In this document: one piece after another, positions 1 to 64,000 of the stretch
Position numbering within the stretch: the stretch's first letter is position 1
How the letters are laid out: each line of letters opens with the position of its first letter
Source of the DNA: a virus
Strand: one strand, 5' to 3'
Virus record (IMG/VR): IMGVR_UViG_3300045988_141012
DNA length: 64,000 nt
Position numbers and translations under genes: made by a program
The notes under the pieces: model-generated
Told to the model about the DNA's origin: nothing
The model's input: the letters and a program-made list of their open reading frames with translations, nothing else
Database searches by the model: none

Positions 1-846
1 ACCGGCGAAATTTATACTTCTATCAATGCAGTTCTGAAAGGAATAGGATTTAAAGATAGAGATCAAATAAGAAAAAGAAGAGATAAATGGATTAATGATT
101 CTTTAATCTCAAAAGGTATAGCCAAATTCACATTACCTACACAAAAGATGGTGCCGAAAAATGACACCACCCTATTTGATGAGAAAGATACTTATTGCAT
201 TTCACAACGTAAACTCCCTATTGCATTAGCAAAAATAAACATTACACCAAAGATGAAACAAACTCAACCTGAATTAGCAACAAAATTAGAACTATATCAA
301 GACAAATGTGCAGATGTATTAGCATCTGTATTCATGGATAAGAAGTCTACGAATGATATAAACGCTGAATTCTTAGCTGAAAGTATCTCAAATGCAATAA
401 CCGTTGCATTACAACCTATAACTGAAAGATTAGAAAAGATAGAACAAACTCAAACTAATCGTTATTTATCAGCAAGAAGGTATCCATCAGCATGGTATAA
501 GAAGATTGCTCCTAAATACAAAATGCTTATGGAATACTTTGATTGCACGAGAAGTGAGTTGTATTCAAATATCTATAAAGAACTTGAAGATACATATGAC
601 GTAGATATAAATCAAATTCATGAAGATTATTGCTATGAAAATAATTTACTCAAAGATGAATGTTATCCAATGGATGCAATAGAACATCATATTCAATTAA
701 GAGATGCATTAACATTACTTATAGATAGTAGTCTGATTAAATATGGATTACAAACAGAAGAACAAATCAAAAACTTCAAAAGAAAAACATTGTTTGATAG
801 ACCAGTAATTAAACAGAGAATAACATATGTAGAAGATAAGATTTAA
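1..846 (+). CDS. phage antirepressor-like protein, C-terminal part (5' end outside window)
   Basis: Frame 1 is open from nt 1 with no stop before the track ATG at 148; stop at 844-846. The stretch ELATKLELYQDKCADVLASVF recalls ORF6C/KilAC-type antirepressor C-termini (recollection, not searched). Confidence 0.45.
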   Translation, partial: TGEIYTSINAVLKGIGFKDRDQIRKRRDKWINDSLISKGIAKFTLPTQKMVPKNDTTLFDEKDTYCISQRKLPIALAKINITPKMKQTQPELATKLELYQDKCADVLASVFMDKKSTNDINAEFLAESISNAITVALQPITERLEKIEQTQTNRYLSARRYPSAWYKKIAPKYKMLMEYFDCTRSELYSNIYKELEDTYDVDINQIHEDYCYENNLLKDECYPMDAIEHHIQLRDALTLLIDSSLIKYGLQTEEQIKNFKRKTLFDRPVIKQRITYVEDKI

Positions 847-988
847 TTCAATAAAATAAAATTAAAAAAGACTATTTTATACAAAATATTTAACACAACA
901 AAAAATGTAATTCAACGAGTGAGAATTGAGCTATGCGAAATTCCACTCGTAATAGTCTGTCTTCTTAAACTGTTGTATATCTTCTTTC

Positions 989-1069
989 AGTTCAGTTGAC
1001 ATCCACCAGTGGATGTCTAAATTCACACTTCTTAAAATTAGACGTCCACCAGTGGATGTCAACTGAACT
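989..1069 (+). promoter_or_regulatory. promoter TTGACA(996-1001)-16 nt-TAAATT(1018-1023) flanked by two copies of a 20-bp palindrome (operator-like)
   Basis: GACATCCACCAGTGGATGTC at 998-1017 and GACGTCCACCAGTGGATGTC at 1041-1060. The outer arms AGTTCAGTTGAC (989-1000) and GTCAACTGAACT (1058-1069) extend this to a 29-bp inverted repeat with one mismatch. Confidence 0.45.
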
Positions 1070-1107
1070 CTCGTAGGTATCACTAAAGATAAAACAAAGG
1101 AGGAATT

Positions 1108-2262
1108 ATTATTAACAACTATAAAGTTTACCAACATACTAATCTTAACAATGGTAAGAAATATATCGGCATTACTCAGAAACCAGTTAAGGAAAGATGG
1201 AATAACGGAAATGGTTACAAAGCTAACAAGAAATTTTATAAGGATATTCAAAAGTATGGTTGGGATGATGGTTTTTCTCACGAGATTATAAAGGATAATC
1301 TGTCATACAAAGATGCTCGTAATCTTGAAAAATATTATATAACTAAATATGATACCGTATCTAATGGGTATAATAATGCAAATTTTAACTTAGGAAACTC
1401 ATTTCAATTCAATTTTGATGATTTTGTTCCAATGGATAATAATTTTATAGAGAATACAAGTAAAGAGTATTTCACAAGAGTTCCTAATAGTTTGGTGCAA
1501 ATAGATATTAAGAAAAAATATAATCTACATAGAATTTTTTATCTTATTTATATTTTGATAGACAGACATAGAAGTTATGAGGATTCGTCTTATATTGTTA
1601 TTTCAGAAATATTTGATTTGTGTGGTTATAAGCAAACAAGACACAAGCCAAAGATATTTTATGAGATAATCAAGTGCTTGTTATTTTTGAATGAGAGCAA
1701 TTTGATTAATATTACTTCTGACTTTGATATTTACAACACTGGATATACGGATTGTATTCAAATGGATATAATATGTCAAAATTTCGATGCAACTGAAAAT
1801 TTTTCAAAAATCACTTCATCTCAATTGGATTTTATAATGATGGGCGAATCGAGTATTAATAAAGAGAATATATTAATGGCATTTCTTTATATCAACTCAT
1901 ACATATATATCCGTCCAAAGAAAAACGACAATGAGGAAATTATGTATAATCCCGAAACTCGACCAGAAGCGTTTTGGAGAAGTATGCAATCTATGGCTAA
2001 AGATTTGTCAATGTCTAAAGATACGCTTAATCAATGTCTTTCATATTTAACTTCTAATGTTGATGATAAACAACCACTTCTTATAAAAAAAGAAGTCGGA
2101 AGTATTCAACCAGACCCTTCTCAACCACCACAAAATACTCCCAATATATATGTCCTTAATAAAGAGGGTTATGAACAAGAGATTGAATGGGCGATTTATA
2201 AAATGTTGCAAATTTACAATGTTGAATCTTTTGGTGAGTTGACCGGCAATTATAAAGATTAA
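1108..2262 (+). CDS. GIY-YIG nuclease domain fused to a ~280-aa C-terminal (DNA-binding?) domain; probable AUU start
   Basis: Frame is open from 1093 to 2262. Residues YKVYQHTNLNNGKKYIGITQKPVKERWNNGNGY...YKDARNLEKYYITKYD form a GIY-YIG motif lying upstream of the first ATG (1432). AAAGGAGG at 1096-1103 is followed by ATT ATT ATT (1105-1113), and no ATG/GTG/TTG is available there. Confidence 0.6.
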   Translation: MINNYKVYQHTNLNNGKKYIGITQKPVKERWNNGNGYKANKKFYKDIQKYGWDDGFSHEIIKDNLSYKDARNLEKYYITKYDTVSNGYNNANFNLGNSFQFNFDDFVPMDNNFIENTSKEYFTRVPNSLVQIDIKKKYNLHRIFYLIYILIDRHRSYEDSSYIVISEIFDLCGYKQTRHKPKIFYEIIKCLLFLNESNLINITSDFDIYNTGYTDCIQMDIICQNFDATENFSKITSSQLDFIMMGESSINKENILMAFLYINSYIYIRPKKNDNEEIMYNPETRPEAFWRSMQSMAKDLSMSKDTLNQCLSYLTSNVDDKQPLLIKKEVGSIQPDPSQPPQNTPNIYVLNKEGYEQEIEWAIYKMLQIYNVESFGELTGNYKD

Positions 2263-2312
2263 TCAAAATTCGTTTTCTCACGGAGAATAATATATTAAGA
2301 AAGGAAAACTAA

Positions 2313-2441
2313 ATGAATAGATACAAAGTGACATTTTCAGATGATACAATCATGAGACTTTACGCAGAAATACAAGACAAAGTGTCATTGGTAAAGATAT
2401 TGGGAGAATATTATAGGGGGTATAAGAAAGCATACGAATGA
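2313..2441 (+). CDS. small hypothetical protein (42 aa)
   Basis: ATG 2313 is preceded by AAGAAAGGAAA; ORF MNRYKVTFSDDTIMRLYAEIQDKVSLVKILGEYYRGYKKAYE. It is below the track length cut-off. Confidence 0.25.
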   Translation: MNRYKVTFSDDTIMRLYAEIQDKVSLVKILGEYYRGYKKAYE

Positions 2442-2582
2442 TTAATTTTTTAGTAGATAACGACAACATTAAAAATTTTAGAAAGGCGGCGATGTGTAAC
2501 ATAAATGAACACAATACATCAATTTCGTTCTTTTTCAAAATGCAAGGAGAATATATAAATGTCTCCTCTATTCCCTATCCCA

Positions 2583-2618
2583 ACAACCAAAGAAAGCCTC
2601 CGTAAAAATACGGAGGCT
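2583..2618 (-). terminator. intrinsic terminator for the minus-strand gene 2625-2837
   Basis: Stem AGCCTCCG (2595-2602) pairs with CGGAGGCT (2611-2618). On the minus strand it is followed by TTCTTTGGTTGTT. Confidence 0.5.
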
Positions 2619-2624
2619 CCCTTC

Positions 2625-2837
2625 TTAGTGACGACACTTATACTTAAAAGAAAAGTGAATGTCACCGTGATTATATTCAATATTGCAAGTCCCGTCTATG
2701 TTGTTTCTATGATGAAATTTGCAAATAATCAGAAACATTGTAAATATGCATAGAATCAATAATGTTATATAAATATGATTGTTAGCAAATCTTAGGATTT
2801 GCAATATCAAATATAATATGTCTCGACATATCGTCAT
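2625..2837 (-). CDS. small hydrophobic protein (70 aa), opposite strand
   Basis: Minus-strand AAAGGAGGAG lies 6 nt before the ATG and a terminator follows directly. The protein is rich in I/L/F (LYLILQILRF...LLILCIFTMFLIICKF). An upstream TTCCTCC could pair with the SD. Confidence 0.45.
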   Translation of the reverse strand: MTICRDILYLILQILRFANNHIYITLLILCIFTMFLIICKFHHRNNIDGTCNIEYNHGDIHFSFKYKCRH

Positions 2838-2971
2838 TAAGCTCCTCCTTTATCTGGCAGGAGGAATATGGCAAACAACGCAAAAAATATATAGACAAAT
2901 ATAATTCTATCATTTGCCTAAGTAAAAAACAAGAAAATTATGTAAACAAGAAAGGAAAATAAAAATAACAC

Positions 2972-3160
2972 ATGATAACAGATAGATATATACCCGATTA
3001 TTCGGAATACGCAGGAGAAATAAAATTTACAAATTGGGGAATGAAGAACGGAGACATTCACTCTCGATCTTATATTGCTGACAACATAAGATCAGATGAA
3101 AGTTTTAATAAATATTGTGAAAGGCAAACATTTAGAGTTCGTGACAACAAAAATAAATAA
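2972..3160 (+). CDS. hypothetical protein (62 aa)
   Basis: ORF from the track; only a weak, distant SD (AAAGGAAA). Confidence 0.3.
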   Translation: MITDRYIPDYSEYAGEIKFTNWGMKNGDIHSRSYIADNIRSDESFNKYCERQTFRVRDNKNK

Positions 3161-3183
3161 TTATAACATACGAAAGGTGATGG

Positions 3184-5796
3184 TTGGTTATAACTAAGAT
3201 TCAATACACAATGATGAAACTTCCTATAAGGGAGATTATTAAACAAGAATATGATGTTAAAATTGATAAAAACGAAGCTATGTCAAATGAATATCTTATA
3301 AAACAAGGTGATTCAATAATATTTGATCAAATAAAAAGATTACGAGGATATACTTCGTCCCATATATCCGAAATGGTATTAATTGTAGCCAAAAAGAACC
3401 CTAAAACAGAAAAAGAATTAAAGAAAATTTTAGATGAAGGGTTTTATCTTAATGGAATTCACTATAATCGTTTTGGTAAATCGGCTTCTCAAGGGAAAGA
3501 TGGAATCACAGCTTTTGTTTGTGATGAAATTTTTGAAGAGTTATATATGATTACTCAAATGGATATTCCCATTGACGAATGTGTCATTTCAAAGTATGAA
3601 GCTCAAAGATGTCTACCATTTAGTTCTTGTACTCTTATTGAAGGATATATGCCTAATATCGTGATAATTGGTGAATACGAAAAAACTCTTTCTAACCAGT
3701 TAATCAAATATGTTGTAGAAAAAAAGAAAGAGTTTACGGATAAAGCTACCGGCGAAATAAAATCTTATATTTCTCGTGAAATAGAAGAAGGTTATAGAGA
3801 TATTAATCTATCCCCCTTTGATGGATGTGGTTGTCACGAATTAGAATTTACACAAGAGATAAGTAAACAGTTGAATTTAGATTATAATGTCATAGGAACT
3901 CAAGTGAGACTACCTTTTATAAAAGGTTATTCTGTATATGTGCCATTCCGTGAAATTTTGAAAGAATGGGGATATGAGTTTATTACTGATATTTATGGTT
4001 GCAAACATAATATTGAGGATATAGATTGTATTTGGAATATTTCTATGTTCAAAGGTCACAAAATTTTTAAATCTAAATATGGTAATAATGCATGGGAGAA
4101 ATATATGCAAACAATAGCCAAATACCATTTTAAACTTGGGATAAGTAAATATAGTCATCATGTTAAACATTTAAATAAATATACTAGAATGAATTTTCAA
4201 TATCTTCAGTGTTTAGATTTGTGGAATCCTAAATATATTGAGGCTTATGAAAACAAAAATAAAAAAGAATATGATATTTTAGATGACGATAATAAAGGCA
4301 AAATTATTGAGATGGCTCAATACACTACATCTTTATTTGAGAAGATTATAAAAGGTGATAAATTTTATACATATAAATTTATGGGTGTAAACGATACTGA
4401 AAATTATGAACCCGACAGCAAGTATCTTGAGGCTGCGTTAATTAATGATGTTATGTTAAAAGATCCAGCTATCAAACAGTTCATTTACAGAAAATTAAAG
4501 AAAGCCATTGATGAGGCAAAGGTTGGGAAAATATATTGTTCAGGATTTTATCATACTGGTATCGGAGATATGATTGGATATTTACAATATGCAGTAGGAT
4601 TAACACCAGTTGGTTGTTTAAACGAAAGAGAATTTTATAGTGCTAATTTTGAACAAGGTGATTGCGTGTCATTTCGTTCTCCATTGGTAGATCCTTCTGA
4701 AGTTAATAAGATAAAAATTGTTCGTAATGATACTATCAACAAATGGTTTAGACATTTTCAAGATCAAGATGTTGTAATGTTTAATATGTATGATATTTCA
4801 GCACCTCAACAAGGCGGAGCTGACTTTGACGGAGATATTTTCTTACTATGTAATGACCCTATTATCATAAATTCTAAAATTGACAAGTTAATTATTTTAG
4901 ATATTGAAGATAAAATCACGGCAAAATCAAAGCCATATACAAAAGAGAATCTTATTGAATATGAGGTAATGACACGTGATAATCGTATAGGTGAAATTAC
5001 AAATGTTGTTACCGGAATTGAGAATAAATACACCACGAACGATGAAGTTAAGCAATTATACTCAGATTATTGTTCTTTGTTGCGAATTTTCCAAGGCAAA
5101 GAAATTGATTTCCTAAAAACTGGTTTTCGTTGGCATATGAATAAAGGTCTTCGTAAATATTTAAAACAACTTCCCTATTTTCTATTATATAATTATCCAA
5201 AAAAATTAAAAACATACTTTTCTATAGTCGAAAAGAATAAAAATAAATCACCTGATGATAAACTCCCTTTAAACGCATATCATTCCCCTTCCCCTATGAA
5301 TGAATTATGTGATTACATATGTAGTTGGGAAAAACATAATATTCTATGGGATAATTGTTTGTCAGACTTAGTTGATACTCGATGTTTAATTGTTAACAAT
5401 GATATTGATTTATCTGATAAAAAAGTAATAAAGATATGTCGTAAATACATTAATGAATATGCCGAGGCGATGCGTAGACATATGAATTTGAAAAATGAAG
5501 ATTTCGATTTAAATTCAGTTATTGATGGTTTTAAAGATAGTTTATCAAAAGAACTTGGTGTTGATGAAGAAATAATTGCAAATTATGTTATAAAAACTTC
5601 ATATAATTCTTTTTCAATTAGCAAATCGTTTGCGTGGTCTGCCTATGGAGAATATATTATTGAAAATTTGAAAAATAATACTAATCCAAAGAAAAATATC
5701 TCTATCCATGAAGTTCCATATTATACGGACGGTGCATATGAATACCTTGGTAAGTATTATGAATTTGAGGTAGGTGATTCATATTTACAGTTGTGA
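3184..5796 (+). CDS. YonO-like / RdRP-like single-subunit two-barrel RNA polymerase
   Basis: GGADFDGD at nt 4813-4836 matches the metal-binding (N)ADFDGD / DLDGD signature. FRSPLVDPSEV at nt 4672-4704, 42 aa upstream, matches the R-x-P-x-x-H-P-G-D-like first barrel motif of cellular RdRPs and YonO. Size (870 aa) is similar to SPbeta YonO. The start is uncertain (TTG 3184 or ATG 3211). Confidence 0.7.
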   Translation: MVITKIQYTMMKLPIREIIKQEYDVKIDKNEAMSNEYLIKQGDSIIFDQIKRLRGYTSSHISEMVLIVAKKNPKTEKELKKILDEGFYLNGIHYNRFGKSASQGKDGITAFVCDEIFEELYMITQMDIPIDECVISKYEAQRCLPFSSCTLIEGYMPNIVIIGEYEKTLSNQLIKYVVEKKKEFTDKATGEIKSYISREIEEGYRDINLSPFDGCGCHELEFTQEISKQLNLDYNVIGTQVRLPFIKGYSVYVPFREILKEWGYEFITDIYGCKHNIEDIDCIWNISMFKGHKIFKSKYGNNAWEKYMQTIAKYHFKLGISKYSHHVKHLNKYTRMNFQYLQCLDLWNPKYIEAYENKNKKEYDILDDDNKGKIIEMAQYTTSLFEKIIKGDKFYTYKFMGVNDTENYEPDSKYLEAALINDVMLKDPAIKQFIYRKLKKAIDEAKVGKIYCSGFYHTGIGDMIGYLQYAVGLTPVGCLNEREFYSANFEQGDCVSFRSPLVDPSEVNKIKIVRNDTINKWFRHFQDQDVVMFNMYDISAPQQGGADFDGDIFLLCNDPIIINSKIDKLIILDIEDKITAKSKPYTKENLIEYEVMTRDNRIGEITNVVTGIENKYTTNDEVKQLYSDYCSLLRIFQGKEIDFLKTGFRWHMNKGLRKYLKQLPYFLLYNYPKKLKTYFSIVEKNKNKSPDDKLPLNAYHSPSPMNELCDYICSWEKHNILWDNCLSDLVDTRCLIVNNDIDLSDKKVIKICRKYINEYAEAMRRHMNLKNEDFDLNSVIDGFKDSLSKELGVDEEIIANYVIKTSYNSFSISKSFAWSAYGEYIIENLKNNTNPKKNISIHEVPYYTDGAYEYLGKYYEFEVGDSYLQL

Positions 5797-6628
5797 TGAT
5801 ATTTACCTTTATGAAATAATTGAAGATTATAAGAGTGCTAATGTCTCTGGGAAAGATGAGATTTTCACAAATTTTTGTGATTCAATATGGCATTCAGAGA
5901 ATAAAAGGCGTACATACAAGAAACATATTACATTTTCTGTTGCTCCGAATATATTAAATACAGAGATAGGACAAGTATTTGATATATGGTCATCAGTCGA
6001 ATATCGTTATTATAAAATTATGACTAAAGATGGAAACTGGCAATCTATCATACGTCAAAAGATTAATAACCTATATACTCGATATTTTGATAAAAATGTT
6101 ATTTTATCTGAACAATATATGAACTTACTTAAGACCCCCAAAAAATTGTATTATGATTATTTACATGGAATGGATATGGATTCTTCAGAATTAACAACAA
6201 TCATTGATGATGCAATGGATGCCGCTAATAATTTAAAGATTAAATTACAAAAAGAAAAAATGTCTTTAAGTTGGGTTAAATATAAAAAAATAATTGAAGA
6301 TTTTTTAAGAAAAGCTTTTGATAATTGCAAATTAATTGAAGATTTTGAGGACAAAACAAAATTAAATAACATATATGATTTTATGACAGAAGACCACTTC
6401 TATGTAGGTTACATTAATAAAACCTTAGAAGGAGAATTGATGAAATATCAAAAAAGATATTATGGATTACCTCAGAATTCACGAAAAGGTTATATTCGAT
6501 GTAAATTATGTGGAGATATGATTGTACGCACTAACAATAAGAAAATGTATTGTGAGAAATGTGCAAATGCTAAAGAAAAATATCGAAAACGTAATAATGC
6601 ATATAAATATCGAAAAGTAGCGAAATAG
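5774..6628 (+). CDS. hypothetical protein with C-terminal zinc ribbon and basic tail
   Basis: GTG start overlaps the RNAP stop by 23 nt, after GAGGTAGG. The C-terminus reads CKLCGDM...CEKCANAKEKYRKRNNAYKYRK. Confidence 0.55.
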   Translation: MIHIYSCDDIYLYEIIEDYKSANVSGKDEIFTNFCDSIWHSENKRRTYKKHITFSVAPNILNTEIGQVFDIWSSVEYRYYKIMTKDGNWQSIIRQKINNLYTRYFDKNVILSEQYMNLLKTPKKLYYDYLHGMDMDSSELTTIIDDAMDAANNLKIKLQKEKMSLSWVKYKKIIEDFLRKAFDNCKLIEDFEDKTKLNNIYDFMTEDHFYVGYINKTLEGELMKYQKRYYGLPQNSRKGYIRCKLCGDMIVRTNNKKMYCEKCANAKEKYRKRNNAYKYRKVAK

Positions 6629-7390
6629 AAAATCCTACTTTTCCGCATGCCTAAGCCATTTGTAAGCATTTTTATGTGTGTATATATAAGATATGGGTAG
6701 CAAAGTAACTGAAAATATCGTTATGTGTCGACTTGACTATTATGTCTTGTTGACACATAACGTAAAACAATTCAACGAATGCTTTGTTATGGGCACAAAA
6801 TAACTCGGTGTAGATTGGTTAGTCACCATGCCGAGATTATATGAATGTTGAGTATTGACATAGAAGGATACTTTTATGTAGGTGCTTTTGGTATATTGTG
6901 AGATATATCAAGTAGACGGAAACTGTCAATAACAAATATAAGTGCAAAACATTATCGCAGCAAAAAGTAGATTTCAGGATGTTGATGTAATAGACGCTCA
7001 CTCGGTGAGAAGAATCTTGAGGTTTGTCAGGTGGAACTGTGCAAGATTGTAGAGAAAATCCAAATAAATCAATCGTGTCGTTGATATGCAGAAATGTGTG
7101 TATAAGTCCTGTTTATCGTCCGAGTAGCCCAAATCGACATTAAATTAAAACAAATATAATAGAAGAAATTTATAAAACAAAAATCTTTTCTGAATGACAC
7201 GGGTGAAAGATAGAGGTAATCAGCCCTCTTTATTCTTGATGTGAAAGCATTGCTATAGAAGTAATGAGGTAGCTCCTTATTGCTCAGACTATAGTAAATA
7301 ATGACTGAATATTGGTACGATGTTGTTTTTTTTGTAAGGCGAAGGTCTATTTTGTGTTCATAGTAAAGCATTTGTTGGATTGATGAATGT
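6629..7390. other. ~760-nt ORF-free, visibly G+C-richer, hairpin-dense region (candidate large structured RNA or ori-like region)
   Basis: No credible ORF on either strand. There is a 14-bp stem CGTTATGTGTCGAC (6719-6732) / GTTGACACATAACG (6749-6762) and several GNRA-type hairpins (e.g. GACGGAAACTGTC). The strand is undetermined. Confidence 0.3.
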
Positions 7391-7427
7391 AAAAGAGAAA
7401 AATAAAAGAGAGGAGTTATACTCCCCT
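7391..7427 (-). terminator. intrinsic terminator of minus-strand gene 7435-7638
   Basis: The stem formed by + strand 7410-7416 and 7420-7426 reads GGGGAGT-ATA-ACTCCTC on the minus strand and is followed by TCTTTTATTTTTCTCTTTT. Confidence 0.6.
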
Positions 7428-7434
7428 ACAATTA

Positions 7435-7638
7435 TCAGCGAAACCGAGCTTTAAATTTTGTTCGTTTATGTTTTCCTGAAATATCTACTTTTGTAAATGA
7501 TGTTATGAGCTTACAGAAACATTTAACAATCAGATAAATAATAATTGTCACTCCAAAAAGGAATATAATTATGAAGAATAATGCTGCAATTTGTGTGGCT
7601 GAGTTAAAATTTAAAGCCACTGAAAAAAGTTCTACCAT
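7435..7638 (-). CDS. small membrane protein (67 aa, one TM helix, basic C-terminus)
   Basis: It has its own minus-strand promoter, an SD (AGGATGGGA) and a terminator. The protein contains AALFFIIIFLFGVTIIIYLIV followed by ...KHKRTKFKARFR. Confidence 0.55.
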   Translation of the reverse strand: MVELFSVALNFNSATQIAALFFIIIFLFGVTIIIYLIVKCFCKLITSFTKVDISGKHKRTKFKARFR

Positions 7639-7707
7639 TAATATCCCATCCTTTCACTTTATACAAGTCCCACATTGGAGGAGATTGTTAGAACAGTCGT
7701 TAAATTC

Positions 7708-7736
7708 AGTATAATATTCTCTTCCTTTATGGTCAA
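7708..7736 (-). promoter_or_regulatory. sigma-A-type promoter for 7435-7638 (minus strand)
   Basis: Minus strand reads TTGACC (7736-7731), a 17-nt spacer, then TATACT (7713-7708). Confidence 0.5.
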
Positions 7737-7854
7737 CACAAAAATTTTTGATACAAATATTTTATTTCATATTATAGATATTACCCCCGATTTGTTTATT
7801 TTGTCAACATTTGTTGTAAAAAAATATATCCCAAAGTCAGTTACAAACTGGCTC

Positions 7855-7873
7855 TTTTTTATTGCAAAAATAT
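7855..7873 (+). promoter_or_regulatory. T-run + ATTGCAAAAAT motif (copy 1 of a recurrent motif)
   Basis: TTTTTTATTGCAAAAATAT; TGCAAAAAT is exact at 7863-7871, 3 nt before the tRNA-like element. Confidence 0.3.
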
Positions 7874-7947
7874 AGCAGGTTGGTGTAAAAGTAGCATATA
7901 AGACTCATTATCTTATGATAGACGTGCAATTCGTCTACCTGCCCCCA
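7874..7947 (+). tRNA. tRNA-like element, anticodon CAU (Met/Ile2-type), non-canonical D and T loops, encoded CCA
   Basis: Hand-folded cloverleaf. Acceptor 7875-7880/7937-7942 (6 bp plus an A.C mismatch) and U8. D stem is 4 bp with 2 G.U. Anticodon stem TAAGA/TCTTA with loop CTCATTA. T stem AGACG/CGTCT with loop TGCAATT. Discriminator C then CCA (7945-7947). It lacks G18G19, and T-loop position 55 is G. Confidence 0.35.
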
Positions 7948-8027
7948 TTAAGTGATATTTCATTGAGCATTTCACACTTACAAAAGAAATGCACGCCCCT
8001 TGTGGCAAATTTAATAGAAAGAAGTGA

Positions 8028-8231
8028 AAGGCAATTAAACCCGTTTCCAAAGAAGAATTAAATATCCTCATTAAAAATGGCATTATCGTCAGAAGTTCAA
8101 ATGGTTATATTGACACTGAAACACATTTTGTTGTAGGGCATTACAGAACAAAAGGCGGTGCTGGTCGTGTATATATCGAGGATATGTATGCCGATAAGGC
8201 TAAAAAATTATATTTGAAAGGACTAATTTGA
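8028..8231 (+). CDS. start-less 67-codon ORF (KPVSKEELNILIKNGIIVRSSNGYIDTETHFVVGHYRTKGGAGRVYIEDMYADKAKKLYLKGLI)
   Basis: Protein-like composition and a stop 1 nt before the next gene's ATG. There is no in-frame ATG/GTG/TTG near the 5' end; only ATT at 8034, 2 nt after GAAAGG. Confidence 0.3.
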   Translation, partial: KAIKPVSKEELNILIKNGIIVRSSNGYIDTETHFVVGHYRTKGGAGRVYIEDMYADKAKKLYLKGLI

Positions 8232-8232
8232 T

Positions 8233-8421
8233 ATGGCAAAGATAACAAAGGCGATTTCTCTAAAGAATGCGGAAATCAACATGGAAGATATGACAATCAC
8301 TGAAACAACAAAAGATGATATAAAAGTATATTCATTGGATAAGTTGTTGGCGGACTGGAATCATATAAGTGGTATTTCTCTTACCATTAAGCAGGACGAT
8401 GAGATTCCTGCTAACGAGTAA
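8233..8421 (+). CDS. hypothetical protein (62 aa)
   Basis: ATG lies 12 nt after GAAAGGA; ORF from the track. Confidence 0.5.
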   Translation: MAKITKAISLKNAEINMEDMTITETTKDDIKVYSLDKLLADWNHISGISLTIKQDDEIPANE

Positions 8422-8432
8422 TCGTAAGGGCG

Positions 8433-9620
8433 GTGGACGTTATTAAATTTGAACGACTTCAAGATGAAACAGATGAAGAACTAATTTATAGAATATGTTC
8501 ACAAAAAGATATTATTGGTACTTGGTCTGACGTAGCGTCGATTATTAATCGGTTGACAGGAAATGATTTTGGAGAAAGTACATACCGTAAGAAATTTCAA
8601 TCATTTCAGAAGATGCTGAATGCTAATCAAAGTAAGTTTAGTGAGTCAAGTGAGCAACTTAAAGAGATTGAGTTGCAAAAGCGTGAGTTGGAACGTGAGA
8701 AGATAAAATTTAGAGATGAACGAAATGCTTGGCAAAAGCAAAATTATATTGATGCCCGTGTGGAACAAAAGTTAGACTTGTTGGAAGAACAATTGCTTTC
8801 GCAAGGTAAAGTGAATTTTAAAAAGCATGGTGATGTAAATATATCCTCTAATAACGACATACTTGTAATTCTTAGTGATTTCCACATTGGACAAACCTTT
8901 TCTTCTCCTTGGGGCAATTATAATTCTGATATTGCTAAGGGAAGATTAAGTCAGTTATTAAGCGAGATTATAGAAATACGTCAGTTATACAATTCTGAAA
9001 ACTGTTTCATTTCGTTGCAAGGTGATATGTTGAGTGGAAATATTCATAAAACAATTCAAGTCACTAATAGAGAAAACGTTATTCAGCAAATTAAAATTGC
9101 CAGTGAATTGATTTCTTCTTTTTGTTATGAATTGAGTAAACATTTTGCGGAAGTTTATATGTCAAGTGTTGTAGGCAACCACTCAAGAATTGACAAAAAA
9201 GAAGAAGCGTTGCACGATGAAAGATTGGATGACTTGATTACTTGGGGTGTGAATTTATCCTTGAAACATATAGTAAATTTTCATATATTAAATAATAATT
9301 TCGACAACGGTATTTCTTCGATGGAGATTCGAGGTAAAGATTATATTAATGTGCATGGCGATATGGACGCATATAGTAAGAATGGTGTTTCTAACTTATG
9401 CATGTATCTTGGATATATTCCATATGCAATTACGTATGGACATCTTCATACTTGTGCAGTAGACGAAACAAATGGAATAAAAATGATTCGTGGAGGTAGT
9501 CTTGCAGGAAGTGGAGATTCATATACGATTGAGAAACGATTGTCGGGAAAGGCATCACAGATGGTATGTGTATGTAATAAAAATGGAGTAGTTTGTTACT
9601 ACCCTATTGAGTTAAATTAA
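8433..9620 (+). CDS. calcineurin-like metallophosphoesterase (SbcD/Mre11-type motifs) with N-terminal coiled-coil region
   Basis: Ordered motifs: SDFHIG (DxH), LQGDMLSGN (GD), VVGNHSRID (GNH), NVHGDMD (H) and YGHLHT (GHxH). GTG start after AAGGGCGG. Confidence 0.75.
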   Translation: MDVIKFERLQDETDEELIYRICSQKDIIGTWSDVASIINRLTGNDFGESTYRKKFQSFQKMLNANQSKFSESSEQLKEIELQKRELEREKIKFRDERNAWQKQNYIDARVEQKLDLLEEQLLSQGKVNFKKHGDVNISSNNDILVILSDFHIGQTFSSPWGNYNSDIAKGRLSQLLSEIIEIRQLYNSENCFISLQGDMLSGNIHKTIQVTNRENVIQQIKIASELISSFCYELSKHFAEVYMSSVVGNHSRIDKKEEALHDERLDDLITWGVNLSLKHIVNFHILNNNFDNGISSMEIRGKDYINVHGDMDAYSKNGVSNLCMYLGYIPYAITYGHLHTCAVDETNGIKMIRGGSLAGSGDSYTIEKRLSGKASQMVCVCNKNGVVCYYPIELN

Positions 9621-9656
9621 AAAAAATAATTGTAAAGAACGAAAGGAAAATTAATT

Positions 9657-9932
9657 ATGAAAAAGAATGATATTATTGCAGTATATGCAGAAAAGAACAA
9701 TGTAACAAAGAAGGCGGCAACAGAAGTTGTTGGTTCAGTTATTGATATTATAAAGGACGGCATTTTGACAGAGGGTGTTGTTGATATTACTGGTTTTGTA
9801 AAGTTTACAAAGGTACATAGAGAAGCAAGAACAGGTAAAAACCCTCGTACAGGTGAAGCTATTGCTATATCAGCAAAGTATGCACCAAAGGCAGAATTCA
9901 AGAAAGCATTTAAAGATCAAATCAACGAATAA
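9657..9932 (+). CDS. hup: HU/IHF-family DNA-binding protein
   Basis: 91 aa. [13 protein letters not shown]...TKKAATEVV...FGKF-like [33 protein letters not shown]-like arm, typical of HU. Confidence 0.85.
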   Translation: [91 protein letters not shown]

Positions 9933-9948
9933 TAGTGAGGTTAAACAT

Positions 9949-10518
9949 ATGAAGAATTACATAGTAGATGATATGGCAACTTTGGCTGATGATATTATAT
10001 TTGAACTCGCTTCACAATCAACTGAATTTAAGAATATATCGGTAATTGGACATTATGAAGATATTGAACCAATTATAAAAGAATTGGCTCGTTATGATGA
10101 TGTTTACTTTATATCACTTGAGATAGGTTTGAACGGCGTGGTTGAGTATGATGATGAATATATTTTATCTATCAATAATGATTATGAGGTTTTCGTTGAA
10201 CCGGCTAAGAGAAATGGTAAGTATTTCAATTATGATAGTGAGGTACTATATATTTTCAGTGATTGCTCGTCAAAACTGATTCATTGTAATTTAAATAAAA
10301 ATACGGAAGTATATGAAGTGGATTATGCTGACGAAGTTGAAGAAGATTATGAAGATGAGTTGGTTGATGATATAGATGACGGCAAGTATGTCGTTGTTAA
10401 ATCAAATTTGAGTGACGATGAGATTAAAGACTTACTTGGTAGAGTAAGAGACAATCTTAACCATATGGATGAATGTTTTGCGGAAATGGACAGAATTCGT
10501 GAAATATTCGGTTGGTGA
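9949..10518 (+). CDS. acidic hypothetical protein (189 aa)
   Basis: ATG 9949 follows GTGAGG. The track's upstream start at 9853 overlaps hup and lacks an SD. There is a D/E-rich stretch EVDYADEVEEDYEDELVDDIDDG. Confidence 0.55.
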   Translation: MKNYIVDDMATLADDIIFELASQSTEFKNISVIGHYEDIEPIIKELARYDDVYFISLEIGLNGVVEYDDEYILSINNDYEVFVEPAKRNGKYFNYDSEVLYIFSDCSSKLIHCNLNKNTEVYEVDYADEVEEDYEDELVDDIDDGKYVVVKSNLSDDEIKDLLGRVRDNLNHMDECFAEMDRIREIFGW

Positions 10519-10533
10519 ACTATATGACTTGTG

Positions 10534-10565
10534 AGAGTGTGTGAGAAATTGCACACTCTTTTTCT
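10534..10565 (+). terminator. intrinsic terminator
   Basis: AGAGTGTG (10534-10541) pairs with CACACTCT (10552-10559), followed by TTTTTCT. Confidence 0.65.
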
Positions 10566-10741
10566 ATGGGCAAAATGGCTTCTTTGTCGAGGTTTAATTC
10601 CTTGATTGCTCGAAATGTTATGTTTTTCGTTTATGAAACGGAGAATATTTTAGTAAAGGTCAAATGGTTTATTTGATAAAGAGTTGATATAGGGTGGCTG
10701 ATGCTCCCCTCTCTCTGTCTCCAATTATAAATTAAAAATGA

Positions 10742-10930
10742 TTGGAAAGTTTTAAAATAAAAGAAATTATTTTAAGAAATGAAAATGGTCAAGTTGTAAC
10801 AAATAGTATTGAGGTTGCTAAGAATTTTGGGTGGCTTAATCTAGGTGTGTACGTAGAATTTGCCTATGTACACATTTTCTTTTATATTAATGGGAATTTA
10901 TTTATAATATTATTCCAAGCAATACTATAA
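10742..10930 (+). pseudogene. Rha/antirepressor-like N-terminal fragment (only ~30 aa recognisable)
   Basis: ENGQVVTNSIEVAKNFG resembles the Rha-family N-terminus. Similarity ends near nt 10831, and the rest is low-complexity read-through overlapping the convergent gene. Confidence 0.3.
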
Positions 10931-11330
10931 AAAGCAACACACATACTGTACTTATGCACCATTTGGTGATATTGATTGGTATAAAAGTTTTGAGATTATG
11001 TTTGTATGAAAATTTAAATTGTTTTTCGATTTTAATTAAGCTTTTAAGAATTTTACGGTCTTCCTTTTCTATTTCTGATATAGTTTTCAAACATGCAATA
11101 TTTAAGGTAATTCCAATAATAGACAGAATGGCAAAGCAGATTTTAAGGTGTGATTCTCCTATCTTGTTATCTGATAATAAAGACAATAAGGAGATATAAC
11201 CCGCAACTATGCCTGCTATAATTCCTAAATTTACAGTTATAACAACTTGTATACTGGAACGACATTGTAAGTGTTCAGATGTCAAAGAATCATATTGTTC
11301 AATTTTATATTTTTTGTTTCTATGATACAT
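10902..11330 (-). CDS. membrane protein (about 3-4 TM segments)
   Basis: Minus-strand ORF. ATG at 11330 follows GGGGGA by 7 nt (alternative ATG at 11345). A TGATATAAT extended -10 lies upstream on the minus strand (about 11359-11371). Confidence 0.55.
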   Translation of the reverse strand: MYHRNKKYKIEQYDSLTSEHLQCRSSIQVVITVNLGIIAGIVAGYISLLSLLSDNKIGESHLKICFAILSIIGITLNIACLKTISEIEKEDRKILKSLIKIEKQFKFSYKHNLKTFIPINITKWCISTVCVLLFIVLLGIIL

Positions 11331-11414
11331 AACTTTGTCCCCCATTTCTTTGTTTTATTATATCATGAAAGTTTATTTTTAACAAGTTTTGTTGTATGAA
11401 AGGAAGTGATTTTT

Positions 11415-12368
11415 ATGGCAGAACGTGCAAAACGTATACAAATGTATGATGAAAACAAATTTCAAAACATAAATCCCGAAACTCTAAAATTATTTCAAAA
11501 ATATCAGATAGATATGTCTATCCGTGATTTATCTAAAAATACAATTGATGCTTATAATGCAGATTTGAAACAATGGTTTATTTTTATGTACGACCATCAG
11601 TTTAACTTATCTGTTTTAGAGGCAACCGAGGATGATATTACAGAGTATTATTATTGGAGAAAGCAACAAGGTAATAATGTAAATCGGCAAAAGAGGGTTA
11701 TGGCTTCGATTTCGGCATTCTATAAATTTCTTCGAAAAAAGAAACTTATAAGAGAATCGCCGACTGAGTTTATAGATAGACCTAAAGCTGGACAACCCAT
11801 TACAGTGCAAACATATCTTACAAAGGAACAAGTGCAATTAATGAGAGAAAAACTTGAAGAATATGGTGATATTCAATTACAAGCATATGCCTTTCTTTCG
11901 TTAACCACTATGGCACGGGTAAATGCTGTTGCCAATTTAAAATGGAAACAAGTTAATTTAGAAGAGAGAATTTGCACTGACGTTATTGAAAAAGAAGGTA
12001 AAATTGTAGAATTGAGTTTTTCAGTTGAAACAAAAAATTATCTTGAGAATCTGATTCAATATCGCAAGGATAATAATATTGACGACCATGGATGGTTGTT
12101 CATTACACCTTATGTCACCGAAGATAAACCAATACGAAATAGCACGTTGAATGATTGGTGTAAAAAGATTGGTGCGATGATTGACGTTCCTACTCTACAT
12201 GCCCACGATTTCAGGCACAACTACGCCACGCTACTCAAGAACGCCGGCGTAAATTTGGAAGACATTTCCACTATGTTGAATCATGCTGGAACGGATGTAA
12301 CTAAAAAGTTTTACATAAAAACTGACACTACTAAGGTTAGAAAATTAAAAGATAGTATTCAGATTTAA
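11415..12368 (+). CDS. int: tyrosine recombinase / integrase (XerC/D-like)
   Basis: SAM-like N-domain, then a catalytic region with ARVNAV (R), HDFRHNYAT (HxxR) and TKKFY (Y). ATG lies 8 nt after AGGAAG. Confidence 0.85.
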   Translation: MAERAKRIQMYDENKFQNINPETLKLFQKYQIDMSIRDLSKNTIDAYNADLKQWFIFMYDHQFNLSVLEATEDDITEYYYWRKQQGNNVNRQKRVMASISAFYKFLRKKKLIRESPTEFIDRPKAGQPITVQTYLTKEQVQLMREKLEEYGDIQLQAYAFLSLTTMARVNAVANLKWKQVNLEERICTDVIEKEGKIVELSFSVETKNYLENLIQYRKDNNIDDHGWLFITPYVTEDKPIRNSTLNDWCKKIGAMIDVPTLHAHDFRHNYATLLKNAGVNLEDISTMLNHAGTDVTKKFYIKTDTTKVRKLKDSIQI

Positions 12369-12397
12369 ACCCAACAAACAATAAATTAATAAAGAAA

Positions 12398-12422
12398 AGA
12401 GTAGGTATCCCCTGCTCTTTTG
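12398..12422 (+). terminator. intrinsic terminator
   Basis: AGAGTAGG-TATCC-CCTGCTCT followed by TTTT. Confidence 0.6.
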
Positions 12423-12500
12423 TCATATAGGAAGAAAAGCAATTATGTAGGTGCAAATCCTGCACTTCCTCAAAAATATGTTAAAGGAGAGCAGTTAATT

Positions 12501-13781
12501 ATGGCAGTAAAAAAAACTGAGCAACCAGTAAAATTAACGGCTGCTCAAGCAAGAGAAAAAGTTAAAGAGTTAGAAGAAAAAATAGAGAAATATGATTCTA
12601 CCGCATTTTGTTTAATGTGTAAAAAACATAAAAATAGAGAAACTCATTTCTATGTGAATACAGATCCGATGTATGGTGAAACTACTTGCACTCCTATATG
12701 TCGAGAATGTGCGAGAAAAATAGCATTGAGAGTAGATAAAAATGGAGAAGAACATGAACCGACTAAGGAAAGTGTAATTTTGGCATTGAAATATTTGCAA
12801 AAACCATTTTTAAATACTGTGTGGAACGCAAGTGTGCAGGAATCTGAAAATTTAATAGCCGGAAAGGTAAAACATAATGCATGGTCGGCTTATATTAAAA
12901 ATATTCAAATGGTAAATTATCTTGGTTTGACATTCTTTGATTCAGACTTTTATAAAGAAAAAATCGTTTATGATGATGAAAAAACTGAAGTAAATATCAT
13001 AAATGAGCATTTGGGACAAGACGTTTATGAAGATTGTCAAAAGAATAAAGAGGATGTTAAACGTCTTCTTAATTATGATCCATTTGAACAAGAGGCTATT
13101 GAAGATCAACCTTTTTTATATTCGCAATTATTAGGATTATTGGATTCTAGTGAAGATGCTAATGACGATATGATGAGAACTTCATCTGCAATTTCAATAG
13201 TTAGAGGCTTTCTTCAGCAGTCAAAGATAGATGATACGGTTGCTAAATTAATGTCTGATATAAACAATATTGAAAAAAATTCAGCAACAATTAAAACTCT
13301 ACAAGATAGTAAAAGTAAAATTACATCTATTATTACGAACTTGGCTCAAGATAGTTGTATTTCATTGAAATATAATAAGAATGCAAAAAAGGGTGAAAAT
13401 ACTTGGACAGGTAAATTGAAAAAAATTAAAGATCTCGATTTAAGAGAAGGAAGAATAAATGGATATAATATAGAAACTTGTAAAGGTATGCAACAAGTTG
13501 CTGATATTAGTATGTCTGCTATTTTAAAAGCTTTGAACAACGATGAATCTGAATGGGCGGATATGGTAGCAGAGCAAAGAAAAAAACTAAGTGCATTAAC
13601 TGAGGAGAATGATGGGTTGCGTGAAGCTTTTCGTATTTTATTACAAGAAAATTTAGATTTGCGAGATACAATGCAAGATAAAAATTTATTGAAAGATGCT
13701 AATTTATGCGACCTCGATAACATTGTTAATACATATGTATTAGGGAGGAAAAAGGAAAATGAAGAAGAAAATACTACCTGA
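12501..13781 (+). CDS. zinc-ribbon/coiled-coil protein upstream of terminase (possible small terminase subunit)
   Basis: ATG 12501 follows AAAGGAGAG. Contains CLMCKK...CTPICRECARK. The assignment rests on position only. Confidence 0.35.
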   Translation: MAVKKTEQPVKLTAAQAREKVKELEEKIEKYDSTAFCLMCKKHKNRETHFYVNTDPMYGETTCTPICRECARKIALRVDKNGEEHEPTKESVILALKYLQKPFLNTVWNASVQESENLIAGKVKHNAWSAYIKNIQMVNYLGLTFFDSDFYKEKIVYDDEKTEVNIINEHLGQDVYEDCQKNKEDVKRLLNYDPFEQEAIEDQPFLYSQLLGLLDSSEDANDDMMRTSSAISIVRGFLQQSKIDDTVAKLMSDINNIEKNSATIKTLQDSKSKITSIITNLAQDSCISLKYNKNAKKGENTWTGKLKKIKDLDLREGRINGYNIETCKGMQQVADISMSAILKALNNDESEWADMVAEQRKKLSALTEENDGLREAFRILLQENLDLRDTMQDKNLLKDANLCDLDNIVNTYVLGRKKENEEENTT

Positions 13782-13828
13782 GTTTCGATATGACAGGGAT
13801 ACTATTGAAAAATATGAGGAAGAATTAT

Positions 13829-15916
13829 ATGGAACAGTTTAAATATCCAGTTGTATATAATGATGAAATTGCAAATAGATGTATATATGGTGCTTCATTT
13901 GTTCGAGAACTTTTGGGAATAGAAAATCACACAAAAATATATCATAAGGATATTATATATCCTATGAGTTCTCGAAAGGTGGAAGGTTTTCAAAGGATTG
14001 CCGAAGAAAAAAATTATTATCAAGAAAACCCCGTTAAGTTTATAAAAGATTTTTTTAATATACAGCTGTTAGATTCTCAAGCATATTTAATGCAAATGTC
14101 ATGGGCTACTCCCCAAGTTATGATATGTGCATCTCGTGCATATGGTAAAAGTTTTTGGATTGTTTTATTTGCAATGGCAAAACAAATGTTAGCTATTCAA
14201 CCTTGGAACTGTTATATTGCTTCCGGTAGCAGTCAACAATCAGCTACAACTTTTAAAAAATTAGAGGATATTGCGAATGACAGAATAGCTTCATTAATAA
14301 ATTCTTCTGGATATATTTTCAAAAATGAAGTAGAAGTTCCAAATGCAAGTGGCGATGGTTTTTCACACAATCCAAGTGGTTTTACATATAGTTTACATAA
14401 TGGTTCGTTCTCCAGAACGCTTTCGTCGAATATCGATCGTAATAGGGGCGCTCGAGCCTCATGTGTTATTTTTGACGAAAGTGCTTTTTTGTCTCAAGAT
14501 TTACTTTCTGTTTATAAGGCTTTTTGTGCCACAAAAAACGAATTTGCTACTGGTTTTGATAAAGATGGAAATATGATAGACCAAACAAGATTATTAGCCA
14601 TTCCTAAACCTATTCCTAATCAATTAGTTTATGTTTCATCTGCTTCTTCTACAGACACTCCCTTTTATACAATGTATCGTGATTTTAGCAAACAAATGAT
14701 TATGGGAAATAAAGATTATTTTGTAGCCCAAATTGATTGCGATTTAGTTATGAAACCTACTATTATGAATATCCCCACTACACCTGCTCTTACACGAGAA
14801 ATGATAGAGTCTGACATGCGTTCTAATCCCGAAAAAGCACGTAGAGAGTATTATTGTGAATTTACAACTGACGCAGGTTCGGATGCAATTATAAGACGTG
14901 GAGTTATTACTCGCAATGAACGAGTATACAAACCATTACTTTATAATGATACGGGTGATAAGAAATTTGTAATTGCATATGACCCAGCCAGATCACGAGA
15001 TAACTCGGTCATTCTTGTTGGAGAAATATACGATTCTAAATTGCCAGATGGCTCAACTGAAAAGAAAATGCGTTTAGTAAATTGTATGAATCTTATTGAT
15101 GTTGGTAAAAAGATTAAGTCGCCAATGCAAACACAAGATCAAATAAAATACTTAAAAAAAGTCATATTGGATTATAACGGTGGTGCAGATGGATATGGTA
15201 ATATTATTGGTGTTTATATTGATGCCGGTTCAGGTGGTAGTGGCGTAAATATTGCCGATTATTTAATGGAGGATTGGGTCGATTCGGCAGGAATAACACA
15301 TAGAGGACTTATAGATAAAGAATATTCTTCTGAATATGTAAGTAAGTTTCCCAATGCCGTAAATAAGATACATCTTATAAATCCAGCCGGTTATAAATCT
15401 GAAATGTATGAAGCAATGATTGAATTAATGAATCAAGATAAAATTACATTTACTGCACCATATGATAATAAAGATTATTTAACAGTTTTTGATATTGATG
15501 AAGACGTTTTAAACAAAGCAAAGGAAGATATAAAAAAACAACTTAAAGAAAAAAATCTTCCACAAGATGAATATGACCAGCAATTCCAAAAAGAATTGGA
15601 CAAGATTCAATCAGTAAATACAAAAACAATTAAATTGGATTGGCAAGATAGGATTGCTTTGGCAAACTTGGATAGCCTAAAAGAAGAAATTGTGAATATG
15701 GTGCGTAAACCGAGAGAGTCTGGCAAGGATTCATTTATGTTAACTCCCGAAAAAGAAAACAAACTTCACGACGATAGAAGTTACACTTGTGCTCTTGCAT
15801 CTTATGCTCTTATGTGTGAGCGAAGAAAAAATATAACGCAAAGAAAACGACCGAAAACAGGAAATCTTGTAGATATGCTTCCTATTAGGAAAGCGAAAAG
15901 ATTTTCTTCAATATAA
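13829..15916 (+). CDS. terL: terminase large subunit
   Basis: Walker A-like ASRAYGKS, Walker B VIFDESAF, and a C-terminal nuclease-like YDPARSRDNSVILVGE. ATG 13829 follows GAGGAAG by 7 nt; the track start at 13790 has no SD. Confidence 0.8.
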   Translation: MEQFKYPVVYNDEIANRCIYGASFVRELLGIENHTKIYHKDIIYPMSSRKVEGFQRIAEEKNYYQENPVKFIKDFFNIQLLDSQAYLMQMSWATPQVMICASRAYGKSFWIVLFAMAKQMLAIQPWNCYIASGSSQQSATTFKKLEDIANDRIASLINSSGYIFKNEVEVPNASGDGFSHNPSGFTYSLHNGSFSRTLSSNIDRNRGARASCVIFDESAFLSQDLLSVYKAFCATKNEFATGFDKDGNMIDQTRLLAIPKPIPNQLVYVSSASSTDTPFYTMYRDFSKQMIMGNKDYFVAQIDCDLVMKPTIMNIPTTPALTREMIESDMRSNPEKARREYYCEFTTDAGSDAIIRRGVITRNERVYKPLLYNDTGDKKFVIAYDPARSRDNSVILVGEIYDSKLPDGSTEKKMRLVNCMNLIDVGKKIKSPMQTQDQIKYLKKVILDYNGGADGYGNIIGVYIDAGSGGSGVNIADYLMEDWVDSAGITHRGLIDKEYSSEYVSKFPNAVNKIHLINPAGYKSEMYEAMIELMNQDKITFTAPYDNKDYLTVFDIDEDVLNKAKEDIKKQLKEKNLPQDEYDQQFQKELDKIQSVNTKTIKLDWQDRIALANLDSLKEEIVNMVRKPRESGKDSFMLTPEKENKLHDDRSYTCALASYALMCERRKNITQRKRPKTGNLVDMLPIRKAKRFSSI

Positions 15917-15932
15917 GAAAGGGTGAGTTTTA

Positions 15933-17462
15933 TTGAAGAATAATGAAGAGGTGAATAACTCACCTAATAAAAAACAACCAACTATTGCAGAAATGAAAGA
16001 GTTTTATGAAAAAAATAAAAAACGTTTAGAAAAATTTGACAAAAGCATGGATGCTTTAAAACGTTTAAGGAATGAAAATAAAAATACCAAACTTAGAACA
16101 ATAAATAACTATTCAAAAGAATCAGTTAAGACATATATAAAAAATGTTAGTTCAAATGAGGCAAATCTACGTAATTTATCACGTTATTTATTTTATCGTT
16201 CAGAAATTTATTACAGATTATGTAAGTATTATGCAAATCAAATAGACACAAGCATTCATTCTGTTATCCCTAATTATAGTTTAGTTGAAGATAATGACAA
16301 AGATAGTATTTTACAATCATATGAAGCAACATTAAATGTGTTGGATGATATGCACATACAATATGAGGTTTTTAAATCAGCAGTTGTAAATATGCGAGAA
16401 GATGTGTTTTATGCTTGCTCGTATTATACAGAAGGCGAAGGTATGTTTTGGCTTCCACTAGATGCAGATTATTGTAAAATCAATGGAGTATTTACCGATG
16501 GTTCATATTCATTTGCCATGGATATGTCTTACTTCAGAAAAAATGCTGATTTGCTAGAGTATTATGGTGAACCATTTACTTCATTATATAAAGCATATGA
16601 AAGTTCGGGCGACAAATATCAACAAATGCCTGAAGAATATGCAGTATGTACTAAATTCAGGTCGGAGGATTGGGAGACTGTTGTTCCCCCATTTACTCCG
16701 ATTTTCTTGAGTTTAATTGACTTAATGGATATGGCTGATTATCAAGCAGTTCAAGAAGCTGCAAATATATACAAGTTAGTATGGCTTGAGATGAAAACTA
16801 TGGGTAATGACGAACCAGATAACTGGAGTGTTGACCCAGAAATAATGATTGAGTATTTTAACAAAATGATAAATGATGCCATTCCCGACTATATTTCAGC
16901 GGCTATTGTACCAGGTGAATTACATGAAATTAGTTTTCCTGATAGTGGTGCGGATAGTGATGTTACAAAAGTTGAAAAGGCAACAAAAGAAATTTTGAAT
17001 AGTGCCGGAGGTGCTCAGATATTAAATCTAAATTCCGCATCAAATTCAACTGCTTTCAAATATGGTGTAGCGGCAGATACGGAATTTATTATGTCCCCTA
17101 TTATTCCACAAATTGAAGCTATTATAAATAGACTGCTTCGTTTTTATGTTGGCGAAGACCATTGTAAAGTAAAATTTTTTGAAGTTGGTATTTTTCAAAA
17201 AGAAGATTTCAGAAAATCTTTATTGGAATCGGCACAGTATGGATTACCAACAAAGTTAATGGTAAACTCTTTAAATGGGTTTTCGGAAAAAGAAACAATG
17301 GCTTTGAATTTCTTAGAAGAAGATATTTTGTCTGTTTCAACGAAATTCCAACCGTTAAGTAGTTCTTATACGCAAAGTGGAGATGGTTCAAATACCAAAG
17401 ATGAATCCGATTTAACAGATGCAGGATTACGAACTCGTGACAAAGACCTAAACAATAAATAA
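15933..17462 (+). CDS. portal protein (by position and size)
   Basis: 509 aa, directly after terL. TTG start lies 6 nt after AAAGGGTGAG. Confidence 0.6.
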   Translation: MKNNEEVNNSPNKKQPTIAEMKEFYEKNKKRLEKFDKSMDALKRLRNENKNTKLRTINNYSKESVKTYIKNVSSNEANLRNLSRYLFYRSEIYYRLCKYYANQIDTSIHSVIPNYSLVEDNDKDSILQSYEATLNVLDDMHIQYEVFKSAVVNMREDVFYACSYYTEGEGMFWLPLDADYCKINGVFTDGSYSFAMDMSYFRKNADLLEYYGEPFTSLYKAYESSGDKYQQMPEEYAVCTKFRSEDWETVVPPFTPIFLSLIDLMDMADYQAVQEAANIYKLVWLEMKTMGNDEPDNWSVDPEIMIEYFNKMINDAIPDYISAAIVPGELHEISFPDSGADSDVTKVEKATKEILNSAGGAQILNLNSASNSTAFKYGVAADTEFIMSPIIPQIEAIINRLLRFYVGEDHCKVKFFEVGIFQKEDFRKSLLESAQYGLPTKLMVNSLNGFSEKETMALNFLEEDILSVSTKFQPLSSSYTQSGDGSNTKDESDLTDAGLRTRDKDLNNK

Positions 17463-17475
17463 GGCGGTGATGTCA

Positions 17476-17655
17476 ATGGGCAAAAAATTTATTAAAGTTT
17501 CTGATGTTGAAACAGCAAATTTATTAACGAAATTGGGGTTTCAACTGATAGATAAAACAAGCGGAATATATACATTTCTTAATAATACAACAACAAAATT
17601 TTCAAACGACATAGACAAAAGTAAAGTTCAATATAGCAATGTATTGTTCATATAA
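17476..17655 (+). CDS. small hypothetical protein (59 aa)
   Basis: ATG lies 9 nt after AAGGCGG. GKKFIKVSDVETANLLTKLGFQLID resembles small DUF5659-type phage proteins (recollection). Confidence 0.4.
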   Translation: MGKKFIKVSDVETANLLTKLGFQLIDKTSGIYTFLNNTTTKFSNDIDKSKVQYSNVLFI

Positions 17656-17706
17656 TACTCCCCCTTTTGTGAGGAGTTATATTCTTAAAGAAAGGAGGAT
17701 GTATAC

Positions 17707-19326
17707 ATGAAAAAGAAGATTTTAACAATAGATGATTTATATAATTTTTATCTAAATAAAAATAAATCTTGTAATTTCAGTTCGAAAGATACAGGGTATC
17801 AATTATCAGTACAAATTCCAGCGAATTTTGAAGTTGAAGAAACTGAAGATAATTCGTTGCTTTACTGCAAGGTGAAGTTAATGCACTCAGGTTCAAATAG
17901 AAATCGTTCTAATGTTACTGATGATGCGTTAACCAAAGCTTCAAAAACTTTGGCTTATAAGCCGATTTTGGCTAATTTCATGGAATATGTAGATGAAAAA
18001 ACGGGTGAAACATTAAAAGACTTTACATCTCATGATATTACATTTGATGATAATGGCAATCCGATTTATCTTGAAAAGCAAATTGGATGTTTTACTGCTG
18101 ATAAACCTACGTTTGAAGTTGAAGAAAAGACTGGTCATAATTTTTTGTATGGATATTGTGCAATTCCAAGAGAATATACCGATGCTTGTTCAATAATTGA
18201 ACGAAAAGGCGGTACAAAAATCAGTGTTGAATTGGCAGTTAATGAAATGTCTTTTAATGCTTCAACAAAAGAACTTGAATTAACCGATGTTATTATTATG
18301 GGTGCGACATGCTTGGGTAAAAATCCCGATACCTTAGAAGATATTGAAGAGGGAATGAAAAATGCAAGATTAGATATTTCTGATTTTAGTGTTGAAAATA
18401 ATTCTATTAAATTTAATAGAGACGAAGAATTGTTTGAACTTTTAGAGAGTCTTAAAGATACGCTTTCTAAATTCAATAAAGAGCAAATTGCTCACCATAA
18501 TTCAAAGGAAGGAGGAGTAAATAACAAGATGACAAAATTTGAAGAACTGCTTGCTAAATATGGCAAGACTGCTGAAGATGTGACGTTTGATTATGAGGGA
18601 ATGGCAGATAAAGAACTTGAAGTAAAGTTTGCAGAGATGTTCGATGATAATTCGGACAATGAAGATTCTGAAAATCCTTCCAATGATAATAAAGATGAAA
18701 GACAGAAGTTTGAAAAGATTGTTCGCACATATGAGATTTCTCATGATGATATACGATATGCTTTATATCAGCTTTTGTCCGAGTTTGAATCTGCCGACAA
18801 TGATTGGTATTTTATTAGTGCTGTTTATGACAATCATTTTACATACGAGAATTGGGATGGCAATAAGATTTTCGGTCAGAATTATACAAAAGATGGTGAT
18901 AATGTTGCTTTTGACGGCGAAAGATATAACTTACATCGTGAATTTTTGACTGACAGTGAATTTGCAGAGTTGCAGTCTATGCGTTCAAATTATGCAGCGT
19001 TGGTAGACTTTAAAAATGAAACTGATGCCAAAGAACTTCATTCTCAAAGAGAAAAAGTCTTGACTGATAAAGCATATGAAATCATTTCTGCAAAAGACGA
19101 TGAGGGTAATTTTATTAATGAATCTTTTGCGAAACTATATGAGAATATGGATAAATATTCTCCTGAAGACCTTATAAAAGAAGTTAAAATTCTTGTTGGA
19201 GAATATGCTTTGCAAGGCGGAGATGTTGAAACAAAAGTAGAAAAGAAATCTGCTGTCAAACATTTTTCTAATCCAAATGGTAATGAAAAAAAGACAAGTA
19301 AATATGGTACATTAAAATTCAAATAA
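17707..19326 (+). CDS. head morphogenesis protein (scaffold and/or prohead protease), acidic middle region
   Basis: 539 aa between the portal and capsid genes; good SD (AAAGGAGGA). Confidence 0.4.
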   Translation: MKKKILTIDDLYNFYLNKNKSCNFSSKDTGYQLSVQIPANFEVEETEDNSLLYCKVKLMHSGSNRNRSNVTDDALTKASKTLAYKPILANFMEYVDEKTGETLKDFTSHDITFDDNGNPIYLEKQIGCFTADKPTFEVEEKTGHNFLYGYCAIPREYTDACSIIERKGGTKISVELAVNEMSFNASTKELELTDVIIMGATCLGKNPDTLEDIEEGMKNARLDISDFSVENNSIKFNRDEELFELLESLKDTLSKFNKEQIAHHNSKEGGVNNKMTKFEELLAKYGKTAEDVTFDYEGMADKELEVKFAEMFDDNSDNEDSENPSNDNKDERQKFEKIVRTYEISHDDIRYALYQLLSEFESADNDWYFISAVYDNHFTYENWDGNKIFGQNYTKDGDNVAFDGERYNLHREFLTDSEFAELQSMRSNYAALVDFKNETDAKELHSQREKVLTDKAYEIISAKDDEGNFINESFAKLYENMDKYSPEDLIKEVKILVGEYALQGGDVETKVEKKSAVKHFSNPNGNEKKTSKYGTLKFK

Positions 19327-19334
19327 TATTCGCT

Positions 19335-19382
19335 CTCTCGAATTGATATGCACTTGCGTATCCGTTCGAGGGTGTTTTTTTT
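19335..19382 (+). terminator. intrinsic terminator
   Basis: CTCTCGAA (19335-19342) pairs with TTCGAGGG (19365-19372), followed by T8. Confidence 0.55.
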
Positions 19383-19394
19383 ATGTAAAAAATT
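19375..19394 (+). promoter_or_regulatory. T-run + TTATGTAAAAAAT (variant of the recurrent motif)
   Basis: Sits between the terminator and the SD of 19412. Confidence 0.25.
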
Positions 19395-19411
19395 AAGAGG
19401 AGGAAATAAAA

Positions 19412-19888
19412 ATGGCAAACATGAGCATTAAATATGAGATTGCAAAACATGCCACTGCAAACCCATCAAATGTATTGTCTGGTGGTACATACGGCGGTCA
19501 TATGTTTTCAATCCTTTTGGGCAGCGACACAGACAATGGTAATTTGATAGCCGTTGGAGATTGGGATAGTCTTGACCTATTTAAGGAGGCTGCTGTTACT
19601 AAATTTGAAGGAAAGATTGTAGAGAAGATGGGTAATGGTAATTATCTTGTATTGGTTACTGACCCTGGTGATGCAGTTTTGGTATATCAAGTTCCAGTAG
19701 GTGCAGAAGAATGGACAAATGAATGGAAGAAAGAAAGCAACCTATATAACAAGACTGGTGATATAGTTCGTTGTTATGGTTTGGTGAAGTATGATCGCTT
19801 TGAAGTTTCTGCTGAAGGCTTCAACGGTACACCAGAAGTTGGTTCTTCGATTACAGGCGTAGCTAATAAGAAGCTAACAGTAGCCTAA
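19412..19888 (+). CDS. head-associated hypothetical protein (158 aa)
   Basis: Strong SD GAGGAGG; lies immediately upstream of the capsid gene. Confidence 0.5.
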   Translation: MANMSIKYEIAKHATANPSNVLSGGTYGGHMFSILLGSDTDNGNLIAVGDWDSLDLFKEAAVTKFEGKIVEKMGNGNYLVLVTDPGDAVLVYQVPVGAEEWTNEWKKESNLYNKTGDIVRCYGLVKYDRFEVSAEGFNGTPEVGSSITGVANKKLTVA

Positions 19889-19911
19889 TAAAAGCAAAGG
19901 AGGTTAAATAA

Positions 19912-20367
19912 ATGCGAATTTCAGATAATTTAACAAGAGTATTTTCAAAGCCTGAAAATGATTATGAAGGTTTTAAAAGCTTTTTGTATGACTATACACA
20001 TGGTATTCAGATATTTGATGAAGATGGTAATAAGGTAAGTTCTGCGCAAGCAAATGAAAAGATTAATAAAGTTTGTTTGGATATTCTCGGTTTTGACGAA
20101 GGATATAAACCAAGCAAAAGAGAGATAAAGAGAGCCATGAGAAGAAATGGTATTGAACTTATGGAAGTTCTTGAAGAAGCCATTGATTTCAAAGTTGAAA
20201 CTGGTTTTCAGGATAATGAATTCTTTAATAATTTTGTTGAAAGCAAAAATATTGCAAATGGCGACCGAAACGAATATTGGGTTAAGAACAACGATGTCAT
20301 CCTTACTGTTGCCAAGGTTTCGGGTGACCACCATGACCTTAATTATTGTAGGGTCTGCATAGCGTAA
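19912..20367 (+). CDS. major capsid protein, 5' exon (ORF reads through to 20367; predicted splice donor after U20339)
   Basis: SD AAAGGAGG. The ORF is truncated by the intron. Exon end GACCU (20335-20339) pairs with GGGUC (20351-20355), giving a U.G at the splice site. Confidence 0.7.
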   Translation: MRISDNLTRVFSKPENDYEGFKSFLYDYTHGIQIFDEDGNKVSSAQANEKINKVCLDILGFDEGYKPSKREIKRAMRRNGIELMEVLEEAIDFKVETGFQDNEFFNNFVESKNIANGDRNEYWVKNNDVILTVAKVSGDHHDLNYCRVCIA

Positions 20368-20389
20368 GCTGTGTATAAATACTGCATTT

Positions 20390-20558
20390 AATTGCTGGAA
20401 ATTCCTAAAGCTATTCAAACTACAACGTAATATCTTAAAAGATATAAGCGTGAATGTTACGAAAGTAGAAAAAATTGAATAGATGGTGCAAGGTTAAATC
20501 CTAAACACTTTAATAATGGATAATCAGCAGCTAAGACCGAAAGGTAAAGTTCAACGAC
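20390..20558 (+). repeat. 169-nt intron-core repeat, copy A (4 mismatches to 45506-45674)
   Basis: AATTGCTGGAAATTCCTAAAGCTATTC...GGTAAAGTTCAACGAC, aligned by eye against copy B. Confidence 0.9.
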
Positions 20559-20767
20559 TATCCCCGAAAGGGACGTAAAGTACGTCAACAGGAGTACGGC
20601 TCAAGCGAGTGGGTGAAACCCCCTTAAATGGAAATGGTGCGATCCTTTAAATAGGATAAAGATATAGTCTGTTCTCATATGAAAATATGAGGAGTTTAAA
20701 CTCAACTGGGAGTAGCGTCCCAATAAAATTATTTTCCGAAATACAATAATAAAAGCGAGATGAATAA

Positions 20768-21481
20768 ATGTATAAAGATATTATATCTGGTATTTATTGC
20801 ATCGAAAATATAATAACAAATAAAAAATACATTGGACAATCAATAAATATCAAGGATAGATGGAGTAAGCATAAAAGCGAATTAAATCATCAAACGCATG
20901 ATAATGATTATCTTCAAAAAGCATGGGATAAATATGGTGAAAACAATTTTAAATTTTATATTATAGAACGTTGCAACATTGAAGATTTAGATGAAAAAGA
21001 AATATATTATATTGAATATTACAATACCCTTAATAGAAATTATGGATACAATTTAAAATCTGGAGGGCAATGTAACGGTTCTCAAGTAACGGATTATGTA
21101 AAAGAACAGCTTAGTAAAGCTTTAAAAAAGACATATGCCAATAATGAAGAAATTAGAGAAATGCGTAGAAAAGCTGCTTTGGCTCAATGGTCTAATCCAG
21201 AGATTAAAGCAAAAATATTAAAAGAAAACAATGGTATGTATGGCAAACATCATACCGCCGAGGCAAAAAAGAAAATAAGCGAAAAAAGAATGGGTAAACC
21301 ATCACCACATAGGAATACAACTCCTGTTTTATGTGTCGAGTTAAATAAAACTTTTCAAGATGCAGTGACAGCTTGTGAAAAACTTGGATTGAAAAAGACT
21401 AGTACAGGTAGTATTCTTCAAGTTTGTCGTCATGAACGAAAAACTTGCGGTGGTTTTCATTGGGAATTTATCGGAAAATAA
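20768..21481 (+). CDS. GIY-YIG homing endonuclease (I-TevI-like, NUMOD-type repeats)
   Basis: GIYCIENIITNKKYIGQSINIKDRWSKHK...YIIERC...EKEIYYIEYYNT...YNLKSGG, plus MYGKHHTAEAKKKISEKRMGK repeats. It lies inside the intron. Confidence 0.9.
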   Translation: MYKDIISGIYCIENIITNKKYIGQSINIKDRWSKHKSELNHQTHDNDYLQKAWDKYGENNFKFYIIERCNIEDLDEKEIYYIEYYNTLNRNYGYNLKSGGQCNGSQVTDYVKEQLSKALKKTYANNEEIREMRRKAALAQWSNPEIKAKILKENNGMYGKHHTAEAKKKISEKRMGKPSPHRNTTPVLCVELNKTFQDAVTACEKLGLKKTSTGSILQVCRHERKTCGGFHWEFIGK

Positions 21482-21503
21482 TATAAGTTAAACAAAAAGT
21501 ACA

Positions 21504-22184
21504 ATGCAAAAATTGGCAGAAGGTCAGAGTTTTTCTGTTCAAACTTCTAATTATGCAATAAAAGTTGGAATGGATATTGATGTTTATCTTTTGGGTAGAA
21601 AAGATTGGTCTGAATTTGTTGACGCAATTTCAGTGGCTTTTCAAGAGGAAGTTCAAATGGATATGTTTACTTCTTTTATAGAAGCAGATAATAAGCTACC
21701 GACACAAGATAAGTTTGTAATTACAGATGAGTTGACAAAAGAAAATAAAAGCAAGTTTGATGAACTAATTGAAGATGTCGAAGCTGCAAATGCTGGAGCA
21801 GATGTTGTAATCCTTGGACTAAAATCAGATCTACAAAAGCTTGAAAGACTTCAAGATGTAGATTGGATTGCTGATAGTCAGAAAGAAGAAAGAGCAAGAC
21901 TTGGTAGACTTGGTTCATATGGAGTTACTACACTTGTAGAAATTCCACAAAGATTTGCAAAGAACGATGTTACAAAGAAACTTATTAAGCCAGGTAAGTT
22001 GTATATTATGCCTAATGTTGATAATAAATTTGTTAAGTTCACTGATGTTGGTGAGACAGAAATTATCGAAGTGTCTGAAAAGGGTGAAAGACAAGATGAC
22101 TTCCAGACATATGAAGTTCAACGTGAAATGGGCATTGCTGTAATTTTGGACAAGTACCACGGTGTCTTTAATATTGCAAACTAA
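21504..22184 (+). CDS. major capsid protein, 3' exon (predicted exon starts at 21500)
   Basis: The frame is open back to 21492 and there is no SD before ATG 21504. The sequence continues the exon 1 protein. Confidence 0.7.
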   Translation: MQKLAEGQSFSVQTSNYAIKVGMDIDVYLLGRKDWSEFVDAISVAFQEEVQMDMFTSFIEADNKLPTQDKFVITDELTKENKSKFDELIEDVEAANAGADVVILGLKSDLQKLERLQDVDWIADSQKEERARLGRLGSYGVTTLVEIPQRFAKNDVTKKLIKPGKLYIMPNVDNKFVKFTDVGETEIIEVSEKGERQDDFQTYEVQREMGIAVILDKYHGVFNIAN

Positions 22185-22217
22185 TATATATGGACAGAGT
22201 AAAAGGAGATTTGATTA

Positions 22218-22811
22218 ATGGCATATACAAAAAAAGTTGTTACAGAAAAGAAAACAGAAGAAACTGCTGACCAACCAGTTAACACTGAAACAACCAAAGA
22301 AGTTGAAGAAAAAGTAGTGGAAAAGGTTGTTGAAAAGAAGAAAAGAGTTTTCAAAGACTCTGACCCTATTCTATGTATGTCTATAACACCCGGTCAACTT
22401 GGTATGTTTGGGTTAAAAACAAATATTCATTACAGTTGGGCTGCTCGTGGAGATGAAACTGAAGTGGAATATCAAGATTTGGTTGCTGCTATTCGTTCAG
22501 GTAAAAAGCATATTACTGAACCATATTTCATCATCAAAGATGATGATTTCTTGGAGGCTTTTCCTAATGTAAAAAAATTATATGGGGACATGTATTCTAT
22601 TAAGGATTTAAGAAGTGTAATTACTGATTTGGACGCAAACAGTATGAAATTGACAATCAATTCATTACCTTCGGGAGCAAAGGAATCTATCAAGAATATA
22701 GTTTCATCAATGATTATGAATGGTCAGATAGATAGTGTTTCAAAGATAAAAACTTTAGACGAAATATACGATACAAAGTTTATGACAATGACTGAATTGT
22801 ATGGAGATTAA
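22218..22811 (+). CDS. hypothetical head-associated protein (197 aa)
   Basis: SD AAAAGGAGA; lysine/glutamate-rich N-terminus. Confidence 0.5.
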   Translation: MAYTKKVVTEKKTEETADQPVNTETTKEVEEKVVEKVVEKKKRVFKDSDPILCMSITPGQLGMFGLKTNIHYSWAARGDETEVEYQDLVAAIRSGKKHITEPYFIIKDDDFLEAFPNVKKLYGDMYSIKDLRSVITDLDANSMKLTINSLPSGAKESIKNIVSSMIMNGQIDSVSKIKTLDEIYDTKFMTMTELYGD

Positions 22812-22822
22812 GGAGGTGCGAG

Positions 22823-23281
22823 ATGACATCTTCTTATGAAGATATATATTCTCGTTTCCTACAAAAATGCACAGATTATGATTTTATAGAATTAGACGAA
22901 GAAACTGTTTATGACAATATGGAAGGGTGGTTACATTCAGTTGCCTCCCTCCCCTATGTTCGTGTTAAATTTAAAACATTTAGTCTTAATGATGAAGTGT
23001 TAAAAATGAATTGGGAGTTAAAAAATTCTATAGACGATAATTCTGACGAATTATTTGTCATTGAAGTATTTGCACAAGGAATGATTATTCAATGGTTAGA
23101 GCCTAAAGTAAAATCAATTCTAAATGTAAAACAATTTTTTGGTGGTAAAGAAGAAAAATTTTATTCCCAAGCAAATCATTTAAATGAATTGCGTTCATTG
23201 TTGTCAGACGCTAATATATCTTTAAGAAAACTTCTTAGAGACCACGGATATATTATTAATTCATATATAAGCGAGGAATAG
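22823..23281 (+). CDS. head-tail connector/adaptor candidate (152 aa)
   Basis: SD AAGGAGG; assignment rests on position after the capsid gene. Confidence 0.4.
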   Translation: MTSSYEDIYSRFLQKCTDYDFIELDEETVYDNMEGWLHSVASLPYVRVKFKTFSLNDEVLKMNWELKNSIDDNSDELFVIEVFAQGMIIQWLEPKVKSILNVKQFFGGKEEKFYSQANHLNELRSLLSDANISLRKLLRDHGYIINSYISEE

Positions 23282-23285
23282 TGTC

Positions 23286-23618
23286 ATGCAACATAAATAC
23301 GGTTATTTTTCACAACGACAAATAGATTTAACAAAACAGTCTATTCGTAAATCTATATTTTTCTTATTGTTATGTGCAGATCCAAATACGAAACAAGAAT
23401 ATCAATACATAAATGTTAATGAGGCTTTTGTCAACTTATTGAATAGGTTGGGTGGATTAAACAAGCTTTTATATGAACCGTCAGAACTTGTAACAATTAT
23501 GAGTTTACTTGAACAAGCTTTGTCTCTATATGATGAAAAAGATTTTAATTTTAAATTGTATAGAAAGCTTTTACTGGATGCCGGCTCAGAAGTTTTGAAA
23601 ATCAAGGGCGGTGATTAA
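23286..23618 (+). CDS. hypothetical virion protein (110 aa)
   Basis: Tightly packed in the structural operon. Confidence 0.45.
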   Translation: MQHKYGYFSQRQIDLTKQSIRKSIFFLLLCADPNTKQEYQYINVNEAFVNLLNRLGGLNKLLYEPSELVTIMSLLEQALSLYDEKDFNFKLYRKLLLDAGSEVLKIKGGD

Positions 23619-24857
23619 GTGCTGTCTTTAGACTTATATAAAAGAACTCATTTGCGTAATGGAGCTCTTACAAACGGGCAAGTCCGAAAGCGTCAATCGG
23701 ATATGATTGAAGAACAGACTTGGTTTGAAGATATACAAAGTAGAAAATGTTATATTTATGATTATTTTCATGATGATAATAGTCATTTAAACCAAGGTAT
23801 GGACTATTCTTCAACTTCTAAGACACCCATAGACGCAAAATTCATTGTTACTCAATATGGAACATTGTCAAAAGACCAAGTTGAGTATCATTTACAACTT
23901 CGTCCGAGCCAGAAATTAAAATTTAATGAGGGTGACGATTTATATTATTATGAAGAAAATTTTACAAATAAATATGGAGCAACCTTCCCTATTGGTTTGT
24001 ATTGTGATATTCCTGATGATAATGGAGTATATCACAAATGGCTTATTTGTTCAAAAGAGGTCGGAAATCAATTCATAAAATATAGTGTATTGCCTTGTAA
24101 TTATTATTTCCATTGGATTGAAGTTCAAAACAATAAACGCATTAAACGCAAAATGTGGGGCGTTACAAGAAATCAAAATTCATATAATAGTGGATTGTGG
24201 TCTAACTATGTCTATACTACTATTGAAAATCAGAATATGGCTTGGTTGCCTATGAACAGTATAACCGAGAAATTATATTATACTCATTCTGATGATAAAA
24301 ATAGTAATCAACGCATAGTAATGAGTGCTCCGATTGATGTTCCGATTGTTTGGAAAATCAGTAAAGTTGAAACTACTCAACCTTTTGGTCTTCAAAAGCT
24401 TACATTGTATCAAGATGTTTGGAAACCTTTTGCTGATTATATAGATAAAGAAGACAAAGATGACATTTTTGCAATGTATGCAGACTATTATTCAACCAAC
24501 ATTGAACCAGAGACTACTGAAGATAATAGTTCAAATAAAATTCAAATTTCATGTAATACCAACACTATTAAAGCAGGTGGTAGTTATAAACTTTTAAAAG
24601 TTGCTATTTTTGATAGTTCGGGTACTGATATAACGAATAAATATTTGGACAAATTCTCAATAGATTGTTGGAGATGTTATTTGAATGATGAAGATATAAC
24701 AAATTCGGATTTAATTACTTGGCTTGAACAACCAAGTAAAAATCATATAAAAATAAAATTCTCTAATGATAGAACTTATCTTGCTGATAAATTAAATATT
24801 GAATGCAATATTGAAACATTGGTAGGTAAGATTCAATTAGAGATTATTGCATTATAA
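23619..24857 (+). CDS. hypothetical virion protein (412 aa)
   Basis: GTG start abuts the previous stop. Confidence 0.5.
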   Translation: MLSLDLYKRTHLRNGALTNGQVRKRQSDMIEEQTWFEDIQSRKCYIYDYFHDDNSHLNQGMDYSSTSKTPIDAKFIVTQYGTLSKDQVEYHLQLRPSQKLKFNEGDDLYYYEENFTNKYGATFPIGLYCDIPDDNGVYHKWLICSKEVGNQFIKYSVLPCNYYFHWIEVQNNKRIKRKMWGVTRNQNSYNSGLWSNYVYTTIENQNMAWLPMNSITEKLYYTHSDDKNSNQRIVMSAPIDVPIVWKISKVETTQPFGLQKLTLYQDVWKPFADYIDKEDKDDIFAMYADYYSTNIEPETTEDNSSNKIQISCNTNTIKAGGSYKLLKVAIFDSSGTDITNKYLDKFSIDCWRCYLNDEDITNSDLITWLEQPSKNHIKIKFSNDRTYLADKLNIECNIETLVGKIQLEIIAL

Positions 24858-24866
24858 GGAGGACAA

Positions 24867-25475
24867 ATGGCAGAACAAATACTTACTCAAAAAGAATTAA
24901 TTGTGGAATTAGCCAATTATGCTTGTACTCCTGACTACGATAACATAAGATTTAAAGAAAAAATAAAACAAAAGCTGTTGAATAACGTTGCTTTGCTATA
25001 TGCATTACATGATGTAAATAAAGAAAGCGAATTATTCGAAAATGGAAATATAAATTATGACGGTGATTGGAGTCTATATTTTGGAGATAACATTCGTCCC
25101 TATTTATTTATTCCAGAATCTCAATCTGAATCTAAGAATTTTTTGTGTTATGATGTGAGTTTTTCTGAAACGCCGAAGTATAACGGTATTGAAAAATATT
25201 GCAATGTCGTATTTACGGTTTTGTGTAATAACAAAGATGCTATTGATAAAAATACAGGCATTCCTCGCCATGATTTAATCGGTGGTATTTTATGTAGGCA
25301 TTTTAATTGGTCGAATATCTTCGGTAATCAATGCAAACTCGTCAAAGACCAAAGTTCAGTCACTGACACAAACTTCATTACTCGAACTCTTATTTTTGAA
25401 TTTACTACAACAAATTCAATCACTCATACTGTTAATAATACTACAAGAATTATTAATAACGAGGTTTATACATAA
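24867..25475 (+). CDS. hypothetical virion protein (202 aa)
   Basis: SD AAGGAGGA. Confidence 0.5.
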   Translation: MAEQILTQKELIVELANYACTPDYDNIRFKEKIKQKLLNNVALLYALHDVNKESELFENGNINYDGDWSLYFGDNIRPYLFIPESQSESKNFLCYDVSFSETPKYNGIEKYCNVVFTVLCNNKDAIDKNTGIPRHDLIGGILCRHFNWSNIFGNQCKLVKDQSSVTDTNFITRTLIFEFTTTNSITHTVNNTTRIINNEVYT

Positions 25476-26254
25476 TGGGTAAACAAACTGAGTTTCAGTA
25501 TGATGAGTTACAAATGTTTTTTGGCGATGATTATAAAGTAAGTGATTATATTACTATACATCAACCAACTGTCGGTGAGATTATGGAGTTTGGTGAAAGA
25601 AGATATTATTCTATGCTAACTCAATTATGTGCAATTCCAAGTGATATGAAAAGTACATTATGGGATGTGCTTGAGGTTGACTGGAATAAGATGTCTGATT
25701 TTGAGTTATTTGCATTTAATTGTCATTCTTTAAGACCGCAAGATACATCAATTATATTAGGTGATTTAGACCTTTCTACATACACACATTCAGTAAAAGA
25801 TAAAGAAAATGATGAATTTGCATTACTACAGTGCAGTCAAGCTGACGAAAATTCCCCACCCGAAATAACCGGTATAATTACTGAAAGTGATTATTATAAT
25901 ATGGTGGGTTATTTGCGAAAATTGCACGGATTCACAATAAAGCGAGAAAAGGCAAGGAATCGTATTACTCGTGATGTTATGATTGAAGAAGACAGACAAA
26001 AAATAGAACTTAGTAAAAATAAATCTTATGTTTCACAACTCAAAAACTTAATATCTGCAATGTTGACGTATCCTGGTTTTAAATATAAAAAATCAGAATT
26101 ACGAGAATGTGGGATATATGAGTTTATGGACGCTGTTCAACGTTCACAGATATATGTATCTACAGACGCTTTGCTTCATGGAATGTATAGCGGAATGATA
26201 GATACAAAGAAAATAAATAAAAAACAATTTAATTGGATGAGAGACGTTTCATAA
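25475..26254 (+). CDS. hypothetical virion protein (259 aa)
   Basis: ATG overlaps the previous stop (TAATG). Confidence 0.5.
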   Translation: MGKQTEFQYDELQMFFGDDYKVSDYITIHQPTVGEIMEFGERRYYSMLTQLCAIPSDMKSTLWDVLEVDWNKMSDFELFAFNCHSLRPQDTSIILGDLDLSTYTHSVKDKENDEFALLQCSQADENSPPEITGIITESDYYNMVGYLRKLHGFTIKREKARNRITRDVMIEEDRQKIELSKNKSYVSQLKNLISAMLTYPGFKYKKSELRECGIYEFMDAVQRSQIYVSTDALLHGMYSGMIDTKKINKKQFNWMRDVS

Positions 26255-26264
26255 CGTCTTTTTT
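26242..26264 (+). terminator. intrinsic terminator
   Basis: AGACGT-TTCATA-ACGTCT followed by TTTTTT. Confidence 0.55.
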
Positions 26265-26277
26265 ATTGCAAATTTTT
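26265..26277 (+). promoter_or_regulatory. ATTGCAAATTTTT (variant copy of the recurrent motif)
   Basis: Lies directly between the terminator T-run and the SD of the major tail gene. Confidence 0.3.
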
Positions 26278-26289
26278 AGGAGGTAAATT

Positions 26290-27102
26290 ATGGCTATTCA
26301 ATTTGAAGATTTAATTATTGCCCGCCCACTACAAGGTATATTTGAAAATTCACTTGGTGACATTATTGGCGGTGTTAATCAGCTACAAAATGTTTCTATT
26401 GAAACAACATCAGAAACAAAAGATAAAACAGATGCTGTTGGTGCTCTAATTATGAGATTCTTTACATCAAAGTCTGTTGAAATATCTGCTGAAAATGCAG
26501 TATTCTCAACATCTCTTGCAGCTCTTCAGTTTGGTCAAGATAAAGAAATTGCATCAAACAGCAATAAGATTCTTATGCCGAGAATTTTTACAATCAATAC
26601 TGATACTATTGCTCTTACAGGTACAAATAAGGAATATCAACTTCCTGACGTACCAGCTGGCGGTGTTGTTCATATTAATGGACTAACAAATACAGGTGTT
26701 CCTGATCCGAATAAGAAGTATAAGATGAACACAGCTGCATCTGAAACAGAATTTACGCTTTCAGAAAAGAAGCTTACTCTTCCGACTGATATTACAGGTA
26801 AAATTCAAATTAAGTATGATAGAGAAGTTGAAAGCGGTATCAAGCTTACTCAAGCTGCTGACAAGTTCCCTAAGACATGTAAGTTTACTCTTTCGGTTCT
26901 TGTTGCAGACCCTTGCGACAAGGAAACGCTTCGTCACGCTTATATTGTGTTCCCTTCATTCCAAATGTCACCAGATAATACAATCAGCCTAAACACTGAA
27001 GATACTCAATCATTCTCAGGTTCGGCTCAAAAGGATTATTGTGGTGCTAATGGTGAAATGTTTACAATATATCTATCAGAGGATGATATTGAAGAAAACT
27101 AA
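26290..27102 (+). CDS. major tail (tube) protein candidate
   Basis: 270 aa with strong SD AGGAGG, bracketed by terminators (a typical high-expression unit), upstream of the tape measure. Confidence 0.5.
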   Translation: MAIQFEDLIIARPLQGIFENSLGDIIGGVNQLQNVSIETTSETKDKTDAVGALIMRFFTSKSVEISAENAVFSTSLAALQFGQDKEIASNSNKILMPRIFTINTDTIALTGTNKEYQLPDVPAGGVVHINGLTNTGVPDPNKKYKMNTAASETEFTLSEKKLTLPTDITGKIQIKYDREVESGIKLTQAADKFPKTCKFTLSVLVADPCDKETLRHAYIVFPSFQMSPDNTISLNTEDTQSFSGSAQKDYCGANGEMFTIYLSEDDIEEN

Positions 27103-27114
27103 TTAAAACGTATG

Positions 27115-27150
27115 TATAGAGGGTGGAGTTCTACCCTCTATATTACTTTA
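27115..27150 (+). terminator. intrinsic terminator
   Basis: TATAGAGGGT (27115-27124) pairs with ACCCTCTATA (27133-27142), followed by a T-rich tail. Confidence 0.55.
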
Positions 27151-27165
27151 GAAAGGAGACTTTCA

Positions 27166-27564
27166 ATGGCAAACAGAGTTTGTGTTTTGTGTGGAGCAAA
27201 ATATGATTACTGTCCCAATTGTGATGCAGACAAGGGCAAGCCTATATGGATGACTTGTTGGGATAAGGCAGAATGTCACGATATTTGGGCGGTATTATCG
27301 GGTTACAATTCCCACGACAAAACAGCAAAAGATGTAGTAGATGTTTTGGATAAATATAATGTAACCGACTTCACTAAATATGGTGGTCAAATTGAAGCTG
27401 ACTTAAAAGCTATAGTAAAAGAAGTTAAAGGTACAAAAACGACAAAAGCAAAAAGTTCAAAGAATGTAGCTACTTCGGAGGAAAAGACTGATGAGGTAGT
27501 TAAAGAAAATATGAAAGATAAAAAGATAGTGAATAGTGATTTAGAAACCAATATAGGGGCGTAG
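27166..27564 (+). CDS. zinc-finger protein (132 aa)
   Basis: ATG 27166 follows AAAGGAGA. Contains CVLCGAKYDYCPNC. The track start at 27112 lies inside the terminator. Confidence 0.55.
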   Translation: MANRVCVLCGAKYDYCPNCDADKGKPIWMTCWDKAECHDIWAVLSGYNSHDKTAKDVVDVLDKYNVTDFTKYGGQIEADLKAIVKEVKGTKTTKAKSSKNVATSEEKTDEVVKENMKDKKIVNSDLETNIGA

Positions 27565-27591
27565 ATTTCACTATCTACCCCCCTATTTTTT
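27553..27591 (+). terminator. intrinsic terminator
   Basis: ATAGGGGCGTAGA pairs with TCTACCCCCCTAT, followed by TTTTT. Confidence 0.6.
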
Positions 27592-27614
27592 ACGCTTGAG
27601 AAAAAGGAGAAAAT

Positions 27615-27830
27615 ATGGAACTATATAACTCAATAACACAAAAAACATATGACCCAGAACAATGTGTATTTTTTGAAAATGCGTTGCAAAGTAATGCTTA
27701 TGTGTTTAGAGGAAATGCAGAATTAAAAGCAATTTTGGATTCAAAACAGAATCCTGGAAGATTTGTTTTTGTGTTTTCAAAAGAAGACCATGCGAGATTG
27801 AAAAAAGCATGGAATAATCATGAACTATAA
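27615..27830 (+). CDS. hypothetical protein (71 aa)
   Basis: SD AAAAGGAGA. Confidence 0.5.
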   Translation: MELYNSITQKTYDPEQCVFFENALQSNAYVFRGNAELKAILDSKQNPGRFVFVFSKEDHARLKKAWNNHEL

Positions 27831-27961
27831 TGGTGAGATTTTAATTATCTCACCTATAAAAATATCTCTACTAAACTTAGTTCAGCCGTTTAGCAGGGGT
27901 ATTTTTTTTGAGAGCAAAAGGCTGAACTGCTCTCCCCTTGACCAAATGATAAGGAGATTTT

Positions 27962-28435
27962 ATGAAAGATACAATTTTAGTAGGTTTGGATACTTCCTCA
28001 ACTAAAACAGGTTGGAGTTACTACGTCAATGGAAACTTTACCGACAGTGGAGTTTTAAATTTTAGCAAACAAAAGAATAGCGATATTCGTATGCAAGACA
28101 TGGTGAATTCCATATATGAGAAATTATCTGCTTTAAAAGTAGATATAGTGGCGATTGAAACTACAGCTGTTACGCGTAACGCATCGTCACAAAGAATGTT
28201 AACTATGATTTTAGGTGCTGTTTATGGTTGGTGTGTTAATAACAATGTTGAATTTGTTATGTTTAGACCGAGCGAATGGCGTGCTTTGATTAGCAACGAG
28301 AAAAAAGGTCATAAACGTGACGAATTAAAACAATGGAGTGTTCAAACAGTTGAAAAGTTATTTAATAAAAAAGTCAACGATGACGAAGCGGATGCAATCT
28401 TAATCGCACAAGCTTTAGTCAATAAGTATGAATAA
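27962..28435 (+). CDS. RuvC-like Holliday junction resolvase
   Basis: VGLDTSSTKTGWS (D), VAIETT (E) and DDEADAILIA (D) occur in RuvC order; 157 aa. Confidence 0.75.
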   Translation: MKDTILVGLDTSSTKTGWSYYVNGNFTDSGVLNFSKQKNSDIRMQDMVNSIYEKLSALKVDIVAIETTAVTRNASSQRMLTMILGAVYGWCVNNNVEFVMFRPSEWRALISNEKKGHKRDELKQWSVQTVEKLFNKKVNDDEADAILIAQALVNKYE

Positions 28436-28451
28436 ATGGAGGATTTTAGAT

Positions 28452-29042
28452 ATGGATAAGATTATTACAGTTAAAGAATTTGTAGACGGATATAAGAAAC
28501 AGACTGATGATGTAACTAACAAGAAAGAAAAGTACATAAAAAAGTTTGTTGGTGATAATTATGTGAACTACGCAACTAAATTATCTGTTGCCGATCAAAT
28601 AGTACAATTATCATCTACAAATCAAGTAGACGGTCAAGTTAATGGACAGATTAAGATAAACTCATCTTTGCGTTACTTACTGTATGTGTTTAATTTGATT
28701 GATTTATACACGAATATAACAGTTGATTTTTCAAACATTCTTGAAGAATATGATTTGTTGGAAGAACAATGTTTGGTTGATGAACTCATTCGACTTATGC
28801 CACAACGTGAAGTTACTTCTTTTGAAACAATTTTGAAAATGGTATTTAATGACTTCATTCAAAATAATTATGAGAATCATGCTTTTATTTCTAATCAAGT
28901 TCAAAGAATAGTGGATATTTTTACAGCTACTACTTCCCCATTGATTGAGAAGATAAAAGAAAAAGTTGAAAATATGACTGAAGAAGATATAGATAAACTT
29001 GGTCATAAGGTTGAGAAGATTCTAAAAAAGATAAGCAGATAA
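28452..29042 (+). CDS. hypothetical protein (196 aa; possible tail assembly chaperone by position)
   Basis: ATG 28452 follows GGAGGA. Confidence 0.4.
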   Translation: MDKIITVKEFVDGYKKQTDDVTNKKEKYIKKFVGDNYVNYATKLSVADQIVQLSSTNQVDGQVNGQIKINSSLRYLLYVFNLIDLYTNITVDFSNILEEYDLLEEQCLVDELIRLMPQREVTSFETILKMVFNDFIQNNYENHAFISNQVQRIVDIFTATTSPLIEKIKEKVENMTEEDIDKLGHKVEKILKKISR

Positions 29043-29071
29043 ATGGCAGAGAAAGGAGTGTGATTACACAG

Positions 29072-29587
29072 ATGGCTATATCTTATATAAACAAAAAAGC
29101 ATTAGAGAAAGATGTAGAAAAATATTTAAACACATTTGCAAAGGTATATGCTGATGCAGCTGCAAATGAAATAACAAAGTTTGCACAACAAGCAATTCAA
29201 AGATTCTATGATAATTACACTCCAAAATATTATGACAGAACGGATGATTTACGAGACAATTCATTCTCACGCTATAAACATAATAATGGAAGACAATATT
29301 ATGGTGGTGTAAGAATATCCACTCACAATATGAGTCCTTATGTTGTTGGTGGTTTAAATAATCGAAGATTTATTGACCCATTTTATATTGCTCAACCAGC
29401 ATGGGAGAAAGGCATTCACGGAAGTGCGAGTGGAATTGATGGAAGATATCCTGTCATACAGGATAAACAATCTCCTATAGACTATATACTTGGGAAAATG
29501 AATGAAGAAAGATTCCAAGATGATATAAAACAAGTTGGTTATAATGCGGCAATTAAACAACAATATCAATTGTTACGTTTCAAATAA
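29072..29587 (+). CDS. hypothetical protein (171 aa)
   Basis: ORF from the track. ATG 29072 is preferred to GTG 29060, which lies 1 nt after the SD. Confidence 0.45.
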   Translation: MAISYINKKALEKDVEKYLNTFAKVYADAAANEITKFAQQAIQRFYDNYTPKYYDRTDDLRDNSFSRYKHNNGRQYYGGVRISTHNMSPYVVGGLNNRRFIDPFYIAQPAWEKGIHGSASGIDGRYPVIQDKQSPIDYILGKMNEERFQDDIKQVGYNAAIKQQYQLLRFK

Positions 29588-29604
29588 TATAAGGAGGAAA
29601 TTGA

Positions 29605-32600
29605 ATGGCAAATAAAAATGTTGCAATATTGTCTTTAATGGCACAAGCAGACAATAAAAGTATTAAACAAGCTGTTAATAGCATGGATAAGGCATTACAG
29701 TCTGAAGTTGAAGGAAAGTTTAGTTCGATTGGTGATGAAATAGGAAAACAAGCCGAGGATGCACTAAAAATTTTGAACAGAACTACTTTAAAAGATGTCA
29801 AAGTTACACAACCTGTTAGTGATTTCTTTTTAAATATTTTACGATCAACCTCCGCTGACGATGCTTTGAATTATATTACCGATTTTGCAAATAGAATGGA
29901 AGCATTGCATTCGGTTGTAAAGGAAAGTAAGTTTAATGATTTATTAAATCCTTTGTCGGAGAATCAGATATCTAAATTGTTGTCAGAAGTTGATGAGATT
30001 GCAAAACTCAAACAAAACATAGCAAATAGAAAGGCAAATCTTGTCGAATATAGGAAACAAATTATAGACGCAAATCCGGCACAAACAACCCCTGCCAAAG
30101 CACTTAAACCATATGTCAAAAAAGAGTCTGGTTATACTGTTGATAATAATATTTCTCCGGAACTGTCAGATTTTGTTTCGTCAAATATTGATAAATCAAG
30201 TGAAGATATAAATAAAAAAATTCAACAATATCAACTTTTGTTAAATGTTTTTGAAAAGTTAAATCTTGAAAAAAAACATATGTCAGAAGGATCGGAAGAA
30301 TTAGTTGGTTATAATAATCAATTACAATATGTTTATAATCAAATATTAAAGAAAGAAAAGGCAATTCCTAAATTAAAAGAATTTAGAGAGTCTTTGGCAC
30401 AAAGTGATTCTAAATATGATTTTTTTGACAGAGACCTTGAATATTATAAAAATAACACTAGAGATGCAGCTGATGAATATATCAAAAAACAAAATCGCAT
30501 AGATAATAGCACAATCACAGATATTAGGAGTAAATTGATTGACAAAGCCTTTCAATTTAACGAAAGTTCCGTAGCACGTATTAACGCCAAAAGAGAAAAG
30601 GCTGGATTAAATAACGTTGCCAGACAAAGCGATATGAACGATTCATCTGATTCTGATAATTCAGGAACTGATACTGTTGCAGAGTTGACGAAATCTCAAC
30701 AAAGAATAGCTGACATTCTGAAAATGGATTACGATACTGCTTATAAGAAGATGAGGGAGATACATGAGAAGCTTGTAAAAGACGAAGATTATGAACCTGC
30801 AAAAAAAGAACGTGAAGATTTTTTTGCATTATATGATAGACTTAAAACTGAAGCCCCAGATACTAATATGTTCATTAGTGATGGGAAGGATCGGATTGGT
30901 CTTGATGACACATACGACATGATGAGTACTACATATCCGACTCTCAAAGAGAAACAATTAGCTGATATTCAAAAAGTAAAAGATGTGTTGTCCCAAACTA
31001 ATACAGAGATCAATGTAACCAATTCGGAGCTTAATGTAACTGACGAACAACTATCTAATATAAAAAATAAAATATCAGATATTCGTAAATTAAGTAATGA
31101 AGATTTACTGAAAAAAGTTCAAGAGAGTTCGGATAATATTAGGCTTGCAATAGGTAACGGAAAAGATGTTAATGAAGATGACCTTCGTGAGTTTATTGCT
31201 TTAAGAGAACGTTACAATGAATTGCTTGAAAGTGATGAAGTTGGAGAAAGTTATAAAAATAGTCAATCTAGTATAGATAGGACTTTTAATAAAATCATTG
31301 AACAACATAACGCTGATTATGAAGCAATCATTAATCATCAAAAGGAACTTATTCAGGAAATAGAACAAATCACTCCACCAGAAGTCTCGACGAATGATAT
31401 TAAAGAAGATTCTATAAATGAACCCCCTAAAGAATCCTTAAAAGAAAAAACATCCACCCCACAAAATAATCAATCGGAACTACGGGATTTATATTCGAAA
31501 CTTCAAAAGAGCATGATGGATATCGTATTTAAAGAACGCTCGCCACAAGGAGTTGGAGAAGATGACATTCGTGATTTTATTACATCAAGAGAACATTTTA
31601 ATGAATTACTTCAAAGTAGTGATGTTGGAGAAAACTATAAGGATAAAAAATCAAAGATAGACGATTTTTTTAAGAGGATTACTGAACAATATAACATTGA
31701 TTATGAAAAAATTATCAGTCAACAAGAGGAACTTCTTGAAGAAACAAAGCAACTGTCTACCAGTGAAGATTTCAAGGAAGCGTCTAAGGAAAAACCTAAA
31801 GAAGTAATTAAAGAAGAGCCTAAAGAAGCGATCAAAGAAGAAACATTAAATGTCCCAAATGAAAGTTCTGATGTTTCGTCTGAAGCAACTTCTTTTGAAG
31901 GCTTAAAAACCGCAATCACTCAAGTCACTTCGGCAGTAGATAAAAAGACACAGGCATTTAAAGAAGAAGAACAAGTTGTTACTGGTACTGTTCAGAGGGA
32001 GATTAATTCATTAGATGTTTTAATTGGTACATTGGTAACCATTCAAGAACATATAGAAAAAATCAAAGCCTCGGCGACAGAATTACAAAATATTAATATA
32101 GGTAATGTTTCACCTCAACCCAAAACAACTGCAACAGAAAATTCTTCAAACAATAAACCAGAAAAACTTCAAAACGATTTAAAGACAACTCAATCCAATG
32201 CAGAAACACTTAATCAAACCTTAAAAGAAATCAAAGAAAATTCTACTATTTCTATTAAAATAAAAGCACCTGAAGAAGTCACCTCTAAACTTATAACTCA
32301 ACTAGAAGCTTTAAAGAAAATTTTAGATAATGATTGGTTAAGTAAGGTTCAAGAATTATCTAAGCTTAAAGAATTAAAGAATTTAGGCATTACCGACAAG
32401 GCATTGGACAAGTTTAAAAATCTTAAAACTGGTCTTGACGGTATAGTAAAGAGTTTTAATAAGATTAATGATGGTGGTTTTGCTTTCTTAGATAATCTTA
32501 CAATTTTAGCTCAACAAGGCGAAGCTCTTAAAGATTTAACTACTTTGCTTAAAACAAGCCAAAGTCAATTAACAAATGCACGTAATACAGTAAACAATAA

Positions 32601-35139
32601 TAAGAACTTTATTGATGAAGATGTTTATGATAACAATTCGGAGCAATGGTTAAAGGATAATGTTGATGCTTTAAGTAATAATAGCAAATACATAGGGGTT
32701 TTGGATGCTGAAATTTCTCGTGCCTCAAACGGTATGGTTAAATTCACCGCCAATGTAAAAAATGCTAAAAATGAATGGCAAAAATTAAGTGGTACAGTTA
32801 AGGCAGATGGAAGTCTTACTAATATTTCTTTGAAGAACATACAAGGTAAACAAGCGAATAATCTTGACAATGTTCTTAATGGCAATTCTAACACTTCTCA
32901 ACTATCTAATAAGGAAGATATTTTAAAAGATATTGAGAAGTCACTAAAAACGATTTATGATTATCGCGTTAAGATAGCTTCAACTAACGATACTGATACT
33001 TTAAATGATTTACAATCCAAGTTAAGTTCAGAAGAACAACAATACAAGCAATTGGTTGATAATTACAAAACAAATTATTCTGCACACCCAAATGACTTAG
33101 ATGATGACTTTAGAAATGTTGTCAAACCTGTTAAAGTGAAGGGTAGGAAAAATATAAGAGTTGCTAGTGCAGATGCTATTTTAGATAAAATAACAGAGCA
33201 ACAAGCAGAAGTATCAAAGCTTAAAAACCTCGACGGTAGCATATTCAAGTATGAAGGAGACAACTCATTTGATGATTATCTTCAAGACCAAGAAAATAAA
33301 TTAAATGAATTAATAAAAAAATATAAGCAATATGGCGATGTTGTTCAAGATGTTCAGCAAAAGATAGAAGATACAAAAGTAAACGGTTCAAACGAGGGAA
33401 CATCACAAGCAGACACCCTTAGAGCAAACTATGAGTCTGTAAATAAGATACGTGGAGAGCTTAAAAATGGTAATCAACAAGGTTTTCTTGAGCAATATTA
33501 CGTGAGGGCTAACAAGGCTGTCACAAAGTTGATTGGTAAGCAACAACAAGGTGAAGAAATAACAAAAAAAGAACTTCAAAATGTTCAGAGCCTATATAAC
33601 GAGTATAAGAAAATAGCGAATGCCGGCACACCTCTTGCAGACAATATAAGAGGTAAAGTTAATGCCGATAGTTATATCTTAAATAATGCTAAGCAACAAG
33701 GAACTATAATTTCTCAAGGTGAGTTCAAGGAAACCGACATTTCAAAGGGTCTTGCAACTACTATTATTAAAATCCGTAATGCAAAGGGTGAAATTAGAGA
33801 CCTTCAATATACTTGGCATGACGGTATGATTAGCATGGCTGATAATACCAAGAAAGTTCAAACTTCTTTAGTTGGCGTTCCAAAAATTATGGACGCACTT
33901 TCTAAAAAGTCTAAAGAGTTAATTACATATTGGACGGCTAATTACATAAATCCTTATAAGATAATCGAAATGATTCAAAAAGGTGTCAATATTGTAAAGG
34001 AACTTGATACTGCCCTTGTTGACCTTCGTAAGACTACAACAATGTCTTCGACAGATTTGAAAGATTTCTATTCTGATGCTAATGAGGCAGCAAAAGAGTA
34101 CGGCGTTACAACTAAACAGATTATTGATCAAGCAAGTTCATGGAGTAGACTAGGTTATTCAGACAAGAACAGTGCTACAGAAATGGCAAAATTAAGTTCA
34201 CAATTTGCTACTATCTCTCCTGGAATGGATATAGATAAAGCCACAACAGGATTAGTATCTACGATGAAAGCCTTTGACGTTCAAGTAGATGATGTTAAAG
34301 ACGGAATTATGTCAAAGATTAATTCTGTTGGTAATGCATTTGCTACAAGTAATGACGAAATTATTGACGGTCTGGAACGTTCGGCTTCAGCAATGGCTTC
34401 AACCGGTGCAAGTTTGGAAGATACTATTGCTATTTTTACAGGCGGTCAAGAAATCGTACAAAATGCTGAAAGTGTTGGTTCGGCAATGAAAACCTTCTCA
34501 ATGCGTATTAGAGGTATGGATGAAGAAGGTGAAGCCCTTGACGAATTATCAAATGTCAAAGGTGACGTATATGAGCTAACTAACGGTAAAGTTAGTATCA
34601 TGAAAGATGAAAATACATATCGCAGTATTTACGATATTCTAAAAGATATAGCAGGAGTTTGGGACGACATTACTGATAAAAACAAAGCCAAATTACTTGA
34701 AAAATTATTTGCAAAAACAAGAGCAAATACAGGTGCTGCTATTCTTCAAAACTGGGATCAGGTTGAAAAAGCCGTTAAAACAATGGAAGACAGTGCTGGA
34801 AGTGCTGATAATGAAATGAGCATAGCGGCTGATAGTATTGAATTTAAACTAAATAAGCTATCACAAACTTGGGTAAGTTTTGCCCAAGATACTTTATCAC
34901 AAAATTCATTAAAGGGAACGATTTCTCTTTTAACAGGATTATCACAAACACTTACTGGAATTTTGGGTGTAATTCAAAACATCACATCTCTTGGGGGAAT
35001 ATTACCAAGTGGTGGATTGCTTGGAGACTTGGGAATTGCATCTGGCTTTGTGATGAATAAAATGGGTATTGGTAAACGTACAGTTTCAGTGGTAATGTAC
35101 TGTGCCCACCCCTCTAAGATTATGTATAATGTCACATAA
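29605..35139 (+). CDS. tail tape measure protein (unspliced ORF 1844 aa; predicted splice donor after U35096)
   Basis: Long coiled-coil N-half with internal duplications. A TP901-type TMP core follows (DLRKTTTMSSTDLKDFYSDANEAAKEYGVTTKQIIDQASSWSRLGY...AMKTFSMRIRG), then a G-rich hydrophobic segment. The last 14 codons lie in the intron. Confidence 0.8.
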   Translation: MANKNVAILSLMAQADNKSIKQAVNSMDKALQSEVEGKFSSIGDEIGKQAEDALKILNRTTLKDVKVTQPVSDFFLNILRSTSADDALNYITDFANRMEALHSVVKESKFNDLLNPLSENQISKLLSEVDEIAKLKQNIANRKANLVEYRKQIIDANPAQTTPAKALKPYVKKESGYTVDNNISPELSDFVSSNIDKSSEDINKKIQQYQLLLNVFEKLNLEKKHMSEGSEELVGYNNQLQYVYNQILKKEKAIPKLKEFRESLAQSDSKYDFFDRDLEYYKNNTRDAADEYIKKQNRIDNSTITDIRSKLIDKAFQFNESSVARINAKREKAGLNNVARQSDMNDSSDSDNSGTDTVAELTKSQQRIADILKMDYDTAYKKMREIHEKLVKDEDYEPAKKEREDFFALYDRLKTEAPDTNMFISDGKDRIGLDDTYDMMSTTYPTLKEKQLADIQKVKDVLSQTNTEINVTNSELNVTDEQLSNIKNKISDIRKLSNEDLLKKVQESSDNIRLAIGNGKDVNEDDLREFIALRERYNELLESDEVGESYKNSQSSIDRTFNKIIEQHNADYEAIINHQKELIQEIEQITPPEVSTNDIKEDSINEPPKESLKEKTSTPQNNQSELRDLYSKLQKSMMDIVFKERSPQGVGEDDIRDFITSREHFNELLQSSDVGENYKDKKSKIDDFFKRITEQYNIDYEKIISQQEELLEETKQLSTSEDFKEASKEKPKEVIKEEPKEAIKEETLNVPNESSDVSSEATSFEGLKTAITQVTSAVDKKTQAFKEEEQVVTGTVQREINSLDVLIGTLVTIQEHIEKIKASATELQNINIGNVSPQPKTTATENSSNNKPEKLQNDLKTTQSNAETLNQTLKEIKENSTISIKIKAPEEVTSKLITQLEALKKILDNDWLSKVQELSKLKELKNLGITDKALDKFKNLKTGLDGIVKSFNKINDGGFAFLDNLTILAQQGEALKDLTTLLKTSQSQLTNARNTVNNNKNFIDEDVYDNNSEQWLKDNVDALSNNSKYIGVLDAEISRASNGMVKFTANVKNAKNEWQKLSGTVKADGSLTNISLKNIQGKQANNLDNVLNGNSNTSQLSNKEDILKDIEKSLKTIYDYRVKIASTNDTDTLNDLQSKLSSEEQQYKQLVDNYKTNYSAHPNDLDDDFRNVVKPVKVKGRKNIRVASADAILDKITEQQAEVSKLKNLDGSIFKYEGDNSFDDYLQDQENKLNELIKKYKQYGDVVQDVQQKIEDTKVNGSNEGTSQADTLRANYESVNKIRGELKNGNQQGFLEQYYVRANKAVTKLIGKQQQGEEITKKELQNVQSLYNEYKKIANAGTPLADNIRGKVNADSYILNNAKQQGTIISQGEFKETDISKGLATTIIKIRNAKGEIRDLQYTWHDGMISMADNTKKVQTSLVGVPKIMDALSKKSKELITYWTANYINPYKIIEMIQKGVNIVKELDTALVDLRKTTTMSSTDLKDFYSDANEAAKEYGVTTKQIIDQASSWSRLGYSDKNSATEMAKLSSQFATISPGMDIDKATTGLVSTMKAFDVQVDDVKDGIMSKINSVGNAFATSNDEIIDGLERSASAMASTGASLEDTIAIFTGGQEIVQNAESVGSAMKTFSMRIRGMDEEGEALDELSNVKGDVYELTNGKVSIMKDENTYRSIYDILKDIAGVWDDITDKNKAKLLEKLFAKTRANTGAAILQNWDQVEKAVKTMEDSAGSADNEMSIAADSIEFKLNKLSQTWVSFAQDTLSQNSLKGTISLLTGLSQTLTGILGVIQNITSLGGILPSGGLLGDLGIASGFVMNKMGIGKRTVSVVMYCAHPSKIMYNVT

Positions 35140-35545
35140 TTAACGGACGGGAGTGTTAGCCACTTAAAATAATGACAGATACCTTATATGATAAATATAA
35201 AAAACCGAATATGCTGGGAACCCTAAAGACTATATACAATCCAAAACAGAGCTGGAAACAACAGATGGAATGGTGACGAAAGTCGGAAAGAAACGTATAT
35301 AGTATGTTATATGACGAGAGTCTAAGTAACATTTTATGCTTTTATAATAAAGGAATGGGTAGTCAACAGGTAGGCTTATGCCGAAAGCAGGGAAAGACTA
35401 AGTTCTTAATTGAATATTATGTGAGGTCACAACTCATTGTCTTAACCCCCAGAGACTGACAAGGTTTGGCAAAGATACAGACATAATTGTATATTTGCTG
35501 TGAAATACAGTCCGAACCTTGGGAAACCAAGTTGTGTGTAATTAT
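35097..35545 (+). ncRNA. group I intron catalytic core
   Basis: AUGCUGGGAACCCUAAAG (35211-) is a P3/P4-like element shared with the other two introns. The R-like element ACAGACAUAAU is at 35477-35487 and the P8 hairpin at 35488-35509. The S-like element AUACAGUCCGAACC is at 35505-35518 (compare Tetrahymena AUAUAGUCGGACC). A GNRA hairpin CUUGG-GAAA-CCAAG is at 35518-35531. Confidence 0.6.
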
Positions 35546-35596
35546 ATTAATAGCTTCCGAAAATATTAGTATGATTATAATAATTAAATTAAATAT

Positions 35597-35624
35597 ATTG
35601 ACTTTTCACTTAAATGTGATATAA
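35597..35624 (+). promoter_or_regulatory. sigma-A promoter TTGACT-16 nt-TATAAT with TG extension
   Basis: TTGACT at 35597-35602; TGTGATATAAT ends at 35624. Confidence 0.6.
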
Positions 35625-35630
35625 TATTTA

Positions 35631-35754
35631 TAGAAATAAAAAATGTGGAAACCTAAGACGGTTGCCACAACTGATAATGTTTACACTTATTTGAGATTAT
35701 TTAATCTCAATTATAGTGAGCCAATCTGTTGCAGCAGACGGCTCACTTTTTCTT
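35631..35754 (+). ncRNA. ~120-nt small RNA with three hairpins and its own promoter and terminator; antisense to the 3' part of the minus-strand toxin-like transcript
   Basis: Hairpins: TGTGG/CCACA (35644-35669), TTGAGATT/AATCTCAA (35691-35710) and GTGAGCC/GGCTCAC (35715-35745), followed by TTTTTCTTT. No SD-preceded ORF is present. Confidence 0.5.
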
Positions 35755-35837
35755 TATAATCGCTATTATGTCTTTTATAATTTGATAAATCAAACTTAAA
35801 ATACCACAAATAGCAGCTATATTTACTAAAGTAATTA
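35742..35837 (-). CDS. 31-aa hydrophobic peptide ending KKK (type I toxin-like); AUA/AUU start
   Basis: Minus-strand GAAAGGAGG (35853-35845), then 7 nt, then ATA ATT ... giving (M)ITLVNIAAICGILSLIYQIIKDIIAIIKKK. The stop lies inside the bidirectional hairpin. A minus-strand terminator (hairpin 35669-35644 followed by T-rich TTTTTTATTTCT) lies further downstream. Confidence 0.4.
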
Positions 35838-36087
35838 TGTATCAGCCTCCTTTCAAGAAAATTTCTCGTCAAGAGCTTATACACAGCCTCCATTCCGCTC
35901 AAGCGAGATGAAAGGCAACCGTCATAAACCGTCATACCGTCTACAAAGATGGAGAAAACTCAACTGTATGACGGTATGATTTCCACAACATTATTATATC
36001 AAATTCAACATTAACTGTCAATATATTCTTGTTTGAGCGTATTTTCGGATACGTTCTTTTTGTATGTAACTAAATCATAATAACAAC

Positions 36088-36116
36088 TTTACAACTTATT
36101 TACAATTATTTATAAT
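36088..36116 (+). promoter_or_regulatory. promoter TTTACA-17 nt-TATAAT
   Basis: -35 at 36088-36093 and -10 at 36111-36116. Confidence 0.45.
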
Positions 36117-36163
36117 GTATTGCTATATAATGCCATATATTATATAATTATAGAGAAAACATT

Positions 36164-36373
36164 ATGAAAAAGGATGAGATAAAAATGTATGAATTAACTG
36201 AACAAAAGAAGAATGATATATCTGTCTACGGTATTAAATATGGGAATTTGCAGATAGATGATATATCTGCCGATAAGGATAGGGTTAAAAAATTTGTTAA
36301 CGATATAAATAAGTATCAACTCTCCCCTATTCATTTGGGTGATGTTGTAGAGGATTTTGTGGCGAGTATGTAA
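36164..36373 (+). CDS. small hypothetical protein (69 aa; alternative start 36185)
   Basis: ISADKDRVKKFVNDINKYQLSPIHLGDVVEDFV resembles small DUF6514-type clostridial proteins (recollection, low certainty). AAGGATGAG precedes ATG 36185. Confidence 0.5.
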   Translation: MKKDEIKMYELTEQKKNDISVYGIKYGNLQIDDISADKDRVKKFVNDINKYQLSPIHLGDVVEDFVASM

Positions 36374-36412
36374 TTAAAAATTATCAAAATAAAGTTAAAT
36401 ATTGCATTTTTC

Positions 36413-36441
36413 TTGTAAATATTTTATCTTTGTGATATAAT
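36413..36441 (+). promoter_or_regulatory. promoter TTGTAA-17 nt-TATAAT (TGTGATATAAT)
   Basis: -35 at 36413-36418 and -10 at 36436-36441. Confidence 0.55.
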
Positions 36442-36478
36442 ATTGTTAGATTTTATCGAAAACAAGGAAGTGGATATT

Positions 36479-37216
36479 ATGGCAACTGATAACGAATACA
36501 TATTATTTTTAGATGAAACTGACACTAATGAATCTAACCAATACTTTTGTTTGGCTGGTTTTATTATTAGTAGACAAGAATATGAAAATATTTTAATTCC
36601 TCAAATTAACGAATTAAAAATGAATATATTAAATTTGCCTCATGTCGTTTTTCATTATAAAGATATGAGACAACAAGATAAGGATTTCAAAATTTTAGAT
36701 AATAGTAAATTAAGAGATAATTTTTGGCGAAAATTATGTAATATATTAAAAAATATAAATATAACTACACTCGCTGCATATATTGATGGTGTTAGTTACC
36801 GAAAAAATTATTCTAAAAATATCGCATTATCAGAGTACAATGTTTTATTTAATGAAATAATTAATTCTTTTGTAAATTTTTTACTTAAGAATAATGGAGA
36901 TGGAACTATTATCGTAGAGAGTAGGAATTTGACACAAAATAGAAGCACGCAAAAGTTATATACCACAATGACTCAAACAGGCACTAACATTTATCTTCCG
37001 ACAACAATAAAGAGAAAGATTTCAACTTTGAATTTTAACATAAAAAAAGATAATTGTATAGGACTTCAGATTGCAGATATGATACCTTTGGTTTTGGTTC
37101 GTCGTATTCATGGCAAGTCTAATCCTTATACTTTATATAATATTTTTAGTTCTAAATTGTATAAAAACAATCAATCTTCGGTTGATGGTTATGGTTTTAT
37201 AAAAGTTTTAAGATAA
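36479..37216 (+). CDS. DUF3800-like protein
   Basis: N-terminal YILFLDETDTNES...FCLAGFII (YIDESG-type motif) and C-terminal LQIADMIPLVL. ATG 36479 follows AAGGAAGTGG. The track's TTG 36443 sits immediately after the -10 box (36436-41), at or upstream of the expected TSS. Confidence 0.5.
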   Translation: MATDNEYILFLDETDTNESNQYFCLAGFIISRQEYENILIPQINELKMNILNLPHVVFHYKDMRQQDKDFKILDNSKLRDNFWRKLCNILKNINITTLAAYIDGVSYRKNYSKNIALSEYNVLFNEIINSFVNFLLKNNGDGTIIVESRNLTQNRSTQKLYTTMTQTGTNIYLPTTIKRKISTLNFNIKKDNCIGLQIADMIPLVLVRRIHGKSNPYTLYNIFSSKLYKNNQSSVDGYGFIKVLR

Positions 37217-37220
37217 TTTA

Positions 37221-37249
37221 TTGACAAATATCATATAATATGATATACT
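37221..37249 (+). promoter_or_regulatory. promoter TTGACA-17 nt-TATACT
   Basis: -35 at 37221-37226 and -10 at 37244-37249 (TGATATACT). Confidence 0.55.
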
Positions 37250-37262
37250 TTCATTGTAGATA

Positions 37263-37322
37263 AGAACGGTGTAACTGTCGCTTATTTACGTTTCTTGTGT
37301 ATAGAACGGTGTAACTGTCGCT
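37263..37322 (+). repeat. two perfect 20-nt direct repeats AGAACGGTGTAACTGTCGCT, 40 nt apart, plus a third GGTGTAAC core at 37356-37363
   Basis: Copies at 37263-37282 and 37303-37322. They lie in a transcribed leader between a promoter and a terminator. Confidence 0.8.
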
Positions 37323-37350
37323 ATATGTAAGTCATGAAATGGAGGTAGAG

Positions 37351-37404
37351 ATGATTGGTGTAACCATGATTCTCATAATAACAAACGGCAAAGGTCACGG
37401 TTAA
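37351..37404 (+). CDS. 17-aa leader peptide candidate MIGVTMILIITNGKGHG
   Basis: GGAGGT lies 5 nt before the ATG, and the stop codon sits inside the terminator loop. Confidence 0.3.
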   Translation: MIGVTMILIITNGKGHG

Positions 37405-37425
37405 TACCGTGGCTTTTGTTGTTTT
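37394..37425 (+). terminator. intrinsic terminator / attenuator
   Basis: GGTCACGG-TTAATA-CCGTGGC followed by TTTTGTTGTTTT. Confidence 0.6.
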
Positions 37426-37461
37426 GCGTTTGAAAATATTTTTTAAAATTGTCATATTTTG

Positions 37462-37490
37462 TTGAAATATATATACTTTCTTGATATAAT
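37462..37490 (+). promoter_or_regulatory. promoter TTGAAA-17 nt-TATAAT (TGATATAAT)
   Basis: -35 at 37462-37467 and -10 at 37485-37490. Confidence 0.55.
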
Positions 37491-37527
37491 ACAATAAAGT
37501 AAAATTATCAAGGATGGTTTGGCTAAT

Positions 37528-38394
37528 ATGAAGAAAAAGAGTTTTATAAGGATATTGTTGTTGTATTTACTGTTTTATGTGATTTTAAGTTCAATATTTG
37601 TTGTCATTTATAGTATTAATGCCGATGACGACATACCATTAAAAGAATTGATTATGTTTTCATTTGCAAAAAGCGTAAATTGCTCGTTAGATTCCCCTAT
37701 TACAATTTCTAATAATATAATTATGATAATTCAAAGTATAATCAGTCAACTAGGTATGGCAGTTTTAACGGCATATTTACTATGTAGCATATTTAATGTT
37801 AGCGGAGACAATGTTCAATTATTGGATACTATGATTATTAGGGATCGTGGCATAAATGGTATATCTCCATGCGTAATGGTTCTTAATAAAAATAAAGATT
37901 GTATATATAATATTAAATGTACTGTGCGTATTTTAAAATTTGATAAATCCATTACCAGACATCAAGGACACCCATTGTATAGAACAAAATTATTAAATGA
38001 AATAGAATTAAATGCTATAGAAATTGAAAATTATTATCGTTTCTCATTTTCAATAGATAGTCTTCCAACAGAAATATGGGCAGATATTGTAGAGTTTCAA
38101 AATAATAACAAGGATAATATAGCTGTTAATTATCCTTGGAAAATATCAGTAGTAATTACCGGCGTTTTAAATAATTATGGTGGAAACTTTTTAATAAAAA
38201 GAAATTACACAATTAATGATATTTCAATAGCTAAAGGCACTGAACCAATTAATTCCATTAAGTATGTAAATGGACAATTTGTAAAAACAAAATGTAATTG
38301 GAACAATGCTGAAATTATACAAGAATACGAGTATCCAGAAAAGCTTAGAATAATTCAAGAAATTAAGAATTACATAAGTAAAAGTCACAAATAA
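37528..38394 (+). CDS. membrane protein: two TM helices flanking a short re-entrant-like segment, plus a ~190-aa soluble beta-rich domain (ion-channel-like architecture)
   Basis: TM1 is IRILLLYLLFYVILSSIFVVIYSI and TM2 is IIMIIQSIISQLGMAVLTAYLLCSIF. The layout resembles 2-TM (Kir-type) channels, but there is no GYG filter. ATG 37528 lies 10 nt after AAGGATGG. Confidence 0.55.
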   Translation: MKKKSFIRILLLYLLFYVILSSIFVVIYSINADDDIPLKELIMFSFAKSVNCSLDSPITISNNIIMIIQSIISQLGMAVLTAYLLCSIFNVSGDNVQLLDTMIIRDRGINGISPCVMVLNKNKDCIYNIKCTVRILKFDKSITRHQGHPLYRTKLLNEIELNAIEIENYYRFSFSIDSLPTEIWADIVEFQNNNKDNIAVNYPWKISVVITGVLNNYGGNFLIKRNYTINDISIAKGTEPINSIKYVNGQFVKTKCNWNNAEIIQEYEYPEKLRIIQEIKNYISKSHK

Positions 38395-38460
38395 TTAAGT
38401 TCGCCGGCAATTATGGCTTATTTTTGTAGAATGACATTTGTTAAAGATAATAATGATACA

Positions 38461-38496
38461 AAAGACTTACCTCTTAATGAGATAAGTCTTTTTTGA
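38461..38496. terminator. bidirectional terminator between convergent genes
   Basis: AAAGACTTA (38461-38469) pairs with TAAGTCTTT (38483-38491), followed by TTTT. Confidence 0.6.
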
Positions 38497-38500
38497 TGCA

Positions 38501-38965
38501 TCAGAACTTACACCCACATTTATTACACTTATAAGTCTTACCCAAGTCCCCTGCCCCGAAGATACCGAACAAGCCTATCTTCCCTGCTTTTGAAAGATTT
38601 GATATTTTTGATAAGTCTGTGCTGTTGCAGTGTGGACAGTGAGGCAAGCCGGATTGCAATTCTGCAATCTTTGCGTCGTGTTGTTTTTCAAATTGTAAAT
38701 ATCGTGTTCTATATTCAATGATATCATCTTTGCGAAGTTTAACCATTGCTTCTATGAATTCAGGGTCTTTGGTTTGTCCCCAAAGAATCATAAATTCACT
38801 ATCCGGTATATCAACAGGCTCTCCCTCGCAATGATGTTTAGGACAAATTCTTGGTGGAACTTCCCAGTTGGATTCTTTGCAAAATTCTTCGCTTAATTTC
38901 CTAAAGAAACCATCACCCGTCTCTTCTTTACACTTAGGACAAAAGAGTACAATATGCGTTTCCAT
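38501..38965 (-). CDS. double zinc-ribbon protein (154 aa), opposite strand, G+C-richer than its surroundings
   Basis: CPKC...CPKHHC near the N-terminus and CPHCNS...CNKCGCKF at the C-terminus. Minus-strand GGGAGG lies 7 nt before the ATG. Confidence 0.65.
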   Translation of the reverse strand: METHIVLFCPKCKEETGDGFFRKLSEEFCKESNWEVPPRICPKHHCEGEPVDIPDSEFMILWGQTKDPEFIEAMVKLRKDDIIEYRTRYLQFEKQHDAKIAELQSGLPHCPHCNSTDLSKISNLSKAGKIGLFGIFGAGDLGKTYKCNKCGCKF

Positions 38966-39074
38966 AATTATACCTCCCTATGATTTTTATTGTTATCTAC
39001 ATTATATACCAAAAGACGGTGTATTTCAAGTATAATTTACCAATAGTTATCGGAAGTAACTATTCAGAATTAAA

Positions 39075-42000
39075 TTGGCAGTACAATACAATTCTGAAAA
39101 AGGTAAAATATATTATCCTTGGAAACAAGCAATAAAATCACTTGGAGCTAAACCACGTACTGAAATCACACAAGAAGAAATTGATTGGTGGGACGACGAG
39201 ACTAATAGTCCCAAAGAGGTTCAGGCTCATCTAAAGGGTCAGCCAAAAGAAAAACAAGCCGAAATTCTTGAATCGTACAAAATTCCAACTAAAGAGTTAG
39301 AGAAGTTTGTTACAGCACAAGAACATGCCAATGATGGCGTTGAAGAATATAAAGCCGCACTTGCTGCCGCAGGCAATCAAGGTTCAAAGTTCGGTGGTAT
39401 AGTAAAGAGTATCGGTGCAAGCCTTGCAAGTGCCGGTATTAATATGCTTATAGGCATAGGCATTGACTTACTTATCAAGGGCATTGATAAAGCAATTCAT
39501 TATAGCGAAGATTTGAGAAAAGCTTCTACGGAATTGACTAATCAGTATAAAGAAGAACAAGAATCTTTAGATGATAGTCGTCAAAGTTATGAAGAATTAG
39601 CTCAAAAAATGCAGAATGCTAATTTGACAACTGATGAAGTCAAATCAAACAAAGAAGAACTTTCAAAAATTCAACAAGACCTTATAGACAAATTTGGATT
39701 AGAAGCTGAAGGAATTGACCTTGTTAATGGTAAATACGACGAGCAAATAAAGAAACTTGATGAAATTGAAAGACAAAAAGCTAAAGATTATGTCCGTAAT
39801 GAACAAGGCAATATCGGTGCAGACAAAGATAAAATTAATAAACAAAAAAAAGTTACTACAAGACAACCAATATACGGCATATTTACTGACAATTTATTGA
39901 CTGATGCATTACCATCACTTCAAAAATCAGTATCTTTGAATACACCGACTGTTTTTTATTCAGTAAAAGGGAATATTGGTGATTTATATGAAGAACTAAC
40001 AAATGCTTATGATAAAATTGCCAAAGAAAAGGGCATAAATGAACAAACACAGGATTCTTTAGATGTAATTAATAAGTTAATAAATGGCTTAAAATATGAT
40101 GATTATGCACAATCTTTGAATAATATAAAGGAATATTCAAAAGCACTTGTGTTATCAAATAATAATTATTATGATGTTTATACAGATTTACAAAATGCTA
40201 TAAATGATTATAATACTGCATTGCAAAGTGGGGAAAATATAGATCAAGCATTTGATAACTTAACAAGAATTCAAAATAAAGTTACTTTAATCACTCAAGG
40301 TGCGGATGATGCGAAATATGCTTTTGATGATTTATTGGATAGTATTGATAGAGGTAGTGAAACCGACCACAAGATAAAAGTAGGTCTTGAAACCAATAAA
40401 GATGAAGTTCAAAATATTCTACAAAGCTTTAAAGACAACGGAGTAAAGACAACAGACCTTTTTGACATTGATATAAATGCAGACGATACTAACATTCCTG
40501 AAATTCAGCAACAATTTAAAGATTTATGTCGCATATTAGGTATCACTCAAGATGAAGTAGACACTTTACTTACAAAGCTATCAGATGACAATGTTATCAT
40601 TGACATTGACAGCGAAGCGAAATCAGTTTCAGATTTTACAAAGAATGTTACTGATTTGACTACAAGTATAAGGAAGACAGAGCGGTCTTGGAAATACTAT
40701 GCTCAAATCGCAGACGTTGTAAACGGTAAGACTGCTATGACTGATGAACAAATGTCTGATTTGGTTAAAGAATTTCCTGATTTAAAGAAAAAGTTAAAAC
40801 TTACAACTGAGGGTTGGTCTTTGGAATCAGGTGCAATGGACGTTGTTCAAAATGGTATTGCTGACCTACAATCTGCATATTTAAATGCACAAATTGATAT
40901 GTCAAATGGTGCATATAATGCAATGATGGCTCGTGTTGGTACTAATATGGAAGAATTGAATCAAATCCAAAATATTAGTCAGGCATATGCTATTCTTGCT
41001 CGTAATTGGGGTAATACAAAATCACTTGCAGTCATCAATACTAATGGCAAAAATGTTATTGATACAAGTAACTTGAGTACGGATGAACAGTTTGTCGTCC
41101 AATATGCTACTATGCAAATTGCATCAAAAAAGGCAAAGGACAGACTTAAAGCTGCTAATTCTTTAGGGTCTGATGACAATGAAAAGAAAAAAGATTCGGC
41201 GAAGAGAACTTATGATAAAAAGGTTAAAGAAATCAACGAGAAACAATATGATGCTGATTTCAAATATCAAATTGATACTGTAACAAATGCTTTAAAAGCC
41301 TATACAGAACAAGTTGAAGCCTTAAAAACTGCATATGACGGTTTATATGAAAAAGATTATTCCGGTAAAATGGATTTGCTTAATCAGAGGTACTTGGTTC
41401 AGACTCAATATGCTCAAAGATTACATCAAGAATTAGATAGTTTAATAAATTCAGTTCCTGAAACCTCATCTTCTTGGTCGGAATTAGCTTCTACTCTTGA
41501 AACAGTATCAAATGATTACTTCGAAGCTCAGAAAAATCTTATAGAATATCGTGATACAATTTACGAAACATCCATTGATTCAATAAGCGACTCTGCAAAA
41601 GGTATTGTTGACCAAGTTAAAAATGCTAAAAGTTTGTTGGATAATTCTTTTGATTATCTCAAAAATGGTTCTTTAGCAGGCGACGGTCTTTGGTCTACTC
41701 CCCTAACACCTTCTGTTTCAAAAGATAAGGTTTCTCAAGAACGAGCAGACAAGAAAAAGTTATTAGAGGAAGAAAAGAAATATCAAAATAAGATTCAAGA
41801 AATTCGTCAACGTGCAACAAAAGAAGCAAAGGATTATGATGATGCACAACGTCAAGAAGAATTACAAGACGCTTTAGACGATTACAATAGTGCTATTGAA
41901 CAAGCAACTGCTTCTGCAACGGCGGCATATACGGATTTTAACGATAGTTGGTACGAGGATACCAAGCTTACTCTTGATGAATTACAACAGTATTTTGATG

Positions 42001-45000
42001 AACACGGCATTAATATCAAACTTAATGTAAAAACTGCCGAAGAATTAGAACAAGAAGCTCAAGAAAAAGCACAAGAAGAAGGTACCAGCATTATAGATAA
42101 GACTGAGGGCAATAGTTTTTCTAATGTTAAAAGTCTTTCATCAGATAAAGCTAAATTCTATAATGACATTGCAAAAGGCAAATCAAGTGTAAAAGCAAGT
42201 GATATAAAGAATAGTATTGATGGAATTCCATTAGACGCAAAAATTAAGCGTGACGGTCATATTTATCGTGGTGATGAAGATTTAGGTACTTGGGGTGTTT
42301 CAAATCACAAGTTTGTATACGCTGAAAAGTATGCCAAAGGCGGTACAACATCACAAGGACTTACAATCACAGGTGACGGTACGGGAGTATATGCAGGACA
42401 AGAAGCGTATATAGGACAAGACGGCAAACTTCATCTATTCAATAATGAAGCACAACTATCTGAATTACCTCCGAATACTCGCATTGTCAATGCAAAAGAC
42501 TTGCAGAATATCATTAAATATACTGGTATGAAGTATTTTTATCAGCCTATTGAAAATATTCAATCTGCAACGGTTGATAAGTTTGCACAAGGCAATACAA
42601 ATGTTTCATTCTCCCCTATTCCATATAATACATTGTCTACTCAAACATTGTATTCAGATGTTAACGTACAAGCAATGGTTGAAGAGACTATTGCGGAAAT
42701 CAACAATGAGTTTAATGCTTTAAAAGGCAATATAAAATTTAGTGCGGTACAAACTGCATTCAAGAACAGTCTGACTGATAAGAAGATGTACAAAGACTTA
42801 TCAAACACTATTGTTAATATGACATCGCAGTCGCTTGACAAAGCTGATAAGAGTACACTTTCAGATTCGGTTGTTGGACTTATTTTGCAAAATTCAGTTT
42901 GGAATGATTTACCGAATGAATTGCAGAATAAATTGTCTGAATTGAATGTAAATGCAGATAATTGGACTGATTGGATACAAGACTCAAATAATTCACTTCA
43001 AGCATTTAACCTAATGCAAGATGGTGGAATGAGTAGTTGGGATTTGCTTGATAGCAACGTAACTTCTCTGTTACAACAAGCAGGTATTAATGGCAAAGAC
43101 GCTTGGGATAAATTTGTACAAGATGACCCACTACAAGCATTGACTTTGTTATCATCTTCTTGGAATAGTATGAATGATACTATTGGGCAATATATGACAG
43201 ATGCTCAAACCATTGCTGCCAATGGGGCAAGAGCTATTCAATCACTACAAATAATTGCACCGTCTATATCGGAGCAATCTTGGAACGCATTGCAAGTATT
43301 GATTGCTAATAAGATACAAGAAATCATATCATTAATGAATGAAGTGTTTGGTGAAAATACAGTTGATATGAACTTTGCTATCAATGTGGGCGGAAGTTTA
43401 CAAGGAAATGCACAGACTAACCCGCAAGGCGAAAGTGCGGTAGTCGATTCTGCCCGTAAGTATCTTGGAACACCTTATGTTTGGGGTGGTACTTCTCCAT
43501 CTGGTTTTGATTGTAGCGGATTTGTACAATATGTATTAGCTGAAAATGGTAAATCAGTGCCGAGAACTTCTCAAGAACAATTTGCGTCAGGTCAAGCTGT
43601 TGATAAAAGTAATCTTCAAGCTGGTGACTTAGTGTTCTATAATTGGAGTGGAGGAACAGAAGCAACCCATGTAGGAATATATGAAGGCAATGGTAAGATG
43701 ATTCACGCACCGCATCCAGGCGATGTTGTCAAGGAAGTTGACTTTAATTCTTACGGTCAAAATGTTTATCTTGGTGCAAGACGTTATTATAAAGGTACTG
43801 AGGGTGCATTGCCTGGACTTGCTAAACTCGGTGATGAAGCAGAAGTAAGAGGATTAAACTATCCTACACCTGAAATTCTTATCAGACAAAAGACAGGTAA
43901 AGCATATCTTACTGGTTTAGATGGCACACAGATTGTTAATCTTGACAGAGGTGATACAGTTATCCCTTATGCCGATACAAAGCGAATTTTAAACGGCAAT
44001 GTACGTCATGCTTATGCTAATGGTACACCAAATGCAAAAGACGCTATATCAAGGATTTTAGGCATAAACAATGTCAAGAATAGAGTGAATAACGGCTCTG
44101 CAAGAAGTAATAATTCGGGTATAACAAATAATACAGTTCAACAATCGTGGGATACAAATGATTTCGGACAAGGCGTAGGTAAGTCACATTCATATACCGC
44201 TTTTGACGAAAATGGATATTTGGGTTCATCGCTTGGATATTGGGATACAAGTTCAAGTGCTTGGAAACTATTTAAGAAGTTGTTGGATAGCGGTGATTTA
44301 TCAACCGATGAGAATGGCATCTATACATATAAAGGTGCTCGTCTTGTAGCAATGACATCTACTTTTGGTAAGCCTGGAGATGTTATGAGATACACTCAAG
44401 ATGACGGTAGTGTATTTTACGGTATCATAATGGACGAGAAGTCGCAAGCATATACTTGGTACGATAATAACCCTGCCAACAAGTGGGGTCATAACAACGG
44501 ACAAGATATGGTTGAATTTGAAGTTAAGAAATCAGCGATTGCTCCTGCTTATAAAGCTAACGGTGGTACTCCTCCATATGGTAATCTAAATCATGCGATT
44601 ACTTTAATTGAGAATTTAGGTTCGTTGGAAGGCTTTGATTTTTCTGATATGCCTTCTGTCGGCGGAACTTCTGTATTAACTCAAAAAATGCAAGAGTTTA
44701 TGTCTAAGCTTCAACAAGTTTATGGTACATTCAAGACTAATACTCATACATCGGCTACTAAGGTCGGCAATGTAAAGTCTTTAGGTGACAAAAAGCAAAG
44801 TAGTTATAGCTTTGATGTACCATTTACTCAAAGAGAAAAAGGTGGCATTGCTCCTGCTGGAACAGTTGTATTAGGTAATGAATATCGTAGGACTGAAGCA
44901 ACTATTGACGAAAAAGGTAATGTTGTTCCATTGGGTGACGGTACTCCACAAGTATTTGTTTCTGACAAGCCATTCCCTGTTATTAACGCTGATGACTATG

Positions 45001-45398
45001 CTAAGATTAAGAAGTATGGCGGTGATAAAAAGCCGGTACAGTTCTTAAAGAATGGTAATACATCAGTCAGTGTTAATGCCGATAATACAGACGAAGAAAA
45101 GGAACAAACTGCCGAAGAACGTAAAGCAGAAGAAAAAGAAAAAGAACGTCTTGGTTTCCTTGAAAGTATTTCTAAAAATTTAACCAAAGGCACATTGGAT
45201 GATGAAATCAAAGGTTATGATTATGATACTTTAAAAGGTTTAAAAGAAATGTCTGAATCTTGGGGGAAAGATGACGACCTTACTTCTGAAATCTTAAAGA
45301 GTTTTAAAGACTATGCTGAAGATTTCTCAAAATTGGACGATTGGATTGAGAATGACCTTGAAGATACTTTAAATACCTATAATGAAGACTTTTATTAA
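39075..45398 (+). CDS. giant tail/tape-measure-like protein segment with NlpC/P60 peptidase domain (ORF 2107 aa; modelled as internal exon 39068-45395)
   Basis: No ATG and no SD; the track M is TTG and the frame is open back to 39060. Contains a hydrophobic G-rich segment, long coiled coils and NlpC/P60 (YLGTPYVWGGTSPSGFDCSGFVQY...THVGIY...MIHAP, nt ~43440-43750). The stop TAA is formed by the first three intron nucleotides. Confidence 0.75.
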   Translation: MAVQYNSEKGKIYYPWKQAIKSLGAKPRTEITQEEIDWWDDETNSPKEVQAHLKGQPKEKQAEILESYKIPTKELEKFVTAQEHANDGVEEYKAALAAAGNQGSKFGGIVKSIGASLASAGINMLIGIGIDLLIKGIDKAIHYSEDLRKASTELTNQYKEEQESLDDSRQSYEELAQKMQNANLTTDEVKSNKEELSKIQQDLIDKFGLEAEGIDLVNGKYDEQIKKLDEIERQKAKDYVRNEQGNIGADKDKINKQKKVTTRQPIYGIFTDNLLTDALPSLQKSVSLNTPTVFYSVKGNIGDLYEELTNAYDKIAKEKGINEQTQDSLDVINKLINGLKYDDYAQSLNNIKEYSKALVLSNNNYYDVYTDLQNAINDYNTALQSGENIDQAFDNLTRIQNKVTLITQGADDAKYAFDDLLDSIDRGSETDHKIKVGLETNKDEVQNILQSFKDNGVKTTDLFDIDINADDTNIPEIQQQFKDLCRILGITQDEVDTLLTKLSDDNVIIDIDSEAKSVSDFTKNVTDLTTSIRKTERSWKYYAQIADVVNGKTAMTDEQMSDLVKEFPDLKKKLKLTTEGWSLESGAMDVVQNGIADLQSAYLNAQIDMSNGAYNAMMARVGTNMEELNQIQNISQAYAILARNWGNTKSLAVINTNGKNVIDTSNLSTDEQFVVQYATMQIASKKAKDRLKAANSLGSDDNEKKKDSAKRTYDKKVKEINEKQYDADFKYQIDTVTNALKAYTEQVEALKTAYDGLYEKDYSGKMDLLNQRYLVQTQYAQRLHQELDSLINSVPETSSSWSELASTLETVSNDYFEAQKNLIEYRDTIYETSIDSISDSAKGIVDQVKNAKSLLDNSFDYLKNGSLAGDGLWSTPLTPSVSKDKVSQERADKKKLLEEEKKYQNKIQEIRQRATKEAKDYDDAQRQEELQDALDDYNSAIEQATASATAAYTDFNDSWYEDTKLTLDELQQYFDEHGINIKLNVKTAEELEQEAQEKAQEEGTSIIDKTEGNSFSNVKSLSSDKAKFYNDIAKGKSSVKASDIKNSIDGIPLDAKIKRDGHIYRGDEDLGTWGVSNHKFVYAEKYAKGGTTSQGLTITGDGTGVYAGQEAYIGQDGKLHLFNNEAQLSELPPNTRIVNAKDLQNIIKYTGMKYFYQPIENIQSATVDKFAQGNTNVSFSPIPYNTLSTQTLYSDVNVQAMVEETIAEINNEFNALKGNIKFSAVQTAFKNSLTDKKMYKDLSNTIVNMTSQSLDKADKSTLSDSVVGLILQNSVWNDLPNELQNKLSELNVNADNWTDWIQDSNNSLQAFNLMQDGGMSSWDLLDSNVTSLLQQAGINGKDAWDKFVQDDPLQALTLLSSSWNSMNDTIGQYMTDAQTIAANGARAIQSLQIIAPSISEQSWNALQVLIANKIQEIISLMNEVFGENTVDMNFAINVGGSLQGNAQTNPQGESAVVDSARKYLGTPYVWGGTSPSGFDCSGFVQYVLAENGKSVPRTSQEQFASGQAVDKSNLQAGDLVFYNWSGGTEATHVGIYEGNGKMIHAPHPGDVVKEVDFNSYGQNVYLGARRYYKGTEGALPGLAKLGDEAEVRGLNYPTPEILIRQKTGKAYLTGLDGTQIVNLDRGDTVIPYADTKRILNGNVRHAYANGTPNAKDAISRILGINNVKNRVNNGSARSNNSGITNNTVQQSWDTNDFGQGVGKSHSYTAFDENGYLGSSLGYWDTSSSAWKLFKKLLDSGDLSTDENGIYTYKGARLVAMTSTFGKPGDVMRYTQDDGSVFYGIIMDEKSQAYTWYDNNPANKWGHNNGQDMVEFEVKKSAIAPAYKANGGTPPYGNLNHAITLIENLGSLEGFDFSDMPSVGGTSVLTQKMQEFMSKLQQVYGTFKTNTHTSATKVGNVKSLGDKKQSSYSFDVPFTQREKGGIAPAGTVVLGNEYRRTEATIDEKGNVVPLGDGTPQVFVSDKPFPVINADDYAKIKKYGGDKKPVQFLKNGNTSVSVNADNTDEEKEQTAEERKAEEKEKERLGFLESISKNLTKGTLDDEIKGYDYDTLKGLKEMSESWGKDDDLTSEILKSFKDYAEDFSKLDDWIENDLEDTLNTYNEDFY

Positions 45399-45505
45399 AC
45401 GAGTCAAGAACACTCGTGACTTTAGTCATGAGATGAATTGACGAGAATAGTAAGCACGTAGGGAAACTTGCGTGTAGTGGTGCTTATGGCATCCAATACT
45501 ACTTG

Positions 45506-45674
45506 AATTGCTGGAAATTCCTAAAGCTATTCAAACTACAACGTAATATCTTCAAAGATATAAGCGTGAATGTGACGAAAGTAGAAAAAATTGAATAGAT
45601 GGTGCAAGGTTAAATCCTAAACACTAAAATAATGGATAATCAGCAGCTAAGACCGAAAGGTAAAGTTCAACGAC
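45506..45674 (+). repeat. 169-nt intron-core repeat, copy B
   Basis: 4 mismatches to 20390-20558. Confidence 0.9.
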
Positions 45675-45947
45675 CATTCCTCTTGAGGGAAGTAGGGACA
45701 AGCGTCCCGAAGTGGGTAGACCCTAACGTGTAATGACGAGGGATAAGATATGGTCTGTGCTTATAGGAAACTATAAGATACCTACTGCTAAACCATAAGG
45801 CAGATAAGGATACATAGAATTAGCGACTCTATGTGAACGACAACCTCTAAAACGATTAAAGAATCTTACGGTTCTTATATATTATTTAAAACTTAATAAC
45901 CTTTCACTTTTTAAACGGAGAATAATTAAGTGAAAGGAAGTGATATT

Positions 45948-47054
45948 ATGGCTGAAAAAGCTTATAAGTATAGAATTTATCCTAATAAGAAACAACAAGA
46001 GTTAATTCAAAAAACTTTTGGTTGTACAAGATTTGTGTATAACTATTATCTTGATAAAAGGATAAAAACGTATGAGCAAGATAAAATGACTTTTACATAC
46101 AACATGTGTTCTAAAGATTTAACCCAATTAAAGAAAGAATTGAGTTGGCTAAAAGAGGTTGATTCGGTTGGATTACAATCTTCACTTAGAGATTTAGACA
46201 TGGCATATCAGAAGTTTTTTAAAGAACATTCTGGTTATCCTAAATTCAAATCAAAGAAAAATAGACATAAGTCTTATAAGACAAAAAATACAAATAACTG
46301 TTTAGGTTTTGAAAATAAGCATATTAAACTTCCTAAACTTGGATTAGTAAAAGTAAGAGATAAACAAATTCCACAAGGACGAATTTTAAATGCCACAATA
46401 TCACAAGAATCAAATGGACAATATTACTGTTCGTTATGTTGTACAGATGTTGAATTTGTACAATACGAAAAGACAAATCAGAATATTGGTATAGATTTAG
46501 GTTTAGTAGATTTTGCAATATTATCTGATGGAAATAAAATTGACAATCCTCGATTTTATGAAAAATCAGAAAAGAAACTTGCTAAATTGCAACGAGAATT
46601 ATCAAGAAAAACAATTGGTAGTAATCGTTGGAATAAAGCAAGAGTGAAAGTTACAAAATTACAAAAGCATATTTCTAATCAACGAAATGATTTCTTACAT
46701 AAGTTAACAACAAACATTGTGAAAAATTTTGATGTTATTAGTATCGAAGATTTAGATGTTAAATCTATGAGAGAAACTGATAGCAATACAAGGAATAAAC
46801 GTGTTGGCGATGTTTCTTGGTCAGAATTTAGACGAATGCTTACATATAAATGTGAATGGTATGGAAAAACAGTATCGGTAATAGACAGATATTTTCCATC
46901 AAGTCAGATTTGTCATTGTTGTGGGCATAGAGATAGTAAGAAATCAGAAGATGTTAGAATTTGGTCTTGTCCTGCCTGTAATTCAGAATTAGATAGAGAT
47001 GTAAATGCAGCTATTAATATTTTGAATGAAGGATTAAGATTGGTAAATAATTAA
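45948..47054 (+). CDS. tnpB: TnpB (IS200/IS605 OrfB-family RNA-guided nuclease), apparently intact
   Basis: N-terminus AYKYRIYPNKKQQELIQKTFGCTRFVYNYYL. RuvC triad contexts IGIDLGL, ISIEDL and RDVNAAINI. Zinc finger CHCCGH...CPACNS. ATG 45948 follows AAAGGAAGTG. Confidence 0.9.
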   Translation: MAEKAYKYRIYPNKKQQELIQKTFGCTRFVYNYYLDKRIKTYEQDKMTFTYNMCSKDLTQLKKELSWLKEVDSVGLQSSLRDLDMAYQKFFKEHSGYPKFKSKKNRHKSYKTKNTNNCLGFENKHIKLPKLGLVKVRDKQIPQGRILNATISQESNGQYYCSLCCTDVEFVQYEKTNQNIGIDLGLVDFAILSDGNKIDNPRFYEKSEKKLAKLQRELSRKTIGSNRWNKARVKVTKLQKHISNQRNDFLHKLTTNIVKNFDVISIEDLDVKSMRETDSNTRNKRVGDVSWSEFRRMLTYKCEWYGKTVSVIDRYFPSSQICHCCGHRDSKKSEDVRIWSCPACNSELDRDVNAAINILNEGLRLVNN

Positions 47055-47166
47055 ATTTTAAATAATGTATATAAGAACCGTAGGAACTACGGGGATAGCT
47101 CGGTGATACTTAACTCGTTGGAGTTATTGACCGAGAACCCTACGACTTTAGTCGTGGGAGGTTCAG
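47055..47166 (+). ncRNA. omega-RNA-like scaffold at the right end (its 5' part probably starts inside the tnpB 3' end)
   Basis: Three hairpins: CCGTAG/CTACGG, CTCGGT/ACCGAG and CCTACGAC/GTCGTGGG. It ends at the element boundary; the guide would be AAAAAGTATTACGAAG... from 47167. Confidence 0.5.
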
Positions 47167-47265
47167 AAAAAGTATTACGAAGAACAGGCAAAATATAATA
47201 CTTGGCAAACAGGATTTAGAGAAAAGACCAATGACTTTTTAAAGAATCCTACTGACGGAGATTAT

Positions 47266-49587
47266 ATGAAACGATTCTTTGAATTGGCTGATGAAGCTAC
47301 TTCAAAGAACATGGAATCTGTTATTACGCAACAAGAAATGGTTGCTGATAATATGAGAAGTGCTATCGCTGCACTTAAAGAAAAAGAAGAAGTAGCTATG
47401 AAGCTTATGCAAGATGCTCCTACTGCTACTTTGGCTAAAAAGGCACAAGAAACTTTAAGTGATATTCGTGAAAATATTCAAGATGTAGAGTCTGATTTTG
47501 TGGACGTAATGGAAAAGGTTACGGAGCAAAAAGTTCAAAATATTCAAAATCAAGATAGTAGATATACTCGTGAAATCGGCAACTTAGAATATGATGAAAA
47601 TATTCTTACAAATCGTTATGGTAGAACAGAAAATCAGTATGAGAAAGCACAACTTTCAAACGATATTCTTGAAAACTATAATAAACAGCTTGAGTTCCAA
47701 ACTATGCGAAAGAACGAAGCTCATCAAGGCGTTCTGGATATGTATAACACGAATAAGGCTGATGAACGATTTATTTTACAGAATGTCAAATTTGATGAGT
47801 TGTTCAACGCCGATGGTAGTATAAATGAATATGCTCATGAAGCAGCAAAAGCTGTATTGGAGAATATGGAGAATGGTTCTCAGTATGTGCAAACTTTTGA
47901 GGGTATGCTTACCCAAAGACAAGAATATACTCAAAATTGGCTTGATGCTGTTTCACAAGAACGCGATTTAATGGATAAAATTGCAGACCAGCAAATAGAA
48001 GATGCTACTAATAAGATTAAAATCGCTACGGACAATTATGAGATGATTAACAAAATCTTAGATGTTCGTTTGAACAAAGAGAAAGCTATTACTTCTGCAT
48101 TGCAAGAACAGTATTCATTCCAACAATCATTGAGAGATGCTGCTTTGGATTATCAAAGTGAACTTATTGCAAATAAAAATCTTTCTCAATGGTTAGATGA
48201 TGATACAAGAGCGTTGTTGTTTAATGAGAATGACTATTCTGATATGATGAATACTATTAATGGCTTGAATGATGAAATGTCGAGAGCCTATAAGAAGTAT
48301 AAGTCAGATATTAATAAGTTAGGCAAAGACGATTACTATCAAGAACAACAGATTACTAATGCTTATAATCGCCGTGTTGAACAGTTGAAAGAGCAATTAG
48401 AAGTAGCAAAGCAAAATCTTGAAGTCACAAAGAAAAATGCTGAATTCCAAAACACTTTAAAAGAACGTGATACTCGTATTCTTGTCGGCGACAGATGGGT
48501 AAATGTTGCTGATCCTGAAAAACTGTATAATACTCAGTTAGAGGCTACTAAGGCTACAATGGCTCGTGACAATCTTATTCAAGATAACGTTGAGAATGAG
48601 AATGTTCGTAAAATGGAAGAACAGAGTGATAAGACTCAAGAAATCATTTCAGCAAATCAACAATATATTGACACATTGTCAAATATAAACGGAGAAGAAG
48701 CAGTTCGTCACGCTGAAACAATGGAATCTCTTGAGGCTCTTATTGCTACGAATAACGCATTAAATGGCAATAGTATTAAGTGGGCTAATATATTCGAAAA
48801 TTCCGATAAATCTATTTATAGTCAATTGGCAGGTTTCAGCGACATTGAACTTGGAGATAATTTCTCATATAATACTGATTATGCAAACAATCAAAGTGTT
48901 GTTGACTTTTTGCATAAAGCAGGTATTTATTCAGATGAAGCCTATAATGCTATAAGCAAAATGAATGAAACTCATGTAAACAGTAAGGTTACTACTGATA
49001 ACAATAGTCTTCAATATTCACAACGTTTTGACCATGGTGGACTTGAATCAGAAATGACTTTAGGTAAAAATGGAGATAAAAAACTTGCACAGTATAGAGA
49101 AGATAATGCTCCTGTTGAAGACCCTACTGAGAAAGTACAAGAATACCTTGATTTACAAAATAAACAGAACGGACTATTAACGCCATCTCAACGTAAAGAA
49201 CTGCAAAAATGGGAGGCACTTGTCAATCAAGAAAGGGCAAACAATAGACTTTATTATGATACTCCTATAAATTATTCGGGTTTATCTGAATTCGGAGATC
49301 GTTTTGAACCGGTTACTTTACAAGGCATGGTTGCAAGTTCAAATTTTGAGAATATTATGACTAAAATGATGGAATATTATGCAAGTCCTATGGCAATGCC
49401 TGATTTAATTCCGCAATCTCCTCAACAAATGCCTGCAACTAACAATTCAACGTCGACGACTGAAAGCATTACGTTTACGGGCGATATAAATGTGACTGAC
49501 CCTGTTCCAGACGCAAATGCTTTTGTAGATTCTTTGACAGACAAAGTTAAATCACAATATCCAATTATAAAGAACACGAAAATATAA
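47266..49587 (+). CDS. C-terminal segment of the giant tail protein (ORF 773 aa; modelled exon 47167-49587)
   Basis: The frame is open back to 47152, and the 33 codons upstream of ATG 47266 read like protein (KKYYEEQAKYNTWQTGFREKTNDFLKNPTDGDY). Coiled-coil rich. Confidence 0.7.
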   Translation: MKRFFELADEATSKNMESVITQQEMVADNMRSAIAALKEKEEVAMKLMQDAPTATLAKKAQETLSDIRENIQDVESDFVDVMEKVTEQKVQNIQNQDSRYTREIGNLEYDENILTNRYGRTENQYEKAQLSNDILENYNKQLEFQTMRKNEAHQGVLDMYNTNKADERFILQNVKFDELFNADGSINEYAHEAAKAVLENMENGSQYVQTFEGMLTQRQEYTQNWLDAVSQERDLMDKIADQQIEDATNKIKIATDNYEMINKILDVRLNKEKAITSALQEQYSFQQSLRDAALDYQSELIANKNLSQWLDDDTRALLFNENDYSDMMNTINGLNDEMSRAYKKYKSDINKLGKDDYYQEQQITNAYNRRVEQLKEQLEVAKQNLEVTKKNAEFQNTLKERDTRILVGDRWVNVADPEKLYNTQLEATKATMARDNLIQDNVENENVRKMEEQSDKTQEIISANQQYIDTLSNINGEEAVRHAETMESLEALIATNNALNGNSIKWANIFENSDKSIYSQLAGFSDIELGDNFSYNTDYANNQSVVDFLHKAGIYSDEAYNAISKMNETHVNSKVTTDNNSLQYSQRFDHGGLESEMTLGKNGDKKLAQYREDNAPVEDPTEKVQEYLDLQNKQNGLLTPSQRKELQKWEALVNQERANNRLYYDTPINYSGLSEFGDRFEPVTLQGMVASSNFENIMTKMMEYYASPMAMPDLIPQSPQQMPATNNSTSTTESITFTGDINVTDPVPDANAFVDSLTDKVKSQYPIIKNTKI

Positions 49588-49595
49588 GTTATAAG

Positions 49596-49644
49596 TTAGA
49601 TGGTTGCTCCCTTTTTGGGAGTGACTGTCTAATGCTGTTTTTTT
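49596..49644 (+). terminator. intrinsic terminator
   Basis: TTAGATGGTTGCTCCC-TTTTT-GGGAGTGACTGTCTAA followed by a T-run. Confidence 0.55.
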
Positions 49645-49667
49645 ATTGGTTGAATCAAGGAATTTCG

Positions 49668-49696
49668 TGGATTGGTATTGATTTTTTGAAAAAAAT
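49668..49696 (+). promoter_or_regulatory. promoter TTGATT-17 nt-TATAAT
   Basis: -35 at 49668-49673 and -10 at 49691-49696. A perfect 14-bp palindrome CGATTATATAATCG at 49725-49738 lies just downstream (operator-like). Confidence 0.5.
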
Positions 49697-49848
49697 CGGT
49701 TATAATAGTAATAGAAATTTTATGCGATTATATAATCGAAATGAATAAAAGTATAGTGATTATAACTTGCGTTGAAATGCATATAATATTATTAAATAAA
49801 TGTTTTTGAAAGATATAGTTCAAATTATTTATAAAAGGAGGAATTGTC

Positions 49849-50022
49849 ATGGGAGTATATGCTATAAAGAGTGAAAAGCCAATAGTTACAACCAAACCAC
49901 TAGTAAGAAATACGGTCAATCAAGATTATATGAATTGGGTAAATTATATGAACACTCATGATTTTACCTTCAAGATAGACGGAGATAATAATTTAAAAGT
50001 TAAGGCAACAAAGAATAAATAG
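49849..50022 (+). CDS. 57-aa protein, candidate partner/antitoxin of the downstream GNAT
   Basis: AAAAGGAGGA lies 7 nt before the ATG, and the stop is 3 nt before the GNAT ATG. It is below the track cut-off. Confidence 0.5.
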   Translation: MGVYAIKSEKPIVTTKPLVRNTVNQDYMNWVNYMNTHDFTFKIDGDNNLKVKATKNK

Positions 50023-50025
50023 TTT

Positions 50026-50580
50026 ATGAATCAAATAGAAAAATATACAAATGAATTACGTCCATTATCCTTCAAGTTTTCTTCTGGCAATATCGCCATT
50101 GATAATTTTCTGTCAAGTGATGATGCTCTTGATAGGACAATAGGAATTACTTATGTATTATTGGATGAAGAAAGAACTCGAATTATTGGTTATTTTAATA
50201 TCTCCGTTAGTCGTATTGATGAGAAAAGATTGCAGAATGGAGAAGCAACTTATCACCCATTAGGTGGTGCAGCAAAAATTAATTATTTAGCTGTAGATTC
50301 AGAATTTCAACATCAGCTTTTATATCAAACAAATAACGGAGATAAAAAATATATCGGAGATTATTTATTGGGTCAATGCGAACAAAAAATATGGGATATA
50401 CATAATGACATAGGAATAGCTTTCATATATCTTTCATCCACAAAAGAAGGTTATCATATGTATCGCGATCGTAATTTTTATGAAGATTTAGAAGATGATA
50501 TGAATGTTGCAAAAAATGACAAAGACTTAACTTGCAAGGATTTATATAAATATATTGATGACTTATATTCTTATAACTAA
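50026..50580 (+). CDS. GNAT-family acetyltransferase, TacT/AtaT-toxin-like layout
   Basis: FSSGNIAIDNFL...GITYVLLDEERTRIIGYFNIS...INYLAVDSEFQ...GDYLLGQC...GIAFIYL...EGYHMYRDRNF follows the FDCG...LN.FL...TYV...GYY.L...L.RLAVD pattern of GNAT toxins (recollection). Confidence 0.55.
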   Translation: MNQIEKYTNELRPLSFKFSSGNIAIDNFLSSDDALDRTIGITYVLLDEERTRIIGYFNISVSRIDEKRLQNGEATYHPLGGAAKINYLAVDSEFQHQLLYQTNNGDKKYIGDYLLGQCEQKIWDIHNDIGIAFIYLSSTKEGYHMYRDRNFYEDLEDDMNVAKNDKDLTCKDLYKYIDDLYSYN

Positions 50581-50602
50581 AAACAATACAAACCACTAAT
50601 AA

Positions 50603-50635
50603 ACAGTTGCGTTATATTACGTAGCTGTTTTTTTA
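50603..50635 (+). terminator. intrinsic terminator
   Basis: ACAGTTGCGT-TATATT-ACGTAGCTGT (2 G.U) followed by T7. Confidence 0.6.
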
Positions 50636-50647
50636 TTGCAAAAATTT
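50629..50647 (+). promoter_or_regulatory. T-run + ATTGCAAAAAT (motif copy)
   Basis: TGCAAAAAT is exact at 50637-50645, 2 nt before the SD AAGGAGGTG. Confidence 0.3.
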
Positions 50648-50662
50648 AAGGAGGTGAAACAT

Positions 50663-52534
50663 TTGCTTAGAAAACCAGCATTGCAATATCCACACGCAGA
50701 GGTTGTAAATCCAAATGAAGAAGTTGATTTTCAATGTGAATTACAATCAAGTGGAAAGATTGCAAAAGCACGATTAATGATAGATGACAACAATTATGAA
50801 TATTACTTTGATAATTTTGATATACAAAATTTGCAAGAAAATAATTATAGTTCGTTGGTTACATACCCTATTAAGAATAACATTCCAACATATAAGATAT
50901 ACAAATCGGACAGCAATAGAACAAGTGATGAAACCACGTTTTCATTCGCTGCCGGTGAAATGTATACTTGGAAGATGAGAATATATGAGGACGATACCAA
51001 GTCTAATTATGTGCCGTCTTCTTGGATTGGTAAAGGTACTGTTATGGAAACGTATCAATATGATTCTAATAGTCATGCTCCCATAGGAATTAGCACCAGT
51101 GAAATAATCGGCAACAAAATTATTCGTATCAACCCACATATACAAATGTATTTTAAAGATAGTATGGGGATTGGAACTGCTTTATACGAAAAATTTTGGA
51201 CAAGATATGATGATAACACTCGATATTATATTAAAGTTGGAAACAAATTTACTGAAATCAAAAATTATTATTATTTCTTACCAAAGCACGACAAAGGTGT
51301 AGGTTATGCCGGAGGAAAGGTAACTCACGTTAATAAAGATAGTGATTTAGATTCATATGGCGATCCAAAATTTGGTTATGCACTTATAGACGAAAAATTC
51401 AATGTTTCTGTCGGTGATACCTATACCATATACTGTAATTACATAGATACAGACCAATATTATTTCGACACAAACACACCTCCTGAGATTAATTTATATG
51501 AAAACTTTACAAGTGTAAATGGTGAAAATGTGACAAGAGAGATAAATTTATCTGAAAATACGCAACTTACTCCCTTATCATTATCATACAGTAATTTTCG
51601 TATTACTGGCGAATATTCACAAGCAGAAGGTGTAACAGTAAGTCATTATAGTTTTCTTTTAGAGGAACGTGAAACTGAAACAAAGTATTCAACTGTTGCT
51701 TATTCAAATAATATATATTCTACAATTATAAATTGGCAGTATGATAGATTTATAAGTGGTAATGAGTATAGATTGACATTATCTTTAACAGATAGTGTTG
51801 GTTTTACGTCTGAAAAAGTTATTTATCTTTCGACAGAATATAACTCTATTTCCTACCCTACCAACTTAAAGATTGAACCGTATAGGAAACATAATTCATT
51901 AATTGTAGATTTCAGTGAATTGCACTCAATTACCGAAACAGAAAAAATCAAGGACGGACATCGGTTTATTGCTTATAACGAAAACACTGATAAAGTTGAT
52001 ACTACTTTGGAGATTCCTAATAATTCGTGTCACGTTGACAAGGGAAACTATCTTGTTTATGATTTGATTGACGGTGAAAAAGATTTGTCATTCGGTACGA
52101 ATACCGTATATACAACATTCCGAGTTGACACTGATTATACCGGCAGAATATTTGAAGTGACAGATGATAATGGAATAATGACAACGTTAGACTGGGACGG
52201 TATTTATTTTAGAATATATGTTGGCACTGAAGATAATAATGGTGTGAGATTAGAACCATATTCTCCTTATGAAAATTGGAATAATAAAACCACTGAAGAA
52301 AAGGAACAAGCAATTAATGAAGCATTGATGAAAGAAGAAACGGATTATTCTATTCCTTACTTATATATGGACGGACAGATTAATTATGGAGACAGTTTGT
52401 ATTATCATACTGAAACTCCTATAAGTGAACAAACATGGCTTGTAATCGTAGATACGGAAGGAAAACGTGCATATTTTAAAAATATGTCTGATAAAAACAG
52501 TGAATTTGTAGAAAGAAAGTGGGGTACTTATTAA
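50663..52534 (+). CDS. tail/baseplate structural protein (623 aa)
   Basis: TTG 50663 lies 6 nt after AAGGAGGTG; the track start at 50636 lies in the terminator T-run. Confidence 0.55.
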   Translation: MLRKPALQYPHAEVVNPNEEVDFQCELQSSGKIAKARLMIDDNNYEYYFDNFDIQNLQENNYSSLVTYPIKNNIPTYKIYKSDSNRTSDETTFSFAAGEMYTWKMRIYEDDTKSNYVPSSWIGKGTVMETYQYDSNSHAPIGISTSEIIGNKIIRINPHIQMYFKDSMGIGTALYEKFWTRYDDNTRYYIKVGNKFTEIKNYYYFLPKHDKGVGYAGGKVTHVNKDSDLDSYGDPKFGYALIDEKFNVSVGDTYTIYCNYIDTDQYYFDTNTPPEINLYENFTSVNGENVTREINLSENTQLTPLSLSYSNFRITGEYSQAEGVTVSHYSFLLEERETETKYSTVAYSNNIYSTIINWQYDRFISGNEYRLTLSLTDSVGFTSEKVIYLSTEYNSISYPTNLKIEPYRKHNSLIVDFSELHSITETEKIKDGHRFIAYNENTDKVDTTLEIPNNSCHVDKGNYLVYDLIDGEKDLSFGTNTVYTTFRVDTDYTGRIFEVTDDNGIMTTLDWDGIYFRIYVGTEDNNGVRLEPYSPYENWNNKTTEEKEQAINEALMKEETDYSIPYLYMDGQINYGDSLYYHTETPISEQTWLVIVDTEGKRAYFKNMSDKNSEFVERKWGTY

Positions 52535-53553
52535 TGGCAAAAGTAAAATTATTCGGCGGTGTAACGTACTGTGCTTTTGGCGTTGATGAAGGCTCACACT
52601 CACAAGAAATGATACAAACACCACCTACGCAAACATACGGTAATTATAATTGGAATACTGACACGAGAATGTTGTCAAACTTCAATGATAGTTTGTCGGG
52701 TAGTAATTTCGATGGCTCATATGAAAACATAGACCATTTTGAAGTATATAAAACACTTGGAGAATCAAATAGATTGCACAAGGTTTGTCAAACAGAAAAT
52801 TCTGCTCAACGTGTAATAGAAGATTTTACGGTTGGCGACTTATGTGATTACAAGTATAACATTTTTGCTGTTTGTAAAAATACGATGACAGTTAACGATA
52901 CGGAAGTTAATGTTGAAACCATCTCTCCTTTTGTGTCTGATAAGATTCAATTACATAGAGGTGTTATATCTGTTATAGGACTTGTTCCAACGGATAAAGA
53001 AAATACTTATACCATAGACGAAGATAACATATGGCAATTAGATATTAATGTTACTAATGACGGTTATACATTAAATACTGACAAGACGTTCTATCAAACA
53101 CAAAACGCATATGGCAAAGCCACCGGTGGTAATCGTAAACAAAGAACTATGTCTATTACAGGGTTGCTTGGCAAGATAGATTGTAGTAATGACAGTGAAT
53201 ATGTAGACACCTATGATGACATTATAAATTGGGAAAACTTCGTATCAAGTAATAGTCTTAAAATGCTCATAGATTTAAGAGGATTAATAACAATCGGCGA
53301 TACTGACGTTAATCCTACATTCCAATATGATACAAATGATAACCATGACGTGTCAGTAACCTTTACATTTAATCAGTTAAATGATATTGATACGGTTGAT
53401 GTGTTGGGTATGACATTGCCGATTAATCCATTGTATTATGAATATTTAGCGGATAGCGAAGGAGCTTTGTTGAAAGATACAGTTGAAGTTGATTCGAATA
53501 ATAAATATCACGAATACCTTGCTTCTCCCCTTTTGGACGGTGGTTTAATATGA
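52534..53553 (+). CDS. tail/baseplate structural protein (339 aa)
   Basis: ATG overlaps the previous stop (TAATG). Confidence 0.5.
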   Translation: MAKVKLFGGVTYCAFGVDEGSHSQEMIQTPPTQTYGNYNWNTDTRMLSNFNDSLSGSNFDGSYENIDHFEVYKTLGESNRLHKVCQTENSAQRVIEDFTVGDLCDYKYNIFAVCKNTMTVNDTEVNVETISPFVSDKIQLHRGVISVIGLVPTDKENTYTIDEDNIWQLDINVTNDGYTLNTDKTFYQTQNAYGKATGGNRKQRTMSITGLLGKIDCSNDSEYVDTYDDIINWENFVSSNSLKMLIDLRGLITIGDTDVNPTFQYDTNDNHDVSVTFTFNQLNDIDTVDVLGMTLPINPLYYEYLADSEGALLKDTVEVDSNNKYHEYLASPLLDGGLI

Positions 53554-54797
53554 ACATATATAAGAACGGATATGTAGTTGACAGTATCCATAATATTAAT
53601 ATTGCAAATATAACAAAACAGGTATATCTAAATTCGTTCAGCAAACTTGGGTTTGAGAGAATGCTCAAAGTGTTCAAAGCTGATATAGTTATACCTGTTT
53701 TTAGATTGTATTTGTTGGACGAAGATGAAAATATATCAATAGACGCAAGCGATGATTTAATGTCAGCGAGTTTAAGTATTACATATCAGACTGGTCAAAG
53801 ACGTACAATGACTATTACTCTTGCAAATATAGATAATAAGTGGAAGCCTAAGCCGATCAAGGGACTAATATGGACTGGAAGCAAATTCAGATTTGATTCT
53901 GGTATTGTTATTGGTGACACAATATATTGGAAACAACAAGGAGTATTTGTTTTTAAAGACCCTACATTATCAAGAGAAAATTCAAATCAAACAATCTCAT
54001 TATCATTATGTGATAAGTTTGGTTTATTTGATGGCAGTGTTTATGGAACGACAAGTTTAAAGACAATCATTCCTGTTGGTGTTCCAATGAAGAATGCTTT
54101 TACTTCTCTATTGGCAAGCGACAGAGGAAATGGCAAACCATTTGACCTAAAACCAATTATCTTCAATAGTGAATATACGGACGTTAATACATATTACACT
54201 ATCAAACAAGATGCCGGTACAAAAGTCAGTGAGATATTTACAAGTATGGGAGAAACCATTTCGTCTGATGTATATTATAATGAATTTGGCAATATGGTTG
54301 TTAGTTCTAATGTTAATGAGTTTATATCATCTAACTTTCCTGTTGTATATCGTTTTGAGGAAAATGACAAAGATATTGTGTCGGCAAATGTTGTTTATAA
54401 TACATCACAAGTCAGAAATAAAGTTGTTGTTAAAGGTGCTATTGCCAACGGTTATCAATTCAGTGCTATTGCCGAAAATAAGAATTTGAAATCAGACTAT
54501 TGTATTCAGTATAATGGCGAAATACCAGAAGTTATAAATGATAGTAAACTATATGCTGATTCATTGTGTATGTCACGAGCAATGTATGAATTGATTAATT
54601 TTAGTCGTGGTACGAAAACATTGAATTTATCTTGCACATATAATCCTATATTCGATGTAAACCAGTCTGTTATGGTCAATTATCCAAGCTTGGGTATTAA
54701 CAACGAAAACTATGTCATTGACTCTATTTCAATGAATATGGATAGTGGTGCAACTACATCTTTAACAATGACAAATATTAACGAGGTGATCTTCTAA
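53550..54797 (+). CDS. baseplate/tail hub-like protein (415 aa)
   Basis: Overlapping start; a loose resemblance to XkdQ/late-control-D-type proteins (recollection). Confidence 0.4.
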   Translation: MNIYKNGYVVDSIHNINIANITKQVYLNSFSKLGFERMLKVFKADIVIPVFRLYLLDEDENISIDASDDLMSASLSITYQTGQRRTMTITLANIDNKWKPKPIKGLIWTGSKFRFDSGIVIGDTIYWKQQGVFVFKDPTLSRENSNQTISLSLCDKFGLFDGSVYGTTSLKTIIPVGVPMKNAFTSLLASDRGNGKPFDLKPIIFNSEYTDVNTYYTIKQDAGTKVSEIFTSMGETISSDVYYNEFGNMVVSSNVNEFISSNFPVVYRFEENDKDIVSANVVYNTSQVRNKVVVKGAIANGYQFSAIAENKNLKSDYCIQYNGEIPEVINDSKLYADSLCMSRAMYELINFSRGTKTLNLSCTYNPIFDVNQSVMVNYPSLGINNENYVIDSISMNMDSGATTSLTMTNINEVIF

Positions 54798-55165
54798 TGA
54801 ACAAAAAAGAAGAAAAAGAAGAAAAAATAGATTTTAATGATGAAACAGTTATTGCATATGTAAATATGATACGTCAAATTATCCAAAGTGAAGTTTCAAC
54901 ATATTTAAAAAATCAGAATATTGAAACATTTGAGGATTTAAAAGTGCAAAGCGTTTCTGATGACGGATTACACGCAACATTGAAAGATACGACTACAAAA
55001 GAAGTATATGAAAATATACCTAACTATACAAATATAAAAATCAAACCAAATGATTTTGTCCGAATGTATATTAGTAATCAAGGATTAAAAAAATATATTG
55101 GACAAACCTTTGGTTCAAGAACAGAATATCTATGTCAGATAGAAGACAAAGGCGGTGATAAGTAA
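54797..55165 (+). CDS. small baseplate-associated protein (122 aa)
   Basis: Translationally coupled (TAATG). Confidence 0.45.
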   Translation: MNKKEEKEEKIDFNDETVIAYVNMIRQIIQSEVSTYLKNQNIETFEDLKVQSVSDDGLHATLKDTTTKEVYENIPNYTNIKIKPNDFVRMYISNQGLKKYIGQTFGSRTEYLCQIEDKGGDK

Positions 55166-55656
55166 TGGCAGATTTACATATTGACACAAGTAATGTCAAG
55201 TTAATGAGCGAGTTTAAAGACGCAGTTGAGGAATATGTAAATAAATATGTATCAAGTATTATACAAGGATTGCATGGAAAACAGACACTTACTCAAAAAG
55301 CTACTGCGAGTAGTCGTGACGCACAAAAAGAAATAATTCCTGTGTCTCTAACGATCAACGTTCCTTTAGTTAAACATTGGGGCGTATTGAACGTAAAAAG
55401 AGTTAACACTAACGATTCGTTATCTCAAGTTATTTTTTGGTGGGATAATGGTAATTTTAAATATAAAATATCGTACAATTCATTGCTTGCTTGTGATATG
55501 AATCGGTTTCAATTGCAAACTATCCAATATATAGATTCAATAGCATTTAATGAAGATGGAAACGAGTTGTCATTTAACATCATTAATGATGTCTATTCCA
55601 ACTCGACCACAAAAAGAGAAAACGGTAACTTTGAAGTTGATTATCATATTTGGTAG
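55165..55656 (+). CDS. hypothetical baseplate protein (163 aa)
   Basis: Translationally coupled. Confidence 0.45.
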   Translation: MADLHIDTSNVKLMSEFKDAVEEYVNKYVSSIIQGLHGKQTLTQKATASSRDAQKEIIPVSLTINVPLVKHWGVLNVKRVNTNDSLSQVIFWWDNGNFKYKISYNSLLACDMNRFQLQTIQYIDSIAFNEDGNELSFNIINDVYSNSTTKRENGNFEVDYHIW

Positions 55657-55672
55657 AAAGGACGGTGATTAG

Positions 55673-57967
55673 ATGGCTCATCTAAATTTAAAAAAAAAAG
55701 ATGCACATATTTTTACTCAAGCAGGTGTGACTATTCAAAACTTATTGAATTTGATTCAGTCATTTGAAACAAATGAACTTGAAGAGTTAAGAGATTTAAT
55801 TGTAGCAATTAAAGATATTAACACAACAGATGATGACCAAAGTTTTAAGCAACAATTATTGAATGTATTTGATAATGCGGTAATGGAAGATGAAGTTACA
55901 ACAAAACTTGACAATACAAGCACTCTCCCCCCTCAAGCCAAAATTGTAAAGAGTGCAATAGATGATGTTCTCGATAGGATTAAACAGACTAATTCAGATT
56001 TAAGTGATGAGATTTACAATAGACAAACTGGAGACCAAGATATAACTACTTTGGTGGAAAATGAAAGTCTATCAAGACAAAATGCGGATGATAAAATCAA
56101 CAGAGAATTATATGGAAGTACAACAAATAGTTATACACTTTCCTCTGATATTGATCCTGCTCAAGTTGATGTCACTATTCAAGGTGGCTCTGGTGTTTTA
56201 AGTGTTGATATAGAAAATTTGACAAACGCCTTTGTTCTTAATGGAACAAAGGTTGTATCAGAGGGTAAAACAGTTGCAACATATCAGATTGAGTACGGTG
56301 AAAATATATCAAGACTTTTTGCAGTTGTTGATTATAATGTACAATTAAAAACATTTGATTTCAAATTAGTAAATGTAGATGATATAACTTCATCTGTCGA
56401 TGGTAATGTGGCTACACTTGTATTAGGATTAATAGAGTTTAACTATGGCTTTAATACAGGGCAAGGATATATTTTAAACAAAGTTACAAAGAATTTTCCA
56501 TATACATATCAAAATGTATCACAGAACACAGTTATCAAAATAAACGGATTAGCTGATTTGCAGACTATTGATAAGTCAAGTTTTATGTCTGCCATTAATG
56601 AATTAGCAAGAACTGATATGAAGGTTAATGTATCTTTGAACGACATAAAAAAGGAACTTAATGGTATGTCAAAAGGCGGTATTTGGCATTATGGTGAGGT
56701 ATTGACACACACCGCTAATTTAAGTACCCCTGTAATAAACAATAGTGTTGATGCAAATATAGGCGACTTTTATCTTAACTCAAATACATTTTCAGTGTAT
56801 TTTTGTGTAGGAGATGATAATGGCAATCATAATTGGTTATATATCGGCAATTTGACAGGAAGTTTTGATTACTCAAACTATGCGAGTGTTGATTCTCCAC
56901 ATTTTGAAGGAATACCGACAGCACCTACTCCGTCTGTATCAAATAATTCACGACAAGTTGCAACCACAGAATATGTGAGAAGTGCTATTGATAAATATGC
57001 AAGTGGTGATAGCAGCGAAAATATTGATGAGTTAGACAAAATAGTAGATGATATCTATTGTGACAATAAAGAGTGGACTTGCACAAAAGTCGATCGAAAA
57101 TTCCCAAACGTCACATTAAAAGATACTTCTACTGGTGAAATTCAAATTAATTGTATTGATTTTGGAAGATTTAGATTTTCTGAAAGTTTACCAACCGAAA
57201 TTTCATTGTTTAGTTCAACTTCATCAAAAGAGAAGATTACTACACCAAATAAGGCGGTTTTGACTTATGTACCACAGTCGGGAGAGGAAATATATATTAA
57301 TGCTGAGTATGATTGGTCTGAAAACGTTTTACAGTTGTCTTTGGCAAGTAATAAAATTGATGAACATAAGCAAGTTGATTGGATTGATTCGGCAAACAAG
57401 AGATGGCAATTTACATTAGGTTATTATGTTGTTACGTTAGCACAAGATACTTCCAAACAATATAGTATTCAATCTCAGACGTATACCCTACTTGATAATG
57501 GATATTTTTATTTTGCAAATGCATCATATAAGATGCCATTGTCAGAACTTCCGACGACAAATCACACAAGCATTTTATCTTCAATTATCGAAGTTTCAAA
57601 TAATATATCTCAACTAAAGAGTGAGCTTGCAATTGAAAGAAATAATATTGCCGAGACTATATACTCTTTACATCCTACTGTTGAACAAATAACAATAAGT
57701 GCTGATAATAAACCGTCTAATAATTGGTATGGAAGTTTAATTACAACTGAAGTAAACGAATTGTTTGTTTTGGATAATCAGTTAGGAGATTTTTTTAAAG
57801 GGACTTACAATAAACAAGGTAATTTTCTTTATACCAATGACGAAATTGGTTATGTATTAACAAAAGATATTTTGCTAAATCAAAAAGCTTTTTGTCGTGT
57901 GCTTTCTAATCCTACGTCAGGAGTAGATAGTGTTTTTGGAGAAATAGAAGTGTTATTAACATTCTAA
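55673..57967 (+). CDS. tail fibre protein
   Basis: SPHFEGIPTAPTPSVSNNSRQVATTEYVRSAI is a motif common in phage fibre proteins; 764 aa. Confidence 0.7.
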   Translation: MAHLNLKKKDAHIFTQAGVTIQNLLNLIQSFETNELEELRDLIVAIKDINTTDDDQSFKQQLLNVFDNAVMEDEVTTKLDNTSTLPPQAKIVKSAIDDVLDRIKQTNSDLSDEIYNRQTGDQDITTLVENESLSRQNADDKINRELYGSTTNSYTLSSDIDPAQVDVTIQGGSGVLSVDIENLTNAFVLNGTKVVSEGKTVATYQIEYGENISRLFAVVDYNVQLKTFDFKLVNVDDITSSVDGNVATLVLGLIEFNYGFNTGQGYILNKVTKNFPYTYQNVSQNTVIKINGLADLQTIDKSSFMSAINELARTDMKVNVSLNDIKKELNGMSKGGIWHYGEVLTHTANLSTPVINNSVDANIGDFYLNSNTFSVYFCVGDDNGNHNWLYIGNLTGSFDYSNYASVDSPHFEGIPTAPTPSVSNNSRQVATTEYVRSAIDKYASGDSSENIDELDKIVDDIYCDNKEWTCTKVDRKFPNVTLKDTSTGEIQINCIDFGRFRFSESLPTEISLFSSTSSKEKITTPNKAVLTYVPQSGEEIYINAEYDWSENVLQLSLASNKIDEHKQVDWIDSANKRWQFTLGYYVVTLAQDTSKQYSIQSQTYTLLDNGYFYFANASYKMPLSELPTTNHTSILSSIIEVSNNISQLKSELAIERNNIAETIYSLHPTVEQITISADNKPSNNWYGSLITTEVNELFVLDNQLGDFFKGTYNKQGNFLYTNDEIGYVLTKDILLNQKAFCRVLSNPTSGVDSVFGEIEVLLTF

Positions 57968-57982
57968 GAGGAGGAATTTATT

Positions 57983-58264
57983 ATGACAAACATTAACTGG
58001 AAAGTAAGAATTAAAAATCCGATGTTTTGGGTACAAATTGTAGTTGCTATTTTTGTCCCTGTACTTGGCTATATGGGTATCACAGCACAGGACTTGACTA
58101 CATGGCAAGCAGTAGGCAATGTAATATTGACAGCTTTTTCTAATCCATATGTATTGCTGTTGATGGCAACGAGTGTTTATAATGCTATTATTGACCCAAC
58201 TACAACAGGCATTACAGATAGCAAAATGGCACTTACATACAACACGCCTAACAGTGATAAATAA
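57983..58264 (+). CDS. holin (phi LC3-type)
   Basis: 93 aa with NWKVRIKNPMFWVQIVVAIFVPVLGY..., a second TM helix and DPTTTGITDSKMALTY, as in phiLC3-family holins. It lies upstream of the amidase. Confidence 0.7.
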   Translation: MTNINWKVRIKNPMFWVQIVVAIFVPVLGYMGITAQDLTTWQAVGNVILTAFSNPYVLLLMATSVYNAIIDPTTTGITDSKMALTYNTPNSDK

Positions 58265-58265
58265 G

Positions 58266-58299
58266 AGAACATTCATCCTATGCGAATGTTCTTTTTTTT
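58266..58299 (+). terminator. intrinsic terminator
   Basis: AGAACATTC pairs with GAATGTTCT, followed by T8. Confidence 0.6.
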
Positions 58300-58310
58300 G
58301 TGCAAAAATT
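58292..58310 (+). promoter_or_regulatory. T-run + TTGTGCAAAAAT (motif copy)
   Basis: TGCAAAAAT is exact at 58301-58309, before the SD of the endolysin. Confidence 0.3.
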
Positions 58311-58328
58311 AAAGAAAGGAAGATTGCT

Positions 58329-59291
58329 ATGAATATAATTGAAGTTGCTTATAAATGGCACGGTGGCTTTACAAAGCGTTCACGCACAGATTTTATAGCG
58401 TTACATCACGCAGAAGCAGTTAAATGTACTCCACAAGATATACACAGTTGGCACGTCTCAAATGGTTGGACAGGCATCGGTTATCATTTCTTTGTACGTA
58501 AGGACGGCACAATTTATCGTGGTCGTCCGCTTGATGTGGTTGGTGCTCACGTTCAAGGTATGAACAGTTGTTCTATTGGCATTTGTGCTGAAGGTGATTA
58601 TCATACAAAAGAAAAGACAATGCCACAAGCACAAAAGAAATCTATTATCGAGTTATGTCAATATCTTAAAAAGAATTATTATCCAAATGCAAAGATAGTT
58701 GGACATAGAGAAATCGGTGACAGTAATTGTCCTGGTCGATATTATCCACTTGATGAAATTAAATTTGCTGTTGCCGGAGGAATTACTGTTCAAGCAGAAA
58801 ATCCTCAAAAGATTGCTTTGGATAAGTTGGTAATGAAGGGTATTATTACAGATGCATCTCAATGGGTACTTACTGATTTCTTGACAAATGCAAAGACAGT
58901 TAGAGTTCTCGACCTGCTTTCAGGCGGTACTTGGACAAGCGAGAAAACAAATTCAAGTATTCATTGGGCTCAGCCAAATGTCATCTCTTTAGCATCTAAG
59001 GATGGTGGTTCTTCGGACGGAACAAAAGTCATTGAAGATATTGACGGAATGGTTAATAAACTAAATGTTTGGATTTCTAAGGCTACACTATTGGCTTTGG
59101 TTGATAAGCTTACAGGCGGCACAAAAGAAAAATACAAGAATAGAAAAACAGACCATTGGGGCAGAAATTGTCTTGATAGCCTTTGTGACAAAGGCATAAT
59201 TACAGACGTTAAGTATTGGGACTCCGATTTCGAATCTACAGTAGAAAACGGAGTTTTTTTAGTGCTTTGTTGTAATGCGTTTGGTCTTTGA
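58329..59291 (+). CDS. endolysin: N-acetylmuramoyl-L-alanine amidase (Amidase_2/PGRP) with C-terminal binding domain
   Basis: ALHHAEA, GWTGIGYHFFV, GAHVQGMNSCSIGI and HREIGDSNCPG. ATG 58329 follows AAAGGAAG; the upstream part of the track ORF overlaps the holin. Confidence 0.8.
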   Translation: MNIIEVAYKWHGGFTKRSRTDFIALHHAEAVKCTPQDIHSWHVSNGWTGIGYHFFVRKDGTIYRGRPLDVVGAHVQGMNSCSIGICAEGDYHTKEKTMPQAQKKSIIELCQYLKKNYYPNAKIVGHREIGDSNCPGRYYPLDEIKFAVAGGITVQAENPQKIALDKLVMKGIITDASQWVLTDFLTNAKTVRVLDLLSGGTWTSEKTNSSIHWAQPNVISLASKDGGSSDGTKVIEDIDGMVNKLNVWISKATLLALVDKLTGGTKEKYKNRKTDHWGRNCLDSLCDKGIITDVKYWDSDFESTVENGVFLVLCCNAFGL

Positions 59292-59302
59292 GGGAGGGTT
59301 TA

Positions 59303-59983
59303 ATGTACACGATTACTCTATTAAACGATAGAAGATTATATGGAGCTCACAAAGAAGCAATTATGCAGTATGACAATATGGTCGGTAAAATTCAATTTTT
59401 AATTCCACAAACATATGACGGAAATGATATGAGAAATTTTACGACTGTATCATTGGAATATATCTCCCCTATTTCTCATTTGTATAAGCAAGAATTTTTA
59501 ACTTTATCTGAGGAATTGGTAGAATATGCTGATGAACAATATTTAGAATATTTGCTTCCTATTGGCTCAAAAATGACTGCTGAAAATGGGGATATTGAAT
59601 TACAACTATCGTTTTACCAAGTTTATATGGACGAAGATGGTGTAGTTCAAGACCCTGTTCTGAAAACACAATCTTGTAGGGTAAAAATTATTCCTACAAA
59701 GAACTGGGCTCAATTTGTACCGTCAGAATCTATGGCGGCACTTGACCAACGTATTGCTCAGTTGATTGCTTTGGAAGAAGAAATTACCGAATTACAAGGA
59801 CAGATTATTGAACATCATGACAATTTTATAAATGATGATGTTATTTCTGATAAGACAACATATTCGTCAAAGAAGATTGAAGAATTTATAGACAAGAATG
59901 AACTTGATGAAACCGTTGAAAATATAACAAATACTGAAAAACAAACAATCTCTGATGAAGAGATAGAAAATCTATTCAAATAA
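59303..59983 (+). CDS. hypothetical protein (226 aa)
   Basis: ATG 59303 follows GAGGGAGGG. Confidence 0.5.
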   Translation: MYTITLLNDRRLYGAHKEAIMQYDNMVGKIQFLIPQTYDGNDMRNFTTVSLEYISPISHLYKQEFLTLSEELVEYADEQYLEYLLPIGSKMTAENGDIELQLSFYQVYMDEDGVVQDPVLKTQSCRVKIIPTKNWAQFVPSESMAALDQRIAQLIALEEEITELQGQIIEHHDNFINDDVISDKTTYSSKKIEEFIDKNELDETVENITNTEKQTISDEEIENLFK

Positions 59984-60073
59984 TTTAGGATAAATCGCAT
60001 TATGCCGGCTAACAATGCGTTTTATTATATACATAACTTATACACTTTTATTAAATTCAAGGAGGAAATTAGA

Positions 60074-60913
60074 ATGGCAAACGAAACACAAAAGTTTTTA
60101 AGTTACGAAGGTCTTGGTACATATGACAGTAAAGTCAAAGCTTATATTGTAGATAAGGCTGACGCTGCCAAGACATCTGCTATCAAAGCAGACGCGGTTG
60201 TAGTTACTACAGATGTAACAACAGAAGGATATGCAAAATCTTATACCTTCACTCAGAATGGTGCAACTATTGCTACGGTTGATATTCCAAAGGATATGGT
60301 CGTATCAAGTGGTAAAGTGGTTGTCAACCCTGAAGGACAGGATGAAGGCACATACCTTGAATTGACACTATCTAATGCAACAAGTGACAAAGTTTATATT
60401 AATGTTGGTAAGCTTGTAGACATTTACACTGCAAAAGCCAATGCAACTCAGGTTCAGATTGCTATTGATTCTGCAACAAGAGAAGTTAGTGCCACAATTG
60501 TTGCTGGTGGTGTAGGTTCAACAGAACTTGCTGACGGTGCAGTTATTACTGCTAAGATTGGTGATGCTCAAGTTACAAAAGCAAAATTAGGCACTGATGT
60601 ACAAGCTTCTATTGATAAAGCCGATTCTGCAATTCAGTCGGTTGCTACCGGTAAAACAGACGGTACAGTCGCTGTCGATGGCACAGATGTTTTAGTTGCA
60701 GGCTTAAAGTCTGCCGCATATGCTGAGACAACGGCTTTTGATGCGGCTGGTGTTGCAGATACAAAAGTAAAAGAACTTGCTGATGGTGCAGTAAAAACAA
60801 ATACAAGTGATATTTCAACACTAAAAACAAAAGTGGCTGATCTTGAATCTGTTACTATTGAAGCAATCTCAACAGATGAAATAAATGCTCTATTTACAAA
60901 AGCGACTGAATAA
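60074..60913 (+). CDS. fibre/structural protein, Ala/Thr/Val-rich (279 aa)
   Basis: ATG 60074 follows AAGGAGGAAA; the N-terminus is FLSYEGLGTYDSKVKAYI. Confidence 0.5.
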   Translation: MANETQKFLSYEGLGTYDSKVKAYIVDKADAAKTSAIKADAVVVTTDVTTEGYAKSYTFTQNGATIATVDIPKDMVVSSGKVVVNPEGQDEGTYLELTLSNATSDKVYINVGKLVDIYTAKANATQVQIAIDSATREVSATIVAGGVGSTELADGAVITAKIGDAQVTKAKLGTDVQASIDKADSAIQSVATGKTDGTVAVDGTDVLVAGLKSAAYAETTAFDAAGVADTKVKELADGAVKTNTSDISTLKTKVADLESVTIEAISTDEINALFTKATE

Positions 60914-60950
60914 TTTATTCTCTGATTAATTCAAGGTGATACATATTTCT

Positions 60951-60979
60951 AAGGGAAGGGTGACGACTCTTCCCTTTTT
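60951..60979 (+). terminator. intrinsic terminator
   Basis: AAGGGAAG pairs with CTTCCCTT, followed by TTT. Confidence 0.6.
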
Positions 60980-60999
60980 GTATTGCTTGATACTATATG

Positions 61000-61015
61000 T
61001 TTTTGCAAAAATATA
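61000..61015 (+). promoter_or_regulatory. TTTTTGCAAAAATATA (motif copy)
   Basis: TGCAAAAAT is exact at 61004-61012, upstream of the SD of 61039. Confidence 0.3.
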
Positions 61016-61038
61016 TAACTCGTTTTGGAGGAAAGAAA

Positions 61039-61185
61039 ATGGAAGAAAAGAAATTTTTAGATTTAAATGGTTTAAAAATAGTTGTAAATAACATCGAGAA
61101 CAAGATAGATGGAAACAAAGCTGACATATCTTTTACTGATGATACTACTTATGAACCGTTAGAAGAAACGGAGGCAAGTTCATAA
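61039..61185 (+). CDS. small protein (48 aa)
   Basis: ATG follows GGAGGAAAGAAA. The N-terminus KKFLDLNGLKIVVNNIENKI parallels that of 60074. Confidence 0.45.
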   Translation: MEEKKFLDLNGLKIVVNNIENKIDGNKADISFTDDTTYEPLEETEASS

Positions 61186-61859
61186 TGGCTATGTCTTTAA
61201 AGGAAAGCTTAGAAAGCTTAAAAAATCAAACATCTGCATACACTCCATCAGTAATGATGCTTGAACCAGATACTGAACCAGAGATAACAGTTGATATGGA
61301 CAATAGAACGATTACTGTTCCGTCTGAATTGCAGACAATAGGTGTAGCCACTGAAAATAATGCCGAAACAGTTTACATTCGTGTTCCGTCTATTACATTT
61401 GACGGAATTGGTTTAACTGATAAGACTGCCTATATCTATTTTGTGAATGCCGGCAAAGAAGTGAATATTTACAAAGTGACAGATGTTGTCGTTGAAGATA
61501 GTTCTATTAAGCTTGGATGGACAATTACTAATGATGTTACTCGTTATGCAGGAACGGTATCATTCTCTTTGTCGTTTGAGTTGGATAATTCATATAAATG
61601 GACAACCACACCTGCTACTTTAACGGTTCTTAAAGGATTGGACATTGACCAAACAATTTCAAAACAAGACACTGCTATCGTATCTGCTCTATATGACAAG
61701 GTTAATGCTCTTAATACAAAGGTAGACAATGCTGTAAATTCAATGGATAATTCAGTTGCAACAATCAACTCATTGCAGAGTGCTATACAATCGTTGCAGT
61801 CGGAATTAAACTACATAAAAGAACACGTTGTTTACGTGATAGATGATATTGAAAATTAG
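61185..61859 (+). CDS. hypothetical structural protein (224 aa)
   Basis: Coupled start (TAATG). Confidence 0.5.
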   Translation: MAMSLKESLESLKNQTSAYTPSVMMLEPDTEPEITVDMDNRTITVPSELQTIGVATENNAETVYIRVPSITFDGIGLTDKTAYIYFVNAGKEVNIYKVTDVVVEDSSIKLGWTITNDVTRYAGTVSFSLSFELDNSYKWTTTPATLTVLKGLDIDQTISKQDTAIVSALYDKVNALNTKVDNAVNSMDNSVATINSLQSAIQSLQSELNYIKEHVVYVIDDIEN

Positions 61860-61873
61860 AAAGGAGGAACTTA

Positions 61874-63379
61874 ATGGCTAAAGCAAAATATTTTACACAA
61901 AATAACGAAAAAGTATATCCTATATCACACACCAAAGCAGTATATGATGGCAATGGTAAAGTCTTAGAGGATAGATTAACTGAAGATGAAACTGCAATTT
62001 CAAGCCTACAAACGGACGTAAAAGGCAAAGCCGATAAGACTGATGTAGACAATAAGTTAAGCTCAAATAGTGCCATTTCTGATACTACTGTGGCTTTTAC
62101 AGAGGCTTCAGCAAGGGAAAATATTGTTTCAAATGAAAAGAGTTCTACTTTATTTGGTAAAGTTCAAAAATGGTTCTCTGATTTAAAAAAAGTTGCTTTT
62201 ACAGGTAGTTATTCTGATTTGATTGATACTCCGTCAAATGCTACTACTACCATTAATGGTTTAATGTCGTCAAGCGATAAAATAAAATTAAACGGAATAT
62301 CAAGTAATGCAAATAACTATATTCACCCCACTACATCTGGCAATAAACACATACCAAGTGGAGGCTCATCAGGTCAAATATTGAAATGGTCGGCAGATGG
62401 CACTGCTATATGGGGAACTGAAAAAACATATAGTAATGCTACTACTTCAAGTTCAGGGTTGATGAGTGCAAGCGACAAAACAGACCTCGATGCTTGTGTA
62501 GAAACTTTAAGTGCCGATGCGTCTATGTTTCTTAGTTCCATTAAATCTCCAGCTCCTGCTGAATTTGAATTTGTTGAAACTTTATCATTAAGTAATTTAA
62601 CTTTAACAGGTGATGTAGTATTTTCCGATACGGGTTTATTTAATGGATATGCTTCATTAACTGAAATCACATCAGGACTTAATGATATTTTTCAAAAGAA
62701 TATTGATAACGGATTTGATTTTGTTTACTATATGGTACATAATACAAGCAGTAAACGATTTGAATTTTCCGCTACTGACCCATTGTATATATCCAGTAGT
62801 CAGGGTGGCAAATGGTATTACGACGGCAATGAGATAGCCACTAAGTCTGATATCCCAAGTACGTCTGATTTCCTTAAAACATCTGGCGGTACTTTATCTG
62901 GTAATACAACTTTGACTTCAGGATATGGTTTCTTGTCAAGTTATAGTAGTAACCTTAAATTACTAAGAGTGAATTCAAGTTCAAATTACTTCGGCGAACA
63001 AGGTGGAGCTACTGCAATGTATAACTATTTTGGTTATAGAAATAGTGCCAATACAACTACAATAACTAATCATTTTGGTAGTAGTTATAATTCATCTTAT
63101 AAGACAAATCTTAGCAACTATTACGGAAGATATGCTGCCACAAACTATTTCGGTTCAAGTGCTACAACAAATTATTTCGGCGATAGTTCAACTACATCAT
63201 ATTACAGGGGTAATACTATATACCTTGGTAGCTCAATATCTTATCCTGTGTATATGCAAGGCAGCACTTCATATAGAGTTGTAGGAACAACTACTGGATA
63301 CAACACTAAAATCCATGTGGCAAGTTCACAACCAAGTAATATGGCGGTAGGAGATATATGGTTTAAAATACCATCTTAA
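61874..63379 (+). CDS. tail fibre protein with fibre repeats
   Basis: Repeated GLMSSSDKIKLNG and GLMSASDKTDLD (phage tail-fibre repeat), plus a C-terminal NYFG repeat series. Confidence 0.75.
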   Translation: MAKAKYFTQNNEKVYPISHTKAVYDGNGKVLEDRLTEDETAISSLQTDVKGKADKTDVDNKLSSNSAISDTTVAFTEASARENIVSNEKSSTLFGKVQKWFSDLKKVAFTGSYSDLIDTPSNATTTINGLMSSSDKIKLNGISSNANNYIHPTTSGNKHIPSGGSSGQILKWSADGTAIWGTEKTYSNATTSSSGLMSASDKTDLDACVETLSADASMFLSSIKSPAPAEFEFVETLSLSNLTLTGDVVFSDTGLFNGYASLTEITSGLNDIFQKNIDNGFDFVYYMVHNTSSKRFEFSATDPLYISSSQGGKWYYDGNEIATKSDIPSTSDFLKTSGGTLSGNTTLTSGYGFLSSYSSNLKLLRVNSSSNYFGEQGGATAMYNYFGYRNSANTTTITNHFGSSYNSSYKTNLSNYYGRYAATNYFGSSATTNYFGDSSTTSYYRGNTIYLGSSISYPVYMQGSTSYRVVGTTTGYNTKIHVASSQPSNMAVGDIWFKIPS

Positions 63380-63395
63380 TGGGAGGTGAAGAATA

Positions 63396-64000
63396 ATGGC
63401 AACGGGTTTATGGACAGATTATAAAGCATCATCTTTTGCTGGTGGCAGTGGAACTTCATCTTCTCCATATCAAATTTCAAATGCTGCCCAATTAGCTTAT
63501 ATGGCTTATTTAGTAAATAGCAATACAACTTATAGAAATAAATATTATCAGCTAACTGCTGACATAGATTTATCTGCTCATTATTGGTATCCTATTGGTA
63601 AAGAAAACTATTCTTTTAATGGTACGTTTGATGGACAGTATCATACTATTTCAAACATGACAATAGATAACACGGTAACAGGTATGGGTGTAAAATACTT
63701 GGGTCTTTTTGGTTATATAGGTAAATACAATTTAACTGTCACTATAAAAAATTTATTTATGAATAACGCTATGATAACAGATAGCTCTGCTACTTATACG
63801 TCTTTTTTGGTAGGACACAATGGAGATAAATTATATTTAAATAATATTTCTATTGATAATTCAGAACTTGTTTATGCAAGCAGTACAACTGTTTCTACTA
63901 CGGGAACTTATTTTGGAGGGCTTGTGGGATATTCTAATAATTTGTTATCAATAGATAATGCCAATATATATAAAACAAACATTCGTAGTAATAAGGAAAT
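63396..64000 (+). CDS. GLUG-motif/adhesin-like protein, N-terminal part (3' end outside window)
   Basis: ATG follows GGGAGGTGA. Contains GSGTSSSPYQISNAAQLAYMAYLVN...YYQLTADIDLS...FNGTFDGQYHTISNM...YFGGLVGYSN. Confidence 0.55.
   Translation, partial: MATGLWTDYKASSFAGGSGTSSSPYQISNAAQLAYMAYLVNSNTTYRNKYYQLTADIDLSAHYWYPIGKENYSFNGTFDGQYHTISNMTIDNTVTGMGVKYLGLFGYIGKYNLTVTIKNLFMNNAMITDSSATYTSFLVGHNGDKLYLNNISIDNSELVYASSTTVSTTGTYFGGLVGYSNNLLSIDNANIYKTNIRSNKE

Follow-up and report, generated by a model that had tools for sequence, protein, structure and literature searches.

The two overlapping genes at positions 3184 to 6628 of the window (the whole 64,000-nucleotide stretch of IMG/VR virus record IMGVR_UViG_3300045988_141012) raise the question of what kind of polymerase the larger one encodes and what the smaller one adds to it. 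A first-pass annotation had proposed a YonO/RdRP-like two-barrel RNA polymerase followed by a zinc-ribbon partner with a basic tail. The reading favored here, to which we assign a probability of about 0.6, is that the pair consists of a YonO-type late polymerase of an SPbeta-like Lachnospiraceae siphovirus or prophage and a coupled partner that is a candidate accessory subunit. The parts of the polymerase gene are as follows.

3184–5796, + strand: gene for the predicted YonO-type single-chain two-barrel RNA polymerase, 870 aa, TTG start
3820–3924, + strand: predicted beta-like barrel active-site residues D213 (FDGCG), R242 and K247 (QVRLPFIKG), invariant in the polymerase family alignment
4672–4836, + strand: predicted beta-prime-like barrel active-site residues R498-x-P500 (FRSP) and triad D547/D549/D551 (GGADFDGD), invariant in the same alignment
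5680–5793, + strand: cysteine-less C-terminal tail (..ISIHEVPYYTDGAYEYLGKYYEFEVGDSYLQL), aligned where YonO has its zinc ribbon

The polymerase gene has a ribosome-binding site, AAAGGTGA, 4 nt 5' of its start codon, and its product scores 60.6 bits against Pfam PF05183 (RdRP; E = 1.5e-16, profile positions 51–580 of 582), passing the family threshold set by a gathering score of 23.8. Its homologues in the protein database bear precomputed matches to PF05183, phrog_8308 matches it at 2e-62, and in tblastn it matches SPbeta-like phages. YonO of the Bacillus subtilis prophage SPbeta is a single-peptide two-barrel DNA-dependent RNA polymerase (Forrest et al. 2017, PMC5467207), and BLASTP aligns residues 46–832 of the window's protein with YonO residues 95–792 (E = 1e-19, 24% identity, about 90% of the length), with both catalytic motifs aligned and identical; the two genes also have a TTG start in common. 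A profile of the polymerase family further matched the solved structures of RDR2 and QDE-1 (E ~1e-3, with the similarity limited to the bipartite catalytic core), in agreement with the first-pass annotation.

The active site gives the same picture residue by residue. In QDE-1, eight invariant active-site residues are known (D709, R738, K743, R962, P964, D1007, D1009 and D1011; PMC2919709), and all eight have counterparts in the window's polymerase (D213, R242, K247, R498, P500, D547, D549 and D551), which are invariant in the family alignment, YonO included. The D-29-R-5-K spacing equals that of QDE-1 D709/R738/K743, the spacing of 2 within R-x-P is likewise identical, and the next one is 47 against 43 in QDE-1. 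The residues of the beta-like barrel align to RDR2 'DGIG ... QIRYGGYKG', and the motifs of the beta-prime-like barrel to YonO LRSP ... DNDGD and RDR2 KNP ... DLDGD. GGADFDGD occupies residues 544–551 (nt 4813–4836), exactly where it had been placed, and FRSPLVDPSEV residues 497–507 (nt 4672–4704); their distance, given earlier as 42 residues, needs correction to 36 residues between the motifs, 47 from start to start, or 49 from R498 to D547, which leaves the interpretation unaffected. Judged by sequence, the large protein is clearly a YonO homologue and a two-barrel RNA polymerase of the RdRP/YonO branch. The family, which is known, recognised by Pfam and abundant in phages of gut Lachnospiraceae, has in it an ordinary member.

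The genome around the pair resembles SPbeta as well, and the following features lie downstream.

6780–7367, + strand: ROOL RNA (Rfam RF03087, 355 bits against a threshold of 99.1, model positions 1–574 of 574)
7874–7947, + strand: tRNA-Met (ARAGORN)
8233–8421, + strand: yonK-like gene (BLASTP to YonK, 7e-9)
8433–9620, + strand: yonJ-like exonuclease gene (BLASTP to YonJ, 9e-28)
9657–9932, + strand: gene for an HU-like DNA-binding protein, counterpart of yonN (phrog_379 at 1.6e-21)

Like YonO, the window's polymerase stands at the head of a block of yonK, yonJ, HU and virion genes, the last of these co-oriented over about 55 kb, and of the window's 44 ORFs that reach 150 aa or more, 42 lie on the + strand, terminase, portal and tape measure included. 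An HU gene adjoins the polymerase in the SPbeta, TR-TP1, PMBT24, Perkons and BUCT082 loci. In SPbeta, whose host is a Bacillus whereas that of the window's phage belongs to the Lachnospiraceae, the YonO-dependent late operon begins upstream of yonK (PMC5467207). The ORF at 2972–3160 showed no similarity to YonP, and no yonP counterpart was found upstream there. The ROOL RNA separates the gene pair from the late genes and recurs at this position in 11 near-identical IMG/VR contigs; it is confined to the window's own lineage and was rejected as a general companion of the pair.

The best Pfam, PDB and PHROG matches of the polymerase are eukaryotic-type RdRPs, and with a large structured RNA 1 kb downstream it could be supposed that the enzyme is RNA-dependent and copies or amplifies RNA, for example the adjacent ROOL RNA, as would follow from the name of the Pfam family and from the labels that related phages bear in GenBank. 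QDE-1 (Neurospora, 2J7N) and RDR2 (Arabidopsis, 7EU0) have PF05183 and the eight active-site residues in common with the window's polymerase, and R-x-P lies about 45 residues before DxDGD in all three. However, in gene silencing these two enzymes take RNA as their template, whereas the phage branch depends on DNA, and YonO, the sole characterised close relative of the window's polymerase, is DNA-dependent and transcribes late genes (PMC5467207); moreover, synteny is conserved with the late region of SPbeta, and relatives with a 75%-identical polymerase keep the gene pair but lack ROOL. We consider an RNA-dependent enzyme very improbable. The nearest deposited phage genes (23–28% identity) are those called 'RNA-dependent RNA polymerase' in Thomasclavelia phage TR-TP1/TP2, Enterocloster phage PMBT24 and Clostridium phage c-st (CST179/178/177), and their gene order is like that of the window: polymerase, a gene of about 210–280 aa, then HU and exonuclease.

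The second gene is made up as follows.

5774–5796, + strand: polymerase/partner overlap of 23 nt; the partner's GAGG ribosome-binding site and its GTG start fall within the polymerase CDS; polymerase stop at 5794–5796
5774–6628, + strand: partner gene, 284 aa, GTG start; mostly helical N-terminal domain (1–235), zinc ribbon and basic C-terminal helix
6500–6562, + strand: zinc ribbon C243-x2-C246-x13-C260-x2-C263, cysteines invariant or nearly so among 59 aligned partners
6563–6625, + strand: basic C-terminal helix, net +8 over 21 residues, homologous by sequence to the YonO tail

The overlap has exactly the length given in the first-pass annotation. Partner homologues are conserved from residue 4 onwards, in support of the GTG start. 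Where the polymerase is at least 45–53% identical to that of the window, the partner gene follows directly in 51 of 55 genome loci and in 59 of 61 IMG/VR loci, and the six exceptions are due to a contig end or an interruption; the adjacency is also kept for partners only 28–38% identical to the window's. The 23-nt overlap recurs identically in dozens of related loci, and in other relatives the genes overlap or are separated by a few to a few tens of nucleotides, in varied frames and in many cases with a ribosome-binding site of the partner's own. The usually short overlaps are consistent with coupled translation, and the two genes are probably translationally coupled. Related prophages occur in culturable strains, e.g. 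[Clostridium] asparagiforme DSM 15981 and Enterocloster lavalensis.

Since the partner is read in the +1 frame with respect to the polymerase, and since SPbeta has a fused form, programmed +1 frameshifting in the overlap might be imagined to join both ORFs into a YonO-like single chain ending in the ribbon. However, a TAG stop closes the partner frame directly 5' of the GTG, the overlap holds no known slippery or shift-prone site, and the relatives vary in the length and frame of their overlaps or gaps, several of them having a ribosome-binding site and ATG of their own. A frameshift product is hardly credible, and this explanation was rejected.

The partner belongs to a large family without annotation: 1282 homologues were found at E ≤ 1e-3, falling into 176 clusters at 50% identity, and the four cysteines are invariant or nearly so throughout. 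In Pfam no family matched at E ≤ 0.01 (members of the 59-sequence alignment gave marginal zinc-ribbon matches), in NCBIfam and PADLOC there was no family for it, and in PHROGs one group of unknown function matched at E = 0.006. PDB sequence-profile searches with an alignment of close homologues and with the alignment of a second family of downstream proteins, which has a different N-terminal domain, yielded no match. The AlphaFold2 model made from close homologues was unusable (pLDDT 54.6), and the model used here was made from the diverse alignment of 59 partners, which extends down to 21% identity; it reached a pLDDT of 94.7 and a pTM of 0.88 and has a beta-hairpin at 240–251. When it was compared by Foldseek with the PDB and BFVD, no match at E ≤ 0.001 was obtained (best 0.78 and 0.72, respectively), and the E-value against a sigma-A chain was about 3–5. 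The model thus predicts for the N-terminal domain a novel fold that matches no solved structure in the PDB or viral structure in BFVD. No likeness of this domain to sigma factors, TFIIB or other initiation factors was seen in Pfam, NCBIfam or Foldseek, and this counts against an accessory subunit. In 50,697 deposited phage genomes, tblastn found no match to the window's partner type.

The partner's C-terminal part is another matter, and the polymerase tails tell where it belongs. YonO ends in a ribbon and a basic tail, whereas the corresponding module of the window ends a separate, overlapping 284-aa protein with an additional domain of 235 residues; the window's polymerase shows no CxxC...CxxC plus basic tail at its C-terminus, the strict mark of YonO, and closes with ..YEYLGKYYEFEVGDSYLQL. 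The profile of the 59 partners matches YonO residues 785–838 and the C-terminus of the Perkons polymerase. With a profile of the tail only, YonO was recovered at E = 1.6e-9 among 15,665 six-frame segments, and all 128 matches (1.63 Mb) lay on the polymerase strand; a tail motif of 12 residues is near-identical between YonO and some partners. By hhalign, the ribbon-plus-helix is homologous between the window's partner family and the second downstream family (97% probability), their N-terminal domains being not detectably related, and against the polymerase family the partner's ribbon falls, weakly (E = 0.03), on the polymerase tail alone. The ribbon and basic helix of the partner are therefore homologous to the C-terminal 45 or so residues of YonO, and because of this the module is regarded as fused in SPbeta and split here. 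Since the window's polymerase ends without cysteines and the ribbon module sits on the next gene, it is a split variant of YonO. The zinc-ribbon partner of the first-pass annotation was in this respect well seen: its pairing with the polymerase is conserved and its module is the one that YonO has fused at its C-terminus. The specificity or DNA-binding role suggested there for the partner is a hypothesis.

Across the relatives the module lies covalently within the polymerase in SPbeta, in Perkons, in one Streptomyces locus and in one Bacillus rugosus locus, and in the surveyed loci an 'EYLGKYY' polymerase tail and a fused ribbon are mutually exclusive. The downstream genes of PMBT24 and c-st carry a zinc ribbon like the window's partner; unlike it, the downstream proteins of TR-TP1/TP2, PMBT24 and c-st have the N-terminal domain of the second family or are without cysteines (TR-TP1 gp4). 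The c-st annotators had labelled CST177 'YonO homolog (C-ter only)'. The downstream gene of the TR-TP1-like clade lacks cysteines and a zinc-ribbon gene is absent from 14 of the 18 most distant IMG/VR loci, and the module is thus dispensable in some lineages, which counts against an accessory subunit.

Zinc ribbon and basic helix together form a common DNA-binding arrangement, and weak winged-helix matches occur in a few members of the second family (Cdc6_C, 1.3e-4; DnaD_N, 0.004), so the partner might be an independent DNA-binding regulator, for instance a switch acting on the host polymerase or on phage early genes, that is merely co-transcribed and stands outside the enzyme. Against this are the covalent occurrence of the same module in the four polymerases named above and the strict adjacency of the two genes, which mostly overlap by a short stretch and stay together even where partner identity drops to 28%, and we regard such a regulator as quite unlikely.

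The linkage and the fusions would apply equally to an elongation, anti-termination or RNA-handling factor, whose basic helix and ribbon would grip nascent RNA or DNA and keep a small polymerase processive over the 55-kb late block and its hairpins. The partner's ribbon (net charge +6) and tail are strongly basic, the polymerase being acidic overall; terminator-like hairpins occur in the co-oriented block at about double their frequency in shuffled sequence, a mild enrichment (7 against 2.1 and 14 against 6.4); and YonO has neither flap nor lid, elements employed by cellular polymerases at hairpins (PMC5467207). The terminator read-through suggested in the first-pass annotation is a weaker speculation than its polymerase assignment. 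However, purified YonO as a single chain is already highly processive in vitro (PMC5467207), and a fast-evolving, lineage-specific N-terminal domain, not detectably related between the two downstream families, fits sequence-specific recognition better than a generic clamp. A factor of this sort is unlikely, in our estimation. The processivity of YonO alone means that catalysis itself needs no partner, which counts against an accessory subunit too.

The comparison of loci revealed, upstream of the yonK homologue, a block of about 110 nt that is conserved, and no conserved promoter motif was found in this search for a late promoter, which is a further point against an accessory subunit. The promoter-like motif TTGCAAAAAT of the first-pass annotation had to be abandoned as a promoter of the polymerase: four exact copies exist in the window, without enrichment, the extended 13-mer has 20 matches with at most two mismatches against 15.6 expected, and no copy is present in 75 related loci.

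Even so, the partner most likely serves as an accessory subunit, possibly one for promoter specificity. With YonO as the model, the YonO-type polymerase would be made by the host RNA polymerase after infection or induction and would then transcribe the late block, which extends from about 8.2 kb past 60 kb and comprises the yonK-like, yonJ-like, HU, terminase, portal, tape measure and tail genes. It would probably start within the 1.6 kb of non-coding sequence where the ROOL RNA and tRNA-Met lie. Through translational coupling the partner would be supplied as a subunit that associates with the polymerase; its ribbon and basic helix may contact nucleic acid at or near the enzyme, and its lineage-specific, fast-evolving N-terminal domain would provide a function specific to the phage, promoter recognition or initiation being the likeliest. 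Phage multisubunit non-virion polymerases have such promoter-specificity subunits in phiKZ gp68 and AR9 gp226, which are without similarity to sigma and are needed for promoter-specific initiation, but these polymerases are split homologues of beta and beta-prime and not RdRP-like single chains. The analogy is thus one of proposed role: no similarity of the window's partner to gp68 or gp226 was found in sequence or fold (Pfam, and Foldseek against the PDB and BFVD).

No single-chain relative of cellular RNA polymerases other than YonO has, to our knowledge, been characterised, and a literature search found no description of YonO's structure, of its promoter or of the partner family. What is new here is the free-standing partner family with the split-off YonO module, the polymerase itself being of a known kind. 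The fused-versus-split pattern names a candidate helper for YonO: a coupled protein, almost always present in the clade, whose conserved end YonO has within its own chain. More tentatively, and with considerable doubt, YonO-type 'single-subunit' polymerases may be two-component enzymes, in which the module anchors a dedicated promoter-specificity subunit that is free-standing in most lineages, with a novel, fast-evolving recognition domain, and reduced to a fused stub in SPbeta, and the ROOL nanocage RNA may be the first product of the late unit here. If this is true, the expression of ROOL would be linked to a phage-encoded polymerase.

Almost all genes of the window (G+C content about 31%) are on the plus strand, among them those of the polymerase and its partner:

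3184-5796, plus strand: polymerase ORF (TTG start, AAAGGTGA ribosome-binding site, 870 aa)
4672-4704, plus strand: FRSPLVDPSEV, within the polymerase ORF
4813-4836, plus strand: GGADFDGD, within the polymerase ORF
5774-6628, plus strand: partner ORF (GTG start, in-frame TAG directly before it, +1 frame relative to the polymerase)

The polymerase covers nearly the full Pfam RdRP profile (PF05183, E-value = 1.5 × 10-16), matches phrog_8308 (2 × 10-62), and is aligned by BLASTP over its residues 46-832 with YonO, the single-chain RNA polymerase of the Bacillus subtilis prophage SPbeta (1 × 10-19), with FRSP paired to LRSP and DFDGD to DNDGD of YonO. The superfamily is defined by eight invariant residues (Ruprich-Robert and Thuriaux, PMC2919709), which in the eukaryotic RdRP QDE-1 are D709, R738, K743, R962, P964, D1007, D1009 and D1011 (PMC2919709). 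Their counterparts here are D213, R242, K247, R498, P500, D547, D549 and D551, with spacings of 29, 5 and 2 residues that match QDE-1; all eight are invariant in a polymerase alignment that includes YonO. A profile of nine polymerases of this family also matched the solved structures of RDR2 and QDE-1 (E-value about 10-3). Judged by its sequence, the protein is a YonO-type RNA polymerase with two predicted barrels, as the first-pass annotation had proposed, and a new member of an already known family. The 42 residues placed by that annotation between the two motifs are 36 by measurement (49 from R498 to D547), a discrepancy that is immaterial.

In a tblastn search of 50,697 phage genomes, 39 records matched the polymerase, each with less than 60% identity. 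The best were Thomasclavelia phages TR-TP1/TP2 (27.6%), whose protein is labelled 'RNA-dependent RNA polymerase'; Enterocloster phages, Clostridium phage c-st and the SPbeta group came next. An RNA-dependent activity, as this label and the RdRP profile would have it, is a less likely reading. In several relatives (L064, L055, L060, L061, L117, L124, L125, c-st (L008) and L075) the polymerase gene is interrupted, with a group I intron (RF00028, 50.7 bits) at the break in locus L064 (2551-2854).

The partner ORF shares 23 nt with the end of the polymerase ORF, exactly as claimed before, and the zinc ribbon with a basic tail that had been read from the sequence is recognized as C243xxC246 ... C260xxC263 followed by 21 residues with a net charge of +8. 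We found 1282 homologues, forming 176 clusters at 50% identity, nearly all of them free-standing proteins of 260-345 aa; conservation begins at residue 4, and even at identities as low as 21% the four cysteines are fully or almost fully conserved. No family was found for the partner in Pfam, NCBIfam or PADLOC, and tblastn gave no match in any of the deposited phage genomes. The partner thus represents a real, uncharacterised family. An AlphaFold2 model based on a diverse alignment (pLDDT 94.7, pTM 0.88) predicts a domain of about 235 residues, made up mainly of helices plus one beta-hairpin pair, and after it the zinc ribbon and a long basic helix; Foldseek comparison of this model with PDB and BFVD gave nothing significant.

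The partner gene directly follows the polymerase gene in 51 of 55 genome loci and in 59 of 61 IMG/VR loci of the window clade, the exceptions being loci that are interrupted or cut by a contig end, and the pairing is kept even where partners share only 28-38% identity. The great majority of the homologous loci belong to Lachnospiraceae genomes and gut metagenomes, and IMG/VR contigs of 92-144 kb encode polymerases 97-99% identical to that of the window. The pair is also present in [Clostridium] asparagiforme DSM 15981, Enterocloster lavalensis KCTC 15153, Clostridium sp. chh4-2 and strain 1xD42-87, which are candidate culturable lysogens. The 23-nt overlap is characteristic of the closest groups; elsewhere the genes overlap to a different extent or leave a short gap between them, the distance commonly ranging from a few to a few tens of nt, and the partner often has its own ribosome-binding site. 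This variation fits translational coupling and speaks against a conserved frameshift, so that a frameshift fusion joining the two products, for which an overlap in the +1 frame might be taken, is less likely.

YonO itself ends in this module: the partner profile matched its residues 785-838, and likewise the C-terminus of the polymerase from Psychrobacillus phage Perkons. A profile restricted to the ribbon plus helix matched YonO with an E-value of 1.6 × 10-9, and gave 128 matches in six-frame translations of 1.63 Mb, all on the polymerase strand; several partners end in ..C..C. ... (K/Q)KRITTNR. The post-polymerase gene also bears the ribbon in Bacillus phage BUCT082 (genus Spbetavirus), Clostridium phage c-st and Enterocloster phage PMBT24. 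There, the N-terminal domain represents a second family, distinct from that of the window partner, and only the ribbon plus helix is common to the two families (hhalign 97%, E-value = 9.5 × 10-11, 52 columns). The c-st gene CST177 was already labelled 'YonO homolog (C-ter only)' by its annotators. Polymerases with a separate partner either carry a cysteine-less 'EYLGKYY' tail at the position of the YonO ribbon or end just short of it, and this tail and a fused ribbon never occur together. The TR-TP1-like clade differs in that the tail and the downstream gene are retained, whereas the cysteines are absent. This split design, in which the polymerase has a zinc-ribbon partner of its own, is a new variation on the known type.

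The conserved ribbon module is carried by the polymerase chain itself or supplied by a co-translated neighbour, a classic sign that two proteins are associated physically and in function. Because the module is strongly basic and the polymerase acidic, its contact with nucleic acid is plausible. The N-terminal domain of the partner is lineage-specific, with a hint of a winged helix in a few members of the second family; an independent regulator, as such a domain might suggest, is a less likely role for a protein so constantly paired with the polymerase.

The surroundings of the two genes include the following features:

148-846, plus strand: anti-repressor-like protein gene (P22_AR_N domain, phrog_524), upstream of the polymerase region
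6780-7367, plus strand: ROOL RNA (RF03087), full length, 355 bits, 152 nt past the partner stop codon
7427-7409, minus strand: terminator-like hairpin belonging to the next ORF
7435-7638, minus strand: 67-aa ORF, very hydrophobic with a basic tail, one of the few minus-strand ORFs of the region
7874-7947, plus strand: tRNA-Met (CAT), between ROOL and the yonK-like gene
about 8130-8232, plus strand: non-coding block of about 110 nt, directly 5' of the yonK homologue
11406-12368, plus strand: tyrosine recombinase/integrase gene, co-oriented within the late block between the HU-like and terminase genes

Homologues of YonK (7 × 10-9) and the YonJ exonuclease (9 × 10-28) are encoded downstream on the plus strand, with further plus-strand genes for an HU-like protein, the tyrosine recombinase, large terminase, portal, tape measure and tail, the same layout as in the SPbeta late region. 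An integrase is found at the same position in some relatives (L004-L006). The block preceding the yonK homologue is nearly identical among relatives (L004, L005, L006 and L018) and partly kept in the window, for example at GC..GGCT..TCGT..ATA and ATATGTA. Because the SPbeta YonO start site is upstream of yonK, this block is a candidate late promoter or leader.

All 11 near-identical IMG/VR contigs that were examined (polymerase 97-99% identical) have ROOL in this position. The examined relatives with polymerases about 66-77% identical lack it, as do the SPbeta, TR-TP1 and PMBT24 loci; in some loci without it, the slot holds tRNAs or a 204-aa gene. One or more tRNAs follow the partner gene in several relatives examined. 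ROOL RNAs are found in phages near tRNA islands and form nanocages, and their function is not known (PMC12286853). In SPbeta the late start site precedes yonK and a non-coding RNA; by analogy, the polymerase may transcribe ROOL, which may be the product with which the late transcription unit begins. The positional equivalent of the slot in SPbeta is a 1.7-kb gene-free stretch between yonN and yonK (L002 7760-9442), containing an Rfam DUF3800-VIII RNA motif (9120-9185), and in BUCT082 a comparable gap (about 1.7 kb) has only one small annotated minus-strand ORF. The 67-aa protein is a candidate type I toxin-like or small membrane protein; in SPbeta, yonT/SR6 lies close to yonO.

Terminator-like hairpins are about twice as common as in shuffled sequence, and strong ones on the coding strand of the co-oriented block number 14 against 6.4 expected (10-30 kb) and 7 against 2.1 (2.2-10 kb):

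7835-7853: hairpin
10533-10560, plus strand: strong terminator-like hairpin inside the co-oriented block
10843-10877, plus strand: another such hairpin
7859-7871, plus strand: TTATTGCAAAAAT, right behind a terminator T-run
50633-50645, plus strand: TTATTGCAAAAAT, right behind a terminator T-run
61003: further site of the motif

The recurrent promoter-like motif of the first-pass annotation did not hold up. TTGCAAAAAT has four copies in the window, two of which extend to TTATTGCAAAAAT directly after terminator T-runs; the latter is not statistically enriched (20 matches with up to 2 mismatches, 15.6 expected), and the motif is absent from 75 related loci. On the best reading, the partner would be a dissociable accessory subunit, most likely one that serves promoter recognition or initiation at the late operon; the main rival is a part in elongation or anti-termination. 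The study of YonO did not settle its promoter or whether further factors are needed (PMC5467207), and the split arrangement provides a testable lead on this question.

Follow-up and report, generated by a model that had tools for sequence, protein, structure and literature searches.

The window, the whole 64,000-nucleotide stretch of viral DNA that was analysed, belongs to an SPbeta-like phage of gut Clostridia whose tape-measure gene (TMP) is split. TMP exon 1 (29605..35073, plus strand) is an ORF of 1823 codons that carries a PF10145 domain and the first hydrophobic segment and ends in ...FVMNKMGIG. Exon 2 (39078..45395, plus strand; 2106 codons) encodes the second hydrophobic segment and an NlpC/P60 domain. 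Exon 3 (47167-49587) lies 3' of a bona fide IStron (45396..47166, plus strand), a group I core with TnpB: RF00028 scores 68 bits at 45450-45777, TnpB domains were found with Pfam, and precise intron-less alleles are present in the related phages L008 and L001. The IStron ends in GGUUCAG, and the UUCAG terminus read earlier from the sequence was correct. The DNA between exons 1 and 2 is proposed to be a second, group I intron (35074..39077, plus strand; 4004 nt), which starts with AAACGUACAG and ends with AAUUAAAUUG, 39077 being the omega-G. Its site in the TMP gene is right after the first hydrophobic segment. The guide sequence and catalytic core (P1-P9) occupy the first ~500 nt, and the last ~3.5 kb form a peripheral insert, here called the cargo.

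The similarity of exon 1 to about 60 homologues is lost directly after K-N-x-G. Synonymous differences from L035 (GGU/GGA and AUU/AUC) show that the GIG at the end of exon 1 is coding. BLAST aligns uninterrupted TMPs (P0128, P0179, P0142, P0098 and others) with the spliced product over the junction in a single match, and the cultured relatives Sundance and PMBT24 each have a single TMP ORF. As had been claimed, the 2107-aa ORF downstream of the cargo has neither an ATG nor a Shine-Dalgarno sequence, and a plus-strand promoter scan ahead of exon 2 found no usable promoter. By sequence comparison, exon 2 appears to be translated from 5' of any start codon in relatives (L035, L022, L028 and L024-26). 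Third-position synonymous changes precede the first ATG/TTG in L024/25/26, and L035 has ACG in place of the TTG of the window, followed by 16 codons without a start codon. A 14-nt block, UUGGCAGUACAAUA, is unchanged in 10 variants while its flanks vary.

It is unlikely that the gene is not spliced at all, in which case a relic ribozyme-like RNA and an ordinary accessory island would separate two TMP polypeptides, the second starting from TTG 39075. That codon is conserved in all ten window-lineage variants, indels lie just 5' of it as in non-coding DNA, and it is where gene callers place the start of the homologues P0001 and P0002. About 60 window-lineage clusters of part-1 homologues and the best 120 L024-lineage clusters all end at this place. 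The same reading would accommodate the empty RF00028 search, a mismatch in P4, the internal terminators and the lack of an intron-less close allele: neither such an allele nor a spliced cDNA was found in protein, viral and metagenome collections. However, TTG 39075 has no Shine-Dalgarno sequence and no promoter, and the invariant UUG fits equally well as the last three intron bases. L035 has ACG at this position, and there, as in L022, L028 and L024-26, the conserved N-terminus is encoded ahead of any start codon. Moreover, 8-19 bp of complementarity between guide and exon, complete with compensatory changes, would not persist in a relic.

This complementarity resides in the internal guide sequence (35096..35108, plus strand), which reads UGUACUGU-G-CCCA and is divided into a P10 strand (35096-35103) and a P1 strand (35104-35108). 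The guide pairs with the end of exon 1 and with the first 8 nt of exon 2, GCAGUACA, the P10 partner. G35104 forms a U.G wobble pair with the last exon-1 base, U35073 or U35067, and with 35067 as an alternative 5' splice site this site is ambiguous by 6 nt. P1 is short, with 3 bp and one more past a mismatch for 35073, or 5 bp for 35067. P10 measures 8 bp in the window and also in L027/31, 9 bp in L035, 13 bp in L024-26, 14 bp in L022 and 19 bp in L019. Four more intron lineages for which exon 2 is known follow the same guide rule, with introns of 1.0-9.1 kb. Between the window and L035 the P10 helix co-varies (C-G to U-A and G.U to A-U), and compensatory changes also separate L024 from L027. 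An unconstrained scan for P1 plus P10 was not significant, as 78% of decoys do as well. Once protein homology and the reading frame had fixed the junction in advance, the window's P10 of 8 bp gave a decoy p of ~0.005, and the relatives gave 0.0001-0.002. On these comparisons, the guide is predicted to pair with both exons in five lineages, and it co-varies with exon 2. The best-supported junction is 35073/35074 joined to 39077/39078 with the guide at 35096-35108, and the joining of 35073 to 39078 is in frame in every window-lineage variant.

The sequence-only reading had instead proposed IStron-style splicing from U35096, with a P1 of 35089-96 and 35155-63, to the UUCAG G at 39067. Group A IStrons canonically have UCAG at the 3' end (PMC4227781), as does the window IStron, the proposed P1 is an 8-bp helix with one bulge, and the fusion is in frame in the window type, as had been stated. 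The junction of 35096 and 39068 was rejected on account of the reading frame, which it keeps only in the window type. L007, L012 and L013 share the identical exon-1 end and the first 110 intron bases but carry one base more ahead of the conserved UUGGCAG block, with 8 nt instead of 7 separating the G from UUG; there the fusion is out of frame and runs into a stop (AUA AUU AAA AUU GGC AGU ACA AUA UGA). In the window, UUCAG at 39063-67 is followed by a 10-nt stretch of variable length before exon 2; at the UUCAG position L001/L002 have UUAAG and L003/L013 UUUAG. The earlier P1 is likewise not supported. The junction has no P10, and protein similarity to homologues stops before it, at K-N-x-G. 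Splicing in this form is very improbable, although the UUCAG G at 39067 is possibly a minor alternative 3' site. The two versions predict different junction reads, namely ...GTGGTAAT joined to AATTAAATTGG for the earlier one and ...GGTATTGGT joined to GCAGTACAA for the one favoured here.

The ribozyme core (35202..35531, plus strand) lies in the 5' part of the intron. Placed elements are P3 (35202-06/35463-67), J3/4 and P4 (35207-17, with P4' at 35363-68 and one C.A mismatch), P7 (35454-58/35508-12, 5' strand GACUG), P8 (35469-79/35488-98), J8/7 (35499-507) and P9 (35518-31, GAAA loop). The core motifs quoted earlier are present at the coordinates given for them, with AUGCUGGGAACCCUAAAG corresponding to J3/4-P4-P5, AUACAGUCCGAACC to J8/7 and the P7 3' strand, and the GAAA-capped hairpin (35518-35531) to P9. 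In contrast, the proposed R-like element at 35477-87 falls inside P8, the real P7 5' strand being GACUG at 35454-58. RNAalifold has P7 enclosing P8. The pairing of P3, P7, P8 and P9 is kept in the window, L035, L024 and L028, with differing P3, P8 and P9 sequences, and the P9 loop is GAAA in both the window and L035. Changes in close relatives are compatible with the structure: GAAA becomes GAGA, a P8 G.A mismatch becomes G.U, and all P4 changes are wobble-compatible. The C.A mismatch occurs in every window-lineage variant, and the P4-P6 model is not clean.

The window core matches the L035 core in sequence (E 1e-9). The L024 core matches two window cores, that of the RF00028-confirmed IStron and a closely similar GIY-YIG-intron core (E 1e-10 to 5e-5), and the P3-P6 part of the window intron aligns with the IStron core. 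The Rfam group I search, which the sequence-only reading had offered as a test that could speak against it, gave no RF00028 match at E<=10 for 35050-35650, nor did RF00028 match the intron family in short-stretch scans of the window, L024 and L028 or in wider scans. The model did detect the window IStron core (68 bits) and an additional intron in L008 (21 bits). The description as td/Tetrahymena-like is thus unsupported by the covariance model, and the minimum-free-energy z-score is only -0.97. As part of the whole intron reading, the core is probably of group I type.

The cargo consists of six units, two of them on the minus strand, and not of five with one on the opposite strand as counted earlier. 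Strong sigma-A-type promoters inside it were confirmed. Unit 1 (35598..35750, plus strand) has the promoter TTGACT-16-TATAAT from the promoter scan, a ~110-nt non-coding transcript and a hairpin with T-run read from the sequence, and is antisense to the 3' end of unit 2. Unit 2 (35743..36021, minus strand) has a 12/12 consensus promoter (36021-35993), the Shine-Dalgarno sequence AAGGAGG and a hydrophobic ORF of ~30 codons (35838-35743) without a canonical start codon; it is putatively type I toxin-like. On the plus strand follow genes for a 69-aa DUF6514 protein (36164..36373; Pfam E 9e-10), which is kept in L007-L013, a DUF3800 protein (36473..37216; Pfam E 5e-11) and a 288-aa predicted membrane protein with no family match (37528..38394). 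The latter two belong to the variable part, and DUF3800 is replaced in relatives. An antisense zinc-ribbon gene (38501..38965, minus strand) has its own promoter at 39029-39001. In every lineage examined, a homologue is found immediately 5' of exon 2, adjoining the 3' splice site, and an alignment of 12 homologues shows a common C-terminal domain, CPxC...FG..G...CxxCG. Several plus-strand terminators within the intron (hairpin plus T-run) were read by eye; a simple scan lists three, one of which is P9. Two strong antisense promoters face the pre-mRNA.

In L007-L013 the window segment 36403-38461 is replaced by other DNA. Cargo differs between near-identical phages (DUF3800, zeta toxin, ImmA/IrrE, GmrSD, MurT/GatD and TnpB, the last in the L022 cargo), and related gut-Clostridia phages have the same intron type with inserts of 1-9 kb. 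The intron thus appears, from these comparisons, to house a swappable accessory-gene set in the window and its relatives. An intron of ~4.0 kb in the TMP gene, of cargo-bearing group I type and removed by splicing, is the likely reading, because uninterrupted TMPs align across the junction, exon 2 is coding before its start codons, the guide pairs and co-varies with the exons, and the cargo is swapped. In silico analysis showed that the gene is split, that the architecture is conserved, that guide and exons pair with co-variation, and that the cargo turns over.

The cargo is flanked by two hairpins. Hairpin A (35546..35570, plus strand), at its left edge, holds CUUCCGA in the loop (35554-35560), and L035 has a different stem (CCAUA/UAUGG) with an identical loop. 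Hairpin B (39043..39063, plus strand), AUAGUUA-UCGGAAG-UAACUAU, has a loop complementary to that of hairpin A and occurs with five stem variants, all of which pair. Stems co-vary while the complementary 7-nt loops are invariant. The long-range 14-bp helix proposed earlier rests on a real complementarity (35550-35560 with 39050-39064), but is better read as a 7-bp kissing interaction of the hairpin loops, which may act as a cargo clamp. The competing local hairpin is also real, and relatives show compensatory changes that support it.

Hairpin A and the reverse complement of hairpin B resemble terminal inverted repeats (AATAG-CTTCCGA ... TCGGAAG-taa-CTATT), and a 24-nt hairpin-A motif is duplicated in L035. 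Together with the fast cargo turnover and the TnpB in L022, this would suit a transposon-like or invertible DNA element with the complementarities as recombination sites. Such an element would leave unexplained both the split reading frame and the P10 partner, which co-varies inside conserved exon-2 coding sequence, and domain and homology searches found no recombinase or transposase in the window cargo. We give it very little credence as a replacement for the intron, with which it is compatible, since it could be the mechanism of cargo gain. As an observation, the sequence-only reading was partly borne out: motifs, complementarity and ORF stood, whereas the R-like call, the junction, the unit count and the Rfam expectation did not. 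As an interpretation it is also supported in part: its core claim, that a group I intron with a multi-gene island in its 3' peripheral part lies where the first TMP ORF ends, holds clade-wide.

IStrons (CdISt1/group A; a ribozyme with an IS200/605- or IS607-type element) share with the window intron a group I ribozyme at the 5' end, foreign DNA beyond P9 in a peripheral stem-loop flanked by inverted repeats, and a UCAG motif near the 3' end, and in P3-P6 its sequence is similar to that of the window's own IStron. Unlike IStrons, which occur in many scattered copies, the window intron is fixed at one site of one gene clade-wide. Its cargo is free of tnpA and tnpB and comprises five or six unrelated accessory units, reaching 9 kb in relatives. 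There is an unusually long P10, the predicted 3' splice site is found 10 nt beyond UCAG, and RF00028 does not recognise the core, which has no P7.1/P7.2 insert. Group I introns are known in TMP genes as IVS1-3 of Bacillus cereus-group prophages, with 0.3-1.5 kb, at most one sense-strand homing-endonuclease ORF and patchy spread (Tourasse and Kolsto 2008, PMC2504315). They share the host gene class, exon recognition via P1 and P10, and several introns per gene (two in the window TMP, three in relatives). Here, however, the conserved ORF runs antisense and cannot be recognised as an endonuclease, the island is variable and multi-gene, and the intron is in every sampled member.

The cargo also resembles phage moron or accessory-gene hotspots in its cassettes with own promoters and terminators, its exchange between near-identical genomes and its toxin, defence or cell-wall related content (zeta toxin, GmrSD, ImmA/IrrE, MurT/GatD, DUF3800), but this hotspot interrupts the coding sequence of an essential structural gene and would be made harmless at the RNA level by the intron. 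Organellar group I introns can likewise be a stable home for a gene other than a homing endonuclease, as with the cellular gene rps3 in the fungal mitochondrial rnl intron. There a single sense-strand gene is expressed from the intron RNA, whereas here several independently transcribed units occupy both strands and turn over rapidly.

A continuous precursor of 4-9 kb sits awkwardly with the internal terminators and the convergent antisense genes, and conserved complementary loops flank the cargo. Both would suit a split intron that is trans-spliced, the 5' half being made with exon 1, the 3' end and exon 2 from a separate promoter, and loop-loop or long-range pairing joining them. This is scarcely probable: there is no good plus-strand promoter between the antisense gene and exon 2, just ~35 nt of intron would travel with exon 2, and the phage encodes a processive polymerase, late genes being read as one unit in SPbeta. 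The phage RNA polymerase gene noted earlier (3184..5796, plus strand) is of the single-subunit YonO type (PF05183, E 1.5e-16), and YonO reads the late genes of SPbeta as a single operon, disregarding pause signals (PMC5467207).

For the cis-spliced intron, the following working is proposed. In a lysogen, the host polymerase would express the cargo from the cargo promoters and stop at the cargo terminators; late in infection, the YonO-type polymerase would read the whole late operon through the cargo, as is predicted. The presumably catalytic core would fold, and the guide at 35096-35108 would pair with the exon-1 end (U35073 or U35067 opposite G35104). Once exon 2 is made, the same guide would pair with its first 8 nt (P10), and the loop-loop contact would help to bring G39077 to the core. 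The exons would ligate to ...FVMNKMGIG/AVQYNSEKGK..., and removal of the downstream IStron would give one TMP of ~4735 aa. The predicted RNA junction is ...AUGGGUAUUGGU joined to GCAGUACAAUAC..., or its 35067 variant, and the predicted junction tryptic peptide in virions is MGIGAVQYNSEK, or MGAVQYNSEK.

The tail tape-measure protein (TMP) gene is divided between two plus-strand ORFs, as the sequence-only reading had described: part 1 (29605-35139; 1844 aa) contains a PF10145 domain, and part 2 (39075-45398; 2107 aa) has an NlpC/P60 motif and a TTG start with no Shine-Dalgarno sequence. A homologue search with 300 aa from either side of the junction yielded about 60 clusters for exon 1, in all of which similarity ends within a few residues of ...F..K-N-x-G and is followed by 2-50 further, unrelated codons; the exon-2 homologues from this search all begin at the start codon of the window ORF. 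When the exon-2 N-terminus was used in a full HMMER scan, numerous long TMPs were recovered that contain this region internally; in these, a single ORF spans hydrophobic segment 1, a linker, hydrophobic segment 2 and the '...ELTxxY...' region. The predicted spliced protein of the window aligned with P0128, P0179, P0142, P0138, P0098, P0135 and other homologous proteins as one BLAST segment through the junction, where P0128 reads ...LSTKNIGIFSLDDNNN. In the related contig L022, part 1 ends ...LSFKNIG and part 2 begins IFKTIDNNG, and in the cultured phages Sundance and PMBT24 the TMP is one ORF.

Sequence comparison indicates that in the relatives the reading frame of exon 2 is already translated ahead of any start codon. 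Contigs L024, L025 and L026 differ by synonymous third-position changes (GGU/GGC, AUU/AUC, AAG/AAA, ACG/ACA) upstream of the first in-frame ATG/TTG; L022, L028 and L029 have a conserved STIF(K/G)TI stretch upstream of any start codon; and L035, the closest distinct lineage (52% identity), has ACG in place of the window's TTG, followed by 16 conserved codons without a start codon. No sigma-A-type plus-strand promoter was found within 100 nt upstream of exon 2. The TMP gene is indeed split.

Neither a spliced cDNA nor an intron-less allele of close relatives was found in public protein, viral and metagenome collections: junction-spanning protein queries for the window and L024 gave no intron-less match, and exact junction DNA patterns detected no spliced or intron-less sequence in viral and metagenome contigs. 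The sole 20-nt junction match, in L037, was a chance one in unrelated DNA. Among the matches listed, the L024-type gene occurs in more than 100 clusters, all of which stop at one place, and the intron looks fixed, not mobile. In current annotation, the TMP gene of these abundant gut phages appears as two or three unrelated ORFs, and the 'intergenic' islands between these would in fact be intronic.

The sequence-only reading had joined 35096 to 39068, with ...GTGGTAAT followed by AATTAAATTGG as the ligated product. This junction keeps the frame in the window but runs into a stop in L007, L012 and L013, because 8 instead of 7 nt separate the hairpin-proximal G from the invariant block UUGGCAGUACAAUA there; the product is therefore ruled out by frame in these three. 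They belong to seven IMG/VR contigs (L007-L013) that are 95-99% identical to the window here and have the same exon-1 end and first 110 intervening bases; the 3' end of L013 is of the type found in the contigs L001/L003. Given the indel, any 3' splice site that is conserved has to be located at it or beyond. From protein homology and frame, the remaining candidates are G39077 (phase 0) and, as 5' site, a position behind a U-ending codon near K-N-x-G; the proposed intron spans 35074-39077.

Once the junction had been fixed, a canonical guide sequence was seen at 35096-35108. Its GCCCA pairs with the end of exon 1, with a U.G at the splice site, and next to it the guide strand UGUACUGU base-pairs with GCAGUACA, the 8 nt with which exon 2 begins. 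The P1 helices are short, with U35073 (or U35067) opposite G35104 in 3+1 or 5 pairs, and a U-ending exon opposite the guide G also occurs in L035, L024-27, L022 and L019. A 5' site at 35067 with the 5-bp P1 is a possible alternative; cleavage between 35073 and 35074 is preferred because two synonymous changes relative to L035 show 'GIG' to be coding (exon 1 ends AAU AAA AUG GGU AUU GGU in the window and AAU AAA GCG GGA AUC GGU in L035). From the preferred site, the ligated window exons would read ...ATGGGTATTGGT followed by GCAGTACAATAC, and the spliced TMP would contain the junction peptide MGIGAVQYNSEK; the 35067 variant would read ...AAAATGGGT followed by GCAGTAC, and L024-type ligated exons ...AAGAACGTGGCT followed by TCTGCTATAAAAGG. 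An IGS candidate, GAUACCU (35178-84) with a 5' site at 35070, forms 7 bp but was rejected, having no P10 and no support in L035 or L034.

The pairing of the guide with exon 2 (P10) was compared in five lineages. P10 comprises 8 bp in the window (intron of 4.0 kb), 9 bp in L035 (7246 nt; guide UUGUACUAU, exon 2 AUAGUACAA), 13 bp in L024-26 (about 1.0 kb; CUUUUAUAGUAGA, UCUGCUAUAAAAG), 8 bp in L027 and L031 (about 1.0 kb; GUAACAGA, UCUGUUAC), 14 bp in L022 (9.1 kb; AUUGUUUUGAAUGU, AUAUUCAAAACAAU) and 19 bp in L019 (7.0 kb; UUGUUAUUGUUUUGAAUAU, AUAUUCAAGACAAUGACAA). Across the five lineages P10 thus measures 8-19 bp, is placed immediately 5' to the wobble guide G and goes with a conserved omega-G. 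In all of those compared, the intron ends in G, the exon U stands opposite G and the fusion is in frame. Relative to the window, L035 shows one compensatory P10 change (C-G to U-A) and one of G.U to A-U, and L027/L031 differ from L024 by compensatory changes at two positions. An unconstrained scan for P1 plus P10 was not significant, 78% of decoy 3' regions reaching the same sum, and for this reason the junction was fixed first from protein evidence. With the junction fixed beforehand, the decoy p was 0.005 for the window, 0.001 for L035, 0.002 for L027/31 and about 0.0001 for L024-26. For L022/L028, an 'option B' with U-A at the splice site was dropped in favour of the site giving KNIG/IFKTI, which fits P0128 and has a P10 of 14-19 bp.

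The core model of the window was built by hand, not from a covariance model. On the plus strand it comprises P3 (35202-06/35463-67), J3/4 and P4 (35207-17), P4' (35363-68), P7 (35454-58/35508-12; GACUG/CAGUC), an 11-bp P8 (35469-79/35488-98), J8/7 (35499-507; UGUGAAAUA (GAAAUACAGUC), fitting the consensus) and P9 (35518-31; CUUGG-GAAA-CCAAG). In this fold, P7 is formed around P3' (GGUUU) and P8 as a P3/P7 pseudoknot, followed by P9 with its GAAA loop; RNAalifold with six sequences recovered P7 enclosing P8. The core helices still pair despite differing sequence in L035, L024 and L028. P3 is AAACC/GGUUU in the window type, UGUC/GACA in L035 and CAAAGGG/CCCUUUG in L024, all of which pair; P7 is GACUG/CAGUC or GACUA/UAGUC (GACCA/UGGUC in the window's IStron, a separate group I core plus TnpB element); and P9 is CUUGG/CCAAG or CAGGGC/GUCCUG, with a GAAA loop in both. 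Among near-identical relatives, the P9 loop changes from GAAA to GAGA, the sole P8 mismatch, G.A, is G.U in most, and three variable P4 positions are all wobble-compatible.

The window core matches that of L035 with an E-value of 1e-9, and the L024 core is similar to two group I cores of the window, 20389-20496 and 45506-45611 (nhmmer E 5e-5 and 2e-4; blastn 1e-10). From the P3-P6 part, J3/4, P4 and P5 of the window align with the IStron core, with a C.A mismatch in P4 in every window-lineage variant; the P4-P6 assignment is tentative, with an ambiguous register in L035. The minimum-free-energy fold was not significant and the overall fold energy unremarkable. The motifs quoted in the sequence-only reading exist in the sequence; its 'R' element lies inside P8. 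The Rfam check proposed for the core came out negative, with no RF00028 match (gathering threshold 50 bits) at E<=10 in 35050-35650, an outcome that speaks against the sequence-only reading by the standard it had set itself. The same holds for the L024 and L028 elements, whose core helices are readable by eye though missed by the model, and Rfam scans of the whole window, of 4.6-kb and 0.6-kb stretches and of four relatives together left this intron family undetected. As a positive control, the IStron core (45450-45777) scored 68 bits with RF00028 in a same-size scan; the default whole-window scan missed even this core.

Hairpin A (35546-70, plus strand; loop CUUCCGA) and hairpin B (39043-63, plus strand; loop UCGGAAG) flank the cargo. 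Their stems co-vary, hairpin B having five stem variants, and their complementary loops are invariant, L035 included. The loops are read as a kissing contact that would reach across the cargo. The extended helix of 12-14 bp proposed earlier can be kept as an alternative pairing, but would have to open hairpin B. In the 7.2-kb intron of L035, the 24-nt hairpin-A motif ATAGATGACTTCCGAAAACATTAT is duplicated (11331-11354 and 13240-13263) and the copies bracket one cargo module; the duplication hints that cargo may be gained by recombination at the hairpin-A site.

The first cargo unit of the window is a small RNA, promoter to terminator (35598-35750, plus strand). Convergent with it, the second unit on the minus strand has a 12/12 promoter, the Shine-Dalgarno sequence AAGGAGG and a hydrophobic ORF of about 30 codons that begins with AUA/AUU, without ATG, GTG or TTG. 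The plus-strand RNA overlaps the 3' end of this second unit, and the pair (35598-36021), which is conserved in L007-L013, looks like a type I toxin-antitoxin system. The third, fourth and fifth units are a DUF6514 gene, a DUF3800 gene and a membrane protein gene, and the sixth is a zinc-ribbon gene with its own promoter (38501-38965, minus strand). Within 37221-37500, two direct repeats of 20 nt, AGAACGGTGTAACTGTCGCT (about 37264 and 37304), come after a strong promoter. Next are a short ORF led by a Shine-Dalgarno sequence (MIGVTMILIITNGKGHG), a terminator hairpin and another promoter, which precedes the gene for the membrane protein; the whole stretch looks like an operator plus leader or attenuator.

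In L007-L013, both ends of the cargo are conserved, on the left up to about 36400 and on the right beyond about 38460; in place of window 36403-38461 these contigs have 1.3-2.3 kb of other DNA. Cargo of the relatives includes a zeta-toxin-like kinase (L007, L008), ImmA/IrrE peptidases (L009, L011), GmrSD-type nuclease domains (L019, L022), MurT plus GatD (L028) and, also in L022, TnpB, a Bro-N/ANT antirepressor and an HTH regulator. Directly 5' of exon 2, next to the 3' splice site, every lineage (window, L001, L003, L004, L019, L022, L024-L029) has a minus-strand gene of 107-204 codons. This antisense zinc-ribbon family has a common C-terminal CPxC...FG..G...CxxCG domain and variable N-termini (double zinc ribbon, SHOCT, transmembrane segment), with no nuclease motifs and no informative family matches. 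PHROGs and PADLOC assigned no function to the window cargo or to the antisense zinc-ribbon gene.

In IStrons, foreign DNA follows P9, with flanking inverted repeats and a UCAG motif nearby (PMC4227781). Similarly, the window cargo starts after P9 and hairpin A and stops at hairpin B, and AAUAG-CUUCCGA is complementary to UCGGAAG-uaa-CUAUU. Unlike in IStrons, no window cargo ORF matches an IS200/605- or IS607-type transposase or TnpB; TnpB is present within the homologous intron of L022 and in the window's separate IStron (45396-47166). Group A IStrons insert after TTGAT/ATTAT/TTTAT and end at the G of TCAG, whereas the inferred 3' site of the window lies 10 nt beyond UCAG. As a splice site, the TCAG at 39064-67 breaks the frame in L007, L012 and L013, and it is absent at that spot in L001-L003. 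In contrast to IStrons, which are mobile, multi-copy and varied in their insertion sites, the intron occurs as one copy at one homologous TMP site in every relative, whereas the window's true IStron has another location in L011. Size and missing signatures spoke against a group II intron or an intein throughout.

From its sequence, the element is filed as a giant accessory-gene-carrying group I intron of IStron-like build, with catalysis predicted. The earlier finding of an intron with multi-gene cargo is real and more general than supposed, with different splice sites. To our knowledge, these introns would be among the largest bacterial group I introns and the first group I introns with multi-gene, non-mobility cargo; as far as we know, those of bacteria and phages otherwise hold no more than a homing endonuclease or, in the case of IStrons, an insertion sequence.

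The window phage has low GC and is of the SPbeta type; in relatives, YonD/YomX/YomV/YomU-like genes adjoin the same tail genes. Genome collections contain relatives in one uncultured Clostridia MAG and one Ruminococcus MAG. One relative lineage, with the L024-type intron of 1 kb, resides as a prophage in Ruminococcus sp. AF12-5 (P0234), which puts a cultured host on hand for this version. Blastn detected no DNA-level relatives of the window in INPHARED phages, and tblastn against cultured phages matched nothing beyond the PF10145 domain. A gene for a YonO-type single-subunit RNA polymerase (PF05183; 3184-5796, plus strand) is located at the head of the late region. [quoted passage not shown] Because of these properties and the position of the homologue, it is plausible that the phage polymerase reads through the cargo terminators, whereby the 3' splice site would be transcribed. 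Just 3' of the polymerase gene is a full-length ROOL RNA (RF03087, 355 bits; 6780-7367, plus strand); an unannotated non-coding RNA is mentioned at the equivalent place in SPbeta (PMC5467207).

We give roughly even chances to a clade-wide reading for SPbeta-like Clostridia phages, in which one ancient, fixed TMP group I intron acts as a dedicated safe harbour for accessory and defence genes, exchanged as cargo, combined with ribozyme removal and a YonO-type precursor. Cargo of 1-9 kb would be exchanged at the hairpin-flanked site and expressed in the lysogen from its own promoters. The precursor RNA would be made by the terminator-insensitive YonO-type polymerase, and a ribozyme adapted to giant inserts by a very long P10 and a loop-loop clamp would remove the cargo from late mRNA. 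If this is true, self-splicing RNA can make the interior of an essential gene a neutral place for acquiring genes, the intron stably houses fast-changing toxin, defence and cell-wall genes, and intron biology is tied to the odd YonO-type polymerase. How a ribozyme could locate its 3' splice site over a distance of 4-9 kb would then need explaining, and the long P10 and the loop-loop clamp are testable answers.

Other interruptions are found nearby. The group A IStron (45396-47166, plus strand; core 68 bits, TnpB ORF 45930-47054) lies between TMP exons 2 and 3, inserted after TTTAT and with its 3' end at TCAG. Precise intron-less alleles are present in L008 and L001, and the same element is at 6067-7831 in L011. 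Three exons together would encode a full TMP of about 4735 aa. There is a third group I intron at about 20340-21490 (plus strand), with ORFs 19912-20367 and 21504-22184 on either side; over 187 nt its core (20378-20691) shares 95% identity with part of the IStron core, and its ORF (20768-21481) is a GIY-YIG/NUMOD homing endonuclease. An extra insert of about 518 nt is present in TMP exon 1 of L008-L013 (about 9483-10000, corresponding to window 34272) but neither in the window nor in L007; it scores 21 bits with RF00028 (E 0.004), and its 5' exon seems to end in C, not U. The TMP exon-1 homologues P0064-P0077 are cut short elsewhere in the PF10145 domain, for example after MRIRG, and end in common short tails (...YVQKCA or ...Y.LCA before the stop), which suggests a further intron family at several TMP sites. 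In L001, the exon-2 homologue is called as ORFs of 427 and 2360 aa, 367 nt apart (3000-3367), and this gap may be another intron or a frameshift.

Follow-up and report, generated by a model that had tools for sequence, protein, structure and literature searches.

The locus at positions 35592–36027 of the window, the 64,000-nucleotide stretch of viral DNA analysed here (IMG/VR record IMGVR_UViG_3300045988_141012), is probably, with roughly two chances in three, a type I toxin–antitoxin-like module of the convergent, 3′-overlapping class represented by txpA/RatA, bsrG/SR4 and bsrE/SR5. The sequences compared show directly how the module is built, that it is conserved, and that shared flanks link it to a TxpA/BsrG-family module. 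The element appears to be of an ordinary kind with two unusual features, namely a conserved AUU start codon and the exchange of unrelated toxin peptides on the same RNA scaffold in sister phages. A preliminary description of this DNA had already proposed a type I-like pair with a convergent 3′ overlap as in txpA/RatA and bsrG/SR4, and this proposal is supported by about 40 contigs, by allele swaps, and by the membership of one sister allele (allele C) in the Hol_Tox family. The module consists of the following parts:

35592–36027, both strands: whole module, 436 bp, with an 11-bp perfect inverted repeat at its ends
35993–36021, minus strand: toxin-strand promoter, TTGACA at 36021–16, 17-nt spacer, TG-extended TATAAT at 35998–93
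35836–35986, minus strand: predicted 5′ leader of the toxin mRNA, whose transcription would start near G35986
35854–35846, minus strand: Shine–Dalgarno sequence GAAAGGAGG, followed by the 7-nt spacer CTGATAC
35743–35835, minus strand: candidate toxin ORF of 30 codons plus stop, AUU at 35835–33, (M/I)TLVNIAAICGILSLIYQIIKDIIAIIKKK, TGA at 35745–43
35636–35742, minus strand: toxin-mRNA 3′ UTR containing three hairpins; the final one (35669–35644) and UUUUUUAUUUCU make up the terminator
35598–35625, plus strand: antisense-RNA promoter, TTGACT at 35598–603, 16-nt spacer, TG-extended TATAAT at 35620–25
35632–35757, plus strand: antisense small RNA of ~120 nt and putative antitoxin, with hairpins at 35644–69 and 35691–710 and a terminator at 35715–47 followed by a U-tract

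On the minus strand, the Shine–Dalgarno sequence, its 7-nt spacer, the triplets ATA ATT and an ORF lacking both ATG and GTG all lie where they had been described, and the in-frame TTG reported in mid-ORF is indeed there, one nucleotide away from its first assignment (35793–35791, not 35792–35790). The open frame, which translates as IITLVNIAAICGILSLIYQIIKDIIAIIKKK, follows an in-frame TGA at 35844–42, includes the ATA at 35838–36 in the sequence of the window, and ends with an AAG codon at 35748–46 immediately before its TGA. For the ORF and its UTRs, the comparison comprised 20 distinct sequences of this allele (A) and of a sister allele (B), 15 of them belonging to allele A. The GGAGG core of the Shine–Dalgarno sequence is invariant in the 20 distinct modules, and AUU, located 9–10 nt from it, is in frame in all of them. 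Since a 1-nt indel between the Shine–Dalgarno sequence and the ORF, present in both the A and the B backgrounds, places AUA outside the reading frame in 13 of these 20 sequences, AUU is the sole start that is in frame throughout. Thus, from the weak AUA/AUU start originally proposed, AUU (35835–33) is retained as the most likely start codon of the putative toxin, and AUA, being out of frame in most variants, has been rejected.

Within allele A, the ORF is intact and without indels in 15/15 distinct sequences, and its variable codons hold five synonymous and three conservative (I/L/V) changes, which is a small count (8 changes). A single open frame of 31 codons is not rare in such AT-rich DNA, where the chance of its staying open is ~6% by our own estimate, so the case depends on the comparative data. 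As judged from these comparisons, the ORF appears to be a genuine coding sequence under selection, equipped with a ribosome-binding site and a non-canonical start (AUU). The 30-residue peptide has a GRAVY of 1.46, a best 17-residue Kyte–Doolittle window of 2.21 and a KKK end, and it fits the profile of fewer than 60 residues, hydrophobic character, a single predicted transmembrane helix and charged residues at the C-terminus. The codons of its KKK tail are, however, the reverse complement of the U-tract of the antisense-RNA terminator, which means that the lysine tail is partly forced by that terminator and is weaker evidence for a toxin than it appears.

Because it has no canonical start codon, the locus would escape every gene caller. 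A 74-aa ORF (35711–35935) had been noted to lie in another frame without a Shine–Dalgarno sequence, and this is confirmed; its lack of conservation follows from the length of the frame that opens at its ATG in the different variants, which is 3, 27, 63 or 74 aa. Neither this ORF nor the 63-aa fused ORF of the relatives (P0001) was accepted as a real gene, in view of this variation (3–74 aa), the missing Shine–Dalgarno sequence and the overlap with the structured leader.

The plus strand encodes the second component. As previously described, a TTGACT promoter precedes a ~120-nt RNA with three hairpins and a good terminator; the promoter agrees with the consensus at 11 of 12 positions and has the TG extension, and the RNA fold (35630–35765) reaches a minimum free energy of −37.4 kcal/mol, with z = −5.0 and 0/200 shuffles as good. 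The −35 and the extended −10 boxes are kept in relatives, in which the spacer varies (TTGACTTTTCACTTAAATG, TTGACAATATAACTAAATG or TTGACAAATGTACTAAATG). The complementarity of this RNA to the toxin mRNA is complete and spans the 3′ UTR, the stop codon and roughly the last four codons. The minus-strand terminator, with its hairpin followed by the T-rich TTTTTTATTTCT, lies at the position given for it earlier, and the ~110-nt overlap of the 3′ ends estimated at that time is predicted here to be ~119 nt (35636–35754). The locus is therefore predicted to hold a gene for an antisense RNA that has a separate promoter and terminator and overlaps the toxin mRNA. An ATG-initiated ORF of 38 aa inside the small RNA was rejected, because it lacks a Shine–Dalgarno sequence and relatives carry 1-nt indels there.

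The promoter of the toxin strand is a perfect sigma-70-type promoter (12/12 consensus positions plus TG) and, in inverted orientation, repeats the antisense promoter almost exactly. The same 29-nt string recurs unchanged in all related modules, even where the toxin is a different one. This promoter, the ~150-nt structured 5′ leader behind it and the complementarity between the KKK tail and the U-tract had been overlooked in the preliminary description. The predicted mRNA measures ~350 nt, of which the leader makes up ~150 nt. Folds, the inverted repeats I2, I3 and I7 and the direct repeat D1 together outline this leader, which contains a hairpin at 35975–35928, a pseudo-Shine–Dalgarno sequence GGAAUGGAGGCUG at 35895–84, a hairpin that would sequester the true Shine–Dalgarno sequence (unpaired probability 0.18), and the segment GACGGUUGCC (35923–14), predicted to pair with the 3′ UTR at 35666–57. 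In addition, the 3′ arm of the terminator hairpin (35653–45) is predicted to pair with the 5′ end of the mRNA (35986–78).

The mRNA of allele A, with this helix between its 5′ and 3′ ends and its Shine–Dalgarno sequence buried in a hairpin, folds far better than its shuffled versions (z = −9.4), and the same is found for alleles B (z = −10.4) and C (z = −7.3). The end-to-end helix and a second long-range helix are predicted in the mRNAs of all three alleles, and allele C forms both with compensating changes (AUAGGG/CCCUAU in place of GUGG/CCAC, and UUACC/GGUAA in place of UUGCC/GGCAA). This comparison was aligned by eye and sets allele C against A/B only; within alleles A and B both helices are invariant and consequently yield no covariation signal.

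The strength of these folds lends itself to a different explanation, in which no peptide is made and the locus encodes two structured non-coding RNAs that overlap, or just one such RNA read from either strand, the ORF being a by-product of AT-rich and T-rich sequence. Both strands fold far better than shuffles (z = −8.7 and −8.25), and the ORF, as mentioned, is a single frame of unexceptional length with no canonical start. Nevertheless, three unrelated sequences fill the slot in different phages, each of them open for 28–31 codons from a codon proximal to the Shine–Dalgarno sequence and each encoding a hydrophobic helix that is basic at its end; the lengths of alleles A and B, measured between fixed flanks, are exactly 3 nt apart; and allele C belongs to a recognised protein family. 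One-sided changes in relatives preserve the leader pairs as G-U on the minus strand only, which favours an mRNA-like minus-strand RNA but leaves the integrity of the ORF unexplained by this alternative. An RNA-only locus is accordingly regarded as very unlikely.

The type I reading draws on a wide set of relatives. The same cassette is present in ~40 related contigs from IMG/VR and human-gut metagenomes, with conservation of the ORF and of the promoter and terminator on either strand. The 11-bp inverted repeat that brackets the module (AATATATTGAC / GTCAATATATT) contains both −35 boxes, and where relatives carry the module in another genomic setting, the conserved sequence extends leftwards to 35571–35593. 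A neighbouring DUF6514 gene was considered as an obligatory partner of the module and rejected, as a distant DUF6514 homologue (contig L034) has no module adjacent to it.

In sister phages, two other small hydrophobic peptides with basic, K-rich C-termini occupy the slot. Allele B (ITSLFFGICTIIDTVVNVMALVLYICDRNKK) shares the promoter, leader, Shine–Dalgarno sequence and AUU of allele A and has its stop at the same TGA, inside the terminator stem. Allele C (MVTYSDLFEFGLLIIAVISFCFNINKKN) starts with ATG; behind an identical toxin promoter it carries a separate leader, and its convergent antisense promoter and terminator are likewise distinct. As the entire overlap region is common to A and B, the A-type antisense RNA would be expected to protect against allele B but not against allele C. 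The three peptides show no pairwise similarity, and all are hydrophobic, of ~30 residues and basic at the C-terminus. Allele C matches the Pfam family PF16935 (Hol_Tox) with 29.2 bits against a cut-off of 23.3, and the sequences that we take to be those of BsrG and TxpA match it with 34.5 and 31.3 bits, respectively. For the window peptide and allele B, no match to PF16935 was found even at E-values of up to 10, so the window peptide does not detectably belong to the TxpA/BsrG family, and the module appears to be related to a TxpA/BsrG-type module via its shared flanks and not via its peptide.

The preliminary description had suggested comparing the peptide with type I toxin families; no family match to the window peptide was found in Pfam, NCBIfam, PHROGs or the PDB; a hit to DUF5963 (E = 0.016) was dismissed because it falls below the cut-off of that family. 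A phmmer search of 1.84 billion proteins recovered solely a 63-aa fused-ORF call of the same phage clade, and tblastn with the three peptides against 50,697 GenBank phage records found nothing; these searches used a 30-aa hydrophobic query of poor sensitivity with the low-complexity filter on. At the nucleotide level, megablast and blastn against GenBank phages yielded just trivial AT-rich, promoter-like matches and none to the module, no Rfam family was detected at the locus at gathering or permissive thresholds, and neither the toxin promoter string nor the neighbouring DUF6514 protein matched any of 185,579 species-representative genomes. Within these searches, the window peptide is without a detectable homologue outside its own phage clade.

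The same comparative data bear on the possibility that the toxin has been disarmed. Because a canonical start codon is absent from all 20 A/B variants, an ancient inactivating mutation would fit as well: a former ATG may have been silenced by a change to ATT, with the small RNA being kept, for example, as an anti-addiction antitoxin against the related toxins of competing phages. Sister allele C does use ATG, and truncated A-type antisense genes without their toxin half are maintained, one adjoining the allele-C module (contigs L021/L010) and others in contigs L085 and L088. Moreover, the ORF tolerates the insertion of an IS200/IS605 element in some phages (two distinct contigs, L031/L011 and L026/L036), although these insertions may also be taken as a circumstantial hint of toxicity. 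A dead ORF, however, should have gained stops and frameshifts, given a stop probability of ~8.6% per random codon (our own estimate), whereas in 20/20 distinct sequences, which represent two unrelated alleles, the frame is open from AUU to the same TGA without any indel or stop, in spite of the many UTR indels that are common just outside it. The perfect Shine–Dalgarno sequence and the toxin promoter are invariant too. Disarmament is thus considered improbable.

The genomic setting is that of a phage tail region. The tape-measure gene of this phage is split by a 3.9-kb insert (35140–39075) that contains the module; the two flanking ORFs cover positions 603–937 and 961–1734 of PHROG 4211, so that the exons are continuous, and more distant relatives carry both halves in one frame. 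The module may be intron cargo, as had been described, but no intron signature was found at the edges of the insert, and in other relatives the same cassette sits outside the tape-measure gene. Likewise, no Rfam intron matched in 34950–39200, and the insert has no similarity to the group I intron that Rfam detects in relatives.

The neighbours of the cassette are phage tail genes and variable accessory genes, a setting that would also suit a regulated but non-toxic small membrane protein, involved in lysis timing as a holin or antiholin or in superinfection exclusion, whose level would be tuned by the antisense RNA without any role in addiction or abortive infection. The Pfam text for the related family reads "putative holin-like toxin", prophage "holtox" genes of unknown function occur in streptococcal prophages (PMC11357604), and some candidate type I toxins, such as YhzE-2, are harmless when overproduced (PMC2887945). 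Nonetheless, the architecture of the locus, with two strong convergent promoters, the ~119-nt 3′ overlap, a buried Shine–Dalgarno sequence and a closed mRNA, is that of proven type I pairs (PMC3531473, PMC5848175), and a lysis gene would not be expected to carry such translational repression or a near-cognate start. A non-toxic function is therefore held to be unlikely.

Under the favoured type I reading, we infer that both RNAs are made and that the peptide is translated from AUU and is toxic, with the participation of RNase III. The strong constitutive promoter at 36021–35993 would produce the ~350-nt mRNA, which folding predictions suggest to be closed: the 5′ end would pair with the terminator 3′ arm, the second leader segment would pair with the terminator 5′ arm and loop, and the Shine–Dalgarno sequence would be held in its local hairpin. 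The AUU start would further limit translation of the 30-residue single-helix membrane peptide. The near-identical promoter on the opposite strand (35598–25) would give rise to the ~120-nt antisense RNA, perfectly complementary to the mRNA 3′ UTR, stop and last four codons; by analogy with RatA, SR4 and SR5, RNase III would cut the duplex and keep the toxin mRNA low. If the element were lost or its transcription stopped, the balance would shift and the peptide could damage the membrane.

A bolder version, which is possible yet rather doubtful, holds that AUU is a functional gate and not a defect, and that the locus is a fixed RNA scaffold that accepts unrelated, swapped toxins as a modular and exchangeable addiction or exclusion cassette. 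If AUU acts as a gate, the toxin would be made only once start-codon discrimination relaxes or the closed mRNA opens, and the trigger could be a competing phage or a stress perturbing host translation or RNA decay. If the scaffold reading is true, it would comprise two mirrored promoters, a self-closing mRNA and a 3′ antisense RNA, with toxins exchanged by recombination among gut phages and the cassette also moving between genomic sites, including the insert that splits the tape-measure gene.

If real, the module would add two new types of toxin peptide, those of alleles A and B, from large, uncultured human-gut phages, as well as a toxin that keeps its AUU start in all A/B variants. It would also constitute a natural experiment with three unrelated toxins on one regulatory RNA scaffold, by which the requirements of RNA control and those of the peptide could be separated, and a sequence set for asking how 3′-binding antisense RNAs act on a 5′–3′-closed toxin mRNA.

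In a literature search, no report of a type I toxin starting with AUU or another non-canonical codon was found. The gene for IF3, infC, is controlled through an AUU initiation codon behind a good Shine–Dalgarno sequence. The AUU of the module also follows a good Shine–Dalgarno sequence, which would make translation inefficient and sensitive to IF3-mediated discrimination; the likeness is only an analogy.

Among type I systems, the closest counterparts are txpA/RatA from the skin element of Bacillus subtilis, and bsrG/SR4 and bsrE/SR5 from the SPbeta and P6 prophage regions, with which the module shares a small single-helix peptide with a basic C-terminus, a location on a phage, and a structured toxin mRNA with a paired Shine–Dalgarno sequence (predicted in the present case). 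The txpA mRNA, of ~270 nt, overlaps RatA by ~120 nt, compared with ~119 nt here, and undergoes RNase III-dependent degradation (PMC3531473). SR4 is a bifunctional antitoxin, and yonT/SR6 resembles the module in its extended −10 promoters (PMC5848175). Sister allele C, at the same locus, falls with TxpA and BsrG in PF16935, whereas the window peptide has no similarity to TxpA, BsrG or allele C and starts with AUU. The module also departs from these systems in its short antisense RNA (~120 nt), which lies almost wholly inside the overlap, and in an mRNA whose 5′ and 3′ ends are predicted to pair and so close it.

Clostridioides difficile phages commonly carry type I toxins that are hydrophobic at the N-terminus and rich in lysine at the C-terminus; these toxins measure 30–56 aa, are often unannotated and exist in many variants across phages (PMC7699646, PMC6563280). 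The prophage pairs CD0977.1-RCd11 and CD0956.2-RCd10 are, like the present module, phage-borne, convergent and overlapping, with a hydrophobic toxin N-terminus; phmmer found no homologue of the window peptide beyond its own clade, as already noted for a 30-aa query of poor sensitivity.

The systems hok/Sok (from plasmid R1), aapA1 and dinQ have no sequence relationship with the window module. Nonetheless, the full-length toxin mRNA of the module, predicted to be closed between its 5′ and 3′ ends with its Shine–Dalgarno sequence sequestered, recalls the fold-back inhibition of hok/Sok and the inert full-length mRNAs of aapA1 and dinQ, primary transcripts that are not translated as such (PMC5416894, PMC5066626). 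Unlike in these systems, no processing step is known for the module, and its antisense RNA would target the 3′ end of the toxin mRNA, itself one strand of the closing helix, and not the 5′ leader.

The 436-bp locus at 35592-36027 is best read as a functional type I toxin-antitoxin-like module, a reading to which we assign a probability of roughly two thirds. The convergent, 3'-overlapping pair that the preliminary description had likened to bsrG/SR4 and txpA/RatA is supported by a conserved ORF, by allelic replacement, and by the family of one of the alleles. Both the anatomy of the module and its conservation are shown, and the elements needed here are the following:

35598-35625, plus strand: antisense promoter, TTGACT, 16 nt, TG-TATAAT (11/12 match in the promoter scan)
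36021-35993, minus strand: toxin promoter, TTGACA, 17 nt, TG-TATAAT (12/12 match in the promoter scan)
35854-35846, minus strand: Shine-Dalgarno sequence (SD) GAAAGGAGG, followed by CTGATAC, ATA (35838-36), and ATT (35835-33)
35844-42, minus strand: in-frame stop TGA, closing the toxin frame just 5' of the start region
35748-46 and 35745-43, minus strand: last codon (AAG) and stop (TGA) of the toxin ORF

The best promoter of the region, overlooked in the preliminary description, is the minus-strand one, from which a toxin mRNA of ~350 nt with a leader of ~150 nt is predicted. The plus-strand promoter and the three-hairpin RNA ending in a terminator, both already proposed, were recovered by the promoter scan and by folding, respectively: the RNA (35630-35765) holds three predicted hairpins, the last being a strong terminator (35715-47 plus the U-tract), and has a minimum free energy of -37.4 kcal/mol vs -21.0 +/- 3.3 for shuffles (z = -5.0). 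Since either promoter is an inverted copy of the other, with repeats that take in the -35 boxes (arms 35592-602/36017-27, 100% complementary; arms 35610-26/35992-36008, 88%), the module is mirror-symmetric at its ends.

The toxin ORF, whose product is IITLVNIAAICGILSLIYQIIKDIIAIIKKK, has neither ATG nor GTG in its frame, and its sole in-frame TTG is found at 35793-91, one nucleotide away from where it had been placed; the remaining features of the preliminary description lie at the positions it gave. Its KKK tail (AAAGAAAAAG) corresponds, in reverse complement, to the U-tract of the antisense terminator, and the stop codon falls within the stem of that terminator. In an alignment of 20 distinct module sequences, carrying either the window-type peptide (allele A) or that of some sister phages (allele B), the ORF is free of indels and stops in 20/20, and indels are numerous in the leader, linkers, and U-tracts. 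The variable codons of allele A comprise five synonymous and three conservative (I/L/V) changes. A 1-nt indel lies immediately 5' of ATT among these variants: in copies with the extra A (the window, the related contigs L022 and L061, and allele B in most cases) the two triplets ATA and ATT share the frame, and in those that lack it (the majority for allele A, a single one for allele B) ATT is alone in frame. Of the weak AUA/AUU start suggested earlier, AUU is therefore retained in all 20 variants, at 9-10 nt from GGAGG, and AUA is lost from the frame wherever the extra A is absent. On this sequence evidence, we take the 30-codon ORF as the coding unit, with initiation probably at AUU. An upstream ATG ORF, corresponding to the annotated 74-aa ORF in the window and to a 63-aa fused ORF (P0001) in some relatives, was rejected as the gene, as it is not conserved and measures 3, 27, 63, or 74 aa across variants.

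The strongest evidence is the allelic replacement at the putative toxin slot. Allele B keeps the same 29-nt promoter, leader, SD, and ATT, followed by a wholly different 31-codon ORF (ITSLFFGICTIIDT[V/I]VNVMALVLYI[C/F]DRNKK) that terminates at the same TGA. A third version, allele C, is present in the contigs L021/L010, L076, and L077, where the same promoter precedes another leader, an SD, and an ATG-started ORF of 28 codons (MVTYSDLFEFGLLIIAVISFCFNINKKN); a convergent promoter of its own (TTGACA...TGTGATATAAT) is present, and the terminator likewise overlaps the lysine codons. No pairwise similarity was found among the three peptides, each of which has ~30 residues, a single hydrophobic helix, and a basic terminus. 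Allele C scores above the cut-off of Pfam PF16935 (Hol_Tox), as do BsrG and TxpA in what we take to be their sequences, which places this allele in the TxpA/BsrG family of type I toxins. The window peptide, for which a similarity search against toxin families had been proposed, matches neither a toxin family nor any other entry in Pfam, PHROGs, NCBIfam, or PDB; among 1.84 billion proteins, its sole match is an ORF called as a fusion within its own clade.

The predicted mRNAs of alleles A, B, and C (-121.4, -128.1, and -80.2 kcal/mol; z = -9.4, -10.4, and -7.3) are all far more stable than shuffles, and share a plan consisting of two long-range helices and an SD held in a local hairpin. In the first helix, the mRNA would pair at its extreme 5' end with the terminator 3' arm (35986-78 with 35653-45), and in the second, the leader segment GACGGUUGCC (35923-14) with the 5' arm and loop (35666-57). 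The predicted unpaired probability of the SD is 0.12-0.18, whether the 3' overlap is masked or not. Both helices are invariant within alleles A and B, and hence uninformative there, but allele C, as read by eye, keeps them through changes on both strands (GUGG/CCAC to AUAGGG/CCCUAU; UUGCC/GGCAA to UUACC/GGUAA). One-sided changes in the leader hairpin among relatives keep the pairs, as G-U, on the minus-strand RNA only. The leader stretches of these two helices duplicate the halves of the first hairpin of the antisense RNA, so that the mRNA would pair its own 3' end with the bases that the antisense RNA would use. The leader also contains a pseudo-SD (GAAUGGAGGCUG, 35884-35895), a 92% direct repeat of the SD region (GAAAGGAGGCUG, 35843-35854) on the minus strand, which pairs with CCUUUC in the predicted fold; CCUUUC could instead pair with the real SD, and this alternative pairing is a possible switch.

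The module lies in a large, low-GC phage with portal, terminase-like, and tail proteins, which may be temperate in view of its integrase-like and anti-repressor-like ORFs:

148-846, plus strand: anti-repressor-like ORF
6780-7367, plus strand: full-length ROOL RNA in the early region (Rfam RF03087, 355 bits vs a cut-off of 99.1, E = 2.4e-81)
11406-12368, plus strand: tyrosine integrase-like ORF (PHROG 1, E = 3.8e-47)
29605-35139: ORF with the first half of the tape-measure gene (PHROG 4211 positions 603-937)
39075-45398: ORF with the second half (PHROG 4211 positions 961-1734)
36164-38965: module neighbours, including a DUF6514 ORF (69 aa) and a DUF3800 ORF (257 aa)
Module neighbourhood: 291-aa ORF, hydrophobic in an N-terminal stretch, without a family match
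Module neighbourhood, minus strand: zinc-ribbon ORF (154 aa)

Both tape-measure halves share one frame in more distant relatives, and are split in the window by a 3.9-kb insert (35140-39074) holding the module, DUF6514, DUF3800, the membrane-protein ORF, and the zinc-ribbon ORF. This insert, previously regarded as intron cargo, has no Rfam intron match within it or at its edges, and does not resemble the group I intron that Rfam detects in relatives. PADLOC defence models gave no convincing match for the module neighbours, and the stretch 36400-38460 is exchanged for other DNA in relatives. Other relatives carry the module and DUF6514 as a cassette (35571-36373) at another genomic site, so that it behaves as its own unit. 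Separately, many relatives hold in the tape-measure gene, at window ~34272, an extra insertion of ~517 bp that the window lacks (3589-4107 in the contig L017). Its identity is 78% to a group I intron that Rfam detects elsewhere in L022, in a different gene (4161-4550, RF00028, 50.6 bits), itself absent from L029 and thus polymorphic for presence.

By exact-pattern scanning, about 20 IMG/VR contigs (30-158 kb) and 25 contigs from human-gut metagenomes were found to carry the module; no match to the module was found in GenBank phages, nor, despite the possible temperate lifestyle, to the promoter string or a DUF6514 relative in 185,579 species-representative bacterial genomes. In L031/L011 and L026/L036, the allele-A ORF is split by an IS200/IS605 element (TnpA and TnpB; a 92-aa Y1 transposase ORF and a 403-aa TnpB-like ORF), inserted at the equivalent of window 35778/35779, between codons Q-I and I-K (3911-5616 in L031). 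Another mobile element, whose ends are inverted repeats (GACCCCCAAAAGTTAGAC/GTCTAACTTTTGGGGGTC), apparently has its two junctions in L038 (about 290-377) and L088 (about 1-60), contigs from one metagenome sample; it seems to be inserted within the loop of the shared terminator hairpin, parting the toxin from the antisense gene. Next to allele C lies an A-type antisense gene that is truncated and lacks the toxin half. These insertions and the truncated copy are compatible with loss of the gene being tolerated or favoured, and are not proof of toxicity.

Every functional step of the mechanism proposed here is inferred. Two strong convergent promoters would produce a toxin mRNA that is closed and poorly translatable, and an antisense RNA of ~120 nt complementary to the last ~119 nt of that mRNA. 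As in txpA/RatA, bsrG/SR4, and bsrE/SR5 (PMC3531473, PMC5848175), the duplex would, by analogy, be cleaved by RNase III and decay. The AUU start together with the buried SD would hold residual translation very low. Upon loss of the antisense supply, the membrane peptide would accumulate.

The predicted geometry and sizes agree with those of the Bacillus prophage systems, among them txpA/RatA, with an mRNA of about 270 nt and an overlap of about 120 nt (PMC3531473). Phages of C. difficile commonly carry type I toxins whose N-terminus is hydrophobic and whose C-terminus is rich in lysine (PMC7699646, PMC6563280), so this kind of system is already known. Like hok, the module has a predicted 5'-3' closure of the mRNA, but its antisense RNA would bind the 3' end. 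Unlike the known systems, the window peptide has no detectable family, and the module has a conserved AUU start codon, no AUU-start type I toxin being reported in a full-text literature search; it also differs from them in that three unrelated putative toxins are exchanged on one scaffold.
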